From contig JANQNN010000035.1 of assembly GCA_028279545.1 (NCBI GenBank), forward strand, positions 27,425 to 91,424: DNA of 64,000 bases. The letters are read 5' to 3'. The translations under genes were made by a program, and so were the position numbers. This DNA comes from Nitrosopumilaceae archaeon (GTDB lineage Archaea > Thermoproteota > Nitrososphaeria > Nitrososphaerales > Nitrosopumilaceae). Positions 1 through 64,000 of the stretch are shown piece after piece (position 1 is the first letter of the stretch; every line of letters begins with the position of its first letter). The notes beneath the pieces are model-generated. The model saw only the letters and a program-made list of their open reading frames with translations. It did not search any database and was not told the origin of the DNA.

Positions 1-724
1 GACAAATCTTTTAGTGCATAAAGAACTGCGCAAGGTTTTAGAAAAAATTGATCCAAACTTTACAAACGGAAGAGGAGATGAAGGTGGATGGGCTCCCAAA
101 TTGAACAATGAGAAAGCATTAGAAGCTTCTGCTTTAGCTATTGAAAATTTAGGTTTTACAATGGGAAAAGAAGTCTCCTTAGGAGTAGACTTTGCATCCT
201 CTACTCAGTGGAATGATGAAAAAGAAAAATACCTTTATGAAAGAGCTGGATTTGAAAACTCATCTGGTGAACAAATAGATTTTGCCGCAAATATTATTGA
301 AAAATACAAATTAATTTATGCAGAAGATGCTGTTCACGAAGAAGCTTTTGAGGATATGGCAGAATTGACAAAAAAATTTCCAAATTCTTTGATAACTGGA
401 GATGACCTTACCGTTACCAATAAGGACATCCTAGCTAAGGCAATCCAAATAAAATCTTGTAATGCAGCAATTCTAAAAGTAAACCAGGCAGGTAGCCTTT
501 TTGATGCATTAGAATTTGCTAATTTGGCAAATCAAAACAATGTTAAACTAATAACTTCGCACAGATCAGGAGAGTCTACTGATTCACATATATCTCATAT
601 TGGGTTGGCAACAAAATCAAAATTACTCAAAGTAGGGGTTGTAGGTGGCGAAAGAGTTTCTAAACTAAATGAACTTTTACGATTATCAGAGCATGATTTA
701 ATACGTGGTATGGTGGAGATTTAA
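1..724 (+). CDS. eno: enolase (phosphopyruvate hydratase), C-terminal ~240 aa; 5' end outside window
   Basis: Frame is open from the window edge. C-terminal motifs SHRSGESTD and KVGVVGGERVSKLNELLR are typical of enolase. Followed by rps2 as in many archaea. Confidence 0.9.
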   Translation, partial: TNLLVHKELRKVLEKIDPNFTNGRGDEGGWAPKLNNEKALEASALAIENLGFTMGKEVSLGVDFASSTQWNDEKEKYLYERAGFENSSGEQIDFAANIIEKYKLIYAEDAVHEEAFEDMAELTKKFPNSLITGDDLTVTNKDILAKAIQIKSCNAAILKVNQAGSLFDALEFANLANQNNVKLITSHRSGESTDSHISHIGLATKSKLLKVGVVGGERVSKLNELLRLSEHDLIRGMVEI

Positions 725-731
725 AATCGTC

Positions 732-1355
732 ATGAGCCAACAAACAGAGTCAACAGACATCAAAAAGAAGGTCCTATCTACTGGAATTAGAGTAGGGACT
801 CAGGTAAAAACAAAATTTATGACTCCATTTATCACAAAAGCAAGCCCAGAAGGACTCTATATGCTTGATTTGGATATTACTCTTGAAAAAATAAAGACTG
901 CAGCTAAATTTATCAATCGCCTTGGGACGGACAAACTTATAGTTTGTTCAGGACGACAATATGCAAATACTCCTATTGAAAAATTTTGTGAAATGTTGGG
1001 TACTAGTAAATTACTTGGAAGATTTTTGCCAGGAACTTTAACAAATCCTTCTTTGCCCTACTATATTGAACCAAAATTAATTTTAATTTCCGATCCTCAA
1101 GTAGACGAGCAAGCAGTTACAGAGGCCACAAATGCAGGAATTCCTATCATTGGAATTTCAAATACAGATAACATCACCTCAAAAATTGATCTAGTTATCC
1201 CTGCAAACAACAGAGGAAGAAAAGCACTTGCTACAGTTTATTGGTTATTGGTCAGGCAGATTCTCATAGAGAGAGGGGAGCTAAAAGAGGATGAGTCTAT
1301 GAAATATGAAATAGATGATTTTGAGACTAAAATCACGGAAGAGGAAATAGAGTAA
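732..1355 (+). CDS. rps2: 30S ribosomal protein S2 (uS2)
   Basis: ATG at 732; the ORF-track start at 705 would overlap eno. Region LILISDPQVDEQAVTEATNAGIPIIGISNTDN is characteristic of uS2. Confidence 0.9.
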   Translation: MSQQTESTDIKKKVLSTGIRVGTQVKTKFMTPFITKASPEGLYMLDLDITLEKIKTAAKFINRLGTDKLIVCSGRQYANTPIEKFCEMLGTSKLLGRFLPGTLTNPSLPYYIEPKLILISDPQVDEQAVTEATNAGIPIIGISNTDNITSKIDLVIPANNRGRKALATVYWLLVRQILIERGELKEDESMKYEIDDFETKITEEEIE

Positions 1356-2185
1356 TGCAAATTAGAACACCGGCTGTAGCCGGAATGTTCTACCAAAATG
1401 AAAAAAAAAATTTAGAAAAACAAATTGACGATTGTTTTTCACATTTACTTGGACCAGAACGAAATTTTAAAAAAGATAATAAAAAAATTTTTGGAATTAT
1501 TTGTCCACATGCAGGTTTTATGTATTCAGGACCAATAGCTTGTCATTCATTTTTTTCCATATCAAATGAGTCACCAGAATTATTCATTATAGTTGGGCCA
1601 AACCACTGGGGAATTGGTAGAAGTGTTGCTACCATGAAAAATTGTCAGTGGGAAACTCCGCTTGGACGTGTAGAGGTAGATTCAGATTCCGCTGAAGAAA
1701 TTTGTCAGATTTCAAAAAAAATAGAGTCAGATTTTTTTTCGCATACACGAGAACATAGTTTAGAAGTTCAAATTCCTTTTTTGCAAAAATTATTTAGAAA
1801 TTTCAAAATTTTACCAATATCTTTGATAAACCAGAATAAAGATACTGCAATAGATGTAGGCTTATCAATTGCAAAAATTGCATCAAAAAAAAACTCTATG
1901 ATAATTGGCTCTTCTGATTTTACACATTATGAACCAAACCAAATTGCGTATGAACAAGATTCTGCTTTGATTAAACCCATTTTAGAAATGAATATTGAGG
2001 AATTTTATGAAGTATTAGAAAAAAGAAAAGTTACTGCTTGTGGATATGGAGCGATTGCTTCTACAATAATTGCATGTAAAGAACTAGGAGCAAAAAAAGG
2101 TGAATTGCTAAAATATGCAACTAGTGGAGATGTAACTGGCGATGAGAGTTCTGTTGTTGGATATGGATCAATAGTGTTCACTTGA
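1355..2185 (+). CDS. MEMO1 / AmmeMemoRadiSam system protein B family protein
   Basis: N-terminal RTPAVAGMFY and PHAGFMYSGP motifs of the Memo family. Lies in the conserved archaeal rps2-memo-mvk arrangement. Confidence 0.8.
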   Translation: MQIRTPAVAGMFYQNEKKNLEKQIDDCFSHLLGPERNFKKDNKKIFGIICPHAGFMYSGPIACHSFFSISNESPELFIIVGPNHWGIGRSVATMKNCQWETPLGRVEVDSDSAEEICQISKKIESDFFSHTREHSLEVQIPFLQKLFRNFKILPISLINQNKDTAIDVGLSIAKIASKKNSMIIGSSDFTHYEPNQIAYEQDSALIKPILEMNIEEFYEVLEKRKVTACGYGAIASTIIACKELGAKKGELLKYATSGDVTGDESSVVGYGSIVFT

Positions 2186-3129
2186 ATTCCAAAGCTTCTG
2201 CACCCGGAAAAATTATCTTATTTGGGGAACATTTTGTGGTATATGGGACCAAAGCCATACTTTGTGCGATTAATAAAAGAATTACAGTTAGTGTGGAAAA
2301 AACTCTAGAGAATAATATTTTGATAGATTCAAGTGTTGGAAATTTGAAGTCAGAACCAGATAAATCTCTGAATGAAATTGATTTTCAACTAAGACCATTT
2401 TATTTTTTGGCAGATATGATGATCAAAAAATATAATCCCAAATTTGGATTAAAGATTAGAGTAGATTCTGAAATTCCATTAGGAGTTGGGTTGGGGTCAT
2501 CATCTGCTTGTTGTGTTGCAGCAGCTGCGGCTATTTCAGGAATTTTTGCCAAAAAATCAAAAGATGAAATTTTGGAAATAGCAATTGAGGCAGAAAAAAC
2601 GATTTTTCCAAACACATCAGGAGCAGATTGCACTGTGTGTACATATGGTGGTCTTATTAAATATGATAAAAAAAATGGGCATTCCAAGATATTATCAAAA
2701 CCAAATTTTCATCTAGCCATTGCAAATTCAAAAATTAAACATTCCACCAAAGAAGTTGTATCAAAAGTAAAACAATTTAAAGAAAAAAATGAAGAGAAAT
2801 TTTCCAACCTTTGCAAGGAAGAATCCAATATTATAGAAGATGTTTTAATTTGTTTAAAAAAAAATGACTTGTTGGAAATTGGGAAAAACATTATGAAAAA
2901 TCAAGAGTACCTTGAAGCTATTGGGATCTCTAATGAAAAATTGCAAGATATGATTAAAATTGCAAACCAATCATCGTTTGGAGCCAAAATTACGGGTGCG
3001 GGCGGAGGAGGTTGTATTTTTGCTTTAACCGATGCTGAAAATATTCAATCAACCCTAAAGAAATTGAAGGAGCAAAATTACGATTGTTTTTCTGCAGAAA
3101 TAGATTATAAGGGATTGGATACTTTTTAA
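2182..3129 (+). CDS. mvk: mevalonate kinase
   Basis: GHMP kinase with APGKIILFGEHFVVYG N-terminus and PLGVGLGSSSA ATP motif. TTG start overlaps the Memo stop (TTGA). Confidence 0.9.
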   Translation: MNSKASAPGKIILFGEHFVVYGTKAILCAINKRITVSVEKTLENNILIDSSVGNLKSEPDKSLNEIDFQLRPFYFLADMMIKKYNPKFGLKIRVDSEIPLGVGLGSSSACCVAAAAAISGIFAKKSKDEILEIAIEAEKTIFPNTSGADCTVCTYGGLIKYDKKNGHSKILSKPNFHLAIANSKIKHSTKEVVSKVKQFKEKNEEKFSNLCKEESNIIEDVLICLKKNDLLEIGKNIMKNQEYLEAIGISNEKLQDMIKIANQSSFGAKITGAGGGGCIFALTDAENIQSTLKKLKEQNYDCFSAEIDYKGLDTF

Positions 3130-3152
3130 TTGATCAGGAATTTGGTGACAGC

Positions 3153-3896
3153 ATGATTCTAATCAAACTAGGAGGTTCAATAATTACCAATAAAGAAAAA
3201 CCCCTATCGCCTAGAAAAAAAACTATAGAAAATCTTGCAAAGAGTATTAGGAAAATTAATGAGCCTATGATTATTGTTCATGGGGGAGGATCTTATGGTC
3301 ATTATTGGTCGGTAAAGTACGACATGCATACAAAGCCAAGAAAATATAATCAAAAAGGAGTTTCAATAATAAAAAATTCTATGATTGATCTTAATAAAAT
3401 AATTTTAGACTCGTTTGTAAAAAATAGATTAAATCCATACTGCTTGCCCCCCACCGATTTTATGGGAGGAAACAAGCCAATATTAAAAAAAGTAAAAGAA
3501 ATTGAAAAAATTTCAAAAGCCAATTTTATCCCAGTTACCTTTGGTGATGCTTTATGGTACGGGCAGGGAAAGACCTACATTTTATCAGGAGATAAAATTA
3601 TGACACACTTATCAAAAATTTTAAAACCTCGACTTTGCATTTTTGCGTTAAAAGAAGATGGGCTTTATTCTGATTTGAAATCAAAGAAATTGATTTATGA
3701 ATTAAAAAATGAAAAACCTACTTTTTCAGAAACCAAAATGGATGTTACAGGAGGAATGACCAGAAAAGTTGAGGAGGCCTCAAATATTTCAAAGATGGGA
3801 ATCAATGTCTTTTTTGTAAATGGAAACAAGCCTGACAGAATTGTAAAAGCTATTAAAAACAAGAAATTTGAAGGAACTTTGTTTAGGGGAAAATAA
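3153..3896 (+). CDS. isopentenyl phosphate kinase
   Basis: Amino-acid-kinase fold with IKLGGSIITNK and VHGGGSYGH motifs. Located between mvk and idi, as in the archaeal mevalonate pathway. Confidence 0.85.
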   Translation: MILIKLGGSIITNKEKPLSPRKKTIENLAKSIRKINEPMIIVHGGGSYGHYWSVKYDMHTKPRKYNQKGVSIIKNSMIDLNKIILDSFVKNRLNPYCLPPTDFMGGNKPILKKVKEIEKISKANFIPVTFGDALWYGQGKTYILSGDKIMTHLSKILKPRLCIFALKEDGLYSDLKSKKLIYELKNEKPTFSETKMDVTGGMTRKVEEASNISKMGINVFFVNGNKPDRIVKAIKNKKFEGTLFRGK

Positions 3897-4538
3897 TTGA
3901 CTGAAGAATATCTTGTTTTAGTAAATGAAAAAGACGAACCTATTGGAAAAGAAGAAAAAGTAAAATGCCATTTACCAAATGGAATTCTACATCGTGCATT
4001 TACTGCATTGCTTTTTGATAAGAATGGAAAATTAATTTTAACCCAAAGAGCCAAAGAGAAAATGCTTTGGCCTAGCGATTGGGATGGAACCTTTGCAAGT
4101 CATCCAAGAGAAACAGAAACCTATGTTTCCTCAGGAGAAAGAAGAATGCCTGAAGAGTTAGGAATTTCTGGCAAATTAGATTACTTGTTCAAGTTTGAAT
4201 ATCATGTTCCTTACAAGGATGTAGGCTCAGAAAATGAGATTTGTGGAACTCTAATAGGAATTGTTGATGACCCTTCAAAATTACAAAAAATTCCTGGGGA
4301 AATAGATGGAATAAAGCTGGTCTCATCAAGCGAAATGATATCAGAATTGGAAAGCAATCCTAAGATTTATTGTCCTTGGATGATTATTGCCCTAGAATTG
4401 CTAAACAAGTCAGACGAATCAATGCTAGAAAAATATGAAAATATTTTATCACCTTGGATGAATAGGGAAGCACATGAAAGATTTCAAGAGGCTATTAAGG
4501 TTCATCTTCCAGATGGAAATTGGAGGCTGGTAGAATGA
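3897..4538 (+). CDS. idi: isopentenyl-diphosphate delta-isomerase, type 1 (Nudix)
   Basis: LHRAFTALLFDKNGKLILTQRA, WPSDWDGTFASHP and SENEICG segments match type-1 IDI. TTG start lies directly after the IPK stop. Confidence 0.85.
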   Translation: MTEEYLVLVNEKDEPIGKEEKVKCHLPNGILHRAFTALLFDKNGKLILTQRAKEKMLWPSDWDGTFASHPRETETYVSSGERRMPEELGISGKLDYLFKFEYHVPYKDVGSENEICGTLIGIVDDPSKLQKIPGEIDGIKLVSSSEMISELESNPKIYCPWMIIALELLNKSDESMLEKYENILSPWMNREAHERFQEAIKVHLPDGNWRLVE

Positions 4539-5515
4539 ATAATGCAAACCCAATAAAAAAAAATGCTAAAACCGTAAACAAGTATCTAAAAACAAAACTA
4601 AAAGGAAATCCAAAAATACTGTATGACGCAGCAGGACATCTTATTGTAAATGGAGGAAAACGTCTAAGACCTTACATGGTAATTAAAAGCTGCCAAATTT
4701 TAGGTGGCAAGACAGCAACTGCAACCCCAGCTGCTAGTGCAATTGAAATGGTTCATAATTTTACTTTGGTTCATGACGATATAATGGATAATGATGAGAT
4801 GAGACATGGGGTACCAACTGTTCATAAAAAATTTGGATTACCGATTGCGATACTTGCAGGAGATGTTTTATTTTCTAAAGCTTTTCAAATAATTTCAAGT
4901 TCTAAACTTTCTGGCGGGGCAATTTCTCAATTAATATCTCAACTTGCCAAAGGTTGTGTAGACGTATGTGAAGGTCAATTATTAGATATAAAGATGGCCG
5001 ACGAGAAACGAATTCCAACTCAAAAAGAATACATCACAATGATTGGGAAAAAAACTGCTGCATTATTTGATGTTTCTTGTTCTATGGGTGCAATTTGTGC
5101 AAGTAATAAGAAAAAAGATATACAAAACTTGTCTTCTTTTGGAAAAAACTTAGGAATTGCATTTCAAATTACAGACGACTTGATTGGAGTAATGGGTGAT
5201 CCAAAAGTTACAAAAAAACCAGTGGGAAATGATCTTAGAGAAGGAAAAAAATCATTGCCAATTCTTTTAGCAATAAAGCTTGCAAAGGGAAAAAATAAAA
5301 AAATAATTTTAAAGGCTTTTGGTAATCCCAAAGTATCAAAACATGATCTTAACAATGCAGTTGATGTAATAAGATCAATTGGAATAGAGGAAAATGTAAG
5401 AAATCAGGCATTAAAGTATGCAGATAGGGCAAAAAAATCCTTGACAAAATATTCTGGACCAGCTAAAACAGAATTATTTGATTTACTTGATTTTGTAGTA
5501 AAACGTAGTGTCTAA
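4535..5515 (+). CDS. geranylgeranyl diphosphate synthase (trans-polyprenyl synthetase)
   Basis: First Asp-rich motif LVHDDIMDNDEMRHG and second FQITDDLIG. ATG 4535 overlaps the idi stop (ATGA). Confidence 0.85.
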   Translation: MNNANPIKKNAKTVNKYLKTKLKGNPKILYDAAGHLIVNGGKRLRPYMVIKSCQILGGKTATATPAASAIEMVHNFTLVHDDIMDNDEMRHGVPTVHKKFGLPIAILAGDVLFSKAFQIISSSKLSGGAISQLISQLAKGCVDVCEGQLLDIKMADEKRIPTQKEYITMIGKKTAALFDVSCSMGAICASNKKKDIQNLSSFGKNLGIAFQITDDLIGVMGDPKVTKKPVGNDLREGKKSLPILLAIKLAKGKNKKIILKAFGNPKVSKHDLNNAVDVIRSIGIEENVRNQALKYADRAKKSLTKYSGPAKTELFDLLDFVVKRSV

Positions 5516-5525
5516 TTCATCATTA

Positions 5526-5551
5526 TTTTTTGAGAATTTTACCTCAAAAAA
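5526..5551. terminator. bidirectional hairpin with T/A tracts between convergent genes
   Basis: TTTTTTGAG (5526-5534) and CTCAAAAAA (5543-5551) form a perfect 9-bp inverted repeat with an 8-nt loop, 11 nt after the GGPPS stop. Confidence 0.4.
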
Positions 5552-5664
5552 TTAATACGTTTTAAAATTTGAAAAAAGCAGTTTAATTTGTGAAGATGGG
5601 TATTATTGGATGCCCATCCTGAAAATGTTGTTCGGAGTAGGCGAGAGTTTTGTGTTTGTTAGGT

Positions 5665-6222
5665 TTATGCGTGGTCTTCATGCGTATGTGGGGTTTGGCT
5701 GGTCATTGTAGATGAATATTGGAGATGATAACTTGTTAATCCATCACTGAGAGTCCCACTGGCTGCATAAACACACCCTTGATTAAAACCATGAATCATC
5801 TCACCATCCAAAGATACTTGAAAAGTTGTTCCCAGCTCATTTGTTACTTCTCCTTTTGCCTTGAAACCGGCTCCATTTTCAGTAAAGGTCCAGGTGTTAG
5901 GATTTACAACAAATTTGAGTCGCTTTTCATCATTCTCGATAATAAACTGGCCATTTTTTACTAGATAATTATGATCGGTATTTTCACTTGGTATTTCAAA
6001 AAGTCGAAATTGGTAATGACCTTCAAATAAAATTCCAGAATTATCAATAATTGCTCCTTCACCGTCTACAACATCTGTTACTTTTAGTGTAGAAGGAATT
6101 TCTACTTTTTTTGATGACTTGTCTGATGATTTTTCTGCAGTTGCTCCGGGCTGTTGTAGTAATGCAATAGATATTACTAGTAAAACAAAAGATCCAGCGA
6201 TAATTTTATTTCGAAGTTTCAT
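5665..6222 (-). CDS. hypothetical membrane-anchored/secreted protein with His-rich C-terminus
   Basis: MKLRNK followed by a hydrophobic segment (signal or anchor). C-terminus is TPHTHEDHA. No family recognised. Start chosen at the internal ATG 6222. Confidence 0.55.
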   Translation of the reverse strand: MKLRNKIIAGSFVLLVISIALLQQPGATAEKSSDKSSKKVEIPSTLKVTDVVDGEGAIIDNSGILFEGHYQFRLFEIPSENTDHNYLVKNGQFIIENDEKRLKFVVNPNTWTFTENGAGFKAKGEVTNELGTTFQVSLDGEMIHGFNQGCVYAASGTLSDGLTSYHLQYSSTMTSQTPHTHEDHA

Positions 6223-6555
6223 TATTGACTGAATTAAAAATATAATATTTAACAAACGCGTATTAATTCTCAGTATGCTAAGAGTGATTTTGTTATTCTA
6301 AAATGTTACATACTGTTATTTGCTTAAAATTAAATTAAAAAATTAAAACTTTGTAAATTTCATTTGACCAAATAAAAATTTAATTTTGAATAAAATTGTA
6401 ATTTATTTTTAAAACAAACTAAAATAAAAATCTAAAAAATTTTTTGGCTTTATTTAATTTTGTATAAAATTTAAAATTTCTTGTACATAAATAATTTCTT
6501 CAAAGCTTACCTCCAAATTCACTTTACGCTGTTAAAAAATTTTTAAGTTTCCAAT

Positions 6556-6981
6556 CTATTGAAATTTAGATTTACAATGATTACAGTAGCCAAAAAGTTC
6601 GAAACTTCCTTTTAAAATATGATATTTTGATTTCTTTGATGCACGAATTTGAATTTCTTTAAGAGAATCTTCATCAACATCATCTATTTTTCCACAGTTC
6701 ATACAAACTAAATTAATATGCGCATCCATATGAGCATCAAACCTAGATTCTCCATCTATCTCAATTTCATTGACTAATTTTTTTTCTTTAAGAAGACTAA
6801 CTGTTTTGTACACGGTAGAAAGGCTAACCATAGGATATTTTTTTTGTATAATTTTATGAATGTGCTCAGCACTTGGATGATCATCAGTTTTAATTAGATA
6901 ATCCAAAATGGCAACTCTTTGTGGGGTAATTCTAAGCCCTTCCTCCCGTAGGGAAGATACTAGATTCTCTAATTCCTGCAT
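6556..6981 (-). CDS. Fur-family metal-responsive transcriptional regulator
   Basis: Winged-helix ITPQRVAILDYL, HPSAEHI, H-rich DAHMDAH and two CxxC pairs (CMNC, CNHC). TTTATA at 7005-7010 lies about 26 nt upstream of the ATG. Confidence 0.85.
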   Translation of the reverse strand: MQELENLVSSLREEGLRITPQRVAILDYLIKTDDHPSAEHIHKIIQKKYPMVSLSTVYKTVSLLKEKKLVNEIEIDGESRFDAHMDAHINLVCMNCGKIDDVDEDSLKEIQIRASKKSKYHILKGSFELFGYCNHCKSKFQ

Positions 6982-7033
6982 GTTCTTCTAACAAATCAAT
7001 CATATTTATAGTTATTATTAAATGATAATTATT

Positions 7034-7060
7034 CCTAATTAATAACAACATTTAATTAGG
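7034..7060. promoter_or_regulatory. candidate operator: CCTAATTAA-N9-TTAATTAGG inverted repeat in the fur / zinc-ribbon divergent intergenic region
   Basis: Perfect 9-bp inverted repeat containing G/C in otherwise pure A/T DNA. Adjacent AATGATAATTATT (7021-7033) resembles the bacterial Fur-box core AATGATAATCATT. Confidence 0.3.
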
Positions 7061-7080
7061 TTTCATTATTAATAATATAT

Positions 7081-7251
7081 GTGCAAACAAAAATAGTTCA
7101 ACCAGAAAACAGGAAAAAAAAGAAAAACACAGTCAACAAGGCTATTCGAATTTGTGTAAACTGTGGGAATATCTCTGTACACATTGAAAATTATGGAATT
7201 TACTGCAAAGAATGCGATATGTTTTTTGATGTTATGGAGGACAAAAAATGA
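7081..7251 (+). CDS. small zinc-ribbon protein (56 aa), below ORF-track cutoff
   Basis: GTG start. Basic N-terminus (NRKKKKN), then CVNCG...CKEC zinc-ribbon spacing. Its stop overlaps the next ATG (ATGA). Confidence 0.45.
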   Translation: MQTKIVQPENRKKKKNTVNKAIRICVNCGNISVHIENYGIYCKECDMFFDVMEDKK

Positions 7252-7421
7252 TTGAAACTTCCTGTAGGAGTGTTTGCCGATATTATGATGCTAATTCATC
7301 ATTTAGAGCCTCAAGCGTGAATATCTTTAAAAAATTCTGTCCAACCTGCAACTTGACTCTGATTTCAAGATACACTAGGTGTCCTTGCTGCCATGATAAA
7401 TTTGGGAGAAATGATCAATAA
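7248..7421 (+). CDS. small Cys7 zinc-binding protein (57 aa), paralogue of the next gene
   Basis: Cys pattern C-x3-C-x20-C-x2-C-x10-C-x-C-C, identical in spacing to the 7421-7651 product, including RCPCC. Stop overlaps the next ATG (TAATG). Confidence 0.6.
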   Translation: MIETSCRSVCRYYDANSSFRASSVNIFKKFCPTCNLTLISRYTRCPCCHDKFGRNDQ

Positions 7422-7651
7422 TGGGCTATTGTTGTAAGGGTATTTGTGAAGAGTATAAGGGAAAAAAGGTTCCAAATGGTTCACGATATGAGATTGGCCA
7501 AAAAAGATGTTCAATGTGTAGTGTGTTTCTTACCATTTCAAGTGTTAGATGTCCTTGTTGTGGAGCAATTCTGAGAACAAAGTCAAGAACAAAAAAAAAT
7601 CAACGTTCCAAAGTAATTGGAGACAAAATTACATTAACAATTAAAAACTAA
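7421..7651 (+). CDS. small Cys-rich zinc-binding protein (76 aa) with basic tail
   Basis: Present in the ORF track. Same C-x3-C-x20-C-x2-C-x10-CxCC pattern as the upstream micro-ORF. Confidence 0.7.
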   Translation: MGYCCKGICEEYKGKKVPNGSRYEIGQKRCSMCSVFLTISSVRCPCCGAILRTKSRTKKNQRSKVIGDKITLTIKN

Positions 7652-7732
7652 AGGTTTTCAATATTGAAAAAATATTATATTTTTTCTACAGGTTTTTTGT
7701 AATTAATTTTCCTCTAGTTTTTTAACAAATTA

Positions 7733-9493
7733 TTGCCCATTAATATAAAAAAGCCTAAACCATCAAGCATTCAGGGTACAAATTTGACTGAAGATATTAA
7801 AAAAGAAATTAGGAGAATTGCTCTACAAAATGCTTTTGAACATGAAGGAAAAACTCAGGATAAAATTGTACTTTCAAAAATTTTGGGTACCCAACCTGAA
7901 TTTCGTACCAAAGTAAAAGAGATAATTGGAGATATTTCAGAAATCGTTTCTGCTGTAAATCAAATTTCTCTTGAAGAGCAAAAAAAAGAAATTGAAAAAA
8001 ATTACCCCGAATTGCTTAACCCAAAGGAAAAAATTATTGAAAAAGAAGGACTACCTCCCTTAGAAGGAGCAGTACAAGGAAAAGTTGTAACTAGATTTCC
8101 TCCAGAGCCCAACGGGTATCCCCATATCGGCCATGGAAAAGCAGCAATAATTAATTCAGAATATGCAAAAATGTATGATGGAAAATGTATCTTAAGATTA
8201 GATGATACAAATCCCGAAGCTGAAAGAATGGAATACCATGCTGCCATAAAAGTTGGATTAGATTGGTTAGGAGTAAAATTTGATGTTATAAAAAATACTT
8301 CAGATGATATGGAAATTTTTTATGAAAAAGGACTTGAATTAATGAATTTAGGAAAGGCCTATGTTTGTACTTGCAAAAGAGACACCATTAGTAAAAACAG
8401 AAAGGAACGAAAAGCATGCAAATGTAGTTTTCAAGACATAGAGAAAAACAATCAGGGGTGGAAAAAAATGTTTGAAAAATTCAAACCAGGAGAAGCTATA
8501 GTGAGATTTCGTGGAGATATGAAATCAGATAATGCTGTTATGCGAGATCCAGTACTTTTTAGAATTATAGATGAAAAGCACTATACTTTAGGAGAAAAAT
8601 ACAGGGTTTGGCCAAGTTATGATTTGGCAGTAGCAATTGAAGACAGCATAGATGGAATTACTCATGCTTTTCGTTCTAAAGAATTTGAATTACGAAAAGA
8701 TTTGATAGATGAAATTTTGGATGTGCTAAAAATGAGAAAACCATATCAAGGCTTTTTTTCAAGACTTGAGTTTAAAGGAATGCCCATTTCAAAAAGAATC
8801 TTAAAACCACTAATTGAAGAGGGAAAAGTTTCATGGTATGATGACCCAAGGCTTCCAACTTTAGAAGCACTTAGAAGAAGAGGAATAAAACCTGATGCAA
8901 TCAAGAAATTTATCTTGTCATTAGGACTTACAAAAGCAAATACCTTAGCTCCATTTGACGCACTTGAATCTTTTAATCGTAAATTTGTAGATGCAGATAG
9001 CATTAGACTCTTTATGGTTCAAAAACCAAAAAAACTTCAGATAAATAATATTCCCTTTTCTTCAGTGGAAATTTCAAATCATCCCATTAAAGATATGGGA
9101 AAAAGAACCATAAAGGTAGGTAAAGAATTTTTAATTTCTGGGGATGATGCTGAAAATATTACCGAAGGTTCTCAAATTAGATTACTAGGTTTAGGAAATA
9201 TTCTCATAACTAAGGTAAGTTTTGATTTGGAAGGAAACTTTGTTGAAAATGGAAATACTTCAAATATTCCAAAAATTCAATGGGTTCCAAAAGAAGAGTC
9301 ACATCAAATAAAACTTCTTGTGCCTAACCAATTGTTTATAGACGATGAATTTAATGAAAACAGCCTAGAAGAATTAGATGTTTATACAGAACCTCACTAT
9401 CTTAAATTAAAAGAGGGAGAAGAAATTCAATTTGTTAGATTTGGATATTGTAGAAAAGATTCTCAAAACCAAGCAATATTTACTCACAAGTAA
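7733..9493 (+). CDS. gltX: glutamyl-tRNA synthetase (archaeal type)
   Basis: Class I HIGH motif PNGYPHIGHGKA and a Glu/Gln-RS catalytic core (VSWYDDPRLPT). Archaea lack GlnRS. TTG start; no in-frame ATG near the N-terminus. Confidence 0.9.
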   Translation: MPINIKKPKPSSIQGTNLTEDIKKEIRRIALQNAFEHEGKTQDKIVLSKILGTQPEFRTKVKEIIGDISEIVSAVNQISLEEQKKEIEKNYPELLNPKEKIIEKEGLPPLEGAVQGKVVTRFPPEPNGYPHIGHGKAAIINSEYAKMYDGKCILRLDDTNPEAERMEYHAAIKVGLDWLGVKFDVIKNTSDDMEIFYEKGLELMNLGKAYVCTCKRDTISKNRKERKACKCSFQDIEKNNQGWKKMFEKFKPGEAIVRFRGDMKSDNAVMRDPVLFRIIDEKHYTLGEKYRVWPSYDLAVAIEDSIDGITHAFRSKEFELRKDLIDEILDVLKMRKPYQGFFSRLEFKGMPISKRILKPLIEEGKVSWYDDPRLPTLEALRRRGIKPDAIKKFILSLGLTKANTLAPFDALESFNRKFVDADSIRLFMVQKPKKLQINNIPFSSVEISNHPIKDMGKRTIKVGKEFLISGDDAENITEGSQIRLLGLGNILITKVSFDLEGNFVENGNTSNIPKIQWVPKEESHQIKLLVPNQLFIDDEFNENSLEELDVYTEPHYLKLKEGEEIQFVRFGYCRKDSQNQAIFTHK

Positions 9494-9504
9494 GGTGTAA
9501 GAAA

Positions 9505-10395
9505 ATGAAAATTGTAAGACTTTCACAGGATAACAATGAAACGTATGGAATTGTAAAGGAAGACAAAGTTGCAACTAAAGATGAAATTACTTACCAGACA
9601 GGAGTTCCTATTCCACAAAGCATTAAGGATTTTTTATTTGATGGTTGGTTTGATGAAATAAAAAACAAAGTAAAAGACCTCACATATAATGAAAATATTT
9701 CAAATTTCCAAATCCTGGCACCAATTCCTACCCCAAGTAAGATAATTTGCCTTGCCTTTAATTTTACAGACCATGCAGAAGAGCAAGGACATGAAGCTCC
9801 AAAAGATCCCGCTATTGTCATAAAACCTAGAACCGCGCTAACTGGGACAGAATCTGATATTGAATGTCCAGATTTTGTTGGCAAGTTAGACTATGAGGTA
9901 GAGTTGGCATTGGTAATAGGGAAAACATGTAAGAATATTTCAGAAGAGCAGGCATACGAGGCAATATTTGGATATATGGTTTTTAATGATGTTTCTGCAA
10001 GAGACATTCAATTCAAAGATAAACAATTTACACGAGGAAAAGGATTTGATACCTTTGCTCCTTGTGGTCCTTGGATAACAACTAAAGACGAAATCAATGA
10101 CCCTCATAAATTAAAGATGATTACCAAAATCAATGGAGAAATAAAACAAAATTCATCCACAGAAAAAATGTTTATTAAAATTCCTCAAATAGTTTCAAAA
10201 TTGAGTCAGGTAATGACTCTTGAGAGAGGAGATATTATATCAACAGGTACACCTGCAGGAGTAATGTTAAACCAATCAGATGGAATATTTCTTAAAAATG
10301 GAGACAAAATAGAAATGGAGATTGAAAACTTGGGAACTCTAAATAATACAATAAAATTTGTAAAAAATCAAGATAGAGATTTTTTCATCAAATGA
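9505..10395 (+). CDS. fumarylacetoacetate hydrolase (FAH) family protein
   Basis: DYEVELALVIGK, FNDVSARD and GDIISTGTPAGV motifs of the FAH / 2-keto-4-pentenoate hydratase family. Confidence 0.85.
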   Translation: MKIVRLSQDNNETYGIVKEDKVATKDEITYQTGVPIPQSIKDFLFDGWFDEIKNKVKDLTYNENISNFQILAPIPTPSKIICLAFNFTDHAEEQGHEAPKDPAIVIKPRTALTGTESDIECPDFVGKLDYEVELALVIGKTCKNISEEQAYEAIFGYMVFNDVSARDIQFKDKQFTRGKGFDTFAPCGPWITTKDEINDPHKLKMITKINGEIKQNSSTEKMFIKIPQIVSKLSQVMTLERGDIISTGTPAGVMLNQSDGIFLKNGDKIEMEIENLGTLNNTIKFVKNQDRDFFIK

Positions 10396-11156
10396 AAACT
10401 GATCCGTTTTTCTAAATCTTTGAATTCAGGTAATACTTCCTTGGTTAAAATTTGAATACGTTTGTATTTATTCTCAAATCCATAATTTTGTAAAAAAGAA
10501 AGAAGATTCAATGTATTTGTTTTTGAGCCTGAAAACAAAGTAACAATTAAAGTTTTTTTGAAATGTTCAGAGTCTTCAAAAATTGCTAATGATTCTGTTC
10601 CCCTAATGCTAGAAGAGACAACTTGATTTTTTGAAACTAGATTTGATATTGTTTGATTATCTAATGGTATCCATCTCCATGAATTTATGAAATGGGAAAA
10701 CTGTTTTGTTTTAATTTTGTTTTTAAAAGAAATATTTTGTGAAAAATTTTTCTTGGGCAAGAGAGAATAAAATTTCCAAGTTTGAAATATTTTATAATCA
10801 AGACGTTTTGCCATTTTAAGAGAAGCAAAGTTTTCAGTTTCAATTAACATAAATAAAGTTGGAATTTTTTTCTTTTTGGCTTTAAATTCTACACTAGAAA
10901 TTAACTTTGAAGCAAATCCCTGTCGTCTAAAAATTGGATTGATTCTAATTCCTTCAATCCATCCTTGTTTTTTAAAAAATACCGCATGGCAAATACCAAT
11001 TGGAGAATCTTTTTCAATAACAAGTAAGTTTTTTTCTTTTAACCAAAAATCCCAAACATCTTTGATATAATCGCCCCACGAAAATGTATTTTTACAAAAT
11101 TTTAGAATTTTTGATTTATCAGAAGGTTTGGCATTTCTAATTAACATATCATACAA
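10368..11156 (-). CDS. GNAT-family N-acetyltransferase
   Basis: Acetyl-CoA motif A-like IRINPIFRRQGFASKLI. 3' end overlaps the convergent FAH gene by 28 nt. Confidence 0.6.
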   Translation of the reverse strand: MYDMLIRNAKPSDKSKILKFCKNTFSWGDYIKDVWDFWLKEKNLLVIEKDSPIGICHAVFFKKQGWIEGIRINPIFRRQGFASKLISSVEFKAKKKKIPTLFMLIETENFASLKMAKRLDYKIFQTWKFYSLLPKKNFSQNISFKNKIKTKQFSHFINSWRWIPLDNQTISNLVSKNQVVSSSIRGTESLAIFEDSEHFKKTLIVTLFSGSKTNTLNLLSFLQNYGFENKYKRIQILTKEVLPEFKDLEKRISFHLMKKSLS

Positions 11157-11189
11157 AAAAATATTAAGAATAATAAGTTAAAAGCCCAA

Positions 11190-11498
11190 ATGGGAAAAAT
11201 AATTGCAGGAAAGATTTCTGATATTCCTCCAGGAAAAATGATAAAAATTTCTGTTGATGGAAAAGAAATTTTGGTTTCTAATATTGATGGTGAATTTTTT
11301 GCAATGGATGATTCTTGTACTCACTCTGGAGCAAGCCTTTCTGAAGGAAATTTGGAGGGTTGCACAGTTACTTGTGGATGGCACAAGGCAGAATTTGATT
11401 GTAAAACTGGAAAATTGGTTAAATTTCCTGCAAAAATTAATGACTTGGGAACCTACAAAGTTTCTCTTGAATCGGATAACATATTTCTAGAGATGTAA
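11190..11498 (+). CDS. Rieske [2Fe-2S] ferredoxin-like protein
   Basis: CTHSG...CGWHKAEF gives the CxH...CxxH Rieske ligands in a ~100-aa protein. Confidence 0.85.
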   Translation: MGKIIAGKISDIPPGKMIKISVDGKEILVSNIDGEFFAMDDSCTHSGASLSEGNLEGCTVTCGWHKAEFDCKTGKLVKFPAKINDLGTYKVSLESDNIFLEM

Positions 11499-11534
11499 CT
11501 ATATACCTCTAATTTCTCAATAAAGATGTAAAAA

Positions 11535-11804
11535 ATGGCCGACGAAAAAGATAACCTTGAATCAATGAAAGAGGCAATAGATACCCTAAATCAAATTGTT
11601 GCTAGTTCATCTACACCTAAAACCATCAAAAAATCCATAACAGATTTGATTAATGATTTAAAAAATGAGGAATATGCGTTATCTGTCCGAGCTGCCAACA
11701 CCATAAGTTTGCTTGATGATGTAACCCAAGACCCCAATCTCCCTTCTTATGTTAGAACCCAATTATGGCAAGCAGTCTCAAAACTTGAGAGTATAAGAGA
11801 ATAA
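11535..11804 (+). CDS. UPF0147-family small archaeal protein
   Basis: 89 aa. The pattern SVRAANTISLLDDVTQDPNLPSYVRTQLW matches my recollection of UPF0147 proteins. Confidence 0.6.
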   Translation: MADEKDNLESMKEAIDTLNQIVASSSTPKTIKKSITDLINDLKNEEYALSVRAANTISLLDDVTQDPNLPSYVRTQLWQAVSKLESIRE

Positions 11805-11830
11805 ATTCCTAAATTATCTTTACTTTACTA

Positions 11831-12574
11831 TTGAAAATAGAAGAATTCTTAGAAACAGTTCCTCAAAATGTAATTAGTGGTGAGGATGTACAGTTATCTG
11901 ATAAATCATTTAGAGAGATCTTTAGTTTTGTAGAATTAGGAGAAAATGATAATTTTTATCATTTAGGTTGTGGAGACGGAAAAGGAGTTGCAATTGCAAT
12001 TGACGAGTTTAATGTAAAAAAAGGCATTGGAATAGATAACAATAATCAAAAAATAATTCAAGCAAAAAAAGGTTCAGGAGAATTTCTTTGCAAAGACATT
12101 GAAGATTCAGATTTTTCTGATGCTACTGTAATTTTATTTTGGTTTGCTGATGAAAAAATAATAAAAAACATGATGAATAAATTTGGAACTCTAAACCCTG
12201 GAACTAAAATAATAACAATTTGGGGACCACTGCCGGATTGTATTCCACAAAAAGTTAGCTTTCCTTATATCCTAAATACAGTTCCTTTCAAAAAAGCAAA
12301 CTCCCTGCAAGAACAACTACTATCAGTTTTTGGAGTAAAATGTATTGATTTTGTAACTGCATGGGAATTTGCAGAACGATATACCAAAGCAATTGGAGAA
12401 CCCAAAGTAAAAAACGATCGGTTTCTTACCATAATTCAAACACTTGTGATTTGGATAAATGCAAAAAATTTAGGAGTGGCTTGTAGAGAAGAGATCCCAG
12501 AATCAATTAAGACCTATATCGATATAATGAAAATCCATTTTGATATTGATTTTGAACATCTTTTGAAAGATTAA
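11831..12574 (+). CDS. hypothetical protein, possible class I SAM-dependent methyltransferase fold
   Basis: YHLGCGDGKGVAIAI resembles SAM-binding motif I (GxGxG). TTG start. Otherwise unrecognised. Confidence 0.4.
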   Translation: MKIEEFLETVPQNVISGEDVQLSDKSFREIFSFVELGENDNFYHLGCGDGKGVAIAIDEFNVKKGIGIDNNNQKIIQAKKGSGEFLCKDIEDSDFSDATVILFWFADEKIIKNMMNKFGTLNPGTKIITIWGPLPDCIPQKVSFPYILNTVPFKKANSLQEQLLSVFGVKCIDFVTAWEFAERYTKAIGEPKVKNDRFLTIIQTLVIWINAKNLGVACREEIPESIKTYIDIMKIHFDIDFEHLLKD

Positions 12575-12613
12575 TCATTAATCCTTTTATTTTGTAAAAT
12601 ATTAACAATAATC

Positions 12614-12961
12614 ATGTATGATAGAATAAACATCAATGTTTCAGCCGTAGATTATGATAAAACAAGCAAAGCAATAGGCCATAAACTCTCCCTTTTAGAG
12701 GAAATGGTGCATAGCAGTGATGACTTTGCCATTACCGACTCTGAATTTGCTTTTGGGTGGCACTTTTTTGTTGTAAGTGTAAATAGATCACTTGTGGAAA
12801 AACTGGCCGAACAAATGGGACCCGACTTTGATAGACTTAAAGGAAAAGGAATGGAAAAAAAGTTTCTTACCTGGATTGCAAAGAACATGGAAAGTAAAGA
12901 GCATCGATTCAAGCTTGCAATAAAAGAAGAGATGGAATCCAGTAAATACGGAATTTTCTAG
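12614..12961 (+). CDS. hypothetical protein
   Basis: 115-aa ORF of normal composition. No motif recognised. Confidence 0.45.
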   Translation: MYDRININVSAVDYDKTSKAIGHKLSLLEEMVHSSDDFAITDSEFAFGWHFFVVSVNRSLVEKLAEQMGPDFDRLKGKGMEKKFLTWIAKNMESKEHRFKLAIKEEMESSKYGIF

Positions 12962-13432
12962 CATAAAACTCTAAATTGAAAAGATATTGAAAATTAGAGC
13001 CTAATTTTAGAGAATTAAGAGCCAAATTCTGTCTGATAGAAATTTCGTGCTATAAGGGGTATTTCAAAATAACAAATCTTTTTTCAGTATTAATTGATTT
13101 TGAATGAGATTTTTTTAATGATTTGAAAATGGATTTTTCTATTTTAGCGATCTATTTTGTAATTTTTTGTATTAGTTTTATAAAAAATTGAAAGCAGACG
13201 TATCCAAAAAAAATTTGGAAATTTCCAATTAAATTAAGAAAAATTTTTGCAGTGTTTTTAGGAATATTATTACTTGTGACAGTATTATTGTGACAAAAAA
13301 TTTTAAAAAAAATTTAATTCTAAAATAAAAAATTATTTAGAAAATTGATCGACTGGAATTTTTTTAGGGTTTTAAAACATTACTGCTGTTTTAATTCTGG
13401 AGTTTTTTATTCATTACATCAAATCAACTCTA

Positions 13433-13765
13433 ATGCAAAATGAACAATGTGGTAAATGCTGGAATTTAAAATTTGATCGAACAGGTGAAAAAACTCATAA
13501 TCAAAATAAAAATTCTCACAATTTTGTTCCATTGGATTATTGCGAAAAATGTTTAGTCCTTGAGTTTGATCAAAATGGAATACCAACTCATATCAATGAA
13601 GATGATAAATTACAAACCAATGGGGAAAAAATAACCCACAAGTTTACTTCAGCAAATGCTAGAAAGGTTCAAAAAAAGAAAAGAAAACGAATTGTTTTTA
13701 GATTAATTGGAGGAAGTTTGATTGCAATAGTATCAATTGTAAGTATATCAAATCTATTTCTTTGA
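13433..13765 (+). CDS. hypothetical tail-anchored protein with duplicated CxxC...TH module
   Basis: CGKCWNLKFDRTGEKTHNQ and CEKCLVLEFDQNGIPTHIN form an internal duplication. KKKRKR followed by a C-terminal TM helix. Confidence 0.5.
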   Translation: MQNEQCGKCWNLKFDRTGEKTHNQNKNSHNFVPLDYCEKCLVLEFDQNGIPTHINEDDKLQTNGEKITHKFTSANARKVQKKKRKRIVFRLIGGSLIAIVSIVSISNLFL

Positions 13766-13778
13766 GACTCTAGTGTCA

Positions 13779-13871
13779 CTATTCATAACGGTCATGTTTA
13801 TCGCAAGGGCATCCAGGATCTCTTAGTTTGGGAGAGAGACATCTACATTCAGGACAGCAACCATACTTCAT
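13779..13871 (-). CDS. candidate 30-aa Cys-rich micro-protein (MKYGCCPECRCLSPKLRDPGCPCDKHDRYE)
   Basis: ATG..TAG ORF with 6 Cys in 30 aa. Local G+C looks higher than the flanking intergenic DNA. Below the ORF-track cutoff. Confidence 0.3.
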   Translation of the reverse strand: MKYGCCPECRCLSPKLRDPGCPCDKHDRYE

Positions 13872-14028
13872 ATCTAATTATTATTTTCATACTTGTATAA
13901 TTAAATAAAATATGTCCAAAAAAAACAACATTTTGTAGTAAAAAATTTACAACTATGAGAACTTGAAACCAAATAATGACAAAAAATACCAATTAATGCC
14001 AATATTTTTCATTTTCGAAAATTAGGAG

Positions 14029-14101
14029 GGCCCTCGAGGGGAATCGAACACCTGTCCGGGGATCCACAATCCCCTATACTAACCACTGTACTACGAGGGC
14101 C
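14029..14101 (-). tRNA. tRNA-His (GUG)
   Basis: Cloverleaf folded by hand. Acceptor GCCCTCG/CGAGGGC with an extra G(-1) opposite discriminator C (His identity). Anticodon arm GGGGA-TTGTGGA-TCCCC. T arm AGGTG-TTCGATT-CCCCT has one U-C mismatch. No encoded CCA. Confidence 0.85.
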
Positions 14102-14197
14102 ACGGAAATAAAAAACTCATTATCCCGTAATAATCTTTGATTTGGCTTTGTGAAAACTAGCCTCTAGATTTATTATCAACCAAATTATTTTCTACTT

Positions 14198-14278
14198 ATG
14201 AGATATTGGTGGGTAGCAATGGCCATCGCAATCGGGCTTACTTATGTAGGCGCGAACTATCTTATGCCCTGGCATTAA
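14198..14278 (+). CDS. candidate 26-aa hydrophobic peptide upstream of corA (MRYWWVAMAIAIGLTYVGANYLMPWH)
   Basis: ATG..TAA ORF, visibly more G+C-rich than its surroundings, with one TM-like segment. Ends 72 nt before the corA ATG. Confidence 0.3.
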   Translation: MRYWWVAMAIAIGLTYVGANYLMPWH

Positions 14279-14350
14279 TCTAATTTTTTGGAATAAATTT
14301 TCCATTCCTAGCGATCGCTTTAAATTTGCAGTTTATGGCAAGTGTTCAAC

Positions 14351-15370
14351 ATGAAAAAAGGATTTATCTCAAGTCGATTACGTTCAGGAAAAAAGACTCT
14401 AGAGGAATCTCTACCAAGAAAAATTGAGACAATTGAAGGGAAAAAATTTTCATGGATTGATTTGCAAAATCCTGATAGAACCGATGTAGAAGAATTAGCC
14501 AAGAAATATCATTTCAATTCATTAAACATTGAAGATTGTATGACTAAATTTGAGCTTCCAAAACTTGATAGTTATAATGACCATTTCTTCGTCATTCTTC
14601 ATTTTCCACCAATATCACCAAAAGTAGGGATTGCAAAAAATAGTCAGCTTTCAATATTTGTAGGAAAAGAATTTCTTGTAACAGTACACCAAGGAGATCT
14701 TAAACCTCTAGTAGATTTGGTAGAATTGTGTAAAACAAAAACAGATCAACAGCGAGCAGAACGACTACTTGGAACTTCTTCAGGATTATTACTTCATGAG
14801 ATTATCGATGTGTTGGTAGATGATCTTTTGCATACTGCAAGAAGAATTATTGCAAATCTGGATGATATTGAAGATGGAGCTTTTGATGAGACAAAATCTG
14901 TGGCAAGAAGCATTGCACTACTTAGAAGAGAAATTAACAAGTTAAGAAGAATTGCAAATCCATTAAAACGATTTGTTTTGGAGATGGCAAACAATGTAAA
15001 AAGATTCTCAAATGAAGGTGAAGATCTTGCCTTACTGTTTGATGACGTTATTGACCATATTGACAAAGTAATTGAGACTTTAGAGGAATCAAGAGAAACT
15101 ATGGAGATTTACAAAGATACAGACTTTGTTCTTAGTACTGAGAAAACAAACAAGGTTCTTGCAGTATTGACTATAATCTTTACACTTGCAATTCCTGCAA
15201 CTGTAATTGGAACCTTTTATGGAATGAATGTCAATTTACCAGGTGGAGAAGGATCTGAGTGGATGATTTTTGGTCCATACACTTCATTTATCGTAATTAT
15301 TTTGGCGTCTGCCATACCAGTAGTGTTGATGTTTGCATACTTTAAAAAACTAGGATGGGTAAGTGGATAA
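14351..15370 (+). CDS. corA: CorA-family Mg2+/Co2+ transporter
   Basis: C-terminal pair of TM helices with the YGMNV (GMN) signature. ATG 14351 preferred because TTTAAA at 14319-14324 lies about 30 nt upstream. Confidence 0.9.
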   Translation: MKKGFISSRLRSGKKTLEESLPRKIETIEGKKFSWIDLQNPDRTDVEELAKKYHFNSLNIEDCMTKFELPKLDSYNDHFFVILHFPPISPKVGIAKNSQLSIFVGKEFLVTVHQGDLKPLVDLVELCKTKTDQQRAERLLGTSSGLLLHEIIDVLVDDLLHTARRIIANLDDIEDGAFDETKSVARSIALLRREINKLRRIANPLKRFVLEMANNVKRFSNEGEDLALLFDDVIDHIDKVIETLEESRETMEIYKDTDFVLSTEKTNKVLAVLTIIFTLAIPATVIGTFYGMNVNLPGGEGSEWMIFGPYTSFIVIILASAIPVVLMFAYFKKLGWVSG

Positions 15371-15442
15371 AATTTCCCATTTTTCCTTGTTTTTATCTCC
15401 TAAAAGTAGCAAAAAATCCTAAAAAAACCAAAAAGGAGTTAA

Positions 15443-15449
15443 TTAAATA
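15443..15449 (+). promoter_or_regulatory. TATA box (TTAAATA), ~25 nt upstream of ATG 15471 (leaderless-type promoter)
   Basis: The distance from TATA centre to the start codon equals the usual archaeal TATA-to-TSS distance. Confidence 0.45.
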
Positions 15450-15470
15450 CCAGATGCTGCAAATTATAGT

Positions 15471-15740
15471 ATGGGAAAAATTAAAGTAAGATCCGGACGA
15501 GGAACTGGAACTGTCGAAGTAGATGATTCTGGCAAAAAATGGTCCGGTGACGAATATAAAAAACATCAAGCAGAAAAGAAGAAAAAATCTGCAAATAGAA
15601 TGGTCAGTACCGGAAGAGGAACTGGCAGAAAGAGATTAGGCGATATTCCCGATCCAAAACCTAGACCTTCAACAGAGGGAATGACTAGAGTTACAGGTAG
15701 AGGAACCGGCTCTAGAAAAAGCAAGAATAAAGGTTCTTAG
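15471..15740 (+). CDS. small highly basic protein with three GRGTG motifs
   Basis: 89 aa with GRGTG at three positions. Collinear paralogue at 61708-61959 (-). Confidence 0.7.
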   Translation: MGKIKVRSGRGTGTVEVDDSGKKWSGDEYKKHQAEKKKKSANRMVSTGRGTGRKRLGDIPDPKPRPSTEGMTRVTGRGTGSRKSKNKGS

Positions 15741-15754
15741 AATTTTTTAAATCG

Positions 15755-15776
15755 CCTCTTAATTTTAGAGGTTTTT
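15755..15776 (+). terminator. hairpin CCTCT-N7-AGAGG followed by TTTTT
   Basis: Lies 15 nt after the stop of the GRGTG gene, between convergent genes. Confidence 0.4.
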
Positions 15777-15784
15777 CTTAGTAT

Positions 15785-16435
15785 TTAGGAACCTGATTGT
15801 AGTTTCTTCCAATCAGCAAGGAAATTTTCTAGTCCAATATTTGTTAGCGGATGCTTTAGCATTTTATCTAATACTTCAGGTGGTAAAGTAACAACATCGG
15901 CACCGATTTTTGCTGCTTCAATTACGTGTAATGGATGTCTTATACTTGCTACAAGAATTTGTGTTTTAAAATTATAATTTGAAAAAATCGTTTTTATTTC
16001 TTGAATTAAATGCATTCCATCATGTCCTATATCATCTAGTCGTCCAATAAATGGACTGACATATTTTGCTCCAGCCTTTGCTGCAAGAATAGCTTGGTTT
16101 GGTGAAAAAACTAGAGTTACATTTACTGGAATTCCTTCAGAAGTTAATGATTTACACGCCTTTAATCCATCTGGAGTCATTGGTACTTTAACTACTACAT
16201 TATCACCATAGTTTCGAAGGGACCTTCCTTCTTCTAACATTCCAGAATATTCAGTACTAACTACTTCCAAGCTAACATCTCCTTTGATAATTTTTGTAAT
16301 CTCTGCCATTCCATCTTTTGGATTTCCACCTTCCTTTGACATCAAGGAGGGATTGGTAGTAATTCCATCAAGCAATCCCATATCATTGAATTTTCGAATA
16401 GAATCCAAATTTGCAGTATCTAAAAATATTTTCAA
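15785..16435 (-). CDS. tal: transaldolase (short, type 3B / FSA-like)
   Basis: [14 protein letters not shown]-terminus, [10 protein letters not shown] Schiff-base Lys region, 216 aa. Confidence 0.9.
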
Positions 16436-17391
16436 ACTCGTTTACTCCTTATTTCTTTGACTTGTTTAACCATATTAAAAGATGTTATTCCATGTTTTTC
16501 TAAAAGTAATGAAATTTCTTTATCTCGTGCTGACTCTCCAAACATATCTTGCGCACCAATTCTTTTTATCGGAACTGGATATCTTTCTGAAACAGACTCA
16601 GCAACTGCTGAACCTAAACCACCAAAAATGTTGTGCTCCTCGCAGGTAACAATACCACCAGTCTCTCTTGCAGCTTTTTCTAAAAGGTCTCCGTCAATTG
16701 GTTTTATTGAAAACATGTCTAAAACTCTGCAAGAAATTCCTTCTTTTTGTAGCATTTCAGCTGCTTCTAATGCCATTCTCACAGTAATTCCACAAGCAGC
16801 AATTGTACAATCAGAGCCATCCCTTAGAGTAATTCCTTTACCTGTTTGAAATTCTTGGGAAGGAGAGTGGACAATTGGGGTTTTTGACCTTGCCATTCTC
16901 ATGTAAAATGGCCCATACTCGTTTGCCATCAGCTTTACTAATTTTGGAACAGCAATGGTATCAGCTGGAATAAAAACACGAAAGTTTGGAATTACTCGCA
17001 TTATCGCAATATCTTCAATTTGCTGATGAGATCCTCCATCCGGACCTACTGATAAGCCACCGTGGGATGCAACTAGTTTTACGTTAAGTCCTTTTTTTCC
17101 TGGTGGAGAAGGATATGCAATACCATTTCGAATTTGGTCTACTGCTCTTCCTGGGAGAAATATTGCATAAGTACTTGCAAATGCAGTCTTTCCAGAGTAC
17201 GCAAGACCTGCAGATATTGAGACTAGATTTCCTTCAGCAATACCTACATTAAAGAATCGATTTGGAAATTCTCGTCCAAAGGCGGAAGTTTTTAGAGAAT
17301 CAGTTGTATCTGCGCCTAAAACTACAACCTTTTCATTTTGGCTGCCAAGCTCAATTAGGGCTTTAGAGTATTCTGTTCTCATATCACCCAT
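16432..17391 (-). CDS. transketolase, C-terminal (pyrimidine-binding) subunit
   Basis: [12 protein letters not shown]..., GIAEGNLV and GPDGGSHQ motifs. Start moved to ATG 17391 (MGDMRTEY), because the longer ORF overlaps the upstream gene. Confidence 0.9.
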
Positions 17392-17402
17392 TTCTGGTGG
17401 AT

Positions 17403-19073
17403 TCAAATCAAGCCCTCCTCCTGTGCAATTTTTGTGATTTTTTCCTTCTTTTTTCCAACAACATGAAGTCCAATCCACTTGTTTACAAGCTCCGAGCCTC
17501 CAAACTTGTGAGCCTGTTCAAGTAAATTCTTTCTTCTCCTTCGAAGTACTTTGTGTCTAAACTCTCTAATTGCTTCTCTTACATTGTGTTGTCCAATAAT
17601 TGCACTTCCCCCAACAAAGGAACGTGCTCCATCTGCATAGCAAGACCCAACGTTTTCAAGGTTTACACCACCATCAGCTTCGATGTATCCCCGAAAATTA
17701 TTCTCCTTTAGGATAGGATCTAGATATCTCATTTTTTCATGAGTCTCAGGAATGTATTTCTGACCAGACTTGCCAGGAACTACAGACATTACAATTAGTT
17801 GGTCAAGTTTTGGTAGGAATTGATAAGACCATGGTGGCAAATCAGTTTCAGGATTTATTGCAAGACCAACACTTACTTGATTTTGTTTTAAGACATCACT
17901 AATCTCTCCAAAGCTTGATTCATCACAAACTTCTGCATGAACTGTAATGATATCACTTCCGGCATCTACATAATCCCGTAAATGTCTCAAAGGCTGTGAA
18001 ATCATTAGATGTGCATCAAATGGAATAAGAGTAAGCGGACGTAGCTCTTTGATTTTATTGTAATCAAAAGTTTTTGCTGGAACAAAATGGCCATCCATTA
18101 CATCAAGATGAATATAATCTGCTCTTCCATTGACACAACGTTTAACTTCATTTTCTAGGTTTGTCATATCTCCTGCAATAATCGAAGGAGCTATCATAAA
18201 TTGTGCATCAAGTTCTAAATTTATCAAAGGTACAATATCTAAATCCGGAGCTTTTCCGTGCCACTGTGGATTATCTTCCATGTGCTCTACTGCATTTCCT
18301 TTGATAGTTCTGCAGATAATAATTGTAGGAACACCTTTTGTTTGATTTGCTTTTTTTATTGCTCCATCAATTTGCTCAATTCTATGACCGTCAATCTCAA
18401 GTACATTCCATCCAAATGATCTCCACTTGTCTCCAGTCTTCCATCTTGATGCATCCTTCCACATCTCTGAGATATCATCACCAATTAGCTCCTCATCAAG
18501 TGGCATAACTTGTTCGGTGTAAGAGTCTTGTTGGATAAAGTTTCTATCTAAAAATACTGTTAGATTATCTAGCTTGTATTTGGCAGCAGTCATTGCAGCC
18601 TCCCAAATCTGACCTTCATCAGACTCTCCATCTCCAATTATGGTGTAAACATGATGACTCTTGTTGTCAATCTTGGCAGCTAAGGCAATACCTATTGAGT
18701 AGGATAATCCAGTTCCTAGCGAGCCTCCACAAAACTCTACACCTGGGCACTTCAAGTCTGGATGTCCTTGGAGTCTGCTTTCAAATTTTCTTAGAGTCTC
18801 TAGTTCTGATTCTGGAAAATAACCTGCAACTGCCATATTAGAAAACAATCCAGGAGAAGCATGTCCCTTTGAGAGAACAAGTCTGTCCCTGTCTTCCCAT
18901 GTGGGGTTTTTGGGATCAAATCTAAGATGTTTGTAAAATAGGCAGCCTAAAATTTCTGCCATAGAAAATGAACCTCCCGGATGGCCAGAGCCTGCCAGAC
19001 TAGTTGATTTTATGACAAGCTTTCTTGCCTGTAAGATGTTCTTCTTTATGTGATAATAATTCAGACCCAACAT
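17403..19073 (-). CDS. fusion protein: transketolase N-terminal (TPP-binding) subunit + ribulose-phosphate 3-epimerase
   Basis: Residues ~1-285 carry GSGHPGGSFSMAEI and GDGESDEGQIWEA (transketolase N). Residues ~295-510 carry MIAPSIIAGD, HLDVMDGHFVP, MSVVPGKSGQ and EADGGV (Rpe). One uninterrupted ORF. Confidence 0.85.
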   Translation of the reverse strand: MLGLNYYHIKKNILQARKLVIKSTSLAGSGHPGGSFSMAEILGCLFYKHLRFDPKNPTWEDRDRLVLSKGHASPGLFSNMAVAGYFPESELETLRKFESRLQGHPDLKCPGVEFCGGSLGTGLSYSIGIALAAKIDNKSHHVYTIIGDGESDEGQIWEAAMTAAKYKLDNLTVFLDRNFIQQDSYTEQVMPLDEELIGDDISEMWKDASRWKTGDKWRSFGWNVLEIDGHRIEQIDGAIKKANQTKGVPTIIICRTIKGNAVEHMEDNPQWHGKAPDLDIVPLINLELDAQFMIAPSIIAGDMTNLENEVKRCVNGRADYIHLDVMDGHFVPAKTFDYNKIKELRPLTLIPFDAHLMISQPLRHLRDYVDAGSDIITVHAEVCDESSFGEISDVLKQNQVSVGLAINPETDLPPWSYQFLPKLDQLIVMSVVPGKSGQKYIPETHEKMRYLDPILKENNFRGYIEADGGVNLENVGSCYADGARSFVGGSAIIGQHNVREAIREFRHKVLRRRRKNLLEQAHKFGGSELVNKWIGLHVVGKKKEKITKIAQEEGLI

Positions 19074-19158
19074 GTACTTGACTTTTGAAATTTAATAAAA
19101 GTCTATTTCTGCAAAGAAAACTTTGAGAAAAAATCTGATTCGCTAAAACTCATTTATT

Positions 19159-20412
19159 TTATGGAACTGGGGCTACTATAATTACAGCGCCGCCGACTTG
19201 GATCAAGACTCCGCTAAAGGATTCTACAGTAAGGTTGGATCCTGCTGGTATTGTCAAGGTAACTCCATTTGGAATTGTTAGAACAGAGGTGTTCTCAACA
19301 ATTACACTTCCAGCTGCAGTTGCATTTCCAGTCATTGTACAACTAGCATCAACTATCCAATCTCCAAAGACTGGTGGAGCACATGTACAAACATCAATTG
19401 GTTGGTCACCAAAGATTGTTCCAGTAACTGAGCCAAAGCAGTCATTTTCAATTGTTCCAAGGTTAGTAAAGGTGCTAGTGTTAGTTATTGGACCATTGTT
19501 GTTTATGGTACCAAGGTTTGTTACAACACCATTGTTGTCAAAGGCTCCCGTATTGTTGAGTGTACCGTTAATAGTTATTGTGCCATTATTTACTAGAGTT
19601 TCATTGCTGTTGTTTGTAAAAGTAACACCGTTGTTAATTACAAGTGTGGTTCCTGCATCAACGGTTAGCGTGTTTCCTGTCTCAATTGTAGTGTCTTGAG
19701 TTACAGTAATTGTTCCAAGACTATCAAGTGAAAAGCTGTTTGTAATGGAAGTTGCTAGTACTGGTGGATTTGCACCATCAAGTGTTCCATTGTTAACATA
19801 ATCACCATTTAGTGTAAATGTACCGTCATTTGTGAAGGTTCCATTATCAGTAATTGTACCATTGTTTGTTACAACATTGTTGTTAAGAATAGTACCATTG
19901 TTTGTTATGGTGTCTGTTGCATTGTTAATTATTGTACCATTGTTTGTTAGAGTTACCCCACCATTGATTACAAGTTCAGTGCCATCCTCAATAGTTAGGG
20001 TATTTCCAGTCTCAATCGTGGTGTCAGAAGCTGCTGTAATTGTTCCAAGGCTAATTATGGAAAAGCTGTTGGTAATACTTGTGGCTAATATTGGTTGATT
20101 ACCAGTAAAGGTATCAGTGTTTGTGTAATCACCATTTAGAATGAAGGTGCCGTTATTTGTGAAAGTACCATTGTTAGTTACAACATTGTTGTTAATGATT
20201 GTACCATTGTTGAGAATGGTATCATCACTGTCATTGATTATAGTACCATTGTTAGTCAAAGTCTTACCACTATCAACTACAAGTGTTGTGCCTGCACCAA
20301 TAGTTAGTGTAACACCTGCATCAATTGTGGTATCCTCAGTAATGGTAATGGTACCTAGACCATCAAGTGGGAAAGAGTTTGTAACTGAAGTAGCCAACTC
20401 TGGTTGGTTACC
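19159..20412 (-). repeat. ~1.25 kb near-identical block (copy 1) shared by the 3' ends of the two giant genes
   Basis: The last 417 codons of A align without indels to the last 417 codons of B at a constant offset of 5154 nt. Only scattered substitutions by eye. Confidence 0.85.
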
Positions 20413-23400
20413 AGTAAGGGTTCCACCTGCAATATCAAAATCTCCATTTAATGTTAAGGTCGCATTGTTTGTAAAGGTGCCATTATTTATCAAAGTTCCA
20501 TTAAGGATTACCGTAGTTACACTGTTGTTAACTATTGTACCATTGTTTGTTAGAGTAACACCTGTGTCAATTTCTAGAGTAGTGCCAGGACCAATAGTTA
20601 ATGTGTTTCCAGTTTCAACTGTGGTGTCTGCGGTTACATTAATTGTAGCAGAACCAGTAATGTTAGCATCATTTGTAATTGATGTTGCCAAGACTGGTGC
20701 ATTTGTTCCATCAAGGGTTCCATTGTTGGTGAAATCTCCATTTATGGTAAAGGTTCCATTGTTGGTAAGAGTAACAATACTGTCGTTAACTACAGCACCA
20801 TTATTGGTAAGAACGTTATTGTTTATCAAAGTAGAACCACCATTAATTGTTAAAGTCCAAGTTGGGTCAACTACTATCGTAGTTCCAGTACCAATAGTCA
20901 AAGTACTACTACTTGAGATTTGAGTATCTGCATCTATTGTAATTGTCCCAGCTCCAGTGATTGTTGCATCATTGGTTATGTTTGTTGATAAGAATGGCTG
21001 ATTGCCTGTAAACGTTCCATTGTTTGTAAAACTACCATTTAATCCAAGACCACCATTATTTTGTATAGTACCATCATTGATTAGTGTCATTGAACTATGA
21101 ACTGTTAGAGTATCAGAAGCATCAATAGTTAATGTAGTTCCAGTGCCAACAGTAACAGTTACTCCATTATTGATATTGGTATTACCCTTTGTGACAACAT
21201 CACCTGCGTTGATTATTTCAGAATCATGGTTTATCGTGGTATCTAGTTCTGGATCATTACCTGTAATAGTACCTGAACCATTATAATTTCCATCTATTGT
21301 AAAAACGCCTAAGGTATTATCAATTGTACCGTTGTTGATAATAGTGCCTCCATCGATAATGATGGTTTCAAGACTTTGGTTTGTAAGTGTAATACCGGCA
21401 TTAATTACAAGTGTGGTTCCTTCCTCTACAGTTAACGTAGCATCAGTAATTGTTGTATTTTCAGATATAGTGACTGTTGCTAAACCAGATAATGTAACAT
21501 CATTTGTAATATCAGTGGCAAGTATTGGTTGGTTGCCGTTAAAGGTGCCATTTTGATTAAATTGGCCGTTTAGGGTGAAGGTTCCATTATTTGTAAAGGT
21601 ACCATTGTTGGTAAGAGTACCGTTAATGATTATTGTATCATTGTTGATAAGAGTAATAGGGCTTTCGTTAACTAGAATTACACCTTCGTCAACGATAAGA
21701 GTGGTTCCTGTGCCTATAGTTAGGGTATTTGGATCTATAATGTTAGTATTTTGTGTAACGTTAATTGTTCCACCATTGGTAATGCTAGTATCATTTGAGA
21801 TAAATTCTGCCAGTGTTAATTGGTTACCTGTAATGGTACCAGTTCCCGAATAATTTCCGTTTAATTCAACGGTACCTGTTGTATTATCAAGTACACCATT
21901 GTTTATCAAAGCGCCTCCATCAATTTCTAGAGTAACAGGACTTGTGTTTGTAAGTGTAATACCAGAATTAATTACAAGTGTAGTGCCATCTGCAATGTTT
22001 AGAGTTACATCGTCAATTAATGTTGCAACTGCAACTGTAATTGTTCCACCATTTTGTATTGTAGAATCATTGTTTACAGTAGTTGCCAAGGCTGGTGCAG
22101 CGCTTCCAGCAAGGGTTCCACCAGAGTTATCAAAGTCTCCATTTATTGTAAAGGTGTCATTGTTTGTTAGAGTACCAGTGTTGGTGAAAGTACCATTGCT
22201 TGTTACAGTACCATCATTGGTAAATGTTCCACTGTTGATTAAAGTAACATCACTGTTGTTAATGATAATACCGTTGTTAGTTAGAGTATCATTATTTGTA
22301 AGAGTAGAGCCGCTCTCAATTGTAAGGGTAAATGTATCATCAACTACAAATGTGGTTCCAGTTTCAATTGTCACAGAGCCACCATCAATGAATGTGTTTA
22401 CTCCAACGTTAATTGTTCCAGCATTTGTAATTGTTGCTGGATTAGTTACTGTAGTTGCAAGGACTGGTGCATTAGCTCCATCAAGGGTGCCACCCTCATT
22501 ATCAAAGTCACCATTTATGGTAAATGTACCATTGTTGGTAATTGTAGTGTCACTATGATTAACTACTGAACCGTTGTTGGTAAGAGTTCCACCACTATCA
22601 ATCATTAGTGTTGCTCCATCATTAACCCTAAAGGTATTGCCGCTGTCAACTATGATTGTAGTGCCATCACCAATAGTTAGTAAATATGGAGACGTAATTG
22701 TAACATCAGAATCTATGTTAATTTGTGGAACACCAATTAGTAGGGCAACATTGTCAATAGTAGAATTAAGAACTGGTTGATTTGGCCCATTCAAAGTACC
22801 ATCGTTCAAAAAGCTTCCATTAATGGTAAAGGTACCGTTATTGGTTAGAGTACCATCATTATCGATTGTACCATTGACTACAAGAGTTGTATCAGCGTTA
22901 TTGATTAGTGTAGCACCACTCTCAATTGTAAGGGTGAATAAAGGATCAACTTCTATTGTAGTGCCAGCCTCTATGGTTAGAGTATTTGGAGAATCAACTT
23001 GAACGCCAGCTCCTACATTAATTGTTCCAGCTTCAGTAATTGCTGCATCATTTGTAATGTTTGCAGGTAATACTGGTGCGTTATCTCCACCAAGAGTACC
23101 ACCAGTGTTATCAAAGTCTCCGTTTATTGTAAAAGTACCATTGTTGGTAAGAGTACCATTGTTATCAACAGTACCATTGTTAGTAAGAGTACCACCGCTA
23201 TCAACTACAAGAGTAGTAAAAGCGTTGTTAACAATTGTTGCGCCATCTTCAACAACTAGTTCAAAACCCGACTTTACATCAACTGATGTTCCAGCTTCAA
23301 TTGTTAAAGTATTTGGAGAGTCAACTTGAGTTAAAGCTCCTACATCTATAGTTCCAGCATCAGTAATTGTTGCATCATTTGTAATGTTTGCAGCTAGTAC

Positions 23401-24222
23401 TGGTTGATTTCCAGTAAAAGGTGAGTTATTGTCAGTAAAATCTCCGTTTATGATAAAAGTACCACCGGTATTGTCAACCGTAGCATTGTTTACGAAAGCT
23501 CCATTATTGGTGAAAGTATCATTATTATCAAAAGTACCACCGTTTGTAAAAGTAGTAGAACTATTGTTTGCTATGTCACCATTGTTTTCAACTTCACCAC
23601 CAGCATTGGTTGTAAGAGAAGCACCATCAGCAATTGTTAGTGTAAAGGTAGAATTAACATCTAAAATGGTGCCAGTCTCAATTGTTAAAGTATTTGGAGA
23701 TTCAACTGTTGTCTCTGCATTGACGTCAACTATTCCGGCGTCAGTTATTGTTACATCATTATCTACTGTAGTGGCCATTTCTGGTTGATTGCCAGCATAA
23801 CCTTCACTTCCAGAATTATCAAAATCTCCATTTAATGAAATAATTCCACCGGTGTTGTCGATATCACCATTGTTGGTAAAAGAACCATCAATGTTAACAG
23901 TACCGTCATTGGTAAGAAATCCACCAGAATTTATTGTAAAGGAGTCAAGGTCATCAATGGTAAAAGTAAAACCATCTGTAATAAGATCCACACCTGATGG
24001 AACGATAACACCATCTTCGGCTCCTGTTGCAAAGCTAGCAGTTAAGGTACAAGTATCTGGATCTGGACCTGCATCAAAGGTACCAATTATTGGTCCATCG
24101 CCGTCACAAGTTGTGGCATCTACAGTAAAGGCAGCACCTGCATGAGCCTCTGGCATCATACTTGGAACTGCTAAAATCATGGAGATCACAAAAATAGGCA
24201 CGAAAAGTAACGAAATTTTCAA
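19159..24222 (-). CDS. giant secreted Thr/Asn/Gly-rich modular repeat protein A (1687 aa, 14 modules)
   Basis: TTG start. Signal-like MKISLLFVPIFVISMILAVPSMMPEAHAG. 14 modules of 85-124 aa, each opening with GNQP-x-LAT-x-ITN or a variant. Unique 83-aa Cys4 C-terminal domain. Uninterrupted 5 kb frame. Confidence 0.85.
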   Translation of the reverse strand: MKISLLFVPIFVISMILAVPSMMPEAHAGAAFTVDATTCDGDGPIIGTFDAGPDPDTCTLTASFATGAEDGVIVPSGVDLITDGFTFTIDDLDSFTINSGGFLTNDGTVNIDGSFTNNGDIDNTGGIISLNGDFDNSGSEGYAGNQPEMATTVDNDVTITDAGIVDVNAETTVESPNTLTIETGTILDVNSTFTLTIADGASLTTNAGGEVENNGDIANNSSTTFTNGGTFDNNDTFTNNGAFVNNATVDNTGGTFIINGDFTDNNSPFTGNQPVLAANITNDATITDAGTIDVGALTQVDSPNTLTIEAGTSVDVKSGFELVVEDGATIVNNAFTTLVVDSGGTLTNNGTVDNNGTLTNNGTFTINGDFDNTGGTLGGDNAPVLPANITNDAAITEAGTINVGAGVQVDSPNTLTIEAGTTIEVDPLFTLTIESGATLINNADTTLVVNGTIDNDGTLTNNGTFTINGSFLNDGTLNGPNQPVLNSTIDNVALLIGVPQINIDSDVTITSPYLLTIGDGTTIIVDSGNTFRVNDGATLMIDSGGTLTNNGSVVNHSDTTITNNGTFTINGDFDNEGGTLDGANAPVLATTVTNPATITNAGTINVGVNTFIDGGSVTIETGTTFVVDDTFTLTIESGSTLTNNDTLTNNGIIINNSDVTLINSGTFTNDGTVTSNGTFTNTGTLTNNDTFTINGDFDNSGGTLAGSAAPALATTVNNDSTIQNGGTITVAVATLIDDVTLNIADGTTLVINSGITLTNTSPVTLEIDGGALINNGVLDNTTGTVELNGNYSGTGTITGNQLTLAEFISNDTSITNGGTINVTQNTNIIDPNTLTIGTGTTLIVDEGVILVNESPITLINNDTIIINGTLTNNGTFTNNGTFTLNGQFNQNGTFNGNQPILATDITNDVTLSGLATVTISENTTITDATLTVEEGTTLVINAGITLTNQSLETIIIDGGTIINNGTIDNTLGVFTIDGNYNGSGTITGNDPELDTTINHDSEIINAGDVVTKGNTNINNGVTVTVGTGTTLTIDASDTLTVHSSMTLINDGTIQNNGGLGLNGSFTNNGTFTGNQPFLSTNITNDATITGAGTITIDADTQISSSSTLTIGTGTTIVVDPTWTLTINGGSTLINNNVLTNNGAVVNDSIVTLTNNGTFTINGDFTNNGTLDGTNAPVLATSITNDANITGSATINVTADTTVETGNTLTIGPGTTLEIDTGVTLTNNGTIVNNSVTTVILNGTLINNGTFTNNATLTLNGDFDIAGGTLTGNQPELATSVTNSFPLDGLGTITITEDTTIDAGVTLTIGAGTTLVVDSGKTLTNNGTIINDSDDTILNNGTIINNNVVTNNGTFTNNGTFILNGDYTNTDTFTGNQPILATSITNSFSIISLGTITAASDTTIETGNTLTIEDGTELVINGGVTLTNNGTIINNATDTITNNGTILNNNVVTNNGTITDNGTFTNDGTFTLNGDYVNNGTLDGANPPVLATSITNSFSLDSLGTITVTQDTTIETGNTLTVDAGTTLVINNGVTFTNNSNETLVNNGTITINGTLNNTGAFDNNGVVTNLGTINNNGPITNTSTFTNLGTIENDCFGSVTGTIFGDQPIDVCTCAPPVFGDWIVDASCTMTGNATAAGSVIVENTSVLTIPNGVTLTIPAGSNLTVESFSGVLIQVGGAVIIVAPVP
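21829..22479 (-). repeat. ~0.65 kb near-identical internal block (copy 1; modules A5-A6)
   Basis: 217 codons from GANAPVLATTVTNPATITNAG to NGNYSGTGTIT are nearly identical to B modules 2-3. The offset is 5148 nt. Confidence 0.8.
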
Positions 24223-24312
24223 TACAATATTTTGAAACAGGATCTTTATTAGCCTTTTTTATGAATAAATCCTTTTAACCTTCTTTTTTCCTGATCTGAA
24301 GATTTTTTCAGA

Positions 24313-25566
24313 TTATGAAACTGGGGCTACTATAATTACTGCACCGCCGACTTGGATCAAAACTCCACTAAGTGAAACTACGGTCAGGTTAGATCCTGCA
24401 GGTATTGTCAAAGTGACACCATTGGGAACTGTTAGGACAGAGTTGTTTAAGACAAGGACATTTCCTGCTGCTGTGGCATTTGCAGACATTGTACAACTTT
24501 CATCAACTACCCAATCTCCAAAGACTGGTGGTGAACATGTACAAATATCGATTGGTTGATCTCCAAAGATTGTTCCAGTAACTGAGCCAAAGCAGTCATT
24601 TTGAATTGTTCCAAGGTTGGTAAAGGTGCTAGTGTTAGTTATTGGACCATTGTTGTTTATGGTACCAAGGTTAGTTACAACACTATTGTTGGTAAATGCT
24701 CCACTATTGTTAACAGTTCCATTGTTTGTTATTGTGCCGTTATTAATTAGAGTCTCACTACTGTTGTTAGTCAAAGTAACACCATTGTTTATTACAAGGG
24801 TGGTTCCTGCATCAACAGTTAGGGTGTTTCCTTCCTCAATTGTAGTATCAGCTGCTACGGTAATTGTTCCAAGACTATCAAGTGAGAAGGTGTTTGTAAT
24901 GGAAGTTGCTAATACTGGTGGATTTGCACCATCAAGTGTTCCATTGTTAACATAATCTCCATTTAGTGTAAAGGTTCCATCATTTGTGAAGGTTCCATTA
25001 TCAGTAATTGTACCATTGTTTGTTACTACATTGTTGTTAAGGATAGTACCATTGTTTGTTATGGTATCTGTTGCATTGTTAATTATGGTACCATTGTTTG
25101 TTAGAGTAACACCGCCATTAATTACAAGTTCAGTGCCATCCTCAATGGTCAAAGTATTTCCAGTCTCAATTGTGGTGTTGGAGGTTGCTGTAATTGTTCC
25201 AAGACTAATTATTGAAAAGCTGTTGGTAATGCTTGTGGCTAATATTGGCTGGTTACCAGTAAAGGTATCAGTGTTTGTGTAATCTCCATTTAGAATGAAG
25301 GTACCGTTGTTTGTGAAAGTACCATTGTTTGTGACAACATTGTTGTTAATGATTGTACCATTGTTGAGGATAGTATCATCGCTGTCATTAATTATAGTGC
25401 CATTGTTTGTTAGAGTTTGGCCACTATCAACTACTAGCGTGGTTCCTGCACCAACGGTAAGGGTAACACCTGCATCAATTGTGGTATCTTCAGTTATTGT
25501 AATTGTGCCTAATCCATCAAGTGGGAAAGAGTTTGTAACTGAAGTTGCCAACTCTGGTTGGTTACC
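24313..25566 (-). repeat. ~1.25 kb near-identical block (copy 2)
   Basis: Counterpart of 19159-20412. Confidence 0.85.
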
Positions 25567-28380
25567 TGTAAAGGTTCCACCTGAGATATCCAAATCTCCG
25601 TTTAGAATTATTTCTCCATTGTTAGTAAGAGTACCATCATTGTCAAGGGTGCCATTTACAATTATAGTGAATGCACTATTGTTAACAATTGTACCATTGT
25701 TGGTAAGAGTAACGCCAGTGTTAATGTCTAATGTAGTGACATTATCGAGTGTAAGAGTGACACCACCATTGATTGTGGTATTTTCTGTGACGTTAATTGT
25801 CCCTGCTGAATTAATGGTAGAATCGTTTGTCAAGGTAGTTGCCAAAGCAGGGGCAGTAGTTCCATCCAGAGTTCCTAAGTTAATGAAATCCCCATTTATT
25901 GTAAAAGTACCATTATTCGTGAAGGTTTCATTGTTATTGAAAGTACCGTTATTGATTATGGTATCGTTATTGATGACAGTTGAGGGACTGTTGTTAGTAA
26001 ATACACCGCCAATATCAATTACTAGTGTGGTGCCAGTGCCAATTGTTAAGGTGTTAGGATTTTGAAGTGTAGTTGGCGCAGTAATTGTAATTGTTCCAGC
26101 ACCAGTAATTGTAGCATCATTATTAATTACAGTAGCTAGTTGTGGTTGATTACCTGTAAATGTGCCGTTATTGGTAAAACTTCCGTTTAATACTATGGCT
26201 CCATCATTGTCAATAGTCCCATTGTTTACAATTGTATCGAAACTGTTATTGTAAAGAGTATCAGAAGCATCAATGTTTAAAGTCGTACCAGTACCAATAG
26301 TCAGAGTAGAACCAGGATTAACAAAAGTATCAGACTGTGTGACAACTGTTCCTGCATTAGTTATTGTAGAGTCATAAGAAATGTTTAATCTTAGTATTGG
26401 ATTATTTCCAGTAATGGTTCCTGTGCCCGAATAATTTCCATTTATTCTAAAAGTACCAGTTGTGTTATCAATTGTACCGTTGTTGATTATAGTACCACCC
26501 ATGATTTCAAGAGTAACAACACTATTGTTTGTAAGTGTAACACCAGCATTGATTACAAGTGTGGTATCTTCACCCACTGTTAAAGTTACTCCATCAATTA
26601 GCGTGTTTTCAGAAACGGTAATTGTGGCAAGATTTGTTATTGAAAAACTGTTAGTAAGAGTAGTTGCAAGTTCTGGTTGGTTGCCAGAAAAGATTCCAAA
26701 TTGGTTAAATTGTCCATTTAATGTCAAAGTGCCATTGTTGGTAAAGGTCTCAAAATTATCAAGAGTACCATTTACAATAATTATATTATTGTTGACCAGG
26801 GTTGCAGTACTATCGTTAGTTAATGTAAAACCTTGGTCAATAATTAGAGTGGTACCAGTACCAATAGTTAGAGTGTTAGGGTCTTGAATGGTAGTGTTAG
26901 CTGAAACATTAATTGTTCCCGCATTAGTAATCGTAGCATCCTTAGTTATTTCTGTAGCTAGTACTGGCTGGTTACCAGTAATGGTTCCAGTTCCTGAATA
27001 ATTTCCGTTTAATTCAACTAAGCCTGTGTTATTATCAAGTATGCCGTTGTTAATCAGTGCACCTCCATCAATTTCTAGAGTAAAAGGAGTTGTGTTGGTA
27101 AGGGTAATACCAGAATTAATTACAAGTGTGGTGCCATCAGCAATGTTTAGAGTTACATCGTCAATCAAAGTGCCAATTGCAACGGTAATTGTTCCACCAT
27201 TTTGTATTGTAGCATCATTATCTACAGTAGTTGCCAAGGCAGGAGCTGCACTTCCAGCAAGGGTTCCACCAGAGTTGTCAAAGTTTCCATTTATTGTAAA
27301 GGTGTCATTGTTTGTTAGAGTACCAGTGTTGGTAAACGTACCATTGTTTGTTACTGTACCATCATTGGTAAAGGTGCCACTGTTGTTGAGAGTAACATCA
27401 CTGTTGTTAATGATAGTACCATTGTTTGTTAGAGTGTCATTATTTGTAAGAGAAGAGCCACTCTCAATTGTAAGGACAAATGTGTCATCGACTACAAGTG
27501 TTGTACCTGTTTCAATGGTTACAGAACCGCCGTCAATGAATGTGTTTACTCCAACGTTAATTGTTCCAGCATTTGTAATTGTTGCTGGATTAGTTACAGT
27601 AGTTGCAAGTACTGGTGCATTTGCTCCTGCTAAAGACCCCCCAGTGTTATCCAAACTACCATTTAGTGTAAAGGTACCATTGTTTGTTATTGTCCCGGGA
27701 CTGTAATTAAATATAGTACCATTGTTTAGCAATTCCGCACCGCTGTCTATTGTAACTGATGCGCCATCATGAATCACAAGACATTCGCCAGCTATCACGT
27801 CCAATGTGGTTCCTGTTGCCAAGGTTACTGTATTTGGAGGATCAATTCCAGTACAATCATCAGAAGCGTTAACAGTTCCCGCATTAGTTATTGTAACATC
27901 ATTTGTTACACTAGATGCAAGTCTAGGAAGGGTTCCGCCATCCAAAGTTCCACCAGTATTATCAAAGTCTCCATTTATTGTAAAAGTACCACTGTTTGTA
28001 AAGGTTCCAGGATTGGTAAAAGCTCCATTGAGTACTAGAGAAACATCACTGTTGTTATCTAAATCCCCATTGTTTGTAAGAAAAGCACCAGAATTAATTG
28101 TTAAAGTATGACCACTTGCAATTGTAAAAGTATCACCACTATCTACGATAAATTCAACACCAGAAGCTACCGTCAAATCTCCAGTAGTTGTAAAGGAAGC
28201 ACCAGTAGTACATGTATCAGGGTCAGGTCCTGCATCCCAAACAGCACTAGTTACCAGGGTTTCACAAGATGTTTCATCAAAGATAGTATCACCTCCTGCA
28301 TATGCATCAGGCAACATAATTGGAAAAAGGGCAAATCCTAGGATCGCAAATAGTCCGACAAAAATTCCCCCGATTTTCAT
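24313..28380 (-). CDS. giant secreted Thr/Asn/Gly-rich modular repeat protein B (1355 aa, 11 modules), paralogue of A
   Basis: ATG start. Signal-like MKIGGIFVGLFAILGFALFPIMLPDAYAG. 11 modules collinear with modules 4-14 of A, and the same C-terminal Cys4 domain. Confidence 0.85.
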   Translation of the reverse strand: MKIGGIFVGLFAILGFALFPIMLPDAYAGGDTIFDETSCETLVTSAVWDAGPDPDTCTTGASFTTTGDLTVASGVEFIVDSGDTFTIASGHTLTINSGAFLTNNGDLDNNSDVSLVLNGAFTNPGTFTNSGTFTINGDFDNTGGTLDGGTLPRLASSVTNDVTITNAGTVNASDDCTGIDPPNTVTLATGTTLDVIAGECLVIHDGASVTIDSGAELLNNGTIFNYSPGTITNNGTFTLNGSLDNTGGSLAGANAPVLATTVTNPATITNAGTINVGVNTFIDGGSVTIETGTTLVVDDTFVLTIESGSSLTNNDTLTNNGTIINNSDVTLNNSGTFTNDGTVTNNGTFTNTGTLTNNDTFTINGNFDNSGGTLAGSAAPALATTVDNDATIQNGGTITVAIGTLIDDVTLNIADGTTLVINSGITLTNTTPFTLEIDGGALINNGILDNNTGLVELNGNYSGTGTITGNQPVLATEITKDATITNAGTINVSANTTIQDPNTLTIGTGTTLIIDQGFTLTNDSTATLVNNNIIIVNGTLDNFETFTNNGTLTLNGQFNQFGIFSGNQPELATTLTNSFSITNLATITVSENTLIDGVTLTVGEDTTLVINAGVTLTNNSVVTLEIMGGTIINNGTIDNTTGTFRINGNYSGTGTITGNNPILRLNISYDSTITNAGTVVTQSDTFVNPGSTLTIGTGTTLNIDASDTLYNNSFDTIVNNGTIDNDGAIVLNGSFTNNGTFTGNQPQLATVINNDATITGAGTITITAPTTLQNPNTLTIGTGTTLVIDIGGVFTNNSPSTVINNDTIINNGTFNNNETFTNNGTFTINGDFINLGTLDGTTAPALATTLTNDSTINSAGTINVTENTTINGGVTLTLDNVTTLDINTGVTLTNNGTIVNNSAFTIIVNGTLDNDGTLTNNGEIILNGDLDISGGTFTGNQPELATSVTNSFPLDGLGTITITEDTTIDAGVTLTVGAGTTLVVDSGQTLTNNGTIINDSDDTILNNGTIINNNVVTNNGTFTNNGTFILNGDYTNTDTFTGNQPILATSITNSFSIISLGTITATSNTTIETGNTLTIEDGTELVINGGVTLTNNGTIINNATDTITNNGTILNNNVVTNNGTITDNGTFTNDGTFTLNGDYVNNGTLDGANPPVLATSITNTFSLDSLGTITVAADTTIEEGNTLTVDAGTTLVINNGVTLTNNSSETLINNGTITNNGTVNNSGAFTNNSVVTNLGTINNNGPITNTSTFTNLGTIQNDCFGSVTGTIFGDQPIDICTCSPPVFGDWVVDESCTMSANATAAGNVLVLNNSVLTVPNGVTLTIPAGSNLTVVSLSGVLIQVGGAVIIVAPVS
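26977..27627 (-). repeat. ~0.65 kb near-identical internal block (copy 2; modules B2-B3)
   Basis: Counterpart of 21829-22479. Confidence 0.8.
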
Positions 28381-28559
28381 AGATAGTCTGATAAAATCTG
28401 ATTTAATAGATTTTTCTTAGAATAAAAAATCAGGACTAATAGGAAAGAAAAATTGTGCCTAATTTTTGGAAAAAAACTACATAATCAAGGGGAAAGCAAC
28501 AAGAAACCTTTGTGATTATTTTCTGTAAGATATTAATCTGATCGGGGGTATTCTATAGT

Positions 28560-28940
28560 ATGAATATTTTAGAAAACACGCCAATTGTAATGTACGATAA
28601 TCTTTGTTATCTTTGCACAAAATTTGCAAAATTTGTAAATTTCCTAGCAAGAGGAAATCTTACCATTATTGGGCATTACACAACTCAAGGAGAAGAGATT
28701 CGAGACAAAATACTAGATGACTCTGCCCTTGAGATGTTTTGGCTGGTTGATAAAAAAACAGCATATGGTGGACGAGCAGCCCTTTTGCCATTAATTAAAG
28801 CAATTTTTTCATCAAAAAAGAAAGCCACAAACCAAATTGATTTTGATGATTCTTGCTTACAAGAATGCAAAACAGTAAAATCTGTTTTTATTAGATCTGC
28901 TAGCCTATTATCTAACAGCAAAAAAATAGAGTTTACGTAA
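28560..28940 (+). CDS. DCC1-like thiol-disulfide oxidoreductase (DUF393) family protein
   Basis: N-terminal VMYDNLCYLCTKFAKFV matches the D-x-x-C-x-x-C start of the DCC family. Confidence 0.55.
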   Translation: MNILENTPIVMYDNLCYLCTKFAKFVNFLARGNLTIIGHYTTQGEEIRDKILDDSALEMFWLVDKKTAYGGRAALLPLIKAIFSSKKKATNQIDFDDSCLQECKTVKSVFIRSASLLSNSKKIEFT

Positions 28941-28971
28941 ATCTAAATACAAGAAAACTTTGGTCTTGTTT

Positions 28972-30450
28972 ATGAAAGTCAAAGTCGAAAGCTCAAACCC
29001 AATAAAGAAAAAAACCGAAATGCTTTGTGGATTTGTCCTTGAAGACTCTGATAAAATTCTAGGGATAAATAAAATAAATTCAAAGATTTCAGATTCTGTA
29101 AAACAATCAATTAAAGACAACAAAGGAGAGTTGGGGAAACTCACAGTTATTCCCACAAACAACAAAACTCCGGCAAAACGAATTCTTTTAGCAGGAATTG
29201 GCAAAAAAGAAAAGATAACCCAAGATACTATTAGGTTTGTTTCAGGAAAAATTGCTCAAAAAGCAAGAGAATTAAATCTAAAAGAATTTTCGTTAGTTTC
29301 TCCTCCAAGTTTTGTAAATGATCCTATAGCGTCAGCGTCTCAAATAACTGAAGGATGTAAATTATCTTTATTTTCATTCGATGATTTCAAAGCAAAAAAA
29401 GAATCAAGGTCACCTGACTTGACTGTTTTTGTTCCAAAATCAAACAAAATAACAAATGCAATTAAGACCTCAGAGATAGTCTCTGACGGAGTTATCTTTA
29501 CAAAAAGTATTGCCAATTTGCCACCAAACAAGTGTACTCCAACTACTTTGGCTAATTTTGCAAAAAGTATTGCAAAAAAAAGCAAGATGAAGTGTTTTGT
29601 CGTCTCAAAAAATGAACTCAAGAAAAAAGGATTTGGTGGAATCACAGCAGTAGGTCAGGGAAGTAAAAATGAACCTAAACTGATGGTTTTAGAACATAAT
29701 GGCGGACCTAGAGGACAAAAACCAATTGTTCTTGTTGGAAAGGCAGTCACCTTTGATACTGGTGGAATATCTCTCAAACCTGGAGAAAAAATGGATGAGA
29801 TGAAGTTTGACAAGTGTGGCGGATGTACGGTTTTGGGAATAATGAAGGCAGTATCAGAACTAAGATTGCCAGTAAATGTTGTAGGAATTGTTCCATCAGT
29901 TGAAAACATGCCAAGTGGTGAGGCATACAGACCAGGTGATATCATAAAATTATACAACGGCAAAACAGCTGAGATTCTAAACACAGATGCTGAAGGAAGA
30001 TTAATTCTTGCTGATGCTCTTGCCTTTGGTGAGAAAAAATATTCTCCAAGAGTGATAATTGACTTTGCAACACTAACTGGTGCATGCATTATAGCTCTTG
30101 GAACAAATGTTGCAGCAATTGTTTCAAATGATGAGAAATTAAAAAAACAAATCAATGAATCATCAGTAAGAACCACAGAAGAAGTCTGGGAGCTTCCACT
30201 AAATGACGATTATATGGATATGATAAAGTCCGATGTAGCAGACATGAGAAACATTGGAATTGGACGAGCAGCTGGCACCATTACTGCAGCTGCATTTTTG
30301 AAAAATGCAATTGAAAAAACTCCTTGGCTTCACTTTGATATTGCAGGAGTTGCATGGACACAAGTTGCAACAAAATCAAAACCTTACAATCCAAAAGGTG
30401 CAACAGGTTTTGGTGTTAGATTAATTTTAGACTATCTTCAAAAGATCTAA
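28972..30450 (+). CDS. pepA: leucyl aminopeptidase (M17)
   Basis: NTDAEGRLILAD signature and VGKAVTFDTGG. ATG 28972 preferred over the upstream alternative start. Confidence 0.9.
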   Translation: MKVKVESSNPIKKKTEMLCGFVLEDSDKILGINKINSKISDSVKQSIKDNKGELGKLTVIPTNNKTPAKRILLAGIGKKEKITQDTIRFVSGKIAQKARELNLKEFSLVSPPSFVNDPIASASQITEGCKLSLFSFDDFKAKKESRSPDLTVFVPKSNKITNAIKTSEIVSDGVIFTKSIANLPPNKCTPTTLANFAKSIAKKSKMKCFVVSKNELKKKGFGGITAVGQGSKNEPKLMVLEHNGGPRGQKPIVLVGKAVTFDTGGISLKPGEKMDEMKFDKCGGCTVLGIMKAVSELRLPVNVVGIVPSVENMPSGEAYRPGDIIKLYNGKTAEILNTDAEGRLILADALAFGEKKYSPRVIIDFATLTGACIIALGTNVAAIVSNDEKLKKQINESSVRTTEEVWELPLNDDYMDMIKSDVADMRNIGIGRAAGTITAAAFLKNAIEKTPWLHFDIAGVAWTQVATKSKPYNPKGATGFGVRLILDYLQKI

Positions 30451-30456
30451 ATTTTT

Positions 30457-30585
30457 TTAATAGCCCCGACTGTTTCTGTCAGGTTTTCCAATGTTTGGAT
30501 TTCTAAATCCATGTTTTTCCATCATGTGATTTAAGAATCGAATATCATCTGAGAACTGTTGCCCACAAACACTGCAGATTGCCAT
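30457..30585 (-). CDS. candidate 42-aa C2H2 zinc-finger micro-protein (MAICSVCGQQFSDDIRFLNHMMEKHGFRNPNIGKPDRNSRGY)
   Basis: Classical C-x2-C-x12-H-x4-H spacing. ATG..TAA ORF below the ORF-track cutoff, in the gap between pepA and the 5S rRNA. Confidence 0.45.
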   Translation of the reverse strand: MAICSVCGQQFSDDIRFLNHMMEKHGFRNPNIGKPDRNSRGY

Positions 30586-30629
30586 ACAGATAATTGGTAA
30601 AAATTTCAATATTAATAGTATGAATAAAT

Positions 30630-30742
30630 GCCAGCACTGTTGCTTCCCAAGAGCTCTCGCATCTTAGTAGCACAACAGCGACATTAGGTTTGACTTCCAA
30701 GTTCGGAATGGGATTGGGTCGCACCCTAACGCTATGGCCGGC
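30630..30742 (-). rRNA. 5S ribosomal RNA, stand-alone
   Basis: The reverse complement reads GCCGGCCATAGCG...CCCATTCCGAAC.TGGAAGT.AA...GCGAGAG...GGGAAG...GCTGGC, with terminal helix I pairing. Ends are uncertain by a few nt. Confidence 0.85.
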
Positions 30743-30808
30743 TTGAAAGTTTTATGCAAATTCGTATCTATTAAGGTAACGCCGGCTTTTTTAGCCGTCC
30801 CAAAGAGG

Positions 30809-30814
30809 TTTAAA
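30809..30814 (+). promoter_or_regulatory. TATA box (TTTAAA), ~26 nt upstream of the ABCE1 ATG (leaderless-type)
   Basis: Spacing to ATG 30838 equals the usual archaeal TATA-to-TSS distance. Confidence 0.45.
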
Positions 30815-30837
30815 GCAAGGATTTACCGAGATACGAC

Positions 30838-32625
30838 ATGACTCACCGAGTAGCAGTGCTAGATATGGAGTTGTGCCAGCCAAAAAAATGTGGCCTTGAG
30901 TGCATAAAGTACTGTCCAGTAAACAAATCAGGTGCTGATTGTATCGTTTTAAACGAGGAGACAAAAAAGGCCCAAATCGATGAGGATATCTGCAATGGTT
31001 GTGGGATATGTGTAAAGGTATGCCCCTTTGATGCAATTACCATTGTAAATTTAGCAAGTGAGCTTGCAACTGATAAAATTCACCAGTATGGCCCAAATTC
31101 TTTTAGACTATACAAGCTTCCAACTCCAAAAAAAGGCGAAGTCGTCGGACTACTTGGCAGAAACGGAATGGGAAAAAGTACAGTTGTAAATATTTTATCA
31201 GGAACCCTAAAACCAAATCTTGGTAGATATGAAAATCCCCCAGAATGGGATGAGATTTTAAAATATTACAGTGGAACAGAATTAAAATCACATTTTGAGA
31301 AAATCAAAGATAAACAAATTAGCGCATCAATTAAACCTCAGCAAATTCAGCATTTAGCACAATCCTTTGATGGAACAGGAAATGAATTAATTGAAAAATA
31401 TGATCAAAGAGGAGTCTCAAGACAGCTTGTAAAAGAGTTGGGATTGGAAAACTCTATGGAGCAGAACCTAAAAGAGCTTAGTGGTGGAGAACTGCAACGA
31501 CTAGCAATTGCTACTGTTGCATCAAAAGATACTGACTTTTATTTTTTTGACGAGCCATCATCATACAACGATGTATTTCAGAGAACAAGTGTCGCCCGAG
31601 TTATTCAAAGTCTAGCAAAGATTGGAAAAAGTGTGATGGTGGTAGAGCATGACTTGACTTTACTTGATTTTCTTAGCGATTTTATCGAGGTGCTATATGG
31701 AGAGCCATCAGCTTATGGAATTGTTTCAAATGTTTTGTCCACAAAAGTTGGAATAAACGTATTTCTTGATGGGTATCTTCCAAATGAAAATGTTAGATTT
31801 AGAGACAAAAAATTCTCCTTTGATGTGTCAGCATCAGCTACTGAAGAGTTTCAAGCAGGAAGTGAAGTAATTTCATATCCAAAACTTGAAAAAAAATTTC
31901 CTTCATTTTCCCTTTCTGTAGAACCTGGAGTTGTTAGAAAAGGTGAGGTTTTAGGAATAATGGGTGCAAACGCCCTTGGAAAGACAACAATGATGAAGAT
32001 GATTGCAGGAGTCCTAAAGCCAGATTCAGGTAGTGTTGATAAGAAAACCAAGATAGCATACAAACCACAATATTTAGAAAATGATATCGACGTTGATGTA
32101 GTTTCAGTTTTAGGCAAAGCAAATGAGAGCCCTATTGAGGGAAGTCAAGAAGAAGAGCAAATTGTTGATCCTTTAAAAATTAAAAAACTCTACAACAAAT
32201 CTGTAAAAAATTTGTCAGGGGGTGAACTGCAAAAGGTGGCAGTAGCTGCCTGTCTTTTACAAAAAGTAGATCTTTATGCGCTAGATGAGCCCTCTGCATT
32301 TTTAGACGTTGAGGATAGAATCGCAGTTGCAAAATTTTTGCAAAAGTTTGTTCGCTCCTATGGAAAATCTGCCATAGTAATTGACCATGACATCCAACTC
32401 ATGGATTTAGTCTCTGACTCTATGGTAATCTTTGAAGGTGAGTCTGGTCTTAGTGGACAGGCCACTTCTCCCATGCCAAAATCAGATGCAATGAATAGAT
32501 TTCTAAAATCACTAGATATTACTTTTAGAAGAGATGAGAAGACATTAAGACCTAGGGTTAACAAGCTGGAAAGCAGATTAGATAAAGACCAAAAGGTTTC
32601 TGGTGATTTTTACTATAAAAAATGA
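30838..32625 (+). CDS. ABCE1 / RNase L inhibitor-type ribosome recycling ATPase
   Basis: N-terminal 2x[4Fe-4S] motifs (CQPKKCGLECIKYCP; CNGCGICVKVCP). Two ABC cassettes (GRNGMGKST, GANALGKTT; LSGGELQ twice). Confidence 0.95.
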   Translation: MTHRVAVLDMELCQPKKCGLECIKYCPVNKSGADCIVLNEETKKAQIDEDICNGCGICVKVCPFDAITIVNLASELATDKIHQYGPNSFRLYKLPTPKKGEVVGLLGRNGMGKSTVVNILSGTLKPNLGRYENPPEWDEILKYYSGTELKSHFEKIKDKQISASIKPQQIQHLAQSFDGTGNELIEKYDQRGVSRQLVKELGLENSMEQNLKELSGGELQRLAIATVASKDTDFYFFDEPSSYNDVFQRTSVARVIQSLAKIGKSVMVVEHDLTLLDFLSDFIEVLYGEPSAYGIVSNVLSTKVGINVFLDGYLPNENVRFRDKKFSFDVSASATEEFQAGSEVISYPKLEKKFPSFSLSVEPGVVRKGEVLGIMGANALGKTTMMKMIAGVLKPDSGSVDKKTKIAYKPQYLENDIDVDVVSVLGKANESPIEGSQEEEQIVDPLKIKKLYNKSVKNLSGGELQKVAVAACLLQKVDLYALDEPSAFLDVEDRIAVAKFLQKFVRSYGKSAIVIDHDIQLMDLVSDSMVIFEGESGLSGQATSPMPKSDAMNRFLKSLDITFRRDEKTLRPRVNKLESRLDKDQKVSGDFYYKK

Positions 32626-33455
32626 CACGGATGCTAAAAAAAGCACTAGAAAAAATTCTAACACCTCAAGAAAGTGAAGAGCTTATTTCTGCATTTGATC
32701 AAATAGGAGATATCATTATCGTAAGAATTCCAGATGTTCTTTTGCCAAAAAAGAAGATTATTGGAGAAACTCTACTAAATGAGGTAAAAATTGTCAAAAG
32801 TGTATTTTATCAAGCCTCTCCAGTTGAAGGTGACTTTAGAACAAGAAATTTAGAAATTCTTGCAGGAGAAGACAGAACTGAAACAGAGTACAAGGAATTT
32901 GGTTGTAGGTTTAGAGTAGATGTTGCAAATGCATTTTTTTCTCCTAGGTTGTCTACAGAACGAGAAAGAATTGCAAATCTAATTGAAGATGGAGAAGTTG
33001 TTGTAAACATGTTTGCAGGGGTAGGAATGTTTTCAATTATGGCTGCAAAAAAGAAAAACTGTACAGTTTACAGTATTGACATTAATCCAATAGCTTCTAA
33101 ATTGTGTGAGAGAAATATTGAATTAAACAAACTTGCAGGAAAAGTTATTTCAATTAATGGAGACACCACAAAAGTAATTGAAGATTTACAAGAAAAAGCA
33201 GATAGAACATTAATGCTTCTTCCTGAAAAATCAGATGAATACTTGGACTCTGCAATCAAAACTACAAAAGATGGAGGTATAATTCATTATTACTCACATA
33301 TTCATGCAGATAAAAAATCAGACGCAGGAAAATTATCTGAACAACACTTTCTTGATGTAACCCCTGTAAAATCAAAAATTCTTGCATCAAAAATTGTAAG
33401 ACCAGTTGGACCTAGATATTATCAAACAGTAGTTGATGTAAAAATTTCAAAGTAA
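32622..33455 (+). CDS. trm5: tRNA (guanine37-N1)-methyltransferase Trm5/Taw22 family
   Basis: FDQIGDIIIVRIP, FSPRLSTERERI and NMFAGVGMFSI motifs. Start overlaps the ABCE1 stop (ATGA). Confidence 0.85.
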   Translation: MTRMLKKALEKILTPQESEELISAFDQIGDIIIVRIPDVLLPKKKIIGETLLNEVKIVKSVFYQASPVEGDFRTRNLEILAGEDRTETEYKEFGCRFRVDVANAFFSPRLSTERERIANLIEDGEVVVNMFAGVGMFSIMAAKKKNCTVYSIDINPIASKLCERNIELNKLAGKVISINGDTTKVIEDLQEKADRTLMLLPEKSDEYLDSAIKTTKDGGIIHYYSHIHADKKSDAGKLSEQHFLDVTPVKSKILASKIVRPVGPRYYQTVVDVKISK

Positions 33456-33456
33456 C

Positions 33457-33675
33457 CTAGTCATCTGATGAAATTGTTGCAGATGTTTTCCTTGTTGTTG
33501 CCATGACATAGCCAATCCAAGCAATTACCCCAAGAATTCCACCAACAATCATCAATATAGATAATTGTAATACGATGGGGCTCCATTCAGATAACATCAA
33601 CAAATAGGCATAAACGAAAAATGCACCAATACATAGAATAAAAATTACTATTCCTGTTCCTTTCCGTTTGTCCAT
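33457..33675 (-). CDS. small two-TM membrane protein, hypothetical
   Basis: 72 aa with two clear hydrophobic helices. No family recognised. Confidence 0.5.
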   Translation of the reverse strand: MDKRKGTGIVIFILCIGAFFVYAYLLMLSEWSPIVLQLSILMIVGGILGVIAWIGYVMATTRKTSATISSDD

Positions 33676-33713
33676 CGCGATAAAATTATTTGAGATATAT
33701 TTATGGGTTTGAA

Positions 33714-34214
33714 TTACTTGTTTATCTCAATTGCCATAAGATAAGCATCCTCGCCATCACGATAATATGCATTTAATTGCTGTTTGATTTCAAATCCCAA
33801 TTTTTCATATAATCTAACAGCTTCAGTGTTACTACATCTAACTTCAAGATAAAATTCATCACATTTTTTTAATCTAATACCGTTTGTAGATTCTTCAACG
33901 ATTGCTTTTCCAATTCCTCTTTTTCGATATTCTTCAAGTACTGCAATTGACACAACATGTCCTTTTTTAACAAACCCTAATTTTTTAAAATTTGAAAACC
34001 CATATTCGGTTTTACACATAACATATCCAACATGTTTCCCATTTACTTCAGCAACAATGAAAGCCTCAGGTGCTTCAGAAAGTAGGCTTTCATAAAAATA
34101 ATCGGAATAATGTTCTGGAAGGGTTTTGAGATTTATCTCCATTACAGGAATTAGATCACCTGGAACTGCTCTTCTGATAATACAATCATCTAATTGTCTT
34201 AGGACAGCCTGCAT
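33714..34214 (-). CDS. N-alpha-acetyltransferase (Ard1/RimI-type GNAT)
   Basis: VVSIAVLEEYRKRGIGKAIV acetyl-CoA motif. Size and N-terminal region resemble archaeal Ard1. Confidence 0.75.
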   Translation of the reverse strand: MQAVLRQLDDCIIRRAVPGDLIPVMEINLKTLPEHYSDYFYESLLSEAPEAFIVAEVNGKHVGYVMCKTEYGFSNFKKLGFVKKGHVVSIAVLEEYRKRGIGKAIVEESTNGIRLKKCDEFYLEVRCSNTEAVRLYEKLGFEIKQQLNAYYRDGEDAYLMAIEINK

Positions 34215-34475
34215 GTTTATCTAAACTGTTATTGATATTTAATTTTATTTTTTGTTCAAATTGTTACAAAAAACAGGCTTAATTTTACAATTACAGTGTA
34301 TTTTTTCAAGATTACAATAAAAGAATATTAAAAAAATAGCCTCCACCAAGGCTAAAATTTCCAAAAATGTTTGGCTTGGCTATTTTTTTTAAAAAAATAC
34401 CATGGATGGATTGGTTTTTAGGCACTAACAAAGAATCGCAAAGCCATTTAACAGAAAGACTTGGAAGAATGTAAT

Positions 34476-35606
34476 ATGGATGATTCAAGAACTGAGAGTG
34501 TCATATCTTTAGTTTATTCCATGTTTGATGTTAGTAATTTTAGCAAAGAAAGATATTCCTTAGAATTTAAAATCGCAGATACCGACTTTAAAACAAAATT
34601 TGAAGAACTTGCAAGAAAACTAGAGGGTTTGAATTTTCTAGCAAAACTAGAACGAATGGATAATGAAAATTATATCATTATTCAAAAATTTCCACCAAGA
34701 AAAAAACGTCGATGGCTAAGTTCTCCTTGGGTTCCAAGAATTTTGTTTACAGTTGTAGTTGTGTTTGTGCTAATTGATGGATATTATAGAACAATTGGAG
34801 TAAATACAATTCCAGGGATAAACATCGGAGGGCCACAAGAAATGGCAGTTCTCTATACAATCTCTCTTTTAGGAATTTTAGGAATTCATGAATTGGGCCA
34901 CATGATTGCAGCTAAATTTCATGGCTTAAAGACGACGTGGCCTTATTTCATTCCTGGAATTCCATTGTTTGGATTTCTTCCAACCTTTGGAGCTTTGATT
35001 ATTCCAAAGGGTCCTATGATTAACAGGAAAATTTTATTTGATATTGCAATTGCAGGACCCATTGCAGGATTAGTTATTGCAATAATAGTTTCATTGTATG
35101 GAGCATATTCAGCTCCTGCATTAGATCTAGATGTTGCACAACAATTACAAGAAGATAGAAATATTATTGATTTTTCTTTTGGCGAGCCACTATTTATGAA
35201 AGGATCACTTTCTTTATTTGGTAAAGGAGGACCTGATACTGAGGTAATTCTTACTCCAGTTTTGTGGGCTGCTTGGATTGGATTTTTTATTACTTTTTTG
35301 AATCTAATGCCTGCGTGGCACCTAGATGGAGGTCATATGGCAAGAACATTTTTTGGCGCCAAATGGCACCGGTACTGCACCTATGCAAGTCTAATAGTAC
35401 TTGCATTAATTGGATTTGAGTTTGCAGCAATAATGATTTATTTTCTTAGTAGAAGAGGAATGAGCGCAAACCCATTAGATGACATGTCACCTATTTCAAG
35501 AAACCGAAAGCTTGCATATTTTGCTGTAATTGGTTTGGCAATTTTTTGTGTTCCGATTCCTGAAAACCTTTGCATGCCTTTCACAAGAAGTCTCTGCGCT
35601 TTTTAG
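34476..35606 (+). CDS. site-2 protease family (M50) membrane metalloprotease
   Basis: HELGHMIAAK (HExxH) and NLMPAWHLDGGH (LDG) motifs, with multiple TM segments. Confidence 0.85.
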   Translation: MDDSRTESVISLVYSMFDVSNFSKERYSLEFKIADTDFKTKFEELARKLEGLNFLAKLERMDNENYIIIQKFPPRKKRRWLSSPWVPRILFTVVVVFVLIDGYYRTIGVNTIPGINIGGPQEMAVLYTISLLGILGIHELGHMIAAKFHGLKTTWPYFIPGIPLFGFLPTFGALIIPKGPMINRKILFDIAIAGPIAGLVIAIIVSLYGAYSAPALDLDVAQQLQEDRNIIDFSFGEPLFMKGSLSLFGKGGPDTEVILTPVLWAAWIGFFITFLNLMPAWHLDGGHMARTFFGAKWHRYCTYASLIVLALIGFEFAAIMIYFLSRRGMSANPLDDMSPISRNRKLAYFAVIGLAIFCVPIPENLCMPFTRSLCAF

Positions 35607-35612
35607 TTTAGA

Positions 35613-36719
35613 TTACCGAATTAAGGTTCTTGCACCATCGGGGACTATTGCTACTTTTTGTCGTGCCCCTTGAGTTTTTAGGATATAATCCATCGACTCT
35701 TTTATTCCAGATAGAGAAACTAGATTCAATTTCTTTGTATAAAATTCAGGAAGAATGGAAACTAGACCTACCTGAATATTTTTTTGAACCTCAGTTAAGA
35801 ACAATAAAGCCTCCATACCATCAATGTAATCAGTAGGGTTTTGTAGTCTTTGAAGAGGAAATCTACCCTCAATATACTGCTGAAGAGCATCTGAACCCAA
35901 ACCCCCCTTACATTCTGCAACTAGAATTGCAAGACCTCCATTCTGAATAACACTAGCACAGTTCCAAAGCGATGAAAGAGATTTACTCAAATCAAAATTG
36001 CTTGAATCTTTTCCGGTGCTAATTATCATTGATTTTTGTCTTTCAATGTCTTGAACGCCAATGGATTCTAATGTTTTTGTAAGGACATGGGTTTTGGAGG
36101 GGTGATCAATTGAGAAATCTACAATGCCTTTTGAATTTGCAACAATTTCAATTGCCTGAATTTCAAAATTATTTGTAAATTTATTTGCCTCATCAAAACT
36201 ATCTGTTGGCTGACCTGGAACAGGAAGATTTCCTTTTCTTTTTGTGTATGCAGAAAGCATATTCTCTTGGCCAAATTTCTTAATCAATCTAGTAGAGATG
36301 GTTTCATAACCAAATAATCCATCAAATTCCATCTCTCCCATAAAGACTAGATTTGATTTTGAGAGTTCGTCGGTTTCAAATTCGTTAATCGAACTTCCTT
36401 CTGGCATTCCTGCCTTTACTTGATTCATAATTTTTTTCTCAGCTAGGACGTTTGGAAATGGGTGGGATTTTTGTTCACAAATGGAAAATAATGATGATAA
36501 AATATTTTGGATAGCCCTTGAATTGTGTAAGACCACCAAATCCATTGGTTTGGATAGATCCATGGAGCTAAGTTTCTCATTTATTGCAGTATCCTCAAGG
36601 ATTGCCCCTTCAGAATCAATTTTTTTCTCTAAATTCTCTGCTCGAATGTCTAAAACCACGTCAGTTATACCATAGTTTAACCAAATTTCAGGCACAGTAT
36701 TATCACAAATACAAACCAA
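35613..36719 (-). CDS. LarA-like (DUF2088) domain protein, probably non-canonical
   Basis: C-terminal half GGLAILVAECKGGLGSDALQQYI resembles the LarA-family segment GG.iIlvAeC.eG.G. N-terminal cofactor-binding motifs are not evident. Confidence 0.4.
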   Translation of the reverse strand: MVCICDNTVPEIWLNYGITDVVLDIRAENLEKKIDSEGAILEDTAINEKLSSMDLSKPMDLVVLHNSRAIQNILSSLFSICEQKSHPFPNVLAEKKIMNQVKAGMPEGSSINEFETDELSKSNLVFMGEMEFDGLFGYETISTRLIKKFGQENMLSAYTKRKGNLPVPGQPTDSFDEANKFTNNFEIQAIEIVANSKGIVDFSIDHPSKTHVLTKTLESIGVQDIERQKSMIISTGKDSSNFDLSKSLSSLWNCASVIQNGGLAILVAECKGGLGSDALQQYIEGRFPLQRLQNPTDYIDGMEALLFLTEVQKNIQVGLVSILPEFYTKKLNLVSLSGIKESMDYILKTQGARQKVAIVPDGARTLIR

Positions 36720-36746
36720 AATAAATCCAGTTTAGTTAATTTTGGT

Positions 36747-37355
36747 ATGGATTTTGTAAAAGAGTTTTCAACTTTTTTGTTCGAAAATAAGATAATTAGA
36801 TTTGGAGATTTTACTTTGGCAAGTGGAAAAAAGAGTTCATACTATGTAGATTTGAGACTTGTTCCAAGCTATCCACACCAATTCCGAATGATGATAAAAT
36901 ATTTGCAAAACCAGATTATCAAAGACATTGGGCTTGAAAAATTTGATTCTTTTGTATCTGTGCCAACAGGCGGATTAGTTATTGCCTCAGCTTTGGCAAT
37001 AGAGACTGTAAAACCCCTAATCTACGTACGAAATAAACCAAAAGAATATGGAACCTCCAAGTCCGTAGAAGGAAAAATTTGGGAAGAAATGAAGGTGGTT
37101 ATGATTGATGATGTTGCAACAACAGGGGGCTCTGTGGTAAATGGAATTAAATCATTAAAAGAGTCCAAAGTAAAAGTTGAGGATGCATATGTTATTGTAA
37201 ATAGAATGGAAGGGGCTGACCAAGCCCTAAATGACCAAGGTGTAACCATGCATTCAATTTTGAACATTATTCAAATTACGCAATCTTTGCAAGAACAAAA
37301 TCTCATTGATGATAATATTTTAGATAAAGTCAAAAAACAAATTGAAGGAAAATAA
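36747..37355 (+). CDS. pyrE: orotate phosphoribosyltransferase
   Basis: PRPP-binding motif VVMIDDVATTGGS. N-terminus FGDFTLASGKKSSYYVD. Confidence 0.9.
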   Translation: MDFVKEFSTFLFENKIIRFGDFTLASGKKSSYYVDLRLVPSYPHQFRMMIKYLQNQIIKDIGLEKFDSFVSVPTGGLVIASALAIETVKPLIYVRNKPKEYGTSKSVEGKIWEEMKVVMIDDVATTGGSVVNGIKSLKESKVKVEDAYVIVNRMEGADQALNDQGVTMHSILNIIQITQSLQEQNLIDDNILDKVKKQIEGK

Positions 37356-37467
37356 GTTTTGGCAGCTCAGTCAAATGCCTTCAAATCACCATTCAGATAT
37401 AACTCTGATTCTTCATTGCAGCCGGTATTTTTTACTCGTAGTTATTTTAAAACTAATTGAATTAACA

Positions 37468-37541
37468 TGGGCCCGAAGGGCTTCGATCCCTTGGCTCACC
37501 GGTTATGAGCCGGTTACTCTACCAAGCTGAGTTACGGGCCC
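37468..37541 (-). tRNA. tRNA with CAU anticodon (elongator Met or Ile2)
   Basis: Acceptor GGGCCCG/CGGGCCC, D arm ACTC/GAGT, anticodon arm ACCGG-CTCATAA-CCGGT, T arm AAGGG-ATCGAAG-CCCTT. G1-C72 argues against an initiator. No encoded CCA. Confidence 0.85.
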
Positions 37542-37582
37542 TACCAAATTGAGACAAACCTGCCGTTTAAAATGTTATGAAC

Positions 37583-38215
37583 TTAACAGTATGCTTCGTA
37601 GCAACTATCAAGTAGCAGGTTTTGTGCAGAGATGGATTTGTCTGCAATTTTTATCAAATCATCAGTGTTTGTAGTTGCAGATTCCAAAATATTTTGCCAA
37701 GCAGCTGCATGTCGAATATCAGCTTCGGTATGGAGCTTGAAATATTCAGTAGCATCATCATTTGTCATTCCATAAAATTGTGCCATTCCATCAAGCTTTG
37801 TTTGGCTTATCTTTGGAATCTCCTTTTCAAATGCATACATTGCACAAGAACCACCTTCATAGGTATTCATTAAATCAGAAAGATCAGATACTGCATTTTG
37901 GGTTTTTTCCAATCCGTTGTAATTTGACAACTCTTCTTCTGATATTCCTAGTTCTCCTGCAAATTTAATCCAAGGTCTAACGTGATCTACCTCTTCTTTT
38001 TGATTTTCAATTAATTCACCAACGACAGATTCTGGTGCTTTTTCTATAATTGGCGTCATAAAGGAGGGAACTGCTTTTACAAGTTGAAAATATTCTTTAG
38101 AGTATCCTGCCAAGGACTCTACTGATAGTTTTCCATCTGACCACATCTCATAAAATGGATGTTTTAGTAAGCTTCTCTCTTCAATCATTTCATCTATTTT
38201 TTTTATCAAACTCAT
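37583..38215 (-). CDS. CADD/PqqC-like heme-oxygenase-fold protein (TenA/THI-4/PQQC family)
   Basis: N-terminal LLKHPFYEMWSDGKLSVESLAGYSKEYFQLV and a helical, E/H-rich remainder, typical of the CADD/PqqC-like di-iron family. Confidence 0.65.
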   Translation of the reverse strand: MSLIKKIDEMIEERSLLKHPFYEMWSDGKLSVESLAGYSKEYFQLVKAVPSFMTPIIEKAPESVVGELIENQKEEVDHVRPWIKFAGELGISEEELSNYNGLEKTQNAVSDLSDLMNTYEGGSCAMYAFEKEIPKISQTKLDGMAQFYGMTNDDATEYFKLHTEADIRHAAAWQNILESATTNTDDLIKIADKSISAQNLLLDSCYEAYC

Positions 38216-38294
38216 ACCAAAAGTCCCTAATCACCAGTAAAAAATCTTTGGTGTTTACAAAAGATTTTATGGATAAAATATGAAATTTGATTGG

Positions 38295-38388
38295 GTTCCA
38301 GTGGTGTAGACCGGTCAAGCATACTGCCCTTTCAAGGCAGTGATCCCGGGTTCAAAATCTTTCGATGAAAATCCCGGCTGGAGCACCA
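38295..38388 (+). tRNA. tRNA-Glu (UUC) with a 15-nt insertion (putative intron) in the T-loop; CCA encoded
   Basis: Acceptor GTTCCAG/CTGGAGC + ACCA, D arm GTGT/GCAT, anticodon arm CTGCC-CTTTCAA-GGCAG. T stem CCGGG/CCCGG encloses 22 nt instead of 7. Confidence 0.8.
38357..38371 (+). other. putative non-canonical tRNA intron in the T-loop of tRNA-Glu (boundaries ambiguous within A-runs)
   Basis: Removing 15 nt from TTCAAAATCTTTCGATGAAAAT restores the canonical TTCAAAT loop. The insert can form ATC/GAT and TTC/GAA helices with a 3-nt A bulge. Confidence 0.6.
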
Positions 38389-38429
38389 AGATTTATTTAG
38401 TAATGATAAATTTTTTTTGTTAGGACATC

Positions 38430-39281
38430 TTGGACAGGAAAAACTTAGAGATCAATCCTTTACTTGAAACTTATGGAAAATACATTGATAAAATTAATCT
38501 CTCCTTAGATAGAGAGTTAGATCTTTATTCTGAATCAGAATTCATAGAGCCTCTAAAGTACTCCTTAGAAGGCGGGAAGCGAATTAGACCCATCATACTA
38601 ATGTTGGCTGCTGAAAGCATTGGCAAAAGTGATGAAAATACTCTTGTAGCATCATGTGCAGTTGAATTTCTACATATGGAGTCAATAATTCATGATGACA
38701 TTATTGACAATGAGACTTCACGAAGACAAAAAGATCCATTCCATATCAAGTATGGATACAACACTAGTGTTTTGACTGGAGATTTTGTTTTAGGTTTGAT
38801 TTTAGGAATTTCTGCCAGATTAGATAATCCAAGAATCACAAAAGAGCTATCAAGCACTGCAATGCTGATGAGTGAAGGCGAAATGATAGAAAATCTACTT
38901 GAAGCAAGTGAGGATGTTACTTTTGATGATTATCTAAAGGTAATAGAGTACAAGACTGCAGTTGCATTTCAGGCAGCGTCTAGAATTGGAGCAATAATTG
39001 GAAAAGGAACAGAAGAAGAGATAGAAGCATTAACTGAATATGGACGAAATATTGGAATTGCTTATCAAATTAGAGATGACTTGCTTGATTGGAAAAATGA
39101 AGATAAACTATTCAACTTGTTAATCAAGAAGAGTTCTGATCCTAGAGATGTGTTTGATAAAATGGAAGAACTTTTGAAATTTTATTCTGAAAAAGCTCGC
39201 AAGGGATTGAGAAAAATTCCTGACAACGAGGCAAAATTGAATCTTGATAATTTAATTAAATTTACAACCTTTAAGGCATAA
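38430..39281 (+). CDS. second trans-polyprenyl diphosphate synthase (chain length unknown)
   Basis: FARM IIHDDIIDNE and SARM YQIRDDLLD. TTG start. 283 aa. Confidence 0.75.
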   Translation: MDRKNLEINPLLETYGKYIDKINLSLDRELDLYSESEFIEPLKYSLEGGKRIRPIILMLAAESIGKSDENTLVASCAVEFLHMESIIHDDIIDNETSRRQKDPFHIKYGYNTSVLTGDFVLGLILGISARLDNPRITKELSSTAMLMSEGEMIENLLEASEDVTFDDYLKVIEYKTAVAFQAASRIGAIIGKGTEEEIEALTEYGRNIGIAYQIRDDLLDWKNEDKLFNLLIKKSSDPRDVFDKMEELLKFYSEKARKGLRKIPDNEAKLNLDNLIKFTTFKA

Positions 39282-40755
39282 CTGTTGTACTAACAACTGG
39301 GGTTGCCAATTCTACAAACTGAATGATTGGTTCTGGATATACACCAAATCCTACCAAGAAGATTATAGAGAATATCACTACTGCGATAATTGATTTTGGT
39401 TCTTTGACTCTCTTTTCTCTTTCTCCTTCAAAGTACATTCGTCTCATAATCCAACCATAGTAAGCTAATGATAACGCACTGTTAAGAACACCAGCTATGG
39501 CAAGCCATGGTGCCCACCACAAAGCTGAAGTTGCATCAAGTGCTCCTCCAAATAACATCAACTTACTCCAAAATCCTGCAAGAGGTGGAACACCAGCTAG
39601 AGCAAGCAATGAAATTACCAAACCAAGAGAAGTGATTGGCATCTTTCTTCCTAATCCTTTTAGTTTATCCAAATTAGTTACCGCAAGAGTTGTAACAATT
39701 CCTGCAACTGCAATAAAGGCCATGCCTTTCATTACTGCATGGTTTAAGATTTGGTAAAGAGAACCTTGCAATCCAAGTGAACTGTGTGGAGCTACTGCAA
39801 GTCCTATGAGAATGTAGCCTGCATGTGCAATACTAGAGTATGCCAGCATTCTAGATAGACTCTTTTGCATGATAGCAGCTACGTTTCCAACTGTCATGGT
39901 CATTATTGCCAAAATTCCAAGAGCCAGTGTCCAATCAAGATTAAGAACCACCATTCCAAGGACAACAATTCGAATTGTTGCTGCAAATCCTGCCTTTTTG
40001 GTTCCAGCAGCTAGTAGAGTAGTGATTGTTGGTGGCGCACCGTCATAGGTGTCTGGAAGCCATTGATGAAATGGCACCAATCCCATCTTGAATCCAAATC
40101 CTGCAATAAACATTCCAACTGATAGTAATGCTAAAGGTACAAGGGAAGGATCAAGATTAGAGTATCCCTGAATAACTTCACCAATGTTAGTTGAACCTGT
40201 TATTCCATAGGTAATTGAAATTCCGTAAATGATAATTGCTGAGGATAATGCTCCAAACAAAAAGTACTTTAGTGCTGCCTCATTGGATGTAGGATTTCTC
40301 TTGATAAACCCAACTAGAGCATAAGTGGGTATACTCATCAATTCCCAGGCAACAAATAACATAATCAAATCAGTAGAGTATGCAACAAGCACCATACCGA
40401 TGGTGGATAGCAAAATTAGCGAATAGTAAATTGAAGGATAGCTTTGCTTTCTCATGTAATTAAACGAGCCAACAGTTGTGAAGATTGCAACTATAAGCAT
40501 TGCAATTGCAAAGAAGCCTCCAAAGGCATCATCAACTATTACCTCTTTTGAGAAAAGTGCAGATGGAAGAATGTTATCACTAACGAACTGATATCCTACA
40601 TAACCAATGGAAAGAATTAAAGCTGCAAATGCAATTACTGCATAAAATGAGTTTGAACCTTTTTCTTTTCTAATTACATTAATTACAGGTAAAATAACTC
40701 CAACAATTCCAAGAATTATTATTATTACAAGTGGGGTTGAACTTAGCTCTATCAT
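39271..40755 (-). CDS. nuoN: NADH-quinone oxidoreductase subunit N
   Basis: Antiporter-like subunit with LFVAWELMSIPTYALVGF. Last gene of the operon. Confidence 0.85.
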   Translation of the reverse strand: MIELSSTPLVIIIILGIVGVILPVINVIRKEKGSNSFYAVIAFAALILSIGYVGYQFVSDNILPSALFSKEVIVDDAFGGFFAIAMLIVAIFTTVGSFNYMRKQSYPSIYYSLILLSTIGMVLVAYSTDLIMLFVAWELMSIPTYALVGFIKRNPTSNEAALKYFLFGALSSAIIIYGISITYGITGSTNIGEVIQGYSNLDPSLVPLALLSVGMFIAGFGFKMGLVPFHQWLPDTYDGAPPTITTLLAAGTKKAGFAATIRIVVLGMVVLNLDWTLALGILAIMTMTVGNVAAIMQKSLSRMLAYSSIAHAGYILIGLAVAPHSSLGLQGSLYQILNHAVMKGMAFIAVAGIVTTLAVTNLDKLKGLGRKMPITSLGLVISLLALAGVPPLAGFWSKLMLFGGALDATSALWWAPWLAIAGVLNSALSLAYYGWIMRRMYFEGEREKRVKEPKSIIAVVIFSIIFLVGFGVYPEPIIQFVELATPVVSTTVMP

Positions 40756-40767
40756 CTCATTGCACTC

Positions 40768-42846
40768 CTATATCAACAAAATCAGAATTACGAATAGTAA
40801 TCCTGCTCCAAATACGAAAAGATACGATTGTGAAACGCCTGTTTGTGTTCCTTGAACTACTCTTGCTCCCCAACCAACGGCTTTTTGGAATCCATCATTC
40901 ATTCCATAATCGATTGCAGTCCTTTCAAAGTACCTAAAGACTGCTCTTGCAAGCCAAAGTGGGGCAACAACAAAGCACCAGTATACGATTGCATTAAGAT
41001 ACCATCTGTTTAAGAAAAGTTTGTGAATTGCATAAAAGAAAATGTTAGAGTTTACAAATCTTGTAGCATCAACCCATCTTCCAATATAGAAAATATATCC
41101 AAGGCCAATTCCAACTGCAAAGGCAACCAACGATGCTCCTAATGCTACTGGATTTAGTCCTTGTAGGAATGAAGGTAATATGGATTCGCCAGTTTCATGA
41201 TGAACCGTATATATACCAAACGAGTTCTCAAGGTAGTATTCAAAGGTGTGATGTAATCCTTCTTCAGCAGACAAACCAATTATACCAATACCAATAGTTA
41301 GGACAGCAAGAATTCCATATGGAGCCCACATTGAGAGTGGTGCCTCATGTATGTGATGTCCTTCTTCTTCCATTTTTTCAATGTGTTTGCTTGGTTTTCC
41401 AAAAAAGACCAATCCAATCATCCTTGTTGTATAAAATGCTGTAATTACTGCAGTCAATACTGCAATGATGAATATTGGTAAGGCCCATTCATTTCCTGAT
41501 TCATAAACTGCAGCAAAAATTGCATCTTTACTCCAAAATCCTGTCGTGATAAATGGTGCTCCCATCAGGCCAAGTCCTGCAGCCCACATGAAGGCATAAG
41601 TCTTTTTCATGTGTTTTCGTAGTCCACCCATATCTGACATAAATCTCGAACCTACAACATGCAACAAAGAACCTGCTGCCATAAACAAAGATGCCTTAAA
41701 CATTGCATGAGAAATCAAATGGAAAAATCCTGCAGTATAGCCATCAACATATTGATGTGAAAGTCCTGCAACACCTAATGCCATCATCATGTATCCTATC
41801 TGAGAACCAGTAGAATAGGCAAGAACTTTTTTAATTTCAGAATTAACCATGCCTTGGGTTGCAAGCAGTAATGCCGTGATTGCACCAACCCATGCAACAA
41901 TCTCAAAGAATTGATCAGCAAGTATTCCTGCAGCTCCTAGTGCAAACATTATTGGTCCGATTCTTGCGACAAGAAAGACACCTGCCTTTACCATTGTTGC
42001 TGCGTGAATTAATGCAGAAACTGCAGTAGGACCAGTCATTGCTTCTAAGAGCCATTCATTTAGCGGGAATTGGGCTGATTTTCCAATTGCACCTCCAAAA
42101 AGTAAGACAAAGGCAGGAACTAACAACCCTTGGGCTGCCATGGATTCTGCCCATCCAAAGTCACCCATCAGTTCTTTAAATCCAAAGGTTCCTGCAAACA
42201 AAAATATCAAAAGCATACCTGCAATCATCATAACGTCTCCAACTTTGGTCATGATGAATGCCTTCATTCCGGCATGTGTTGGAGAATAATAATCTAAAAG
42301 ACCCAAAACTGTTCTTCCCTCTGTTCCAACATGGTCTTTCTTTTTGTCACGATACCAAAAGCTAATCAAAGCATACGACGCAAGACCCACTCCTTCCCAT
42401 CCAAAGAAGACTTGAAGCAAGTTATCAGATAGAACAATTAGCTGCATTGAACCAATAAAGAACATCATCCAGAACCAAAATCTTGTAATGTCTTTGTCGC
42501 CTTTCATGTATCCAGTACTGTAAATCATAATCAAGAATGAAATCCATCCAACGACATTTGCCATGATTACTGAAAGTGGATCAGCTAAAACTCCGCCGTT
42601 AAGACCTAGGGTTTCAATCCATGTAATTTGATGATGAATCTCACTTGCCTCTAGTACTACTGGAAACAAAGATGCTGCAGAAAGTGCACTCATTAAAGCA
42701 AAGGCAACAGCAACATAACCTGTAATGTGCTTTGAGGCTTTGCCAACTGCTGGCATAATAAGGGCTGCTGCAAATGGCAGAATCCAAACTAGCCATGCTG
42801 CAGCGGATGTTGCTTCAAATGGTAAGCCTACTGATTCAGTTGCCAT
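40768..42846 (-). CDS. nuoL: NADH-quinone oxidoreductase subunit L
   Basis: 692 aa, the longest antiporter-like subunit, with FFGWEGVGLASYALISFWY and a long C-terminal extension. Confidence 0.85.
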   Translation of the reverse strand: MATESVGLPFEATSAAAWLVWILPFAAALIMPAVGKASKHITGYVAVAFALMSALSAASLFPVVLEASEIHHQITWIETLGLNGGVLADPLSVIMANVVGWISFLIMIYSTGYMKGDKDITRFWFWMMFFIGSMQLIVLSDNLLQVFFGWEGVGLASYALISFWYRDKKKDHVGTEGRTVLGLLDYYSPTHAGMKAFIMTKVGDVMMIAGMLLIFLFAGTFGFKELMGDFGWAESMAAQGLLVPAFVLLFGGAIGKSAQFPLNEWLLEAMTGPTAVSALIHAATMVKAGVFLVARIGPIMFALGAAGILADQFFEIVAWVGAITALLLATQGMVNSEIKKVLAYSTGSQIGYMMMALGVAGLSHQYVDGYTAGFFHLISHAMFKASLFMAAGSLLHVVGSRFMSDMGGLRKHMKKTYAFMWAAGLGLMGAPFITTGFWSKDAIFAAVYESGNEWALPIFIIAVLTAVITAFYTTRMIGLVFFGKPSKHIEKMEEEGHHIHEAPLSMWAPYGILAVLTIGIGIIGLSAEEGLHHTFEYYLENSFGIYTVHHETGESILPSFLQGLNPVALGASLVAFAVGIGLGYIFYIGRWVDATRFVNSNIFFYAIHKLFLNRWYLNAIVYWCFVVAPLWLARAVFRYFERTAIDYGMNDGFQKAVGWGARVVQGTQTGVSQSYLFVFGAGLLFVILILLI

Positions 42847-42849
42847 CTT

Positions 42850-44403
42850 CTATACCCCCAAAACTCCGCTCATGTATGGAACAATTGTCTTCAAGAACAT
42901 TTCAGGATAAATTCCCAAAACTATAGTAAATCCTGCAAGCACCATCATTGGTGCAGTCATGTACCAGCTACCCTCCTTTACTTTCTCAAGGTGTTCTGGA
43001 GTTTTTCCAAAGAAGACTCGTTTTAGCATCCAAAGTATGTAAGACATTGTAAGTGCAGTAGCTACAAGGCCAAGACCAAAGGTGACTGCTCGAACCGTAG
43101 AGCCTTCATCAATTGCAGTCTCTAGTGCACCATAAAATAGAATCCATTCTCCCATAAAGCCACTTGTTGGAGGGATTCCCATAATTGTCAATGCTCCAAT
43201 TACTGCACAAACAGCAGTAATTGGCATCTTTCCTGCAAGACCTCCAAGTTTTGAAATCGAACGCGTACCAACCTTTACAATAATAATTCCAGCCATCATG
43301 AAGAGAATGCCTTTTCCAAGTCCGTGTGTAATGTACATCATTTCTGCACCTGCCAAACCTAGAGTAGACATTGAGCCTATTCCAAACAAAATGTAGCCCA
43401 TCTGACTAATACTTGAATAAGCAAGAAGTCGCTTGATATCATCTTGCATCAAAGCCATAGCGCCTCCGTAAATCATTGTGACAAGACCCCATATGTGGAA
43501 CCAAATTGAGAGTTCAGCAAATGTTGTAGGAAGGAATTCAACGATTAACCTAAAGATACCATATGCTCCAATGCCGATCATGGCAGGAGACAATAAAGCA
43601 CTAATTGGAGTTGGCGCCGAACCGTGAACATACGGCAACCAAATATGGAACATAAAGACAGCTAGTTTTACTCCCAAACCAATTGCTATTGCAACTGCTG
43701 AGGCAAGAACAATGTCTTGCGGAATTTCAGATTCTTTAATATCAGCAAAGTCAAAGCTACCAATTGTAAGACCTATCATCAAAAATCCCAACAACAAAAC
43801 AACTGCGCCAGCATGAGTCCAAAACAAAAACATCAAACCAATCTTTCTTCTTGGACCATCACCCCAAAGTGCAACCAAAAAGAAACCAGGAATTAGCATT
43901 ACTTCAAAGAAGATATAAAATTCAATCAGATTAGTTGCAAGAACAGTTCCAAGCATTCCCATTGCAAAGACAAGAAATAGTGCAAAGTAAAGACCAGATT
44001 TTGCATTCACATATTCATTAAGAGAACTTGAAGTTACGACTGCAGACTGGCCGCCACTTGATTGAATTGCCTTTTGTTCTTCCTCATATTGTTCATGAAA
44101 TTTGTGAATCATGTATGGTTTGGAATAAAGAGCAAGAATTGTGCTTAGCACGTATATGATAATTGCAAATGGTGATGCTAAACCATCCATTACAAAACCA
44201 AATTCGCCAAACAAACTAGTCCATGGATAGTGCTCCTCTACTGTTCCACTCATTGCTGCATTAATAACCAAAATTGTTGTGTAAAGTAAAATTGCAAACG
44301 TAAACCACATTGCAGGTGTTGGGCCCATTTTTCTTCCAAGGATATAGGCAACTGGTGATAGCAATAATGGCAAGAAAACTGCCTGCAAAAGTGCGTATTC
44401 CAT
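42850..44403 (-). CDS. nuoM: NADH-quinone oxidoreductase subunit M
   Basis: IFFEVMLIPGFFLVALWG motif typical of NuoM. Start overlaps the nuoK stop (TAATG). Confidence 0.8.
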   Translation of the reverse strand: MEYALLQAVFLPLLLSPVAYILGRKMGPTPAMWFTFAILLYTTILVINAAMSGTVEEHYPWTSLFGEFGFVMDGLASPFAIIIYVLSTILALYSKPYMIHKFHEQYEEEQKAIQSSGGQSAVVTSSSLNEYVNAKSGLYFALFLVFAMGMLGTVLATNLIEFYIFFEVMLIPGFFLVALWGDGPRRKIGLMFLFWTHAGAVVLLLGFLMIGLTIGSFDFADIKESEIPQDIVLASAVAIAIGLGVKLAVFMFHIWLPYVHGSAPTPISALLSPAMIGIGAYGIFRLIVEFLPTTFAELSIWFHIWGLVTMIYGGAMALMQDDIKRLLAYSSISQMGYILFGIGSMSTLGLAGAEMMYITHGLGKGILFMMAGIIIVKVGTRSISKLGGLAGKMPITAVCAVIGALTIMGIPPTSGFMGEWILFYGALETAIDEGSTVRAVTFGLGLVATALTMSYILWMLKRVFFGKTPEHLEKVKEGSWYMTAPMMVLAGFTIVLGIYPEMFLKTIVPYMSGVLGV

Positions 44404-44717
44404 TATCCTTTCAAACTCCTGAAATCAGCAACGTCAACATTGTGATACATTCGGTAGGCCACAATTATCAATGAGAGTCCTACAGCAACTTCAGCTGCTG
44501 CAATTGCAATGGAGAACAAAGCTAAGGTTTGACCACCACTATCTGGCAAAAATCGACCAAACGCTACCATGTTTAGATTTGCAGCATTGATGATAATCTC
44601 AATTGCAAAAAGCATTCGAATAAAATTTCGTTTTACTGCTAGTCCATAGATTCCAATGCCTAAAAGGGCAATTGATACTAAAACAAAATCACTGAGTTCG
44701 TTGACCATTTTCCTCAT
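44403..44717 (-). CDS. nuoK: NADH-quinone oxidoreductase subunit K
   Basis: ~100 aa with 3 TM helices and a conserved Glu in AAAEVAVGL. The 5' end overlaps the nuoJ 3' end by 20-29 nt, depending on the start used. Confidence 0.85.
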   Translation of the reverse strand: MRKMVNELSDFVLVSIALLGIGIYGLAVKRNFIRMLFAIEIIINAANLNMVAFGRFLPDSGGQTLALFSIAIAAAEVAVGLSLIIVAYRMYHNVDVADFRSLKG

Positions 44718-45201
44718 CTACCCTCCTTGCTAATACCAAAGCCCCAGTTACTGCGCCTGATAGAATCAATGCCATCAAAATCAATGCAGGCCAATAATAT
44801 GTCAAAAAGTCCACACCAATTTCTCTAAAGTCTACTGCAGGTTCATCAGTTGTAATTTGTTTAATCCCAGAATCTAAGATAACTGCACTTAATGCAACGA
44901 TTAAAACTAACATTAATGCAATTCCAACAAACTTTCTTCTCTTGTCTTCAATCTTTTTGAAAATAAGTTCTCTTTTAACAAGCATTACTGTAAATAGAAT
45001 CAGCACTGCAATAGAGCCAACATAAACTGCTAGCTGAAACATTGCAACAAACGGTGAATCTAATAGCAAAAAGAACCCAGCAATGCCACCTAAGGTTCCC
45101 ATCAATGCAATAGAACCATAAACCAAGGATCTTAGCTCAAGTGCAGCAATTGCACTAACAATTGTTAGAACAGAAAGTCCAAGAAAAGCTGCATCAACCA
45201 T
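44689..45201 (-). CDS. nuoJ: NADH-quinone oxidoreductase subunit J
   Basis: Start set at ATG 45201 (MVDAAFLGL), overlapping the nuoI stop by 8 nt. Multi-TM. Confidence 0.8.
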   Translation of the reverse strand: MVDAAFLGLSVLTIVSAIAALELRSLVYGSIALMGTLGGIAGFFLLLDSPFVAMFQLAVYVGSIAVLILFTVMLVKRELIFKKIEDKRRKFVGIALMLVLIVALSAVILDSGIKQITTDEPAVDFREIGVDFLTYYWPALILMALILSGAVTGALVLARRVDEENGQRTQ

Positions 45202-45691
45202 GTGTAGCGCCTCTATCAGAAATTTGAATCTCAGAATCCTGAGATACATCAGGTTTTACCTGAAGTTGTGCTGGTGTGTAAATCAAGCCTTCCTTTGAAA
45301 AAGATGAAAGCTCATAATCATTTGTCATGTACAATGCATAAAATGGACATGCATCTACACAAAGTCCACAAAATACACATTTACCGTAATCAATTTGAGG
45401 CATTATGGATTTTTTATTTTGTTTCCATTCGTCAGGAACTTTTACCATTCCAATTGCCTCAGCTACTCCTTCACATGCAATCGAACAAAGTTGGCAACCT
45501 GTACAATGGTCATGGAATAACATATGACGTCCTTTTAGTCCTGCAATACCAACACCAGTTGTGGGATCAAACTGATATCCGTCTCCTACAAATTTTAATT
45601 TCTCTTCAGGGTACCTTAGTGTAAATCGCTTTATTGCTAAGTGCTTGATACCTGAATTTAGTGCCTTTATTATCCCAGTAGCAGTCCCCAT
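45194..45691 (-). CDS. nuoI: NADH-quinone oxidoreductase subunit I (2x[4Fe-4S])
   Basis: CTGCQLCSIAC and CVFCGLCVDACP cluster motifs. Confidence 0.9.
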   Translation of the reverse strand: MGTATGIIKALNSGIKHLAIKRFTLRYPEEKLKFVGDGYQFDPTTGVGIAGLKGRHMLFHDHCTGCQLCSIACEGVAEAIGMVKVPDEWKQNKKSIMPQIDYGKCVFCGLCVDACPFYALYMTNDYELSSFSKEGLIYTPAQLQVKPDVSQDSEIQISDRGATHG

Positions 45692-46989
45692 TAGAATATA
45701 CCTCCTGGTCCCAAGATTCCAGAGTACAGCAATCCCAGTGCTATAAAGATGTTAACGAAAGCAAGTCCAATTAGTTTCTTCCAACCTAAATTCAACAATA
45801 AATCAATTCTAATTCGAGGAAATACACCCCTTGGCAACAGAATAAAGAAGATAACTCCAACTGTTTTTAGAACAAACCATAAAGTACCATTCAACATTTC
45901 TTGGTCAAAGATTGGAAGTCCTGGGAATTGTGCATTTACAGGACCAATATCAATTCCTTCAGTCACAATTTCTGCTGGGAATGGTGGCACAACCATTGGA
46001 CCATTCCAGCCTCCGAGAAATATTACAACAAATAAAGCAGCAAATGCATACAATTTCAAGTAGGTTCCTAACTGGACCAGACCATACATCATTCCAGATA
46101 ATTCAGTCAACCATCCAGCAACAATCTCACTTTCTGCCTCTGGCAAGTCAAATGGGATTCTTTCTAATTCTGCAAGCATTGTGATAAAGAAAACAATTGC
46201 GCCAACTGGGAAAAATATAATCCAAGGGAAGCTTGATTGGCTTGCTGCAATCTCTGATAGATTCAAAGTTCCAGTAACAATAACAACACCAAGAAATGAC
46301 AAGATTAGGGGAATCTCAAAGGATACCATTTGGAATAGTGCCCTTATTCCACCAATGAATGGAAACTTGGAGTTTGCAGCCCATGCTGATAAAATAGTAA
46401 TGATCGGGAAAAATCCAATTATCGCAAAGACTGCCAAAAGACCAACATCTAAATCAGCTACTACCCATCCAGGCGCAACTGGAATTAGCGCAACAAATGC
46501 AGCCGCTGTTGCCACAAATAAGACAGGAGCTGCCCAAAATAGTGGTTTGTCTGCTTTTGCAGGAATTATAATTTCTTTTGAGAGAAGTTTAAACCCATCA
46601 CCCATTAATTGTAAGATTCCCTCTACCTTACCACAATAGAAAGGACCTACTCTGAGTTGGAGTTTTGCTAGCATCTTTCTTTCAACAAAGATAGTACCAG
46701 CTGCAATCAATGCTGCAAAACCAAATCCTGGAAATGCTGCTATTCTAAAAAGATCAGTTGTCATAAATGCCTTGATAATAGGAAGTGTTCTAGACGGATC
46801 TGCTATCCAAGTTAAGGCAAGAAATGGTGTAAGTATTTCACCATTAATTACGGGCATTTCAATATAGAATAATACAATAAATGCAATTGGAAGTCCGACT
46901 AGAGTAAGGAGTAAAAGAATCCAAAATGCAACATCTAAAATGGATTTTATAAATTCACTTAGTTTAAAATTTGGTGCAATTACTGACAT
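45691..46989 (-). CDS. nuoH: NADH-quinone oxidoreductase subunit H, with N-terminal extension
   Basis: ERKMLAKLQLRVGP core motif sits at about residue 103. My recollection is that it lies much nearer the N-terminus in bacterial NuoH. 432 aa. Confidence 0.85.
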   Translation of the reverse strand: MSVIAPNFKLSEFIKSILDVAFWILLLLTLVGLPIAFIVLFYIEMPVINGEILTPFLALTWIADPSRTLPIIKAFMTTDLFRIAAFPGFGFAALIAAGTIFVERKMLAKLQLRVGPFYCGKVEGILQLMGDGFKLLSKEIIIPAKADKPLFWAAPVLFVATAAAFVALIPVAPGWVVADLDVGLLAVFAIIGFFPIITILSAWAANSKFPFIGGIRALFQMVSFEIPLILSFLGVVIVTGTLNLSEIAASQSSFPWIIFFPVGAIVFFITMLAELERIPFDLPEAESEIVAGWLTELSGMMYGLVQLGTYLKLYAFAALFVVIFLGGWNGPMVVPPFPAEIVTEGIDIGPVNAQFPGLPIFDQEMLNGTLWFVLKTVGVIFFILLPRGVFPRIRIDLLLNLGWKKLIGLAFVNIFIALGLLYSGILGPGGIF

Positions 46990-48126
46990 TTACCTATCTG
47001 CCTCCACTGGCCAATAATTAAGACTCCAATAAATTGAGGGCATGTTTCCAAGTTTTTCGCCAATTAAAAGATGTGGCAAGGCAATCAAGTTTCTAAATGA
47101 TGGGACACTTAGTTTTACTCGGTATGGTTCGGGTTTTTTATCAGAGACAATGTAACAACCTAAAGCACCTCTGCCGGATTCAACTCGTTTGTAAACAGAG
47201 CCAAGTTCTCCTTTTGGATTTGGTTTTAGTTTAACTCTGACAGAGCCAGACTTTGGCATTTTTTGCAATGCGTCTCGAATTATTCTGCAGCTTTCCATCA
47301 TGTCAAGCCAAGGGATTCTTGATCTTGCATATGAATCGCCACTCTTCATAACATTAGTTTGGAAATCTAATTGGTCATAGACATCATATGGTTCTTTTTT
47401 TCTAACATCATAATCAATACCACTAGCACGAAGCACCGAACCTGTAGTTCCAAGTCTTATTGCGTCTTGTCGTGATAGTACTCCAGTCTTTTCAGTTCTT
47501 GAGATTAAGATTGGGTTATCATAAAAGACATCAGCGTATTCTTTAATTCTTTTTTCAAAATAATTTACTTGTCTTAGACAGACATCTTCAAAGTTTGCAG
47601 GCAAGTCATTTCGAATTCCTCCTGGTATAAAGTAAGAGTGAGTTACCCTTGCACCAGTCATTTTTTCTAGTAAATCAATTAATAGTTCCCTGTCTCCTGC
47701 AGGCCACATAAACATTGTAGAGTGACCCAAAAAGATTCCATAGATTGCAAGCCAGTACATGGTATAGACACATCTATTGAGCTCAGATGCAATTACTCGA
47801 ATGTATTTGGCACGTTCAGGAATTTCAAGACCAAGGAGTTCTTCAGATGCTAAAACATATGGATACAAAATATTACAAGAATCATGAATGACTGGTCTTT
47901 CAAGATGTGGTACATTTAGAGTATAATTTCTATACTCTGCCATCTTCTCTTCTCCTCGGTGAACATAGCCAGGATCAGGGTCGCATGCAACAATATAGTC
48001 CCCATCAATTTGTACAATAATTCTCATATGGCCAGACCCAGGATGTTGGGGCCCAACATTGAGAGTCATAATTCTCTCGTCTGCTTTTTGAATTGCTAAT
48101 CCAGGTGGTAATACAGGCTTGCTCAT
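46990..48126 (-). CDS. nuoD: NADH-quinone oxidoreductase subunit D
   Basis: MTLNVGPQHPGSGHMR and the [NiFe]-hydrogenase-large-subunit-like fold region. Confidence 0.9.
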   Translation of the reverse strand: MSKPVLPPGLAIQKADERIMTLNVGPQHPGSGHMRIIVQIDGDYIVACDPDPGYVHRGEEKMAEYRNYTLNVPHLERPVIHDSCNILYPYVLASEELLGLEIPERAKYIRVIASELNRCVYTMYWLAIYGIFLGHSTMFMWPAGDRELLIDLLEKMTGARVTHSYFIPGGIRNDLPANFEDVCLRQVNYFEKRIKEYADVFYDNPILISRTEKTGVLSRQDAIRLGTTGSVLRASGIDYDVRKKEPYDVYDQLDFQTNVMKSGDSYARSRIPWLDMMESCRIIRDALQKMPKSGSVRVKLKPNPKGELGSVYKRVESGRGALGCYIVSDKKPEPYRVKLSVPSFRNLIALPHLLIGEKLGNMPSIYWSLNYWPVEADR

Positions 48127-48128
48127 AT

Positions 48129-48782
48129 CTATCTCCCCTTATTCCTAAAGTCCTTGCGAAGTGGTGGCAAATCTGCCCAATCTTCTGGTAAAAGTAATCG
48201 TCTATTATCTGGATGACCCTCAAAGTAAACCCCTAGCATCTCAAAAACTTCCCTTTCGTGAAATTCTACACTGTAGAATATATCTCTAAGACTTGGCAAT
48301 TTTGTAGAATCTCTTCCTGGAAGTGGTTCTTCTTCACGTTGTGCTCTAGTTGCAAGCTCTAGGACTTGTCTGTCAAGTGAAGAATCAGTATACGAACCCA
48401 AATGGTAAACTACTTCAATTTCTTTGTCGGCAGGATAGTCAACTCCTGCAACAGAGTCAACGTGGTCATAATTTAAAACGTCTCTTGCAAATTCTGCGAC
48501 TTGATGAATAGAATCTCTGTTTACTTTGATTCCAACTCTATCAGGTTTTACAAATGAAACACTAGTGTTTTCACCAAACTTTTCTGTAATTTTATCTGCA
48601 ATACTTTTTTCAAATGCTGGAGGTTCGGGTTCTTTTGGTGCAGGTTTTGCTGCAGGTTTTTTTGGTGGTGGTTTTGCTGCAGGTTTTTCTGCAGCAGGTT
48701 TAGCTGCAGGTTTTTCTGTTGCAGGTTTTTCTTCGGCCTTTGGTTCTTCAGTTTTTTTTTCACTGGTTTCTTCTGAACTCAT
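48129..48782 (-). CDS. nuoC: NADH-quinone oxidoreductase subunit C with Pro/Ala/Lys/Glu-rich N-terminal extension
   Basis: C-terminal core EREVFEMLGVYFEGHPD. The first ~55 aa are EKPAAKP-type low complexity. Confidence 0.85.
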   Translation of the reverse strand: MSSEETSEKKTEEPKAEEKPATEKPAAKPAAEKPAAKPPPKKPAAKPAPKEPEPPAFEKSIADKITEKFGENTSVSFVKPDRVGIKVNRDSIHQVAEFARDVLNYDHVDSVAGVDYPADKEIEVVYHLGSYTDSSLDRQVLELATRAQREEEPLPGRDSTKLPSLRDIFYSVEFHEREVFEMLGVYFEGHPDNRRLLLPEDWADLPPLRKDFRNKGR

Positions 48783-49306
48783 TATACAAACTTCCTAGCC
48801 TTCATCCTCTTGATCTTTTCTTGCAACAACATACATCCTTGAATAAGAGTTTCAGGTCTAGGTGGACAACCTGGAACATACACATCTACTGGAATAATTC
48901 CATCAATTCCTGGAAGGACATTGTATGAATCAAAATATAATCCTCCAGTTATCGCACAAGCTCCCATTGCAATTACATATTTTGGTTCGGGCATTTGATC
49001 ATAAACCAAACGTAAACGTGGTGCCATCTTTCTTGTAATGGTTCCTTGAACAACAACTAGATCACATTGTCGTAATGATCCAAATGCTTCAATGATACCA
49101 AATCGTTCAACGTCGTATCGTGGACTTGATGCAGCTCCAAACTCAACACTGCAACAAGCAGTCTCAATGTGTACGGGCCATAGGGACCAAATTCTACCCC
49201 AATTAATTGCATAACCTAATGGTTTGTCTACAGCTTTTTCTAAAATATCTCCAAGCTTTCCTACAAACACATTGGCATTTTGTGGAGTGATAAGATCTTT
49301 TATCAT
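48782..49306 (-). CDS. nuoB: NADH-quinone oxidoreductase subunit B
   Basis: CCSVEF, GACAITGG and PGCPPRPE N2-cluster motifs. Confidence 0.9.
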   Translation of the reverse strand: MIKDLITPQNANVFVGKLGDILEKAVDKPLGYAINWGRIWSLWPVHIETACCSVEFGAASSPRYDVERFGIIEAFGSLRQCDLVVVQGTITRKMAPRLRLVYDQMPEPKYVIAMGACAITGGLYFDSYNVLPGIDGIIPVDVYVPGCPPRPETLIQGCMLLQEKIKRMKARKFV

Positions 49307-49346
49307 TTAGGTCCCTCCCAACATTCTTTTTGATTAATATAAAAAA

Positions 49347-49721
49347 CTACCAAATGTTTCTCCTTCCTGATTGGTATAAAGCAAAAGCCATTGCTCCAAA
49401 AATAACTGCCAAAAATCCTATGATTGGAAGGGTTGCCTCTTTTGGAAGATACAAGATTGTGCTTCCCCATGCGTACAAAAATATTGCAACCACATCAAAA
49501 ACGACAAACATCAAGATGTAAGCATAATATTGCATCATAAAGTGAGTTCTTCCTTCCCCACTTGGAACTTGGCCACATTCCATCGGCAAAAATTTTACTG
49601 GATTGCTTCGTTTTCTGGGAGAAATCATTCTAGAGATTAAAAGAGCAGGAGCCATTGCTGCTACGGCAAAGCCAAACATCAATACAACGGTACTATAATT
49701 GCCCGCTAATTCCCCGACCAA
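49347..49721 (-). CDS. nuoA: NADH-quinone oxidoreductase subunit A
   Basis: 124 aa with 3 TM helices and the PMECGQ motif. First gene of the operon. Confidence 0.8.
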   Translation of the reverse strand: MVGELAGNYSTVVLMFGFAVAAMAPALLISRMISPRKRSNPVKFLPMECGQVPSGEGRTHFMMQYYAYILMFVVFDVVAIFLYAWGSTILYLPKEATLPIIGFLAVIFGAMAFALYQSGRRNIW

Positions 49722-49838
49722 TTTAGCTTTGAACCCAAGTTTTTGTATAAAAAGGTATGCACATTTTTTTGGATCTAATTTTTTTAAATTCCGGTTTTTT
49801 TGTAAAGTACTTTATAGGGATAACAACTGGAAACTATA

Positions 49839-50303
49839 ATGTCATTAAATATTGGAGATACTGCTCCAGACTTTGAGCTTCCTGATACTGAACTAAAATT
49901 GCGGACTTTGGATGAATTTAATGGAGATAAAATTGTGTTATCATTTATCGTTGCTGCAAGCTCTCCAGTATGTGAAACAGAACTTTGTACCTTTAGAGAC
50001 TCTTGGAAAGAAATTTCAGATCTTGGCGCCAAAGTAGTTGCGATCAGCAATGATGGACCTTTTGCAAACAAGGCCTTTGCAGAAAAACACAACTTTAACT
50101 TTCCATTACTAGGAGACTACAATAGCAAGACAATACGTGATTATGGTATACTAATGCCAGACTTGCTTCATATCAAGGACTACAATGCAGCAAAGCGTTC
50201 TGTCTTTGTAATAATGGAAGATGGAACAATTGGCTACAAGTGGGTTTCAGAAGATCCACTAAAAGAGCCAGATTATGAAGAAATTAAAAATTTTCTAAAG
50301 TAA
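49839..50303 (+). CDS. peroxiredoxin (AhpC/TSA, Bcp-like)
   Basis: IGDTAPDFELPD and Cys context SSPVCETELC. 154 aa. Confidence 0.8.
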   Translation: MSLNIGDTAPDFELPDTELKLRTLDEFNGDKIVLSFIVAASSPVCETELCTFRDSWKEISDLGAKVVAISNDGPFANKAFAEKHNFNFPLLGDYNSKTIRDYGILMPDLLHIKDYNAAKRSVFVIMEDGTIGYKWVSEDPLKEPDYEEIKNFLK

Positions 50304-50305
50304 AT

Positions 50306-50818
50306 TTATTCTATATCTACTACTGGGTCGCCTTTTGCAATCGAGTTTCCTTCTTTAATTTTGATTGCCTTTATTGTTCCTGCTTTGTGAGCCTTTACTG
50401 CTACTTGCATTTTCATGGACTCTAGCGTACAAACTACATCTCCTTTGTTTACAGAGTCACCTTCTGCAACTGCAATTGAAATGACTTTGCCTGGAATTTG
50501 ACTTTTCAGTGATAGTGCTGCACTTCCTGAACCACCTCCGCCAGTATTTTTGTAGACTACTTTATCAAAATGAGAATTCATGTTCAAAGAGATTGGAACA
50601 TTGTCAATTACTAGATTCATTTCATTTGTTGATTGCTCAAGATATTTTGCTCTGTGATAGTTTTGATCTAAGATAAACTCTATACCTTTTGATGTCATCT
50701 CAAGAATTTTTAATTGATGCTCGTTGTCGTCAATCTTGATTACATATTCATTGTTTCCAAGGTTTTCTGTTATTGTTCCTTCAAATGATTTTTCAATATC
50801 TGGTATTTTGTAATCCAT
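50306..50818 (-). CDS. accB: biotin carboxyl carrier protein of acetyl/propionyl-CoA carboxylase
   Basis: C-terminal biotinyl domain with the LESMKMQ biotin-lysine motif. Confidence 0.9.
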   Translation of the reverse strand: MDYKIPDIEKSFEGTITENLGNNEYVIKIDDNEHQLKILEMTSKGIEFILDQNYHRAKYLEQSTNEMNLVIDNVPISLNMNSHFDKVVYKNTGGGGSGSAALSLKSQIPGKVISIAVAEGDSVNKGDVVCTLESMKMQVAVKAHKAGTIKAIKIKEGNSIAKGDPVVDIE

Positions 50819-50829
50819 TTATCATCAAC

Positions 50830-52323
50830 CTATAACTTGTTTTTCCAGTTTGCGCTGTTGTTTGAGTTTTGTTTAATTTGACTCTTAAAGTATTCAGAGT
50901 GAATGATTGCTGCTGCAACTGCTGCTTTGCTTTTTTCTTCTTTTTCTGTCTTCAAGTCTTCAGTGAGTCTGTCAATCATGTTGTAACGTTTAAGAAAGTC
51001 TGTAGAAAGATCTCCGTTTTTGTATTCTTCTGATTCTAGAATTGTCTTGTAAAGAGGAATTGATGTTTCTACTCCTTGTATGTAAAAGTCATCTAATGCA
51101 GTAAGCATTCTGGTTCTTGATTCATCAAATGTCTGACCCCATGTGCAAAGTTTTGCCATAAGAGAATCATAAAATGGAGAAACTGTACATCCTGAATAAA
51201 GATAAGTGTCACATCTAACATTAGGACCTGCAGGGATTGTTACATCAGGAACAGGACCAGTAGATGGTGCAAAGTCTAAGAATGTATCTTCGGCATTAAT
51301 TCTGCATTCAATTGCATATCCATTCATCTTTAGGTCTGATTGTTTGAAGGGAAGTGGTTCTCCGTTTGCAATATCGATTTGCAATTTAACAAAGTCTAGT
51401 CCTGATACCATTTCACTAATTGGATGCTCGACTTGGAGTCTTGCATTAATCTCTATAAAATAAAACTCTCCATTGTCTGCACGCAAAAATTCTGCTGTAC
51501 CAAGGTTTGTATAATCGACAGCTTCTGCTGCCTTTACGACTAGCTCTCCTATTCTTTCTCTTGTTTCTGCATCAACAACAGGTGAGGGAGTTTGTTCAAT
51601 TAGTTTTTGATTTCGTCTTTGAATGGAGCATTCTCTTTCAAAGAGATGAACTGCGTTTCCATGTTTGTCACGGCACATTTGATATTCAATGTGTCGAGTT
51701 TTTTCTAGAAACTTTTCAACAATAATAGCAGACTTTCCTACTGCTGCAATTGACTCACCAGTTACTGACTCAAAGCCTTCGGCTAATTCTTTGTCATTTG
51801 TAACTAGTCTAATTCCACGACCTCCACCGCCATAAACTGATTTGAGCAAAACTGGATAACCAATATCATTTGCAATTTTTGTTGCCTCTTCTGCATCTTT
51901 TACAAGGTCAGGACTTCCTGGAACAGTTGGGACCTGGGCTTTAAGCATAGCAGCCTTGCATTCCATCTTGTCTCCACAAAGGTTCATAGATTTTGCAGTA
52001 GGTCCGATAAAGTTTATCTTGTTTTTTTCACACAAATTTGCAAAGTCGTCATTTTCAGACAAGAAACCATAGCCTGGGTGTACAGCATCTGCGCCTGATG
52101 ATAGCATTACTTCCAAGATTTTTTCTTGGTTTAGGTATGATTTTGCAGGGGCGGCCTCTCCAATATGATAGGCCTCAGTTGCCTGTTTTACATGGAGTGA
52201 GTTATAGTCCTCATCTGAATAGACTGCCACAGTTTTGATACCAAGTCTTTTGCAGGTCTTAATTACACGTAAAGCAATTTCTCCTCTATTTGCGATAAGA
52301 ACTTTTTCAATCATTTTAATCAC
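50830..52323 (-). CDS. accC: biotin carboxylase subunit of acetyl/propionyl-CoA carboxylase
   Basis: KVLIANRGEIALRVIKT, the ATP-grasp GGGGRGI loop and EINARLQVEHP. Confidence 0.95.
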   Translation of the reverse strand: MIKMIEKVLIANRGEIALRVIKTCKRLGIKTVAVYSDEDYNSLHVKQATEAYHIGEAAPAKSYLNQEKILEVMLSSGADAVHPGYGFLSENDDFANLCEKNKINFIGPTAKSMNLCGDKMECKAAMLKAQVPTVPGSPDLVKDAEEATKIANDIGYPVLLKSVYGGGGRGIRLVTNDKELAEGFESVTGESIAAVGKSAIIVEKFLEKTRHIEYQMCRDKHGNAVHLFERECSIQRRNQKLIEQTPSPVVDAETRERIGELVVKAAEAVDYTNLGTAEFLRADNGEFYFIEINARLQVEHPISEMVSGLDFVKLQIDIANGEPLPFKQSDLKMNGYAIECRINAEDTFLDFAPSTGPVPDVTIPAGPNVRCDTYLYSGCTVSPFYDSLMAKLCTWGQTFDESRTRMLTALDDFYIQGVETSIPLYKTILESEEYKNGDLSTDFLKRYNMIDRLTEDLKTEKEEKSKAAVAAAIIHSEYFKSQIKQNSNNSANWKNKL

Positions 52324-53867
52324 AAATTGATGTTTCCATGTTTCCTGGGAAGTTGTTTTTCCCTCTTGTTTTCAAGCATGTCAAGTGCCTTAATTAGCAT
52401 AGGTCTTGTTTCAGCTGGATTAATTACATTATCTACAGTTCCATGAGAGGCTGCAACGTAAGGATTTTCGAACTTTTCTGCAAACTCATCGATTAGTTCT
52501 TTTTTGAATGATTCAGGGTCTTCTGCATTTTGAAGCTCTTTTCTATACATGATTTTTACAGCAGCTTCTCCTCCAAGTACTGCACATCTTGCAGTAGGCC
52601 ATGCATAGTTAATGTCAGTTCCAAGATTTTTGCTTCCCATTGCAATGTATGCTCCTCCATATGCTTTACCAATTACAAGAGTAATTCTTGGAACTGTTGA
52701 TTCACAATATGCATATAGTAATTTGCTTCCATGACGAATGATTCCATTGTGTTCTTGGTTAGAGCCTGGCATGTAGCCTGGTGTATCAACTAGTGTGACA
52801 AGGGGAATGTTAAATGCATCACAGAATCGGATAAATCGTGCTGCCTTGTTTGATGAATCAATATCAAGTGCTCCAGCAAGATACATTGGATTGTTTGCAA
52901 TAAATCCTACAACTCTTCCATTCATTCTTCCATATCCAACAATAATGTTTGATGCAAACAATTCATGAACCTCAAAGAATTCGTGATTGTCAACAATTGA
53001 ATTAATAATTTCTTTCATGTCATAGGGTTGTACTGGGTTTTCAGGTACGATATTTATCAAATTATGATCTAGTCTGTTTGGGTCATCATCTGATTTTATT
53101 TTTGGAGGCTCTTCTGTATTGTTTTGTGGGATGTATGACAAAAGTTTTCTAATGTAGTCCATACATTCGTATTCATTTTTTGCAACAAAGTGAGCAACAC
53201 CACTTTTTGTTCCATGTGCCATTGCTCCACCAAGATCCTCAAAAGAAATTTCCTCACCTAATACTGTCTTTACCACATCAGGTCCTGTAACAAACATGGT
53301 TCCAACTTTTTCAACCATAATAACAAAGTCAGTCATTGCAGGAGAATACACTGCACCACCTGCTGAAGGTCCAATGCTTGCAGTAATTTGTGGTACAACA
53401 CCTGAAGCTAGTTGATTGTGATAAAAGATATCTGCAAAGCCATCAAGGCTCATAATTCCTTCTTGAATTCTTGCACCACCTGAATCCATAATTCCAATGA
53501 TTGGACATCCAGTTTTGAGTGCATGATCAGATAGTTTTGTAATTTTTGATGCTCCCATCTTACTGAGAGTTCCTCCAAGTACAGTAAAATCATAGGCAAA
53601 CACAAAGACTTGTCGGCCATTTACTGTTCCATAACCACCAACAACACCATCTGTAAAGAATTTCTTGTTTTGCATGTCATATTCGTAATAATGATGAGTA
53701 ACTAGTGGGTCCACCTCAGTAAAGGTGCCTTCATCTAAAAGGAGATTGATTCGTTCTCGGGCAGTAAGCTTTCCTTTTTCATGTTGAGCGTGGATACGAT
53801 CTTGGCCACCGCCTTGCAAAGATGTGTTTGTTCTCTTCGAAAACCCTTCAATTTTTTCAGAGTGCAT
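52320..53867 (-). CDS. pccB: carboxyltransferase subunit (propionyl/acetyl-CoA carboxylase beta)
   Basis: 515 aa with DSGGARIQEG and GKAYGGAYIAMG carboxyltransferase motifs. Overlaps the accC start. Confidence 0.9.
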   Translation of the reverse strand: MHSEKIEGFSKRTNTSLQGGGQDRIHAQHEKGKLTARERINLLLDEGTFTEVDPLVTHHYYEYDMQNKKFFTDGVVGGYGTVNGRQVFVFAYDFTVLGGTLSKMGASKITKLSDHALKTGCPIIGIMDSGGARIQEGIMSLDGFADIFYHNQLASGVVPQITASIGPSAGGAVYSPAMTDFVIMVEKVGTMFVTGPDVVKTVLGEEISFEDLGGAMAHGTKSGVAHFVAKNEYECMDYIRKLLSYIPQNNTEEPPKIKSDDDPNRLDHNLINIVPENPVQPYDMKEIINSIVDNHEFFEVHELFASNIIVGYGRMNGRVVGFIANNPMYLAGALDIDSSNKAARFIRFCDAFNIPLVTLVDTPGYMPGSNQEHNGIIRHGSKLLYAYCESTVPRITLVIGKAYGGAYIAMGSKNLGTDINYAWPTARCAVLGGEAAVKIMYRKELQNAEDPESFKKELIDEFAEKFENPYVAASHGTVDNVINPAETRPMLIKALDMLENKREKQLPRKHGNINL

Positions 53868-54033
53868 CTTGCTATCTAAGATTATCTTGTACTTATTAAT
53901 TTAGTTGAAGATTGCTCGAAAATACACCAATTAAAATTAAAAAAAAAATTCAAGATTTTAATCGATTTTTAAAAATAATTTTAATTGTTTTAAGGAAATA
54001 CATTTAACTAAAGTCCAGGCAATTTATGATATA

Positions 54034-54876
54034 ATGGTCACAGAGATGAATGCCAAAGTAGTTTATACCCAGCTACTTAAAGAAGATCTCGTAATTATTA
54101 GAATAGTTCCTGATGAGGGAATGCCCGATTATATAACAGGTCAATTTCTCACCATCGGAGTTGTCGTTCCTACTGAAAATTATAAACTAGTTAGAAGAGC
54201 ATATTCAATTGCATCTCATCCTGAAAACCAAGACTACTTTGAATTTGTAATAAGATGGGTTAGAAATCCACTTCCTGGTAGGGTTACAACAATGCTATTT
54301 CACTCAAGTGTTGGAGATGAAGTAAAGTTAGGATATCCTACTGGAAACGCCTTGTTAATCAATGAAAAACTCCCAAATGGAGAAAAAGACATGAGACGAA
54401 TTGTTTGCGTAGGTGGAGGAACAGGACTTGCACCATTTATTGCATATGCAAATCACTTACACGATGTAGGAGATAAGCGCGAAGTTGTAGTGCTGCATGG
54501 TGCAAGTTATGTTGATGAGCTAAGCTACAAAAGATTACTTACAGACTTGGAGGACGAAAGCAAAAGAAGAGGCCCTGACCAATGGAATTTTAAATACCGA
54601 GCAGCTATTAGTAGACCTAAAGAATTTTTTAATCGTTCATGGAGTGGACATGTTGGTAGGGTTGAATCATTTTTCAAACAAGGCAAAAATGGATTATCAC
54701 CACTTGATGAACTAGTTGGTGAAAAATGTACTCCGGAAAATACCTACATCTACATTTGTGGCTATCAAGGAACAATTGATGGTGTAATAGAAAACACCAG
54801 AGCTCGAGGTTTTGTAACTAAAGATGAAATGCGTGATGATGGTAGTTACGAAATTAGATACGAATCATACGGCTAG
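54034..54876 (+). CDS. ferredoxin-NADP+ reductase-type FAD/NAD(P)-binding oxidoreductase
   Basis: RRAYSIAS (RxYS FAD motif) and GGGTGLAPF NAD(P) motif. Confidence 0.8.
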   Translation: MVTEMNAKVVYTQLLKEDLVIIRIVPDEGMPDYITGQFLTIGVVVPTENYKLVRRAYSIASHPENQDYFEFVIRWVRNPLPGRVTTMLFHSSVGDEVKLGYPTGNALLINEKLPNGEKDMRRIVCVGGGTGLAPFIAYANHLHDVGDKREVVVLHGASYVDELSYKRLLTDLEDESKRRGPDQWNFKYRAAISRPKEFFNRSWSGHVGRVESFFKQGKNGLSPLDELVGEKCTPENTYIYICGYQGTIDGVIENTRARGFVTKDEMRDDGSYEIRYESYG

Positions 54877-54914
54877 AATATTTTTTTGGTTCAAATAATA
54901 TAACTTTTTTTAGA

Positions 54915-55103
54915 TTAGTTATTTTGACGAAGAATAAATTGCATCAAGGCTTCTTTGGAATAGTCTATACCCCATTCTTCTTCCATGTGAACTCTGAACT
55001 TATCTATTACTTCCTCAACTTCACCTTCGGCTACGAAATCATCATCAAATCCATAGTCTCTAGCTCGCAATCTAGCCATAATTTGGGGTTTATTGGTGTA
55101 CAA
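54915..55103 (-). CDS. hypothetical small acidic protein
   Basis: 62-aa ORF. The antisense ORF of similar length looks like a shadow. No motif recognised. Confidence 0.4.
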   Translation of the reverse strand: MYTNKPQIMARLRARDYGFDDDFVAEGEVEEVIDKFRVHMEEEWGIDYSKEALMQFILRQNN

Positions 55104-55204
55104 TAAAAACTAAGGCATTTTTTAAAATAAAAAATAGAGAATTATTTATTTTTGAAAATTAAAGATCAAAAAATTAGGAATTTAAATTTAGAATAATTTA
55201 TGCC

Positions 55205-56449
55205 TCAGGAATTTTTTGAAGGAGAAGATACAATACGCTTTGTAACATTTTTTGTCAACTCTTCAATAATCTTTATTTTACTCTCATCGGTTTCGCCTAG
55301 CATCTCAAGGGCCTTTTCTAACTCTTTTTTCCTGATTTCATCAACATTTTCTAGCACACTTTTTACAATAGGTTCGGCGTTAATTCTCTTCATGGTTGCC
55401 TCAATTATTGGGACTTCTTTTGAAATCATTTTTTCAACCTCAGGCACTTTGGCCATACGATTTGTTTCATTTTCTTCAACCAGCTCATTTATTTGATCTT
55501 TGAACATTAACTTGATTCCTGAAACCATCGAGACTGAATCTGCAACTGCCCTTGGAGAGGAAATATCTAAAATCAAAACCCCTGTTTTCTTATTTTCTAC
55601 TACTCTCTTTATCTTCTCTTTTGTAATTAGGAAATAATCTGAGGTTGTAGCCACAAATACTATGTCAAATTTGTCAAATGAAGGAAAAATGTCTTTAAAT
55701 TCTATTGGAGTTCCTCCCAGCGTTTTTGAAAACCCTGTTGCCCTATCTATTGTCATGCTTGTAACATCAAAGGCATATCCTTTCCTGTTTAAGGCCTTGG
55801 CAACTCTAGCTGCTGCTTCTCCGGTACCAATTAACAAAATGTGTTTCTTTTTGTCAATTCCTACGTTGTCTTCAGCAATCTTTACTGAAATATCTCCAAG
55901 TGATGATACGTTTTCACCAATTCCAGTAGATTCCCTAATTTGAGTTGCAACTCTAATACAAGTTTCAAATAGTTTTTCTAAGACTCGTCCTGAAGTTTCA
56001 GACTCTTTGGCATTTTCAATAGCTGTTTTTAGTTGTTCAAGAATTTCTTTTTTACCAACAACAACAGATTCTAGACCACAAGCAAGTGAAAGTAGGTTTT
56101 CGTAGACTTCAGTTCCGGTATAGATTTCAAGAGTTTGATCAAAGTGATCAACTTCCCATTGATCTAAATCAGTTAATGAAGTCCATGTATCTTGAATTTT
56201 TTTAAGAACAAGACCGCGTGCTTCTGGTCGTCTTCCATCAGGTGAATCTCCAACTTCTAAATTAATAATAAGAAAAATTTCTACTCTACTTGAAGTTTGA
56301 ACAATTACACATTCTGAAACGTCATCTATTTTTTTAAATTCGTCAGCAGCAGCTGCAATATCTTTAAAAGAAAATTTTTCTAATTTATGAATTGGAATAT
56401 TTTTATGAGTAAATTTTGCATTTACAATTTTAAAATTACCTTCAGTCAT
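55205..56449 (-). CDS. hemA: glutamyl-tRNA reductase homologue (catalytic Cys position occupied by Ser)
   Basis: GluTR-like VIVQTSSRVEIF (canonical ..TCNR.E..), ACGLESVVVGKKEILEQLK and the NADPH-domain ILLIGTGEAAARVAKAL. Confidence 0.65.
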   Translation of the reverse strand: MTEGNFKIVNAKFTHKNIPIHKLEKFSFKDIAAAADEFKKIDDVSECVIVQTSSRVEIFLIINLEVGDSPDGRRPEARGLVLKKIQDTWTSLTDLDQWEVDHFDQTLEIYTGTEVYENLLSLACGLESVVVGKKEILEQLKTAIENAKESETSGRVLEKLFETCIRVATQIRESTGIGENVSSLGDISVKIAEDNVGIDKKKHILLIGTGEAAARVAKALNRKGYAFDVTSMTIDRATGFSKTLGGTPIEFKDIFPSFDKFDIVFVATTSDYFLITKEKIKRVVENKKTGVLILDISSPRAVADSVSMVSGIKLMFKDQINELVEENETNRMAKVPEVEKMISKEVPIIEATMKRINAEPIVKSVLENVDEIRKKELEKALEMLGETDESKIKIIEELTKNVTKRIVSSPSKNS

Positions 56450-56461
56450 TTCAAATCACCG

Positions 56462-57148
56462 TTATTTGTCAAACTTATTCCTTCCACCTTTCGCAGTTCG
56501 GAAAACATTCATTCCAAGATTATAATTTTCAAAAAGATAATCAATAGTTTTTAGATCTTCTTGTGCTCGATAAAGGTCATCTTCACTTGCATCTGGATCC
56601 TTTTGTAGTCTTGCTAATTTTTCTTCTAGCTCATCTCTAAAAGTTGCAATTCCAATTTCGTAATTTGATGTTCCTTGGTATTTTGGACTTAAAATTAGTT
56701 GAGGATCATATTTTGGAGTTTGATCACTTGGAATTTCAGCTAGTCTTGATATTTCGTCTTCTTCTTCTTTGGTAAGAATTGGTCGTGGTGGTGCTAATTC
56801 ATGTTTTCTCAAAAAGAATTCAGGTTCTCCCATCTCTCTTCTAAAAATCTGTTCTGAAAATCGTTTATTGGTAAATGAATCTGTAGCTTTGGATACAACA
56901 GCCTCTTTTGCTGCTAGTTTGTATTCTTCTTCAAGAGCTTTTTCAGCAGCTTCTTGAGCAGATTTGGATCTGGCAAGGGCAGCAGAAGCTTCTTGAGCTG
57001 CAATGGCTGCTAATTCTGATGCAGTCATTCCAGATTTTTTTGATTCCTCACTAGCTGAAGGGCTTTTTTCTTGTGATTCTGAAGTTTCAGGTGTATTATT
57101 TTCGGCTTTGGTCTCTTCTGCTTTGTCTTCTTTTTTCTCTTCAGACAT
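56462..57148 (-). CDS. hypothetical protein with acidic, Ser/Glu/Lys-rich N-terminus
   Basis: 228-aa ORF ending 12 nt upstream of the hemA-like start. No family recognised. Confidence 0.5.
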   Translation of the reverse strand: MSEEKKEDKAEETKAENNTPETSESQEKSPSASEESKKSGMTASELAAIAAQEASAALARSKSAQEAAEKALEEEYKLAAKEAVVSKATDSFTNKRFSEQIFRREMGEPEFFLRKHELAPPRPILTKEEEDEISRLAEIPSDQTPKYDPQLILSPKYQGTSNYEIGIATFRDELEEKLARLQKDPDASEDDLYRAQEDLKTIDYLFENYNLGMNVFRTAKGGRNKFDK

Positions 57149-57226
57149 CAGAAATTACAATAATTGAGTAGGATTTTAAGCTTTTAGAATTTTTTACGAT
57201 CCAACAAACGTAATTTTAGTGATTTT

Positions 57227-57550
57227 CTAGGTATTTGGTTTTGGATTCAATAACATGAATTTTTTCATAATAGATTTTTGATATGTATCAAAGGCTGATT
57301 TTTCTTCGCTGCATTTTTTACAAATGCATAATTGAGAAACGTTTTCGATATCACAAGAATCTTGAAATTCGCAACTTGGGCAACCTGCAGGTCCCTTACA
57401 AATTCCACACTTTAGTTCTTTGATTTCAGCACATTTTTCGTGTTTTACTCCAAGTCCTTTAGCCCATAACCCCATTTCATTTACTTCAATTTTCTCATTG
57501 CAGACTATGCAAGTTCCTGGAAACTTCATAGGAATTTTTCTCCAGCTCAT
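57227..57550 (-). CDS. Cys-rich zinc-binding protein (107 aa), translationally coupled to rfcL
   Basis: CIVC, H-x2-C, CGIC, CPSC and CICKKC motifs. Its ATG overlaps the RFC stop (ATGA). Confidence 0.6.
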   Translation of the reverse strand: MSWRKIPMKFPGTCIVCNEKIEVNEMGLWAKGLGVKHEKCAEIKELKCGICKGPAGCPSCEFQDSCDIENVSQLCICKKCSEEKSAFDTYQKSIMKKFMLLNPKPNT

Positions 57551-58704
57551 TTGATTAATTCAATCTCCTTTTCAATAATATCTCCAAAAGTTTCTTCCAA
57601 ATCAAGTTGTAACTTTTTATTTTTAATACAAAATAAAACATATGGCAAACCAATTGCTGAAAAGCTACTACAAGAAAGGTGCAGTTTCTGCGCTAAAACT
57701 AGAGATAGTGATTTTATTTTTCTGCCATCCCACCTTATGCGATTTAAAAGTGGCCAAGACAAATTATATTGCGAATACCTAATTTCGTTATCTTTTTGAT
57801 AAAGCTCCAAAAGGATTTCATTAAGATACCGCAAAAGTCTCCAATTTTGTGTTTTCATTATTTTGCCAAATAAAACATCTGCTCTAGAAATAATTTCTAG
57901 GTATTTTGCAAGAGAATTTTTTTCTATATTACTTGTTAGTATACTAGAGTAAAACGCATTAATTTTTTCCCGTGGATCAATTTGCATTGCATATAGAACA
58001 CTTCTAGCCTCTTCAATTGAATTTGCCTTGAAAAAAGCGTTAATTCCATCTTCTACATTGATAGTCTCAAATGATTTATCAGTTTGAGGATTAAATCCTG
58101 TCACTAAAGATTGTGCCAAATTAATCATTGAACGAATATCGCCTTTTGACTTGTCAATGATTTTGATCACAGCTCCTGGGCTAATCTTAGAGTTTTCTTT
58201 TTTCAAAATATTTTCAAGGTAAATACGCAAAAGACGGGGAGGAATAGGTTTGAAAGAAATTGTTTTTACAACTTTTTTGATACTTTTCATTTTATCAGAA
58301 ATATCGCTATTTGCAGCCAAAATTATTGGAACAGTTGGTTCTTTTAGAATTTGAATTAGAGCCTCAGCACCTCCATAATCACCTCGTCCATGAATTCCAT
58401 CTACTTCATCAACAAAAATCATTGGTTCTCCAAGAATTGTAACGTTTCCTAAAACAGGAGAAAGTATTTCATTAATTCTTGACTTGCTCCTAACGTCACT
58501 TGCATTAAGACCAATCAAATCATATCCAAATTGTTTTGCAACAAGATATGCAATTGTAGTTTTTCCTATGCCAGGTGGGCCAACTAAAAGTAAAGGTTTG
58601 GTTCCCTTCTTCCATTTTGTAAACCATTCAACTATTGCAGACCTGGATTCTTCATTTCCAACCATATCTGAAATATTTTTAGGCCTGTGTTTTTCTGACC
58701 ACAT
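57547..58704 (-). CDS. rfcL: replication factor C large subunit
   Basis: MWSEKHRPK N-terminus, Walker A GPPGIGKTT, Walker B FVDEVDG and PIILAAN. ATG 58704 preferred over GTG 58716. Confidence 0.85.
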   Translation of the reverse strand: MWSEKHRPKNISDMVGNEESRSAIVEWFTKWKKGTKPLLLVGPPGIGKTTIAYLVAKQFGYDLIGLNASDVRSKSRINEILSPVLGNVTILGEPMIFVDEVDGIHGRGDYGGAEALIQILKEPTVPIILAANSDISDKMKSIKKVVKTISFKPIPPRLLRIYLENILKKENSKISPGAVIKIIDKSKGDIRSMINLAQSLVTGFNPQTDKSFETINVEDGINAFFKANSIEEARSVLYAMQIDPREKINAFYSSILTSNIEKNSLAKYLEIISRADVLFGKIMKTQNWRLLRYLNEILLELYQKDNEIRYSQYNLSWPLLNRIRWDGRKIKSLSLVLAQKLHLSCSSFSAIGLPYVLFCIKNKKLQLDLEETFGDIIEKEIELIK

Positions 58705-58712
58705 CAAATTAA

Positions 58713-59828
58713 TCACTTGGGAAGGTTTGATTCAAACTCTGACCATTTGTTTGCTTTTTGAAGCTTGTTAAACCAATATTGATTATAGTGCTCAACTGTC
58801 AAAAACAAAAATTCTAAAAATTCCTTGTGAGAAAAATTGTCAGGAAGCAACTCGATTGCAAGACGAGCATCCTTCAAGTATAAATTACTTTTTTCTAGAG
58901 TTAAATCAAATCCTTTTTTGACGTCGTTTGCCAATAATGAATAATAAAGTGGCCAAGAAGGTACTTTAACAAAACCATTTTTAATAGAATCTTCTATCTC
59001 ATTTCCACAACCAACACCTTCAGCAGCTCTTGCCATTCCCAAGTAGAAAATTTCGCCTAATGGTCTTGTTGCAAGTGCCATGTTTCTTCCGGCTGTTCCC
59101 ATCACTGATCTATACTTTTTGTAAGATAGCGTCATCTCTTCTTCGGTAATTTTTGTTGGTTTTAATTTTAATTCCTCATCAAGATACTGGCCAATTCTTG
59201 CGTCTTTGAAGCCTTCTTCAAATTCATTTAAGACTTCCTCACCACCTTTAGAAATTTTATCTCTAGCTAATTTCAAAATGTATGGATTCATCAACTTGTA
59301 ATCATCTAAATATTCTAAATCTTCGTCCTTGTCTACAATTCTATCCATGGGTTCGCTTAGATCAATTGCTAAAATATGACCTTCAACCACGTCTTGTTTT
59401 AGTTTTGCATTTTCTTTACCCAAATAATCTGAAGCCCCATCAAACAAAGCATTAAAGACAGGAAAAGTCATCTTTACAAAATTTGAATTTAAAATTCTAG
59501 CAACTCTATCTCTGATAACTTCAATATCATTTAGCTTTGATAGAATTGGTTCAATCTCTGAGGATTGGAGAATGATTTCAGATGAGCCTACCTCATCTCC
59601 AAATGCTTGTTGAGTTGAATCGGGAGAAGGATCTGATTTAATTTCTTTATAAAGTCCCTGAGCAAATCTTTCAGCAAAATTTGGAAATTCCTTTTCTGTT
59701 TCGTCTTTGTAATGGTTGAATAATTTGTATCCTTTTGATTTGAATAAGGCCTGTTTCATTATTTGTTTGCCAGGCTTTGTACTCATCAGAGCTTCTTTAC
59801 TAACTACAGATTGATCTTTTCCACTCAC
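58713..59828 (-). CDS. hypothetical protein (371 aa) upstream of rfcL
   Basis: Long ORF of normal composition ending 8 nt before the rfcL ATG. No family recognised. Confidence 0.55.
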   Translation of the reverse strand: MSGKDQSVVSKEALMSTKPGKQIMKQALFKSKGYKLFNHYKDETEKEFPNFAERFAQGLYKEIKSDPSPDSTQQAFGDEVGSSEIILQSSEIEPILSKLNDIEVIRDRVARILNSNFVKMTFPVFNALFDGASDYLGKENAKLKQDVVEGHILAIDLSEPMDRIVDKDEDLEYLDDYKLMNPYILKLARDKISKGGEEVLNEFEEGFKDARIGQYLDEELKLKPTKITEEEMTLSYKKYRSVMGTAGRNMALATRPLGEIFYLGMARAAEGVGCGNEIEDSIKNGFVKVPSWPLYYSLLANDVKKGFDLTLEKSNLYLKDARLAIELLPDNFSHKEFLEFLFLTVEHYNQYWFNKLQKANKWSEFESNLPK

Positions 59829-59904
59829 ACCGGTCAGTTCCTATGTTATTATTTATGCTTTCAAATCAATAAAACTTCTTTCACTTAAATTACGAATAAA
59901 AAAT

Positions 59905-60714
59905 TTGTCAATATTGGAAGTTATTGATATTCTAAGAGAAGTTTCAAAAAAAATTTATGAAAATGTAAAGGACTTGTCAGGTACTGAAGAAGCTGCAGGA
60001 GATTTTGGAATAGGTGCAGGCGGAGACATCTCACGAAACATCGACATTATTGCTGAAAAAACGGTTCTTGACTATTTAAAAGAGATTAACTTTGAATGTA
60101 CTGTCCTAGGAGAAGAATGTGGAAGAGTAGAGCTTTCTGATAACCCAAAGGGATTTTTAATTATGGATGCAATTGATGGCTCTGCCAATTCTGTAAGAGG
60201 GGTGCCATTTTTTTGCAGCTCTTTAGCTTTTGCAACTGATTACAAATTGAGTTCAATTACCGATGGTGTAATTACAAATCTTTCAACTGGAGATATGTAC
60301 TGGGCAAGTAAAGAAAATGGTGCATTTTTTAATAATTCCAAAATGCATGTACACGAAAAAGATCCTATTTACAAGATTGTAGGAATTAACACTTCTGGTG
60401 CAACACCAGACTTAATGAAAAAATTATTTCCAATTTTTGAGCAACATAATCACACAAGACATTTTGGAGCAAATGCTCTTGAAATGGCAATGTTTGCAAA
60501 AGGATTAATGGATGTTTTTATTGATTTGAGAAAAAAAATTCGAATTCAAGATATTGCAGCAGGATATTTGATTGTAAAAGAAGCTGGTGGAATAATTTTA
60601 GATGAAAATTTTAATTCACTTGATGCAGACCTTAGTTATGAAACCAGAGTTTCTTTTGTTGCTGCATCAAATAAAAAAATTTTAGATGAAATATTTCATG
60701 ATGTAAAGTTATAA
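59905..60714 (+). CDS. suhB: inositol monophosphatase / fructose-1,6-bisphosphatase family protein
   Basis: EECG and MDAIDGSANS metal-binding motifs of the IMPase superfamily. TTG start. Confidence 0.8.
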   Translation: MSILEVIDILREVSKKIYENVKDLSGTEEAAGDFGIGAGGDISRNIDIIAEKTVLDYLKEINFECTVLGEECGRVELSDNPKGFLIMDAIDGSANSVRGVPFFCSSLAFATDYKLSSITDGVITNLSTGDMYWASKENGAFFNNSKMHVHEKDPIYKIVGINTSGATPDLMKKLFPIFEQHNHTRHFGANALEMAMFAKGLMDVFIDLRKKIRIQDIAAGYLIVKEAGGIILDENFNSLDADLSYETRVSFVAASNKKILDEIFHDVKL

Positions 60715-60757
60715 TTTTTAATTTGATAATTTAAAAAAGTTCTAAAAATTCATCAGG

Positions 60758-61057
60758 CTAGGGTTTTATTTCATAAAAATCGATTTTGTGCGAGAATTGT
60801 CGATTATAATCAACTTCTTCCCAGAACTTTTCTTCGTCGATTTTTTTTCCTTCTGAAATCCATTGATTTAGAACTTTTTGCATAAACATTCTCGTAGTAT
60901 CATCAATGGGTGGTCTAGTTCCTGTCTCTTTTTCAATCCTATCCCGTTCTTCTTTGAATTTTTTTAGTAACTGTTTTAGATTCTTTCCATTTATCTGAGC
61001 GGCTTTTTTTCTTTTAGCAATTTCTAATTCCTTTTTGAAATTTGATAAAAAACCCAT
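60758..61057 (-). CDS. hypothetical protein
   Basis: 99-aa charged, helical ORF. No motif recognised. Confidence 0.45.
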   Translation of the reverse strand: MGFLSNFKKELEIAKRKKAAQINGKNLKQLLKKFKEERDRIEKETGTRPPIDDTTRMFMQKVLNQWISEGKKIDEEKFWEEVDYNRQFSHKIDFYEIKP

Positions 61058-61240
61058 ACTGTATAAAAATATAATTTTGTTAAAAATGAATCGATTGTAA
61101 TTTTTTGTAATAAAATAATCTTGTAATAAATTTAATTCCTTTTTTTAAGAAAATTCTATAAAATCCAAAGACAAATTTTGAAAAAATAGGGTTCCAAACA
61201 TTATAGAAAATCTTATCATCTAGAATATTCTGTAATAATC

Positions 61241-61588
61241 ATGGATATTCAAACCGCAGCAGAAAAAATACTAAAAGTAAGTCCCTCTGTCAGAGTGGTA
61301 AGCGTTTGTGATCTGAAAGGAAAATTAGTTTTTTCACAACGTTCCAAAAGGGTTAAAATTTTGGTCTCAAAGAGCCAAAGCTTGGCATCCTTAAAGGCAG
61401 CTGCAACTGATTGGAAAATGAGGAAAAAACTTGCTAGAAGTCTTGGTAAGTGCAAATATGTTGTTGCAGAATACGACAAAGTCAAAAGAATAGTAGTTCC
61501 TGCAGGATCAAAACATATCTTGTATATTACAACTACCGCATCGTTTGATCACAATAAGGTTATACGAAAAGTAAGATCATTCAGGTAG
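61241..61588 (+). CDS. hypothetical protein (weak resemblance to roadblock/LC7-type domains)
   Basis: 115-aa ORF. The ILKVSPSVRVVSVCDLKGKLVF pattern is reminiscent of roadblock/LC7, but this is not verified. Confidence 0.4.
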   Translation: MDIQTAAEKILKVSPSVRVVSVCDLKGKLVFSQRSKRVKILVSKSQSLASLKAAATDWKMRKKLARSLGKCKYVVAEYDKVKRIVVPAGSKHILYITTTASFDHNKVIRKVRSFR

Positions 61589-61637
61589 AAAAAAATAATT
61601 TTTTTATTTTATTTTTTTTTTAAAATAAAGAAAAGAT

Positions 61638-61653
61638 TCTAGATTCCTCTAGA
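61638..61653. terminator. hairpin TCTAGA-TTCC-TCTAGA after a long T/A tract, between convergent genes
   Basis: Perfect 6-bp stem with a 4-nt loop, preceded by T-runs at 61598-61620. Confidence 0.3.
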
Positions 61654-61707
61654 CACTTTACTTTCCAAATTTGGTTAGTATATTGTGTACTTTGATTCCA
61701 ATAGAGT

Positions 61708-61959
61708 TTATTTGAGTTTTCTTCGTCCTGTTCCTCTTCCTGAACTGACCCACATACCTTTGGTATCAGGTGTTGATGTACTTTTGATGTCACCAAACTT
61801 TATCTTGCCTGTTCCCCGTCCTACGGTGATATATGCGTCTTTTGAGGCTTCTTTTCTTTTTTCTTGTAATTTTTTAAAAGCCCCACCTTGCCAGTTATCG
61901 TCTTTTTTCTCTTCAACTCTTCTTTTGGTTCCTCTTCCGCCTACTCTTACAATTCCCAT
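61708..61959 (-). CDS. small highly basic protein with GRGT(G) motifs, paralogue of 15471-15740
   Basis: MGIVRVGGRGTKRR...VGRGTGKIKFGDI...SSGRGTGRRKLK aligns collinearly with the 15471 product. Confidence 0.7.
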   Translation of the reverse strand: MGIVRVGGRGTKRRVEEKKDDNWQGGAFKKLQEKRKEASKDAYITVGRGTGKIKFGDIKSTSTPDTKGMWVSSGRGTGRRKLK

Positions 61960-62123
61960 TTTCTATCAATTATTATAGAAAATTTCATGTTAATAAAACT
62001 TTGAAGAATTAAAACGACATTTTGGCCTAAATAGGATCATTTTTTGAAAATTAGTTGCCCATTTGAATCTGATTTTGTTTTTCAAAAATTTTGAGAAGTA
62101 AATGAAAATTTAAAATAATTTAA

Positions 62124-62201
62124 TGGCGCCCTCGGCGGGATTTGAACACGCGTCTCAGCCGTGACAGGGCCGAATTCTAGACCGGGCTATACTACAAGGG
62201 C
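62124..62201 (-). tRNA. tRNA-Asp (GUC), CCA encoded
   Basis: Acceptor GCCCTTG/CGAGGGC, anticodon arm CGGCC-CTGTCAC-GGCTG. T arm GCGTG-TTCAAAT-CCCGC has one U-C mismatch. Discriminator G is followed by CCA. Confidence 0.85.
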
Positions 62202-62298
62202 ACAATTAATTTTCAGCAAATTCCTAGATTAAAAGTTTCGGTAATAACAAAAAATTTTGTAAAAGACTAAATTATACACTCTTAGCAATTTTCTTTGT

Positions 62299-62372
62299 GG
62301 GTCTATGGCGCAGCCAGGTAGCGCACCGGACTTTTAATCCGGTTGTCGAGGGTCCGAATCCCTCTAGACCCG
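62299..62372 (+). tRNA. tRNA-Lys (UUU)
   Basis: Acceptor GGGTCTA/TAGACCC, anticodon arm CCGGA-CTTTTAA-TCCGG, T arm GAGGG-TCCGAAT-CCCTC. No encoded CCA. Confidence 0.9.
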
Positions 62373-62411
62373 TCTCCTTTTTTAAAAATAAAAAATAGAA
62401 TTTCTTGGTGA

Positions 62412-63872
62412 TTATTTTGTTAATAAAGAAATTTTTTTATTTAAATTCTCAAATGCGTGAAACAAGGAATTTTCTCTATTAATTATCTCTGTCCTACAAT
62501 CATTAATTTTTTTAATCCTATCATTAACCATTCGTTTTTGTTCGGAATAACTTGATGAACCAAAGGATTTCCGATCTCGTAAGGAAGATACAATTGTGGT
62601 AGATTTGATAATTTCTGAAACAGTATTGGGATCTAATTTTGTACCCTTTATGGCACTTTTAATTTCGGCAGCTGTTAATTTGTTTAAGGGTTTTTTGGAA
62701 TTGTATGCTTGCTGAACTAAAGACCCAATAATTTTATGTGATGTCCTAAAGGGAATTCCCTCCAAAACTAATTTCTCTGCAATATCAAGTGCTACAAGAT
62801 AACTAGAATCCGTTGCTTTTTTCATTTGTTTTTCGTTTACTTGCAAAGTCAATAAAATAGATTTTAGAATTAGTAATGCACTGATTGATGTTTTTGATGA
62901 AGACCAAATTGCAGATTTTATTTGTTGAAGATCTCGACCATAACCCGTAGAGAGGCCCTTTATAGTAGAGAGAATACCAGTTAGGTTTCCAATTACATCT
63001 GCGGTTTTTCCTCGGGTTAATTCTAAAATATCTGGATTCTTTTTTTGTGGCATTACGCTTGAAGGAGATGTAAATTCATCAGATAATTCAATAAAAGAAA
63101 ACTCAGAAGTTGACCAAAGAACAAAGTCCTCAGATATTTTGCTAAGATTAGTCATCAAAATTGTAACCATTGCAACATACTCTGCTACAAAATCACGAGC
63201 ACTGGTGGCATCTATAGAGTTTTCAACAATACCCTCAAAACCCAACATTGTTGCAGTGCTTTGTCTATCTATTGGAATACTTGTTCCTCCAACAGGTCCT
63301 GCACCTAATGGACATTCATTAACACGGCTATAGACATCGTTTAATCTTTCAAGGTCACGGAACAAAACATCTGCTTGAGCCAAAAGATAATGAGAAAACA
63401 ATCCTACCTGAGCTTGTTGTAAGTGAGTATAAAGGGGCATTATTGTTTTTTGATGATTTTTTGCAATAGAAATTATTGATTCGATTGTATCAACCAAACA
63501 AGTGCTTAAAATGTTAATGTCACTTCTAATTTTCATACGAATATCCAAGGCAACTTGATCATTTCGAGAACGTGCTGTGTGCATTTTGCCTCCACTTGCC
63601 ATTCCCGCTTTTTTTACTACCAGTGATTCAATTAATTCATGAATATCTTCTGCATTTGAAGATGAATCAAATTTTTCTTCTTTAATATTTTCTAATGCAC
63701 TAAGGATCTTTTTGGCATCACTTTTTGAAATTAAATTATTTTCAAGTAACATTATCACGTGTGCTTGACTTCCAAGAATATCAAATTCAATTATTTCTGA
63801 ATCGTCGTCTATAGATGAGACATAATCCAAAGTAATACGACTTAAATCATTTCCAAGACGGGAACGATACAT
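62412..63872 (-). CDS. argH: argininosuccinate lyase
   Basis: Fumarate-lyase signature SSVMPQKKNPD and DILGSQAHVIML. Start set at ATG 63872 (MYRSRLG), because the longer ORF would overlap the divergent gene's ATG. Confidence 0.9.
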   Translation of the reverse strand: MYRSRLGNDLSRITLDYVSSIDDDSEIIEFDILGSQAHVIMLLENNLISKSDAKKILSALENIKEEKFDSSSNAEDIHELIESLVVKKAGMASGGKMHTARSRNDQVALDIRMKIRSDINILSTCLVDTIESIISIAKNHQKTIMPLYTHLQQAQVGLFSHYLLAQADVLFRDLERLNDVYSRVNECPLGAGPVGGTSIPIDRQSTATMLGFEGIVENSIDATSARDFVAEYVAMVTILMTNLSKISEDFVLWSTSEFSFIELSDEFTSPSSVMPQKKNPDILELTRGKTADVIGNLTGILSTIKGLSTGYGRDLQQIKSAIWSSSKTSISALLILKSILLTLQVNEKQMKKATDSSYLVALDIAEKLVLEGIPFRTSHKIIGSLVQQAYNSKKPLNKLTAAEIKSAIKGTKLDPNTVSEIIKSTTIVSSLRDRKSFGSSSYSEQKRMVNDRIKKINDCRTEIINRENSLFHAFENLNKKISLLTK

Positions 63873-63892
63873 CAAATAAGGTTCTAGAATGG

Positions 63893-63901
63893 TTATATAT
63901 A
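63893..63901. promoter_or_regulatory. palindromic TATA element TTATATATA shared by divergent argH and the DUF59-like gene
   Basis: Its centre (63897) lies 25 nt from ATG 63872 (-) and 25 nt from ATG 63922 (+). Confidence 0.45.
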
Positions 63902-63921
63902 GCATCGACGCTTTTGCCCAC

Positions 63922-64000
63922 ATGAGTCAAGATATCAAACAACTTCGAGTAAAAATCTTTGATGAGCTATCTAAGATTGTGGACCCTGAAATTAACACAA
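63922..64000 (+). CDS. partial ORF, possibly DUF59/MIP18-type Fe-S assembly protein (N-terminus only)
   Basis: MSQDIKQLRVKIFDELSKIVDPEINT resembles DUF59 N-termini (..V.DPE...). Truncated by the window end. Confidence 0.4.
   Translation, partial: MSQDIKQLRVKIFDELSKIVDPEINT

Follow-up and report, generated by a model that had tools for sequence, protein, structure and literature searches.

Passengers of type Va autotransporters such as Ag43, TibA, AIDA-I, Hbp, Hap, pertactin and Fap2 are long and thin beta-helical rods with short repeats rich in Asn, Thr, Gly and Val, and they are displayed on the cell surface. A beta-helical fibre is also characteristic of the TPS filamentous haemagglutinins (FHA, HxuA, EtpA). 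In addition, many unrelated exported proteins with an N-terminal signal share one conserved module at the extreme C-terminus, as is the case for the T9SS C-terminal domain (Por_Secre_tail), PEP-CTERM/MYXO-CTERM, LPXTG, PGF-CTERM and the thaumarchaeal PEFG-CTERM. Archaea also have large, repetitive surface proteins that vary between strains and are encoded in flexible genomic regions; the adhesin-like proteins of methanogens and those of the cell-wall flexible islands of archaea such as Haloquadratum are described examples (PMC11532034, PMC4535781). Hypervariable surface genes have been found in Marine Group I Thaumarchaeota (PMC3990693).

The window analysed here, 64,000 nucleotides from a marine, ammonia-oxidising Nitrosopumilaceae archaeon, contains two tandem paralogues, A and B, whose products are predicted to form rods comparable to the autotransporter passengers and, by model, to the TPS fibres. 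Their C-terminal domain (CTD) resembles the sorting tags in that it terminates many unrelated exported proteins. Like the variable archaeal surface proteins, A and B are large and repetitive and probably displayed on the cell surface. The domains of those proteins, however, are catalogued (PbH1/Beta_helix, Ig-like and others), whereas the modules and the CTD of A and B match no catalogued model.

Gene integrity and composition

Gene A (19159..24222, minus strand) encodes 1687 aa in 14 modules and starts with TTG, and gene B (24313..28380, minus strand) encodes 1355 aa in 11 modules and starts with ATG. The TTG start of A is supported by alignment with the MKI... N-terminus of B. Both same-strand frames, first noticed in a sequence-only reading of the window, are intact and unbroken across 5.1 and 4.1 kb. 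The proteins consist of 20 % T, 14 % N and 12 % G and have mature masses of 168 kDa (A) and 135 kDa (B). Each contains only five K+R and 2–4 His, together with 170 (A) or 115 (B) D+E, which results in net charges of about −165 and −111, respectively. The cysteines agree with the sequence-only reading, which had noted an N-terminal pair and four C-terminal Cys: they lie at 39/58 in A and at 39/57 and 176/200 in B, with four further C-terminal ones in each protein. N-x-S/T sequons are slightly more frequent than expected from composition (71 vs 57 and 63 vs 49). The GC3 of both genes (0.23–0.25) lies within the range of the neighbours (0.16–0.28), so the composition is native.

Each gene is preceded by its own candidate TATA-like box, recognised from sequence only. 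The box of B (tattaaat; 28401..28408, minus strand) lies 20 nt upstream of the ATG and is a candidate archaeal promoter, whose mRNA would have a short leader or none. The box of A (ctaataaag; 24244..24252, minus strand) is situated 21 nt upstream of the TTG and is a candidate for a promoter separate from that of B.

N-termini and repeat stalk

As far as can be read from the letters, both proteins start with a signal-peptide-like segment comprising residues 1–28, in agreement with the earlier proposal of a signal-like N-terminus with an A-x-A site. In A (MKISLLFVPIFVISMILAVPSMMPEAHA; 24139..24222, minus strand) it has a Lys at position 2 and a hydrophobic core, and cleavage would occur at its A-H-A site. 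In B (28297..28380, minus strand) it ends in ...PDAYA, and the relative P0069 shares the ending ...DAYA. The segment is followed by a cap region with a Cys pair, which spans residues 29–143 in A (Cys39/Cys58; 23794..24138, minus strand) and residues 29–147 in B (Cys39/Cys57; 27940..28296, minus strand). The region of A was assigned by sequence and its homologue in B was modelled with AF2, which predicts a short helix at construct residues 9–15 and then beta rungs running into module 1 (pLDDT 60–92).

The repeat stalk extends over residues 144–1594 of A (19441..23793, minus strand) and residues 148–1262 of B (24595..27939, minus strand). Modules were counted by a regular expression on their opener, which returned exactly 14 in A and 11 in B and thus reproduced the modular layout of the sequence-only reading; the module length given there (85–124 aa) holds at its lower end, but the longest module has 127 aa. 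The opener of a module of about 100 aa is irregular and is followed by some two wide rungs, their strands about 8 residues apart, and by some three narrow [IVF]-T-N-N-G-T hexad rungs. The hexad recurs in the DNA as a repeat period of 18 nt, with one repeat family of 74 copies, and in the protein as a peak at 6 residues in the hydrophobic autocorrelation.

Modules share 32–67 % pairwise identity, and B2–B11 are collinear with A5–A14. The comparison of the paralogues gave dN/dS values of 0.015–0.41, with 0.015–0.02 in modules 12–13 at a dS of 0.39–0.56, and a bimodal distribution of dS (0.31–0.56 vs 0.75 to saturated). A and B are therefore under purifying selection and form a recombination mosaic.

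Repetitive genes are error-prone in assemblies, and most relatives in public data are fragments on short contigs; the relative L081 (at least 1500 aa, 57–60 % identity, at a different locus), is frameshifted at 2x coverage. Nevertheless, it is very improbable that A and B are repeat assembly chimeras or decaying pseudogenes which are never expressed, as the uninterrupted frames, the strong purifying selection in modules 12–13 and the TATA-like box of each gene argue against it, as do modules divergent enough to be assembled easily and independent homologues of the same layout.

Known families and predicted fold

Neither A nor B matched a Pfam, NCBIfam or PDB profile at threshold. The closest Pfam repeat model is Fil_haemagg (PF05594), which with 17.5 and 16.3 bits stays below its cut-off of 21.5 bits. 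The Autotransporter barrel (PF03797) gave no match in either protein at E<=1, and PATR (PF12951) was not reported at this level; some distant, weak sequence matches of B carry PATR repeats and autotransporter barrels. Likewise, no Pfam match to the TPS secretion domain (Haemagg_act) or to Hexapep was obtained in A or B.

AF2 models of module 14 with the CTD of A (pLDDT 84.1) and of the N-terminus with three modules of B (pLDDT 89.3, pTM 0.86) consist of short beta strands throughout. The strands of module 14 have a period of 6, and modules 1–3 of B form a continuous beta-solenoid (pLDDT about 90). Each protein is thus predicted to be one continuous, long and thin beta-solenoid rod. In Foldseek the top match was Ag43b (7kob; E=1.1e-3, prob 0.93), followed among the best neighbours by Ag43, TibA, Hbp, Fap2, EtpA, Hap and pertactin (4kh3, 7ko9 and 4q1q among the entries); viral tailspikes, neck appendages and HxuA were also returned. 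Since the scores are borderline (TM 0.2–0.35), the likeness to autotransporter adhesins would apply at the level of the fold class only. The solenoid or fibre forecast from the letters alone agrees with the models and with the neighbours, all of which are beta-helices. The statement that no family is recognisable stands for sequence matches in Pfam, NCBIfam and PDB; it has to be qualified, as the fold class is that of bacterial autotransporter and TPS adhesin passengers and smaller relatives of the same layout exist (P0069 with 441 aa and L085–L090) besides L081.

Unlike type Va autotransporters, A and B possess neither a beta-barrel translocator nor an autochaperone, end in a 70-aa soluble beta domain according to AF2, are built from 100-aa super-modules, are extremely acidic and belong to an archaeon without outer membrane. 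They differ from the TPS haemagglutinins by a Sec-type signal and Cys-pair cap at the N-terminus instead of the TPS secretion domain, by the lack of a TpsB partner and by the Fil_haemagg score below cut-off. The strict hexads of the module tails and the predicted strand period of 6 recall the left-handed hexapeptide-repeat beta-helix (Hexapep, LpxA-like), but no LbetaH protein is among the significant Foldseek neighbours and the module centres have the wider spacing.

Weak structural matches to pectate lyases, polygalacturonases, the alginate epimerase AlgG and tailspike depolymerases would also fit beta-helical carbohydrate-active enzymes (lyases, hydrolases or epimerases) with extracellular polysaccharide as their substrate. 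The active sites of such enzymes normally need Lys, Arg or His. A and B are nearly devoid of these residues, their uniform repeats show neither a loop-rich groove nor a catalytic motif conserved across modules, and Pfam gave no match to Beta_helix (PF13229), Pectate_lyase or NosD even at E<=1, nor did NCBIfam give any, so that an enzymatic function appears quite unlikely. A and B also show no separate head domain for ligand binding; a role as adhesin would therefore be drawn by analogy with the self-associating autotransporters.

The C-terminal domain

The tail of A (residues 1595–1687; 19162..19440, minus strand), delimited by alignments, profile and AF2, consists of a connector with two Cys (CFGSVTGTIFGDQPIDVC) and a core CTD of about 70 aa with two Cys; connector and core CTD are also present in B (residues 1263–1355; 24316..24594, minus strand; alignments and profile). 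The four Cys of the C-terminal domain of 83 aa proposed from sequence are confirmed, but the length is 93 aa counted from the first Cys. The core of A, C-x-PP-x-x-G-D-W...C...NLTV...GVLIQVGG..., was modelled as a small 3-rung beta domain with a pLDDT above 90. The tail ...GGAVIIVAPVP contains no basic residue and is modelled as beta strands. The NCBIfam search for archaeosortase-type tags (PGF-CTERM, PEFG-CTERM and related) was empty at E<=1, as the sequence-only reading had supposed.

The same reading had called this domain unique, which is contradicted by an exhaustive profile search. Counted as protein cluster representatives, the CTD occurs 624 times at E<=1e-3 and 161 times at <=1e-10, with the family pattern C-x-PP-x-SG-[DN]-W...C...NLTV-x-SGSGVLIKSGG, and is covered by no curated model. 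A and B align across the whole CTD with L053 proteins and 26 fragments; they carry the Cys pair and the PP-x-x-G-[DN]-W motif that are conserved in the family, together with its three terminal rungs, with profile matches of E=1e-31 to 1e-11. The CTD ends 0–9 aa before their stop codons, and 157 of the 168 retrieved proteins have it within 12 aa of the C-terminus. A hydrophobic N-terminus is present in 53 of the 82 full-length members. Across the members of the family, acidic residues make up 10.9 % and basic residues 4.2 % on average. The passengers are diverse: Peptidase_S8 was found in 20/67, followed by SGL/NHL/FG-GAP propellers, Ig-like domains, plastocyanin/amicyanin and NosD. To judge from family names, such passengers typically bear PEP-CTERM, MYXO-CTERM or LPXTG anchors in bacteria. 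At least one divergent CTD carrier, P0054, stems from a context of uncertain taxonomy.

The CTD is thus a portable C-terminal module of hundreds of exported, mostly Nitrosopumilaceae-type proteins. Diverse passengers and a near-constant position at the extreme C-terminus suggest that it may be a sorting or anchoring tag which holds its cargo on the envelope. Its structure, a folded beta domain of about 70 aa and not a TM helix, parallels that of the T9SS CTD, and unlike archaeosortase-type tags the tail of A and B has no TM helix with adjoining basic residues. Neither by sequence nor by profile does the CTD match any of the known tags, and a sortase-like or T9SS-like partner was not found.

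A folding cap, a module for oligomerisation or one that binds a ligand would be equally conceivable functions of the CTD. If it served in capping, oligomerisation or matrix assembly, A and B would be released and build an extracellular matrix, a sheath or a scaffold for aggregation. In its own fold the CTD is a mini beta-helix with a weak resemblance to the module core: HMM sub-hits occur all along A and B, CTD fragments were misplaced onto modules by MAFFT, P0051 contains eight tandem CTD-like copies, and some members have internal copies, with the end of the domain more than 12 residues away from the C-terminus in 11/168 proteins. Behind subtilases, propellers and cupredoxins, however, one would not expect a pure beta-helix cap, and the strict terminal position is typical of sorting and anchoring tags, which makes release of A and B a rather unlikely alternative to envelope anchoring.

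Genomic context

On one side of A and B lie CorA, transaldolase, transketolase-C and a fusion of transketolase-N with rpe, on the other a 126-aa ORF, pepA, ABCE1 and Trm5; the flanking genes are 72–89 % identical to those of Nitrosopumilaceae archaea. The neighbours are as described before, but "housekeeping context" is better replaced by an insertion of about 9.4 kb into a conserved junction. According to the junction alignment, the inserted block (19141..28514) contains A, B, the upstream region of B and the A–B spacer and splits the canonical tkt/rpe–small126 junction, so that the flanking genes are 9486 bp apart instead of the 71–76 bp in most of 75 Nitrosopumilaceae loci. The left copy of the junction core (ATCAGATTAATATCTTACAGAAAATAAT; 28515..28542, minus strand) aligns to the canonical spacer of L001, L004 and L009. 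The right copy (ATCAGATT...CTTTGCAGAAATAGAC; 19101..19139, minus strand) includes a T6 run 26–31 nt past the stop codon of A (19128–19133). Almost all related genomes lack A and B; in Nitrosopumilus L053 this junction contains an unrelated propeller/Ig protein bearing the same CTD. Their insertion into a conserved junction places A and B with the surface genes of flexible islands, which are known from marine Thaumarchaeota (PMC3990693).

Alternatively, A and B could be polyanionic capture surfaces for cations (NH4+, Ca2+, metals), mineral or ice, with regular Thr/Asn/Asp faces, and not adhesins. Ammonia oxidisers are thought to concentrate ammonium with a negatively charged envelope (N. maritimus S-layer), which A and B would then extend. 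The extreme net charge with almost no basic residues, T-x-T/T-x-N-type arrays on a flat solenoid and ice-binding beta-solenoids among the weak Foldseek matches are in line with such a function. Yet these matches stand far down the list (E>1), a Ca-binding motif such as RTX GGxGxD is absent from A and B, and the lack of both genes in nearly all related genomes speaks against ammonium acquisition as a core function; we regard capture as unlikely.

Proposed role

We slightly favour the reading that A and B are Sec-exported polyanionic rods which the CTD holds on the envelope as strain-variable adhesive or protective fibres. After Sec export and signal cleavage, a short helix with a presumably disulfide-bonded Cys pair would cap the N-terminal end of the rod, and a stalk of about 100-aa super-modules would lead to the Cys-rich connector and the CTD, which may retain the cargo at the S-layer or the pseudo-periplasmic face of the cell envelope. 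Displayed in this way, the fibres would measure roughly 30–40 nm. The strain-specific insertion, the differing module number and the recombination mosaic suggest a variable adhesive or protective role. The fibres might attach the cell to particles, hosts or other cells, or shield it from viruses and grazers or act as decoys against them.

Architecture and composition of the giant proteins A and B

Gene A (19159–24222, minus strand, 1687 aa) starts with TTG and gene B (24313–28380, minus strand, 1355 aa) with ATG, and both are uninterrupted open reading frames (ORFs). Each protein begins with a K-containing n-region and a hydrophobic core followed by A-H-A or A-Y-A at residues 26–28; because the two N-termini align, the TTG start of A is supported. 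A regular expression for the module opener counts exactly 14 modules in A and exactly 11 in B, with a length of 85–127 aa, and behind the last module both proteins carry a Cys-rich tail of 93 aa comprising a connector and a C-terminal core domain (CTD) of about 70 aa. The two giant modular ORFs proposed by the sequence-only reading are thus borne out as intact minus-strand frames with this module number and tail. The neighbours it had named were found as the same set, with CorA, transaldolase, transketolase-C and a transketolase-N/rpe fusion (tktN-rpe) on one flank and a 126-aa ORF, pepA, ABCE1 and Trm5/Tyw2 on the other.

Both proteins are rich in T (20%), N (14%) and G (12%). K and R together account for just five residues per protein and D and E for 170 in A and 115 in B, which corresponds to predicted net charges of about −165 and −111 at mature masses of 168 and 135 kDa, respectively. 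In the light of this charge A and B might be polyanions that bind cations, ice or minerals, which we regard as quite improbable. Heavy N-glycosylation as the cause of the composition is unsupported, the sequons being only about 1.25-fold above expectation. The DNA of both genes has a period of 18 nt (one repeat family comprises 74 copies), and the hydrophobicity of the proteins is autocorrelated at 6 residues. Furthermore, the start codon of each gene is preceded, at a distance of about 20 nt, by a TATA-like AT-rich box, which is consistent with separate, near-leaderless archaeal transcripts. Four ORFs of 219–260 aa lie opposite A and B on the plus strand (20141–20923, 21899–22558, 25295–26065 and 27026–27706); most likely they arise from the repetitive codon composition with its few stops and are not genes.

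Divergence and selection

Modules 2–11 of B are collinear with modules 5–14 of A. A segment-by-segment Nei-Gojobori analysis gave a bimodal synonymous divergence: dS is 0.31–0.43 for A5–6/B2–3 and 0.38–0.56 for A12–14 plus tail/B9–11 plus tail, and 0.75 to saturated for the N-terminal region and A7–11/B4–8. Therefore, the pair is a mosaic resulting from recombination or gene conversion after duplication. The dN/dS ratio stays below 0.41 throughout, with a minimum of 0.015–0.02 in modules 12–13, and both genes are kept by purifying selection. This is a strong argument against the notion that A and B are an artefact or pseudogenes, to which a negligible probability is assigned.

Insertion into a conserved junction

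The interval between tktN-rpe and the divergent 126-aa ORF/pepA was surveyed in 75 Nitrosopumilaceae loci having both flanks. The spacer measures at most 122 bp in 54 of them (mode 71–76 bp), about 19 hold 0.4–1.6 kb of small unrelated genes, and the Nitrosopumilus chromosome L053 (OZ250170.1) has 4.7 kb with a CTD-bearing surface protein. In the window the interval comprises 9486 bp. Alignment of intact junctions with the window flanks shows that the canonical spacer is split by the insert (about 19141–28514), and imperfect copies of a spacer core of about 28 nt (ATCAGATT...TTGCAGAAATAGA) are found on both sides (about 28515–28542 and 19101–19139). The duplicated core is reminiscent of an attL/attR or target-duplication footprint; the inserted block itself lacks integrase and transposase ORFs. 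A foreign origin of the insert was rejected, as the GC3 of 0.23–0.25 and the codon usage of A and B match those of the neighbours. The donor was therefore compositionally similar; a different genome or locus of the Nitrosopumilaceae is the probable source. Flexible islands rich in cell-surface genes are already known from Marine Group I Thaumarchaeota (PMC3990693).

Several further features of the junction were recorded. The octamer ATCAGATT occurs on the minus strand at 19132–19139, 28395–28402 and 28535–28542, that is at the insertion boundaries or in the promoter region of B. These are half of the six copies in the window and their clustering may or may not matter; the octamer is not enriched window-wide, with six copies observed versus 5.8 expected. 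The tktN-rpe gene (17403–19073, minus strand) combines the TPP-binding N-terminal half of transketolase with ribulose-phosphate 3-epimerase in one ORF, and this fusion was matched end to end (residues ~2–556) in most of 80 Nitrosopumilaceae loci. As listed, its ORF shares 76 nt with the transketolase-C ORF (16432–17478) at the upstream end of the latter, probably reflecting an over-extended start. The 126-aa ORF (28560–28940, plus strand), directly upstream of pepA, lacks a Pfam match but is syntenic in nearly all Nitrosopumilaceae loci examined (47–76% identity); this ORF is probably a genuine gene, as yet uncharacterised, that shares a transcript with pepA.

Other occupants of this insertion hotspot include a conserved 189-aa Cys-rich ORF (…FPC(I/V)SCHT(D/N/E)CCKEY…), which recurs in a slot of about 730 bp in at least eight genomes (L012, L014, L016, L019, L020, L021, L023 and L045). 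In loci L015 and L047 (about 9500–9860) the junction encodes a small protein that has an RGG-rich linker and duplicated zinc-ribbon-like motifs (KCGDCGNDCQVPF(K/Q)PKEDRPVYCRECFQNH). Beside the CTD gene of L053, positions 5357–6132 contain a (TG/CA)n microsatellite, translating as VCVCVC or THTHTH, as well as a tract rich in purines whose translation reads KKKKRRRRRRRRKK; this insertion edge thus carries simple-sequence DNA.

Sequence searches and predicted structure

Full-length A and B gave no match above threshold in Pfam and NCBIfam. The closest curated model was the filamentous-haemagglutinin repeat with 17.5 and 16.3 bits against a cut-off of 21.5 bits. That A and B are carbohydrate-active enzymes is considered highly improbable. 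Sequence searches of the PDB with full-length B and a CTD profile returned only noise. A word-indexed search of 5.8 billion proteins with full-length B yielded best matches of at most 31% identity; the weak matches were mostly compositionally similar beta-helix proteins, several with PATR repeats, autotransporter barrels or T9SS tails.

Two constructs were modelled with AlphaFold2, using other modules and homologues as alignment rows; a first alignment (A3) was dropped since MAFFT had placed CTD fragments on the module core. Module 14 plus tail reached a mean pLDDT of 84, with values above 90 in the CTD and a low-confidence connector at construct residues 116–126. For B residues 28–468 (N-terminal region and modules 1–3) the mean pLDDT was 89.3 and the pTM 0.86, a high value which indicates that this part would form one continuous rigid body. 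The modelled N-terminal region consists of a short helix and the first rungs and contains no separate globular head; apart from this helix, both models have only beta strands of 3–5 residues, whose spacing is about 8 residues in the middle of a module and exactly 6 along its hexad tail.

Foldseek against the PDB retrieved beta-helical proteins exclusively, with TM-scores of 0.2–0.35. The top match was Ag43b (E = 1.1e-3, prob 0.93), and the other best matches were further Ag43 structures, TibA, Hbp, Fap2, the HK620 tailspike, EtpA, Hap and pertactin. In the viral library BFVD, neck appendages, tailspikes and giant-virus beta-helices were found; neither PDB nor BFVD contained a family-level structural match. 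A solenoid belonging to no known family had been suggested from the sequence, and the predicted fold class, beta-helix/solenoid, is well supported by AlphaFold2 and Foldseek, whereas membership in any family is without support at such TM-scores. If each rung takes up about 20 residues and adds 0.48 nm, rod length would come to roughly 40 nm for A and 32 nm for B.

A family of C-terminal domains

The CTD was discovered when one genome per species was scanned using the conserved neighbour tktN-rpe. Two unrelated proteins of L053, one propeller-like/Ig and the other FG-GAP/Ig, share the ending of A and B (C-x-PP-x-SG-[DN]-W-...-C-...-NVIVQNNSxLxIPxGxTLxIDF..NLTVxSGSGVLIKSGGTIT). A profile of these four sequences identified 26 CTD fragments on short contigs, and in an exhaustive HMMER search of 1.84 billion representatives, with the tails of A and B as the only query, the family comprised 624 clusters at E ≤ 1e-3 and 161 at ≤ 1e-10. 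The domain, initially called unique, is therefore widespread and has diverse passengers, and the zero matches of the C-terminal 101 aa of B alone in the word-indexed search were misleading. The CTD itself has no profile in Pfam, NCBIfam or PDB. Searches of the literature returned no relevant account of a C-terminal domain or a beta-helix adhesin from Thaumarchaeota, and no paper describing the CTD.

The CTD ends at most 12 residues from the C-terminus in 157 of 168 retrieved proteins, and 53 of 82 full-length members possess a hydrophobic N-terminal segment. On average, members contain 10.9% acidic versus 4.2% basic residues. Passengers are subtilases (20 of 67 proteins) as well as SGL/NHL/FG-GAP propellers, Ig-like arrays, plastocyanin/amicyanin-type copper proteins and NosD-type beta-helices. 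Carriers with a named source belong to Nitrosopumilus (L053 and protein P0029), and two more contexts are archaeal (histone, S17e and CGI-121 genes). Many unrelated signal-peptide proteins end in one and the same folded module, a pattern that by analogy marks a putative sorting or anchoring tag. The logic would be the same as in the T9SS CTD, PEP-CTERM, LPXTG and PGF-CTERM; however, the mechanism must differ, because the CTD lacks a TM helix as well as a basic tail and does not match their models. Alternatively, it could be a cap or assembly module of fibres that are released, which we consider unlikely.

In P0051 (2103 aa, on a 2.25-Mb contig) eight stretches resemble the CTD (E = 1.7e-107) and are accompanied by PKD/Ig and choice-of-anchor-U domains; the CTD can therefore also form an internal tandem array besides being a terminal tag. 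The divergent carrier P0054 combines two CTD copies with a papain-like protease domain, and the genes beside it (context L102, taxonomically ambiguous) encode Fibrinogen_C, NIDO and Peptidase_S74 domains. This hints that the CTD or a look-alike extends beyond the Nitrosopumilaceae.

Relatives with the same layout

The two additional cysteines ahead of the CTD core form the connector N-x-[QD]-C-[FG]-x-x-x-x-G-x-x-x-x-x-x-P-I-x-x-C-x-C, which was found only behind N-x-G-T hexad stalks. P0069, a complete protein of 441 aa with two modules, has a signal end ...DAYA, an N-terminal C...W...C cap and a tail of the A/B type, the tail ending in GGTVIVIS. At a different locus (P0053, contig L081, 2x coverage), a homologue with a frameshift and at least 1500 aa is 57–60% identical over the last modules and tail. 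Proteins of about 320 aa with one short stalk are encoded in L085–L089, and in L090 (3–1022, plus strand) a hexad stalk of GGTITN repeats and the four-Cys connector are followed by a CHRD-like insert and the CTD; the connector-CTD junction tolerates domain insertion. The architecture is therefore real, with about 1 to 14 modules. It is rare in public data, since a metagenome scan revealed 17 loci only, all short or distant.

Three distant proteins, P0001 (2264 aa), P0002 (1742 aa) and P0052 (1312 aa), are built on a super-module plan analogous to that of A and B, with an opener, the motif '...TLTIP.G.TL.I...' and subsequent N-x-G-T repeats. They differ in composition, and unusual N-termini as well as Gly-rich blocks mark P0001 and P0002. 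The three may come from eukaryotes or giant viruses, an origin that would suggest a convergent or very ancient module design.

Proposed function and significance

On balance, it seems somewhat likely that A and B are strain-variable adhesive or protective fibres. They would be exported by Sec, cleaved after the putative AHA/AYA site and folded outside the membrane into polyanionic beta-solenoid rods with a putative disulfide cap, and the CTD would keep them on the envelope. The nearest functional analogues are self-associating autotransporter adhesins, with which the fold class is shared; in all other membership criteria A and B differ. A possible but rather doubtful wider reading, by analogy with the T9SS CTD or SLH domains, is that the CTD represents an undescribed surface-display system of ammonia-oxidising archaea, a folded non-covalent anchor to the envelope or S-layer with A and B as its largest cargo. 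With such a tag, proteases, cupredoxins, propellers and giant fibres would be directed to the surface of the cell, where the strain-specific polyanionic rods of 30–40 nm would reshape the interaction surface strain by strain.

The fibres alone are unsurprising, because flexible islands are well known to encode giant repetitive surface proteins, a class to which these beta-helical ones belong. A and B are a clean case of a strain-specific surface-gene insertion into an otherwise frozen housekeeping junction, and this makes them useful for studies of surface diversification driven by viruses or grazers, or of niche attachment. The CTD family is the more valuable by-product. Few cells in the ocean are as abundant as ammonia-oxidising archaea, and to our knowledge little is known about how they retain enzymes and fibres at the surface beyond the S-layer and the PEFG-CTERM tag. 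The uncurated CTD family may mark their displayed exoproteome; if it is an anchoring tag, it would provide a sequence handle to list these subtilases, copper proteins, propellers and fibres, and a testable binding partner on the envelope.

Follow-up and report, generated by a model that had tools for sequence, protein, structure and literature searches.

Architecture of genes A and B

The window analysed here, a 64,000-nucleotide stretch of a Nitrosopumilaceae archaeon contig, carries two giant tandem genes, A and B, with the following features:

19159..24222, minus strand: gene A, TTG start, 1687 aa (open-reading-frame list and translation)
24313..28380, minus strand: gene B, ATG start, 1355 aa, with the architecture of gene A but 11 modules
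22777..23784, minus strand: modules A1-A3, the three N-terminal modules of A, which have no counterpart in B
19162..19455, minus strand: C-terminal domain of A
24316..24609, minus strand: C-terminal domain of B

The gene A product starts with a signal peptide and an N-terminal domain (~146 aa, 2 Cys), continues through 14 modules and closes with a C-terminal domain (~98 aa, 4 Cys). Its modules are Thr/Asn/Gly-rich and span 85-127 aa each, as measured between module borders; the whole protein contains 20% T, 14% N and 12% G, together with 71 N-x-S/T sequons. The N-terminal domains of A and B share 46% identity, and the linker motif NGDFDN.GG..G..P.LAT is common to every module. Modules A2 and A3 are mutually closest (67% aa), and their next-best matches are modules of a third paralogue described below. 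The C-terminal domain follows the pattern C..C.C..GDW..SC (Cys4), then LTIP.G..L.I....GVLIQ.GG. The same domain closes many other secreted proteins in the source genome and in sister species, including secreted proteases, an NHL propeller and a deacetylase.

An AlphaFold2 model of the last 417 aa adopts an all-β solenoid with 4-residue strands (pLDDT 88). The Foldseek neighbors in the PDB, among them TibA, Ag43, EtpA and HMW1, are all β-helix proteins, matched weakly and with non-significant E-values (best 0.025, TM-scores <=0.26). No Pfam family scored above cut-off for A or B, the Haemagglutinin repeat reaching 17.5 bits against a cut-off of 21.5, and NCBIfam gave no matches; accordingly, neither an autotransporter barrel nor a TPS secretion domain was found by Pfam above cut-off or by NCBIfam. 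The TNNGT(I/F) units show a six-residue period, and the left-handed β-helix hexapeptide-repeat family (PF00132) was rejected as an assignment, being absent from the Pfam hits at E <= 0.01. Together, the signal peptide and dense N-x-S/T sequons, the AlphaFold2 model and the C-terminal domain shared with exoproteins suggest that A and B are probably secreted, Thr/Asn/Gly-rich β-solenoid rods with predicted glycosylation. Most likely they are cell-surface adhesin-like proteins, a location and a function that we infer.

Mosaic structure of the alignment

From A aa 509 and B aa 179 onwards, the two genes can be aligned in register as far as the stop codon, over 1177 codons that contain a single indel. 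The A-B offset is 5154 nt on the 3' side of this indel and 5148 nt on its 5' side. Segmentation by maximum chi-square placed three change points at window positions 22479, 21820 and 20445, each with p = 0.002, the lowest value attainable with 500 permutations per split. The resulting segments are:

22480-22698, minus strand: segment 5' of block 2 (A aa 509-581), nucleotide identity 58%, third-position 0.44
21820..22479, minus strand: block 2 in A (aa 582-801, modules 5-6), nucleotide identity 89.7%, third-position 0.78
26968..27627, minus strand: block 2 in B (aa 252-471, modules 2-3), offset 5148
20446..21819, minus strand: centre in A (aa 802-1259, modules 7-11), nucleotide identity 66.8%, third-position 0.50
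20773..20778, minus strand: the sole indel, two codons (A aa 1149-1150) inside module A10/B7 that are missing from B
25600..26967, minus strand: centre in B (modules 4-8)
19162..20445, minus strand: block 1 in A (aa 1260-1687), nucleotide identity 88.6%, third-position 0.75
24316..25599, minus strand: block 1 in B (aa 928-1355), offset 5154

Block 1 in A takes in modules 12-14 and the C-terminal domain, preceded by the final 14 aa of module 11. At the protein level, identity amounts to 93% over the last 417 aa, 94% and 90% for the two block-2 modules, and 62-67% for the central modules. The borders are abrupt: at A aa 582, 801/802 and 1260, it takes only a few codons for identity to jump from ~60% to ~95%, and all three borders fall inside conserved inter-module linkers. 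The A-B homology ends at the stop codon, and the 3' flanks beyond it show no similarity.

The central modules have nearly the same lengths in A and B (97/97, 92/92, 85/85, 100/98 and 98/98 aa). In a module tree, three of the five central pairs that match by position still group together as sisters, with long branches, while A10 and B7 do not. Since the central modules keep position and length and most pairs remain sisters, the centre represents an ancient form of one shared array and does not stem from unrelated DNA.

These measurements bear out most of a preliminary description of the locus, made by eye. The alternation of conserved and diverged patches that it reported is confirmed by the three permutation-tested change points; divergence along the alignment is not uniform, and a recombination-type test places abrupt transitions in it. 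Its block limits, 19159-20412 and 21829-22479, lie within 9-33 nt of the change points, and its fixed 5154-nt offset without indel over the last 417 codons agrees with the single indel in module A10/B7. Its estimates of ~95% aa identity for those codons and ~60-70% for the central modules compare with the 93% and 62-67% computed here. The module lengths it gave (97/97, 92/92, 85/85, 99/97, 99/99) match ours when border placement is allowed for, and the three extra N-terminal modules of A are borne out by the count of 14 versus 11. The "near-identity" it ascribed to the blocks holds for protein (93% aa) but not for DNA, where ~11% of sites differ and the longest exact A-B match is 65 nt.

Silent-site divergence and selection

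The mosaic is present at silent sites. Specifically, four-fold sites differ at 26% in block 2, 29% in block 1 and 56% in the centre; the contrast between the blocks together (28%) and the centre (56%) is highly significant (Fisher p = 1.3e-9), while no difference is seen between block 1 and block 2 (p = 0.71) and six block sub-segments are homogeneous in silent divergence (chi-square p = 0.22). The corrected four-fold distance is 0.37 (0.29-0.47) in the blocks and 1.39 (at least 0.94) in the centre, and dS is 0.34-0.62 in the blocks versus 0.8-2.7 in the centre. Thus, the difference between blocks and centre is not merely protein-level constraint. Neither reading frame is disrupted, and both evolve under purifying selection, with dN/dS of 0.015-0.19 in the blocks and below ~0.35 in the centre (central dN 0.25-0.32).

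These data bear directly on an explanation that needs no recombination, in which A and B are equally old along their whole length, and either constraint is stronger in the blocks or the centre mutates faster or diversifies under selection. Constraint does vary along the gene, since dN/dS is lowest in modules 12-13 (0.015-0.026). Constraint alone is nevertheless rejected, because the two-fold contrast persists at four-fold silent sites and the borders are sharp. A faster-mutating centre is contradicted by the substitution spectrum, which is alike in blocks and centre, and diversifying selection by the low central dN/dS. Local hypermutation by a diversity-generating retroelement was likewise rejected: the spectrum is the same, the adenine bias typical of such elements is missing, and the diverged region extends over 1.4 kb.

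A further source of silent-site constraint could be sought in long antisense open frames, which overlap the blocks:

19235-19699, plus strand: antisense open frame
20141-20923, plus strand: antisense open frame
21899-22558, plus strand: antisense open frame

The dN/dS of these frames, however, exceeds that of the sense frame, one pair contains stops, and the block differences lie on sense third positions (155/215). Antisense genes were therefore rejected as an explanation for the conserved silent sites; the plus-strand frames are by-products of codon make-up. On this evidence, we regard a single age for the whole alignment as very unlikely.

Flanking housekeeping genes provide a relative time scale, as 40-59% of their four-fold sites differ from those of the two nearest sister species. 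The centre is thus as old as the split of the sister species or older, and the blocks are younger than this split and far younger than the centre. The exchanged tracts are themselves old, given a block silent distance of ~0.37 and a longest identical run of 65 nt. Recent micro-conversion within them was considered and rejected, since by a rough estimate a 65-nt run is about what 11% divergence allows.

Genomic context and a third paralogue

Synteny shows the A/B pair to be an insert of 9.4 kb, interrupting a spacer that three sister species retain in unbroken form; the insert is missing from four sister species. Its limits are as follows:

19074..19158, no strand assigned: transketolase-side spacer of the insert, ancestral spacer kept up to ...CTATTTCTGCAAAG
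28381..28559, no strand assigned: DCC-gene-side spacer of the insert, ancestral spacer picks up again at TTTTCTGTAAGATATTAATCTGATCG

The backbone around the A/B locus is otherwise conserved, and the insert is specific to the species. The same intergenic spacer holds a different insert in another species, and a short repeated motif flanks the spacer.

Close homologues or orthologues of A and B were absent from 40 related genomes, and searches of 5.8 billion proteins, genome and metagenome contig scans and exact-protein look-ups returned no orthologues. A profile built from 25 modules found 1680 proteins, 16 of them at E <= 1e-30; these were not accepted as family members, as the two top hits inspected share only the generic "TLTNNGTI" solenoid repeat. 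Within the source genome, a third paralogue is represented by fragments that lie at contig ends, on C36 and C46, and that may be one gene split by these ends. Its N-terminal fragment has a start codon and a signal peptide, and three sister species lack any homologue of the neighbor gene on C46.

We considered whether the A/B pair could be an assembly artefact, in which the contig is chimeric or places two strain variants of a single gene side by side. The genome is a draft of 57 contigs, and fragments of the third family member do lie at two contig ends. Genes A and B, by contrast, lie in the interior of a 215-kb contig, and they differ in module number, in the N-terminal domain and in both flanks, apart from a short weak match that is all their upstream regions have in common. 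Moreover, no exact A-B stretch exceeds 65 nt, and purifying selection acts on both frames. An assembly artefact is extremely improbable; A and B are real, intact genes. The locus is also not prone to assembly collapse, as the preliminary description had proposed, because the copies are too different; the fragile spot of this assembly is the third paralogue.

Origin of the mosaic

The silent-site contrast and the abrupt, linker-sited transitions indicate in-register recombination, as judged from the sequences, in the form of either interlocus gene conversion or cassette replacement. The earlier attribution of the pattern to gene conversion or recombination is upheld by the same observations, together with the uniform substitution spectrum.

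Between the two forms, we lean towards interlocus gene conversion between old tandem paralogues, a reading drawn from the alignment of A and B. A and B would first have diverged as old tandem paralogues to ~65% protein identity. Two segments of one gene would then have been overwritten with the sequence of the other through in-register homologous recombination, that is, through break repair templated by the neighboring paralogue. The overwritten segments would be modules 5-6 (~660 nt) and modules 12-14 with the C-terminal domain (~1.28 kb). Strand exchange may have occurred at the shared linkers, where the diverged copies retain enough local identity, which would explain the position of the break points. 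The equal silent-site age of both tracts is best fitted by one episode, or by two close in time. Both copies would afterwards have remained under strong purifying selection, leaving proteins with the same base, formed by the C-terminal domain and the three adjacent modules, and with different middle and N-terminal parts. The end of block 1 at the end of the gene is expected if exchangeable homology stopped there, and it also fits retention bounded by selection.

A second scenario has a younger duplication, from module 5 to the gene end and dating from the time of the blocks, followed by cassette replacement. Here one copy would later have had its five central modules and its 5' part swapped, with cross-overs in the linker motifs; the donor would be a collinear diverged homologue, whether a further paralogue or an allele acquired from a different strain. 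That the blocks share one silent-site age (26% and 29%, p = 0.71) is what one date predicts, and a single duplication date explains it at least as easily as two conversions. Cassette replacement also draws support from the presence of at least one further family member in the genome, from the location of the pair in an insert missing from four sister species, which points to a locus with an import history, and from the non-sister modules A10 and B7, which show that modules do get replaced. The donor, however, is lacking: the genome offers none for either central cassette, other matches reaching <=77% nucleotide identity, and none appeared among the 40 related genomes, the 5.8 billion proteins or the genome and metagenome contig scans. 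Furthermore, the 5' part must be replaced as well as the centre, so the events are no fewer than under conversion. We consider this scenario a serious but clearly less likely alternative. We infer both the preference for conversion over cassette replacement and the direction of transfer from two full copies without an orthologue. The A/B mosaic implies no new mechanism; the event is of a known kind.

Surface variation and a possible module-exchange system

The preliminary description had compared the pattern to concerted evolution of contingency or surface-variation loci. This comparison is not supported, as the tracts are old, A and B are complete genes with signal peptides, and long simple-sequence tracts are missing upstream. 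Specifically, A and B each have their own start codon, and neither is a silent, promoterless or truncated donor cassette of the pilE/pilS, vlsE or MgPa type. No recent or ongoing exchange between A and B was seen, given the longest exact stretch of 65 nt and the block silent distance of 0.37. Upstream of A and B there are no slippage-prone simple-sequence tracts, homopolymers being <=7, and Tandem Repeats Finder returned only imperfect coding repeats with periods of 18, 24 and 36 nt. Concerted evolution is likewise not borne out within genes: modules of A or of B are not homogenised, with a top within-gene identity of 67% aa. There is no sign of an active variation switch at the locus; the event is real, ordinary and fairly old.

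A more speculative idea, to which we give little credence, is that this species-specific family, with its three or more paralogues, constitutes a module-cassette exchange system that re-assorts solenoid modules at the linker motif. If so, 85-125-aa modules would be re-assorted between genes and between strains, and populations would display many rod surfaces on a fixed base, for example against viruses or grazers. The old tracts would then be fixed survivors of a process frequent in the population, and the short repeated motif at the spacer would be a preferred landing site for cargo.

Comparison with known systems

Paralogous large β-helical adhesins of bacteria, such as HMW1/HMW2 of Haemophilus influenzae, FhaB/FhaS of Bordetella and babA/babB of Helicobacter pylori, keep a common portion while other parts differ, a pattern upheld by recombination between the copies. 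A and B resemble them as two large secreted rod-like proteins with a predicted β-solenoid. They differ in that the host is an archaeon without an outer membrane, and in the lack of two-partner-secretion or autotransporter domains and of a Foldseek match better than E = 0.025. The common base and differing remainder of A and B hint at the parts in which binding specificity may reside.

A survey of prokaryotes has covered concerted evolution and interlocus gene conversion among paralogues (PMC6053082); in Staphylococcus aureus, the lpl genes, a tandem cluster of paralogues, provide an example of such processes (PMC2568036). Like prokaryotic interlocus conversion, the A/B case involves paralogues on the same chromosome, segments far more alike than the rest, sharp borders and a silent-site signal. 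Unlike the surveyed and lpl cases, its tracts are old and only two, recurrent homogenisation is not seen, and the break points track the module grid of a repeat protein.

In ammonia-oxidising archaea, the large adhesion proteins Nmar_0455-0459 and NVIE_000940-001020 are ~1000-3000 aa long, biofilm-induced and patchy across genomes (PMC12448741). A and B stand apart from these in having no close homologue in 40 related genomes; they are alike in type of organism, size class, presumed surface location and presence in only some species. The A/B pair, from an environmentally important ammonia oxidiser, adds one more clean case in which archaea, as bacteria do, would shape large surface proteins by segmental recombination of neighboring paralogues.

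Architecture and relatives of the gene pair

Genes A and B are neighbouring giant paralogues, probably encoding surface proteins, arranged head to tail with a gap of 90 nt.

19159-24222, minus strand: gene A, 1687 aa, TTG start
24313-28380, minus strand: gene B, 1355 aa
19162-19455 (A) and 24316-24609 (B): C-terminal domain

Both proteins begin with a signal peptide and an N-terminal domain of about 150 aa that contains two Cys and shows 46% identity between the pair. Thr/Asn/Gly-rich modules follow, each 85-127 aa long (14 in A, 11 in B), and a four-Cys C-terminal domain of about 98 aa closes the protein. Thr makes up 20% of the residues, Asn 14% and Gly 12%, Lys/Arg are nearly absent, and N-x-S/T sequons number 71 in A and 63 in B. 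No Pfam or NCBIfam model matches either protein at or above its cut-off. The source organism is an ammonia-oxidising archaeon; its draft genome (1.92 Mb, 57 contigs, G+C about 33%) contains archaeal amoA, and RLI/ABCE1 is encoded in the window.

Among 40 related genomes, no match to A or B was found at E ≤ 1e-30. In a lower-threshold search of five relatives, the matches in four sister species were confined almost entirely to the C-terminal domain (about 75 aa) and spread over many different proteins; a genome of the same family gave additional weak matches to the repeat region. The top matches among 5.8 billion proteins are 31-33% identical, exact-protein look-ups returned no match, and pattern scans of genome and metagenome contigs recovered only remote bacterial repeat proteins and no orthologue. 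A profile of the 25 modules matched 1680 proteins; the two top matches, on inspection, resemble the A/B modules only in their generic solenoid repeat.

Mosaic similarity with sharp borders

Aligned globally, the two proteins match without gaps over A 509-1148 / B 179-818 and again over A 1151-1687 / B 819-1355; a single 2-codon indel separates these stretches. The preliminary description is right, within small tolerances, about the coordinates, the lengths of the modules, the identities it estimated and the three extra modules of A. Along the codon alignment, sliding windows show two plateaus of 84-97% nucleotide identity flanking a trough of 54-78%, rather than uniform divergence. Permutation-tested max-chi-square segmentation detects change points at A residues 582, 801/802 and 1260 (window 22479, 21820 and 20445; p = 0.002 each), which delimit the following segments.

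21820-22479: block 2, modules A5-6 / B2-3
20446-21819: centre, modules A7-A11 / B4-B8
19162-20445: block 1, end of A11 to the C-terminal domain

At each border, base-by-base reading shows identity shifting between about 60% and about 95% over a few codons. All three fall in the module-joining linker ...NGDFDN.GG..G..P.LAT..., the best-conserved stretch over all 25 modules, and thus a site at which even diverged copies remain alike enough locally for strand exchange. On the 3' side, the resemblance ends with the stop codon; the best local alignment of the upstream regions is a single short, weak match of about 45 nt.

Silent sites separate age from constraint

The share of four-fold degenerate sites that differ between A and B is 26% for block 2, 29% for block 1 and 56% for the centre; saturation for this base composition would be about 64%. 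The blocks differ from the centre (Fisher p = 1.3e-9) but not from each other (p = 0.71), and six block sub-segments are statistically homogeneous (p = 0.22). Composition-corrected silent distance is 0.37 in the blocks (95% interval 0.29-0.47) and 1.39 (≥ 0.94) in the centre; per-module Nei-Gojobori dS agrees (0.34-0.62 and 0.8-2.7, respectively). The substitution spectrum is alike throughout, the transition/transversion ratio dropping only as saturation predicts, and third positions of the sense frame carry 155 of the 215 block differences. Together, these results reject differential constraint as the sole cause of the mosaic.

Differential constraint does exist, added to the age difference between blocks and centre. 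Specifically, across 213 codons modules A12/A13 and B9/B10 show 50 silent differences and 4 that change an amino acid (dN/dS 0.015-0.026); these Thr/Asn repeats, which look like low-complexity sequence, are under very strong purifying selection and are not freely evolving filler.

20095-20403 and 19765-20094: modules A12 and A13
25249-25557 and 24919-25248: modules B9 and B10

Long open frames (≤ 260 aa) also lie opposite A and B, overlapping the blocks.

19235-19699, 20141-20923, 21899-22558, 25295-26065 and 27026-27706, plus strand: antisense open frames

Their dN/dS exceeds that of the sense frame, and one pair contains stops. We rejected them as genes, regarding them as non-coding by-products of the ACN/AAY/GGN codon make-up, and their annotation as genes is unwarranted.

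History of the exchange

The central modules of A and B still correspond in position and length. A maximum-likelihood tree covering every module recovers A7/B4, A9/B6 and A11/B8 as sister pairs with long branches and places A8/B5 in a single clade. A10 and B7 do not pair as sisters: A10 joins A4 (support 94/80) and B7 joins A7/B4 (98/94), so the old part has undergone replacement of one module or more. Module-to-module identity within either gene reaches at most 67%, so the modules of one gene are not homogenised; exchange between A and B is strictly in register.

In the nearby genes RLI, pepA and the next ORF, 40-59% of four-fold sites differ from the two nearest sister species. The divergence of the two centres therefore dates back to about the time of that speciation or beyond it, and the blocks are younger. 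The exchange itself is old. The silent-site contrast and the sharp linker borders bear out the earlier proposal of gene conversion or recombination, and the mosaic is very probably a recombination product, by conversion or replacement. A and B would be old duplicates in which two segments were later overwritten through interlocus gene conversion. The facts also fit a younger duplication, after which a diverged collinear homologue replaced the centre and 5' part, and the equal age of both blocks slightly favours such a single date. However, no donor sequence for the replacement was found, either in this genome or in the relatives, proteins and contigs searched, and this history needs as many events as conversion. 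We therefore rank interlocus gene conversion first, as a somewhat better than even candidate for the origin. Nothing points to the programmed or ongoing variation system suggested before.

Assembly and a third paralogue

The preliminary description had also warned of assembly collapse. The longest exact stretch common to A and B is 65 nt, their lengths, N-termini and both flanks differ (save the weak upstream match), and the pair lies inside a 215-kb contig, so that neither collapse nor a tandem misjoin is likely. Family sequence does interrupt the assembly at the ends of two other contigs, C36 and C46, the only contig ends that contain it.

C36:1-1429, minus strand: N-terminal piece, 476 aa, signal peptide, contig starts inside
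C46:1-1968, plus strand: C-terminal piece, 654 aa, contig starts inside

The two ends do not overlap, and the pieces may belong to one gene or to two. Where it aligns with A and B, this third copy has about 59-64% identity to them.

Insertion site

In three sister species, about 75 bp separate the transketolase-N/Rpe gene from a divergently oriented DCC-like gene; here the same spacer holds 9.4 kb with A and B, and no mobility gene. The transketolase-N/Rpe gene is one ORF (17403-19073) fusing the N-terminal half of a split transketolase to ribulose-phosphate 3-epimerase, a fusion kept at 81-89% amino-acid identity in 17 of 19 genomes of the genus.

19074-19158 and 28381-28559: spacers flanking the insert

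The insert interrupts the spacer motif CTATTTCTGTAAAATTTTAATCTGATCG, and TTTCTG(C/T)AA stands on either side, possibly a target duplication of about 9-10 bp. In a fourth species the same spot is occupied by a different insert, about 450 bp long, which contains a small Cys-rich ORF and is also flanked by CTTCTGT. The spacer may be an insertion hot spot between two divergent promoters.

Fold, likely role and comparison with known systems

AlphaFold2, given an alignment of three sequences, modelled the last 417 aa of B (pLDDT 88, pTM 0.78) as an all-beta solenoid of 4-residue strands with 2-residue turns, low confidence being confined to the last ~20 residues. Foldseek against the PDB returned only beta-helix proteins (TibA, Ag43, EtpA, HMW1, tapirin, tailspikes), none significant (best E 0.025). 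The C-terminal domain (about 75-98 aa; C.PP..GDW...C...LTIP.G..L.I....GVLI..GG and a short hydrophobic end) has no Pfam or NCBIfam model. It also terminates at least nine other signal-peptide proteins of the genome, its owners including a subtilase, a reprolysin-like protease, an NHL propeller and a polysaccharide deacetylase.

C51:21527-21931, C13:86904-87149, C47:39175-39429, C7:19806-20033 and others: further copies of the C-terminal domain

Since it sits on so many signal-peptide proteins and recurs in many proteins of sister species, it is probably a generic archaeal surface-anchoring or sorting module. The evidence points to A and B as secreted, probably glycosylated surface rods.

The mosaic belongs to a well-known kind, segmental exchange among paralogous surface-protein genes (PMC6053082, PMC2568036); more unusual are the orphan protein family and the shared C-terminal domain. 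Other ammonia-oxidising archaea have large adhesion proteins that are induced in biofilms and patchy among genomes (PMC12448741), to which A and B may be comparable in role, by functional analogy rather than homology.
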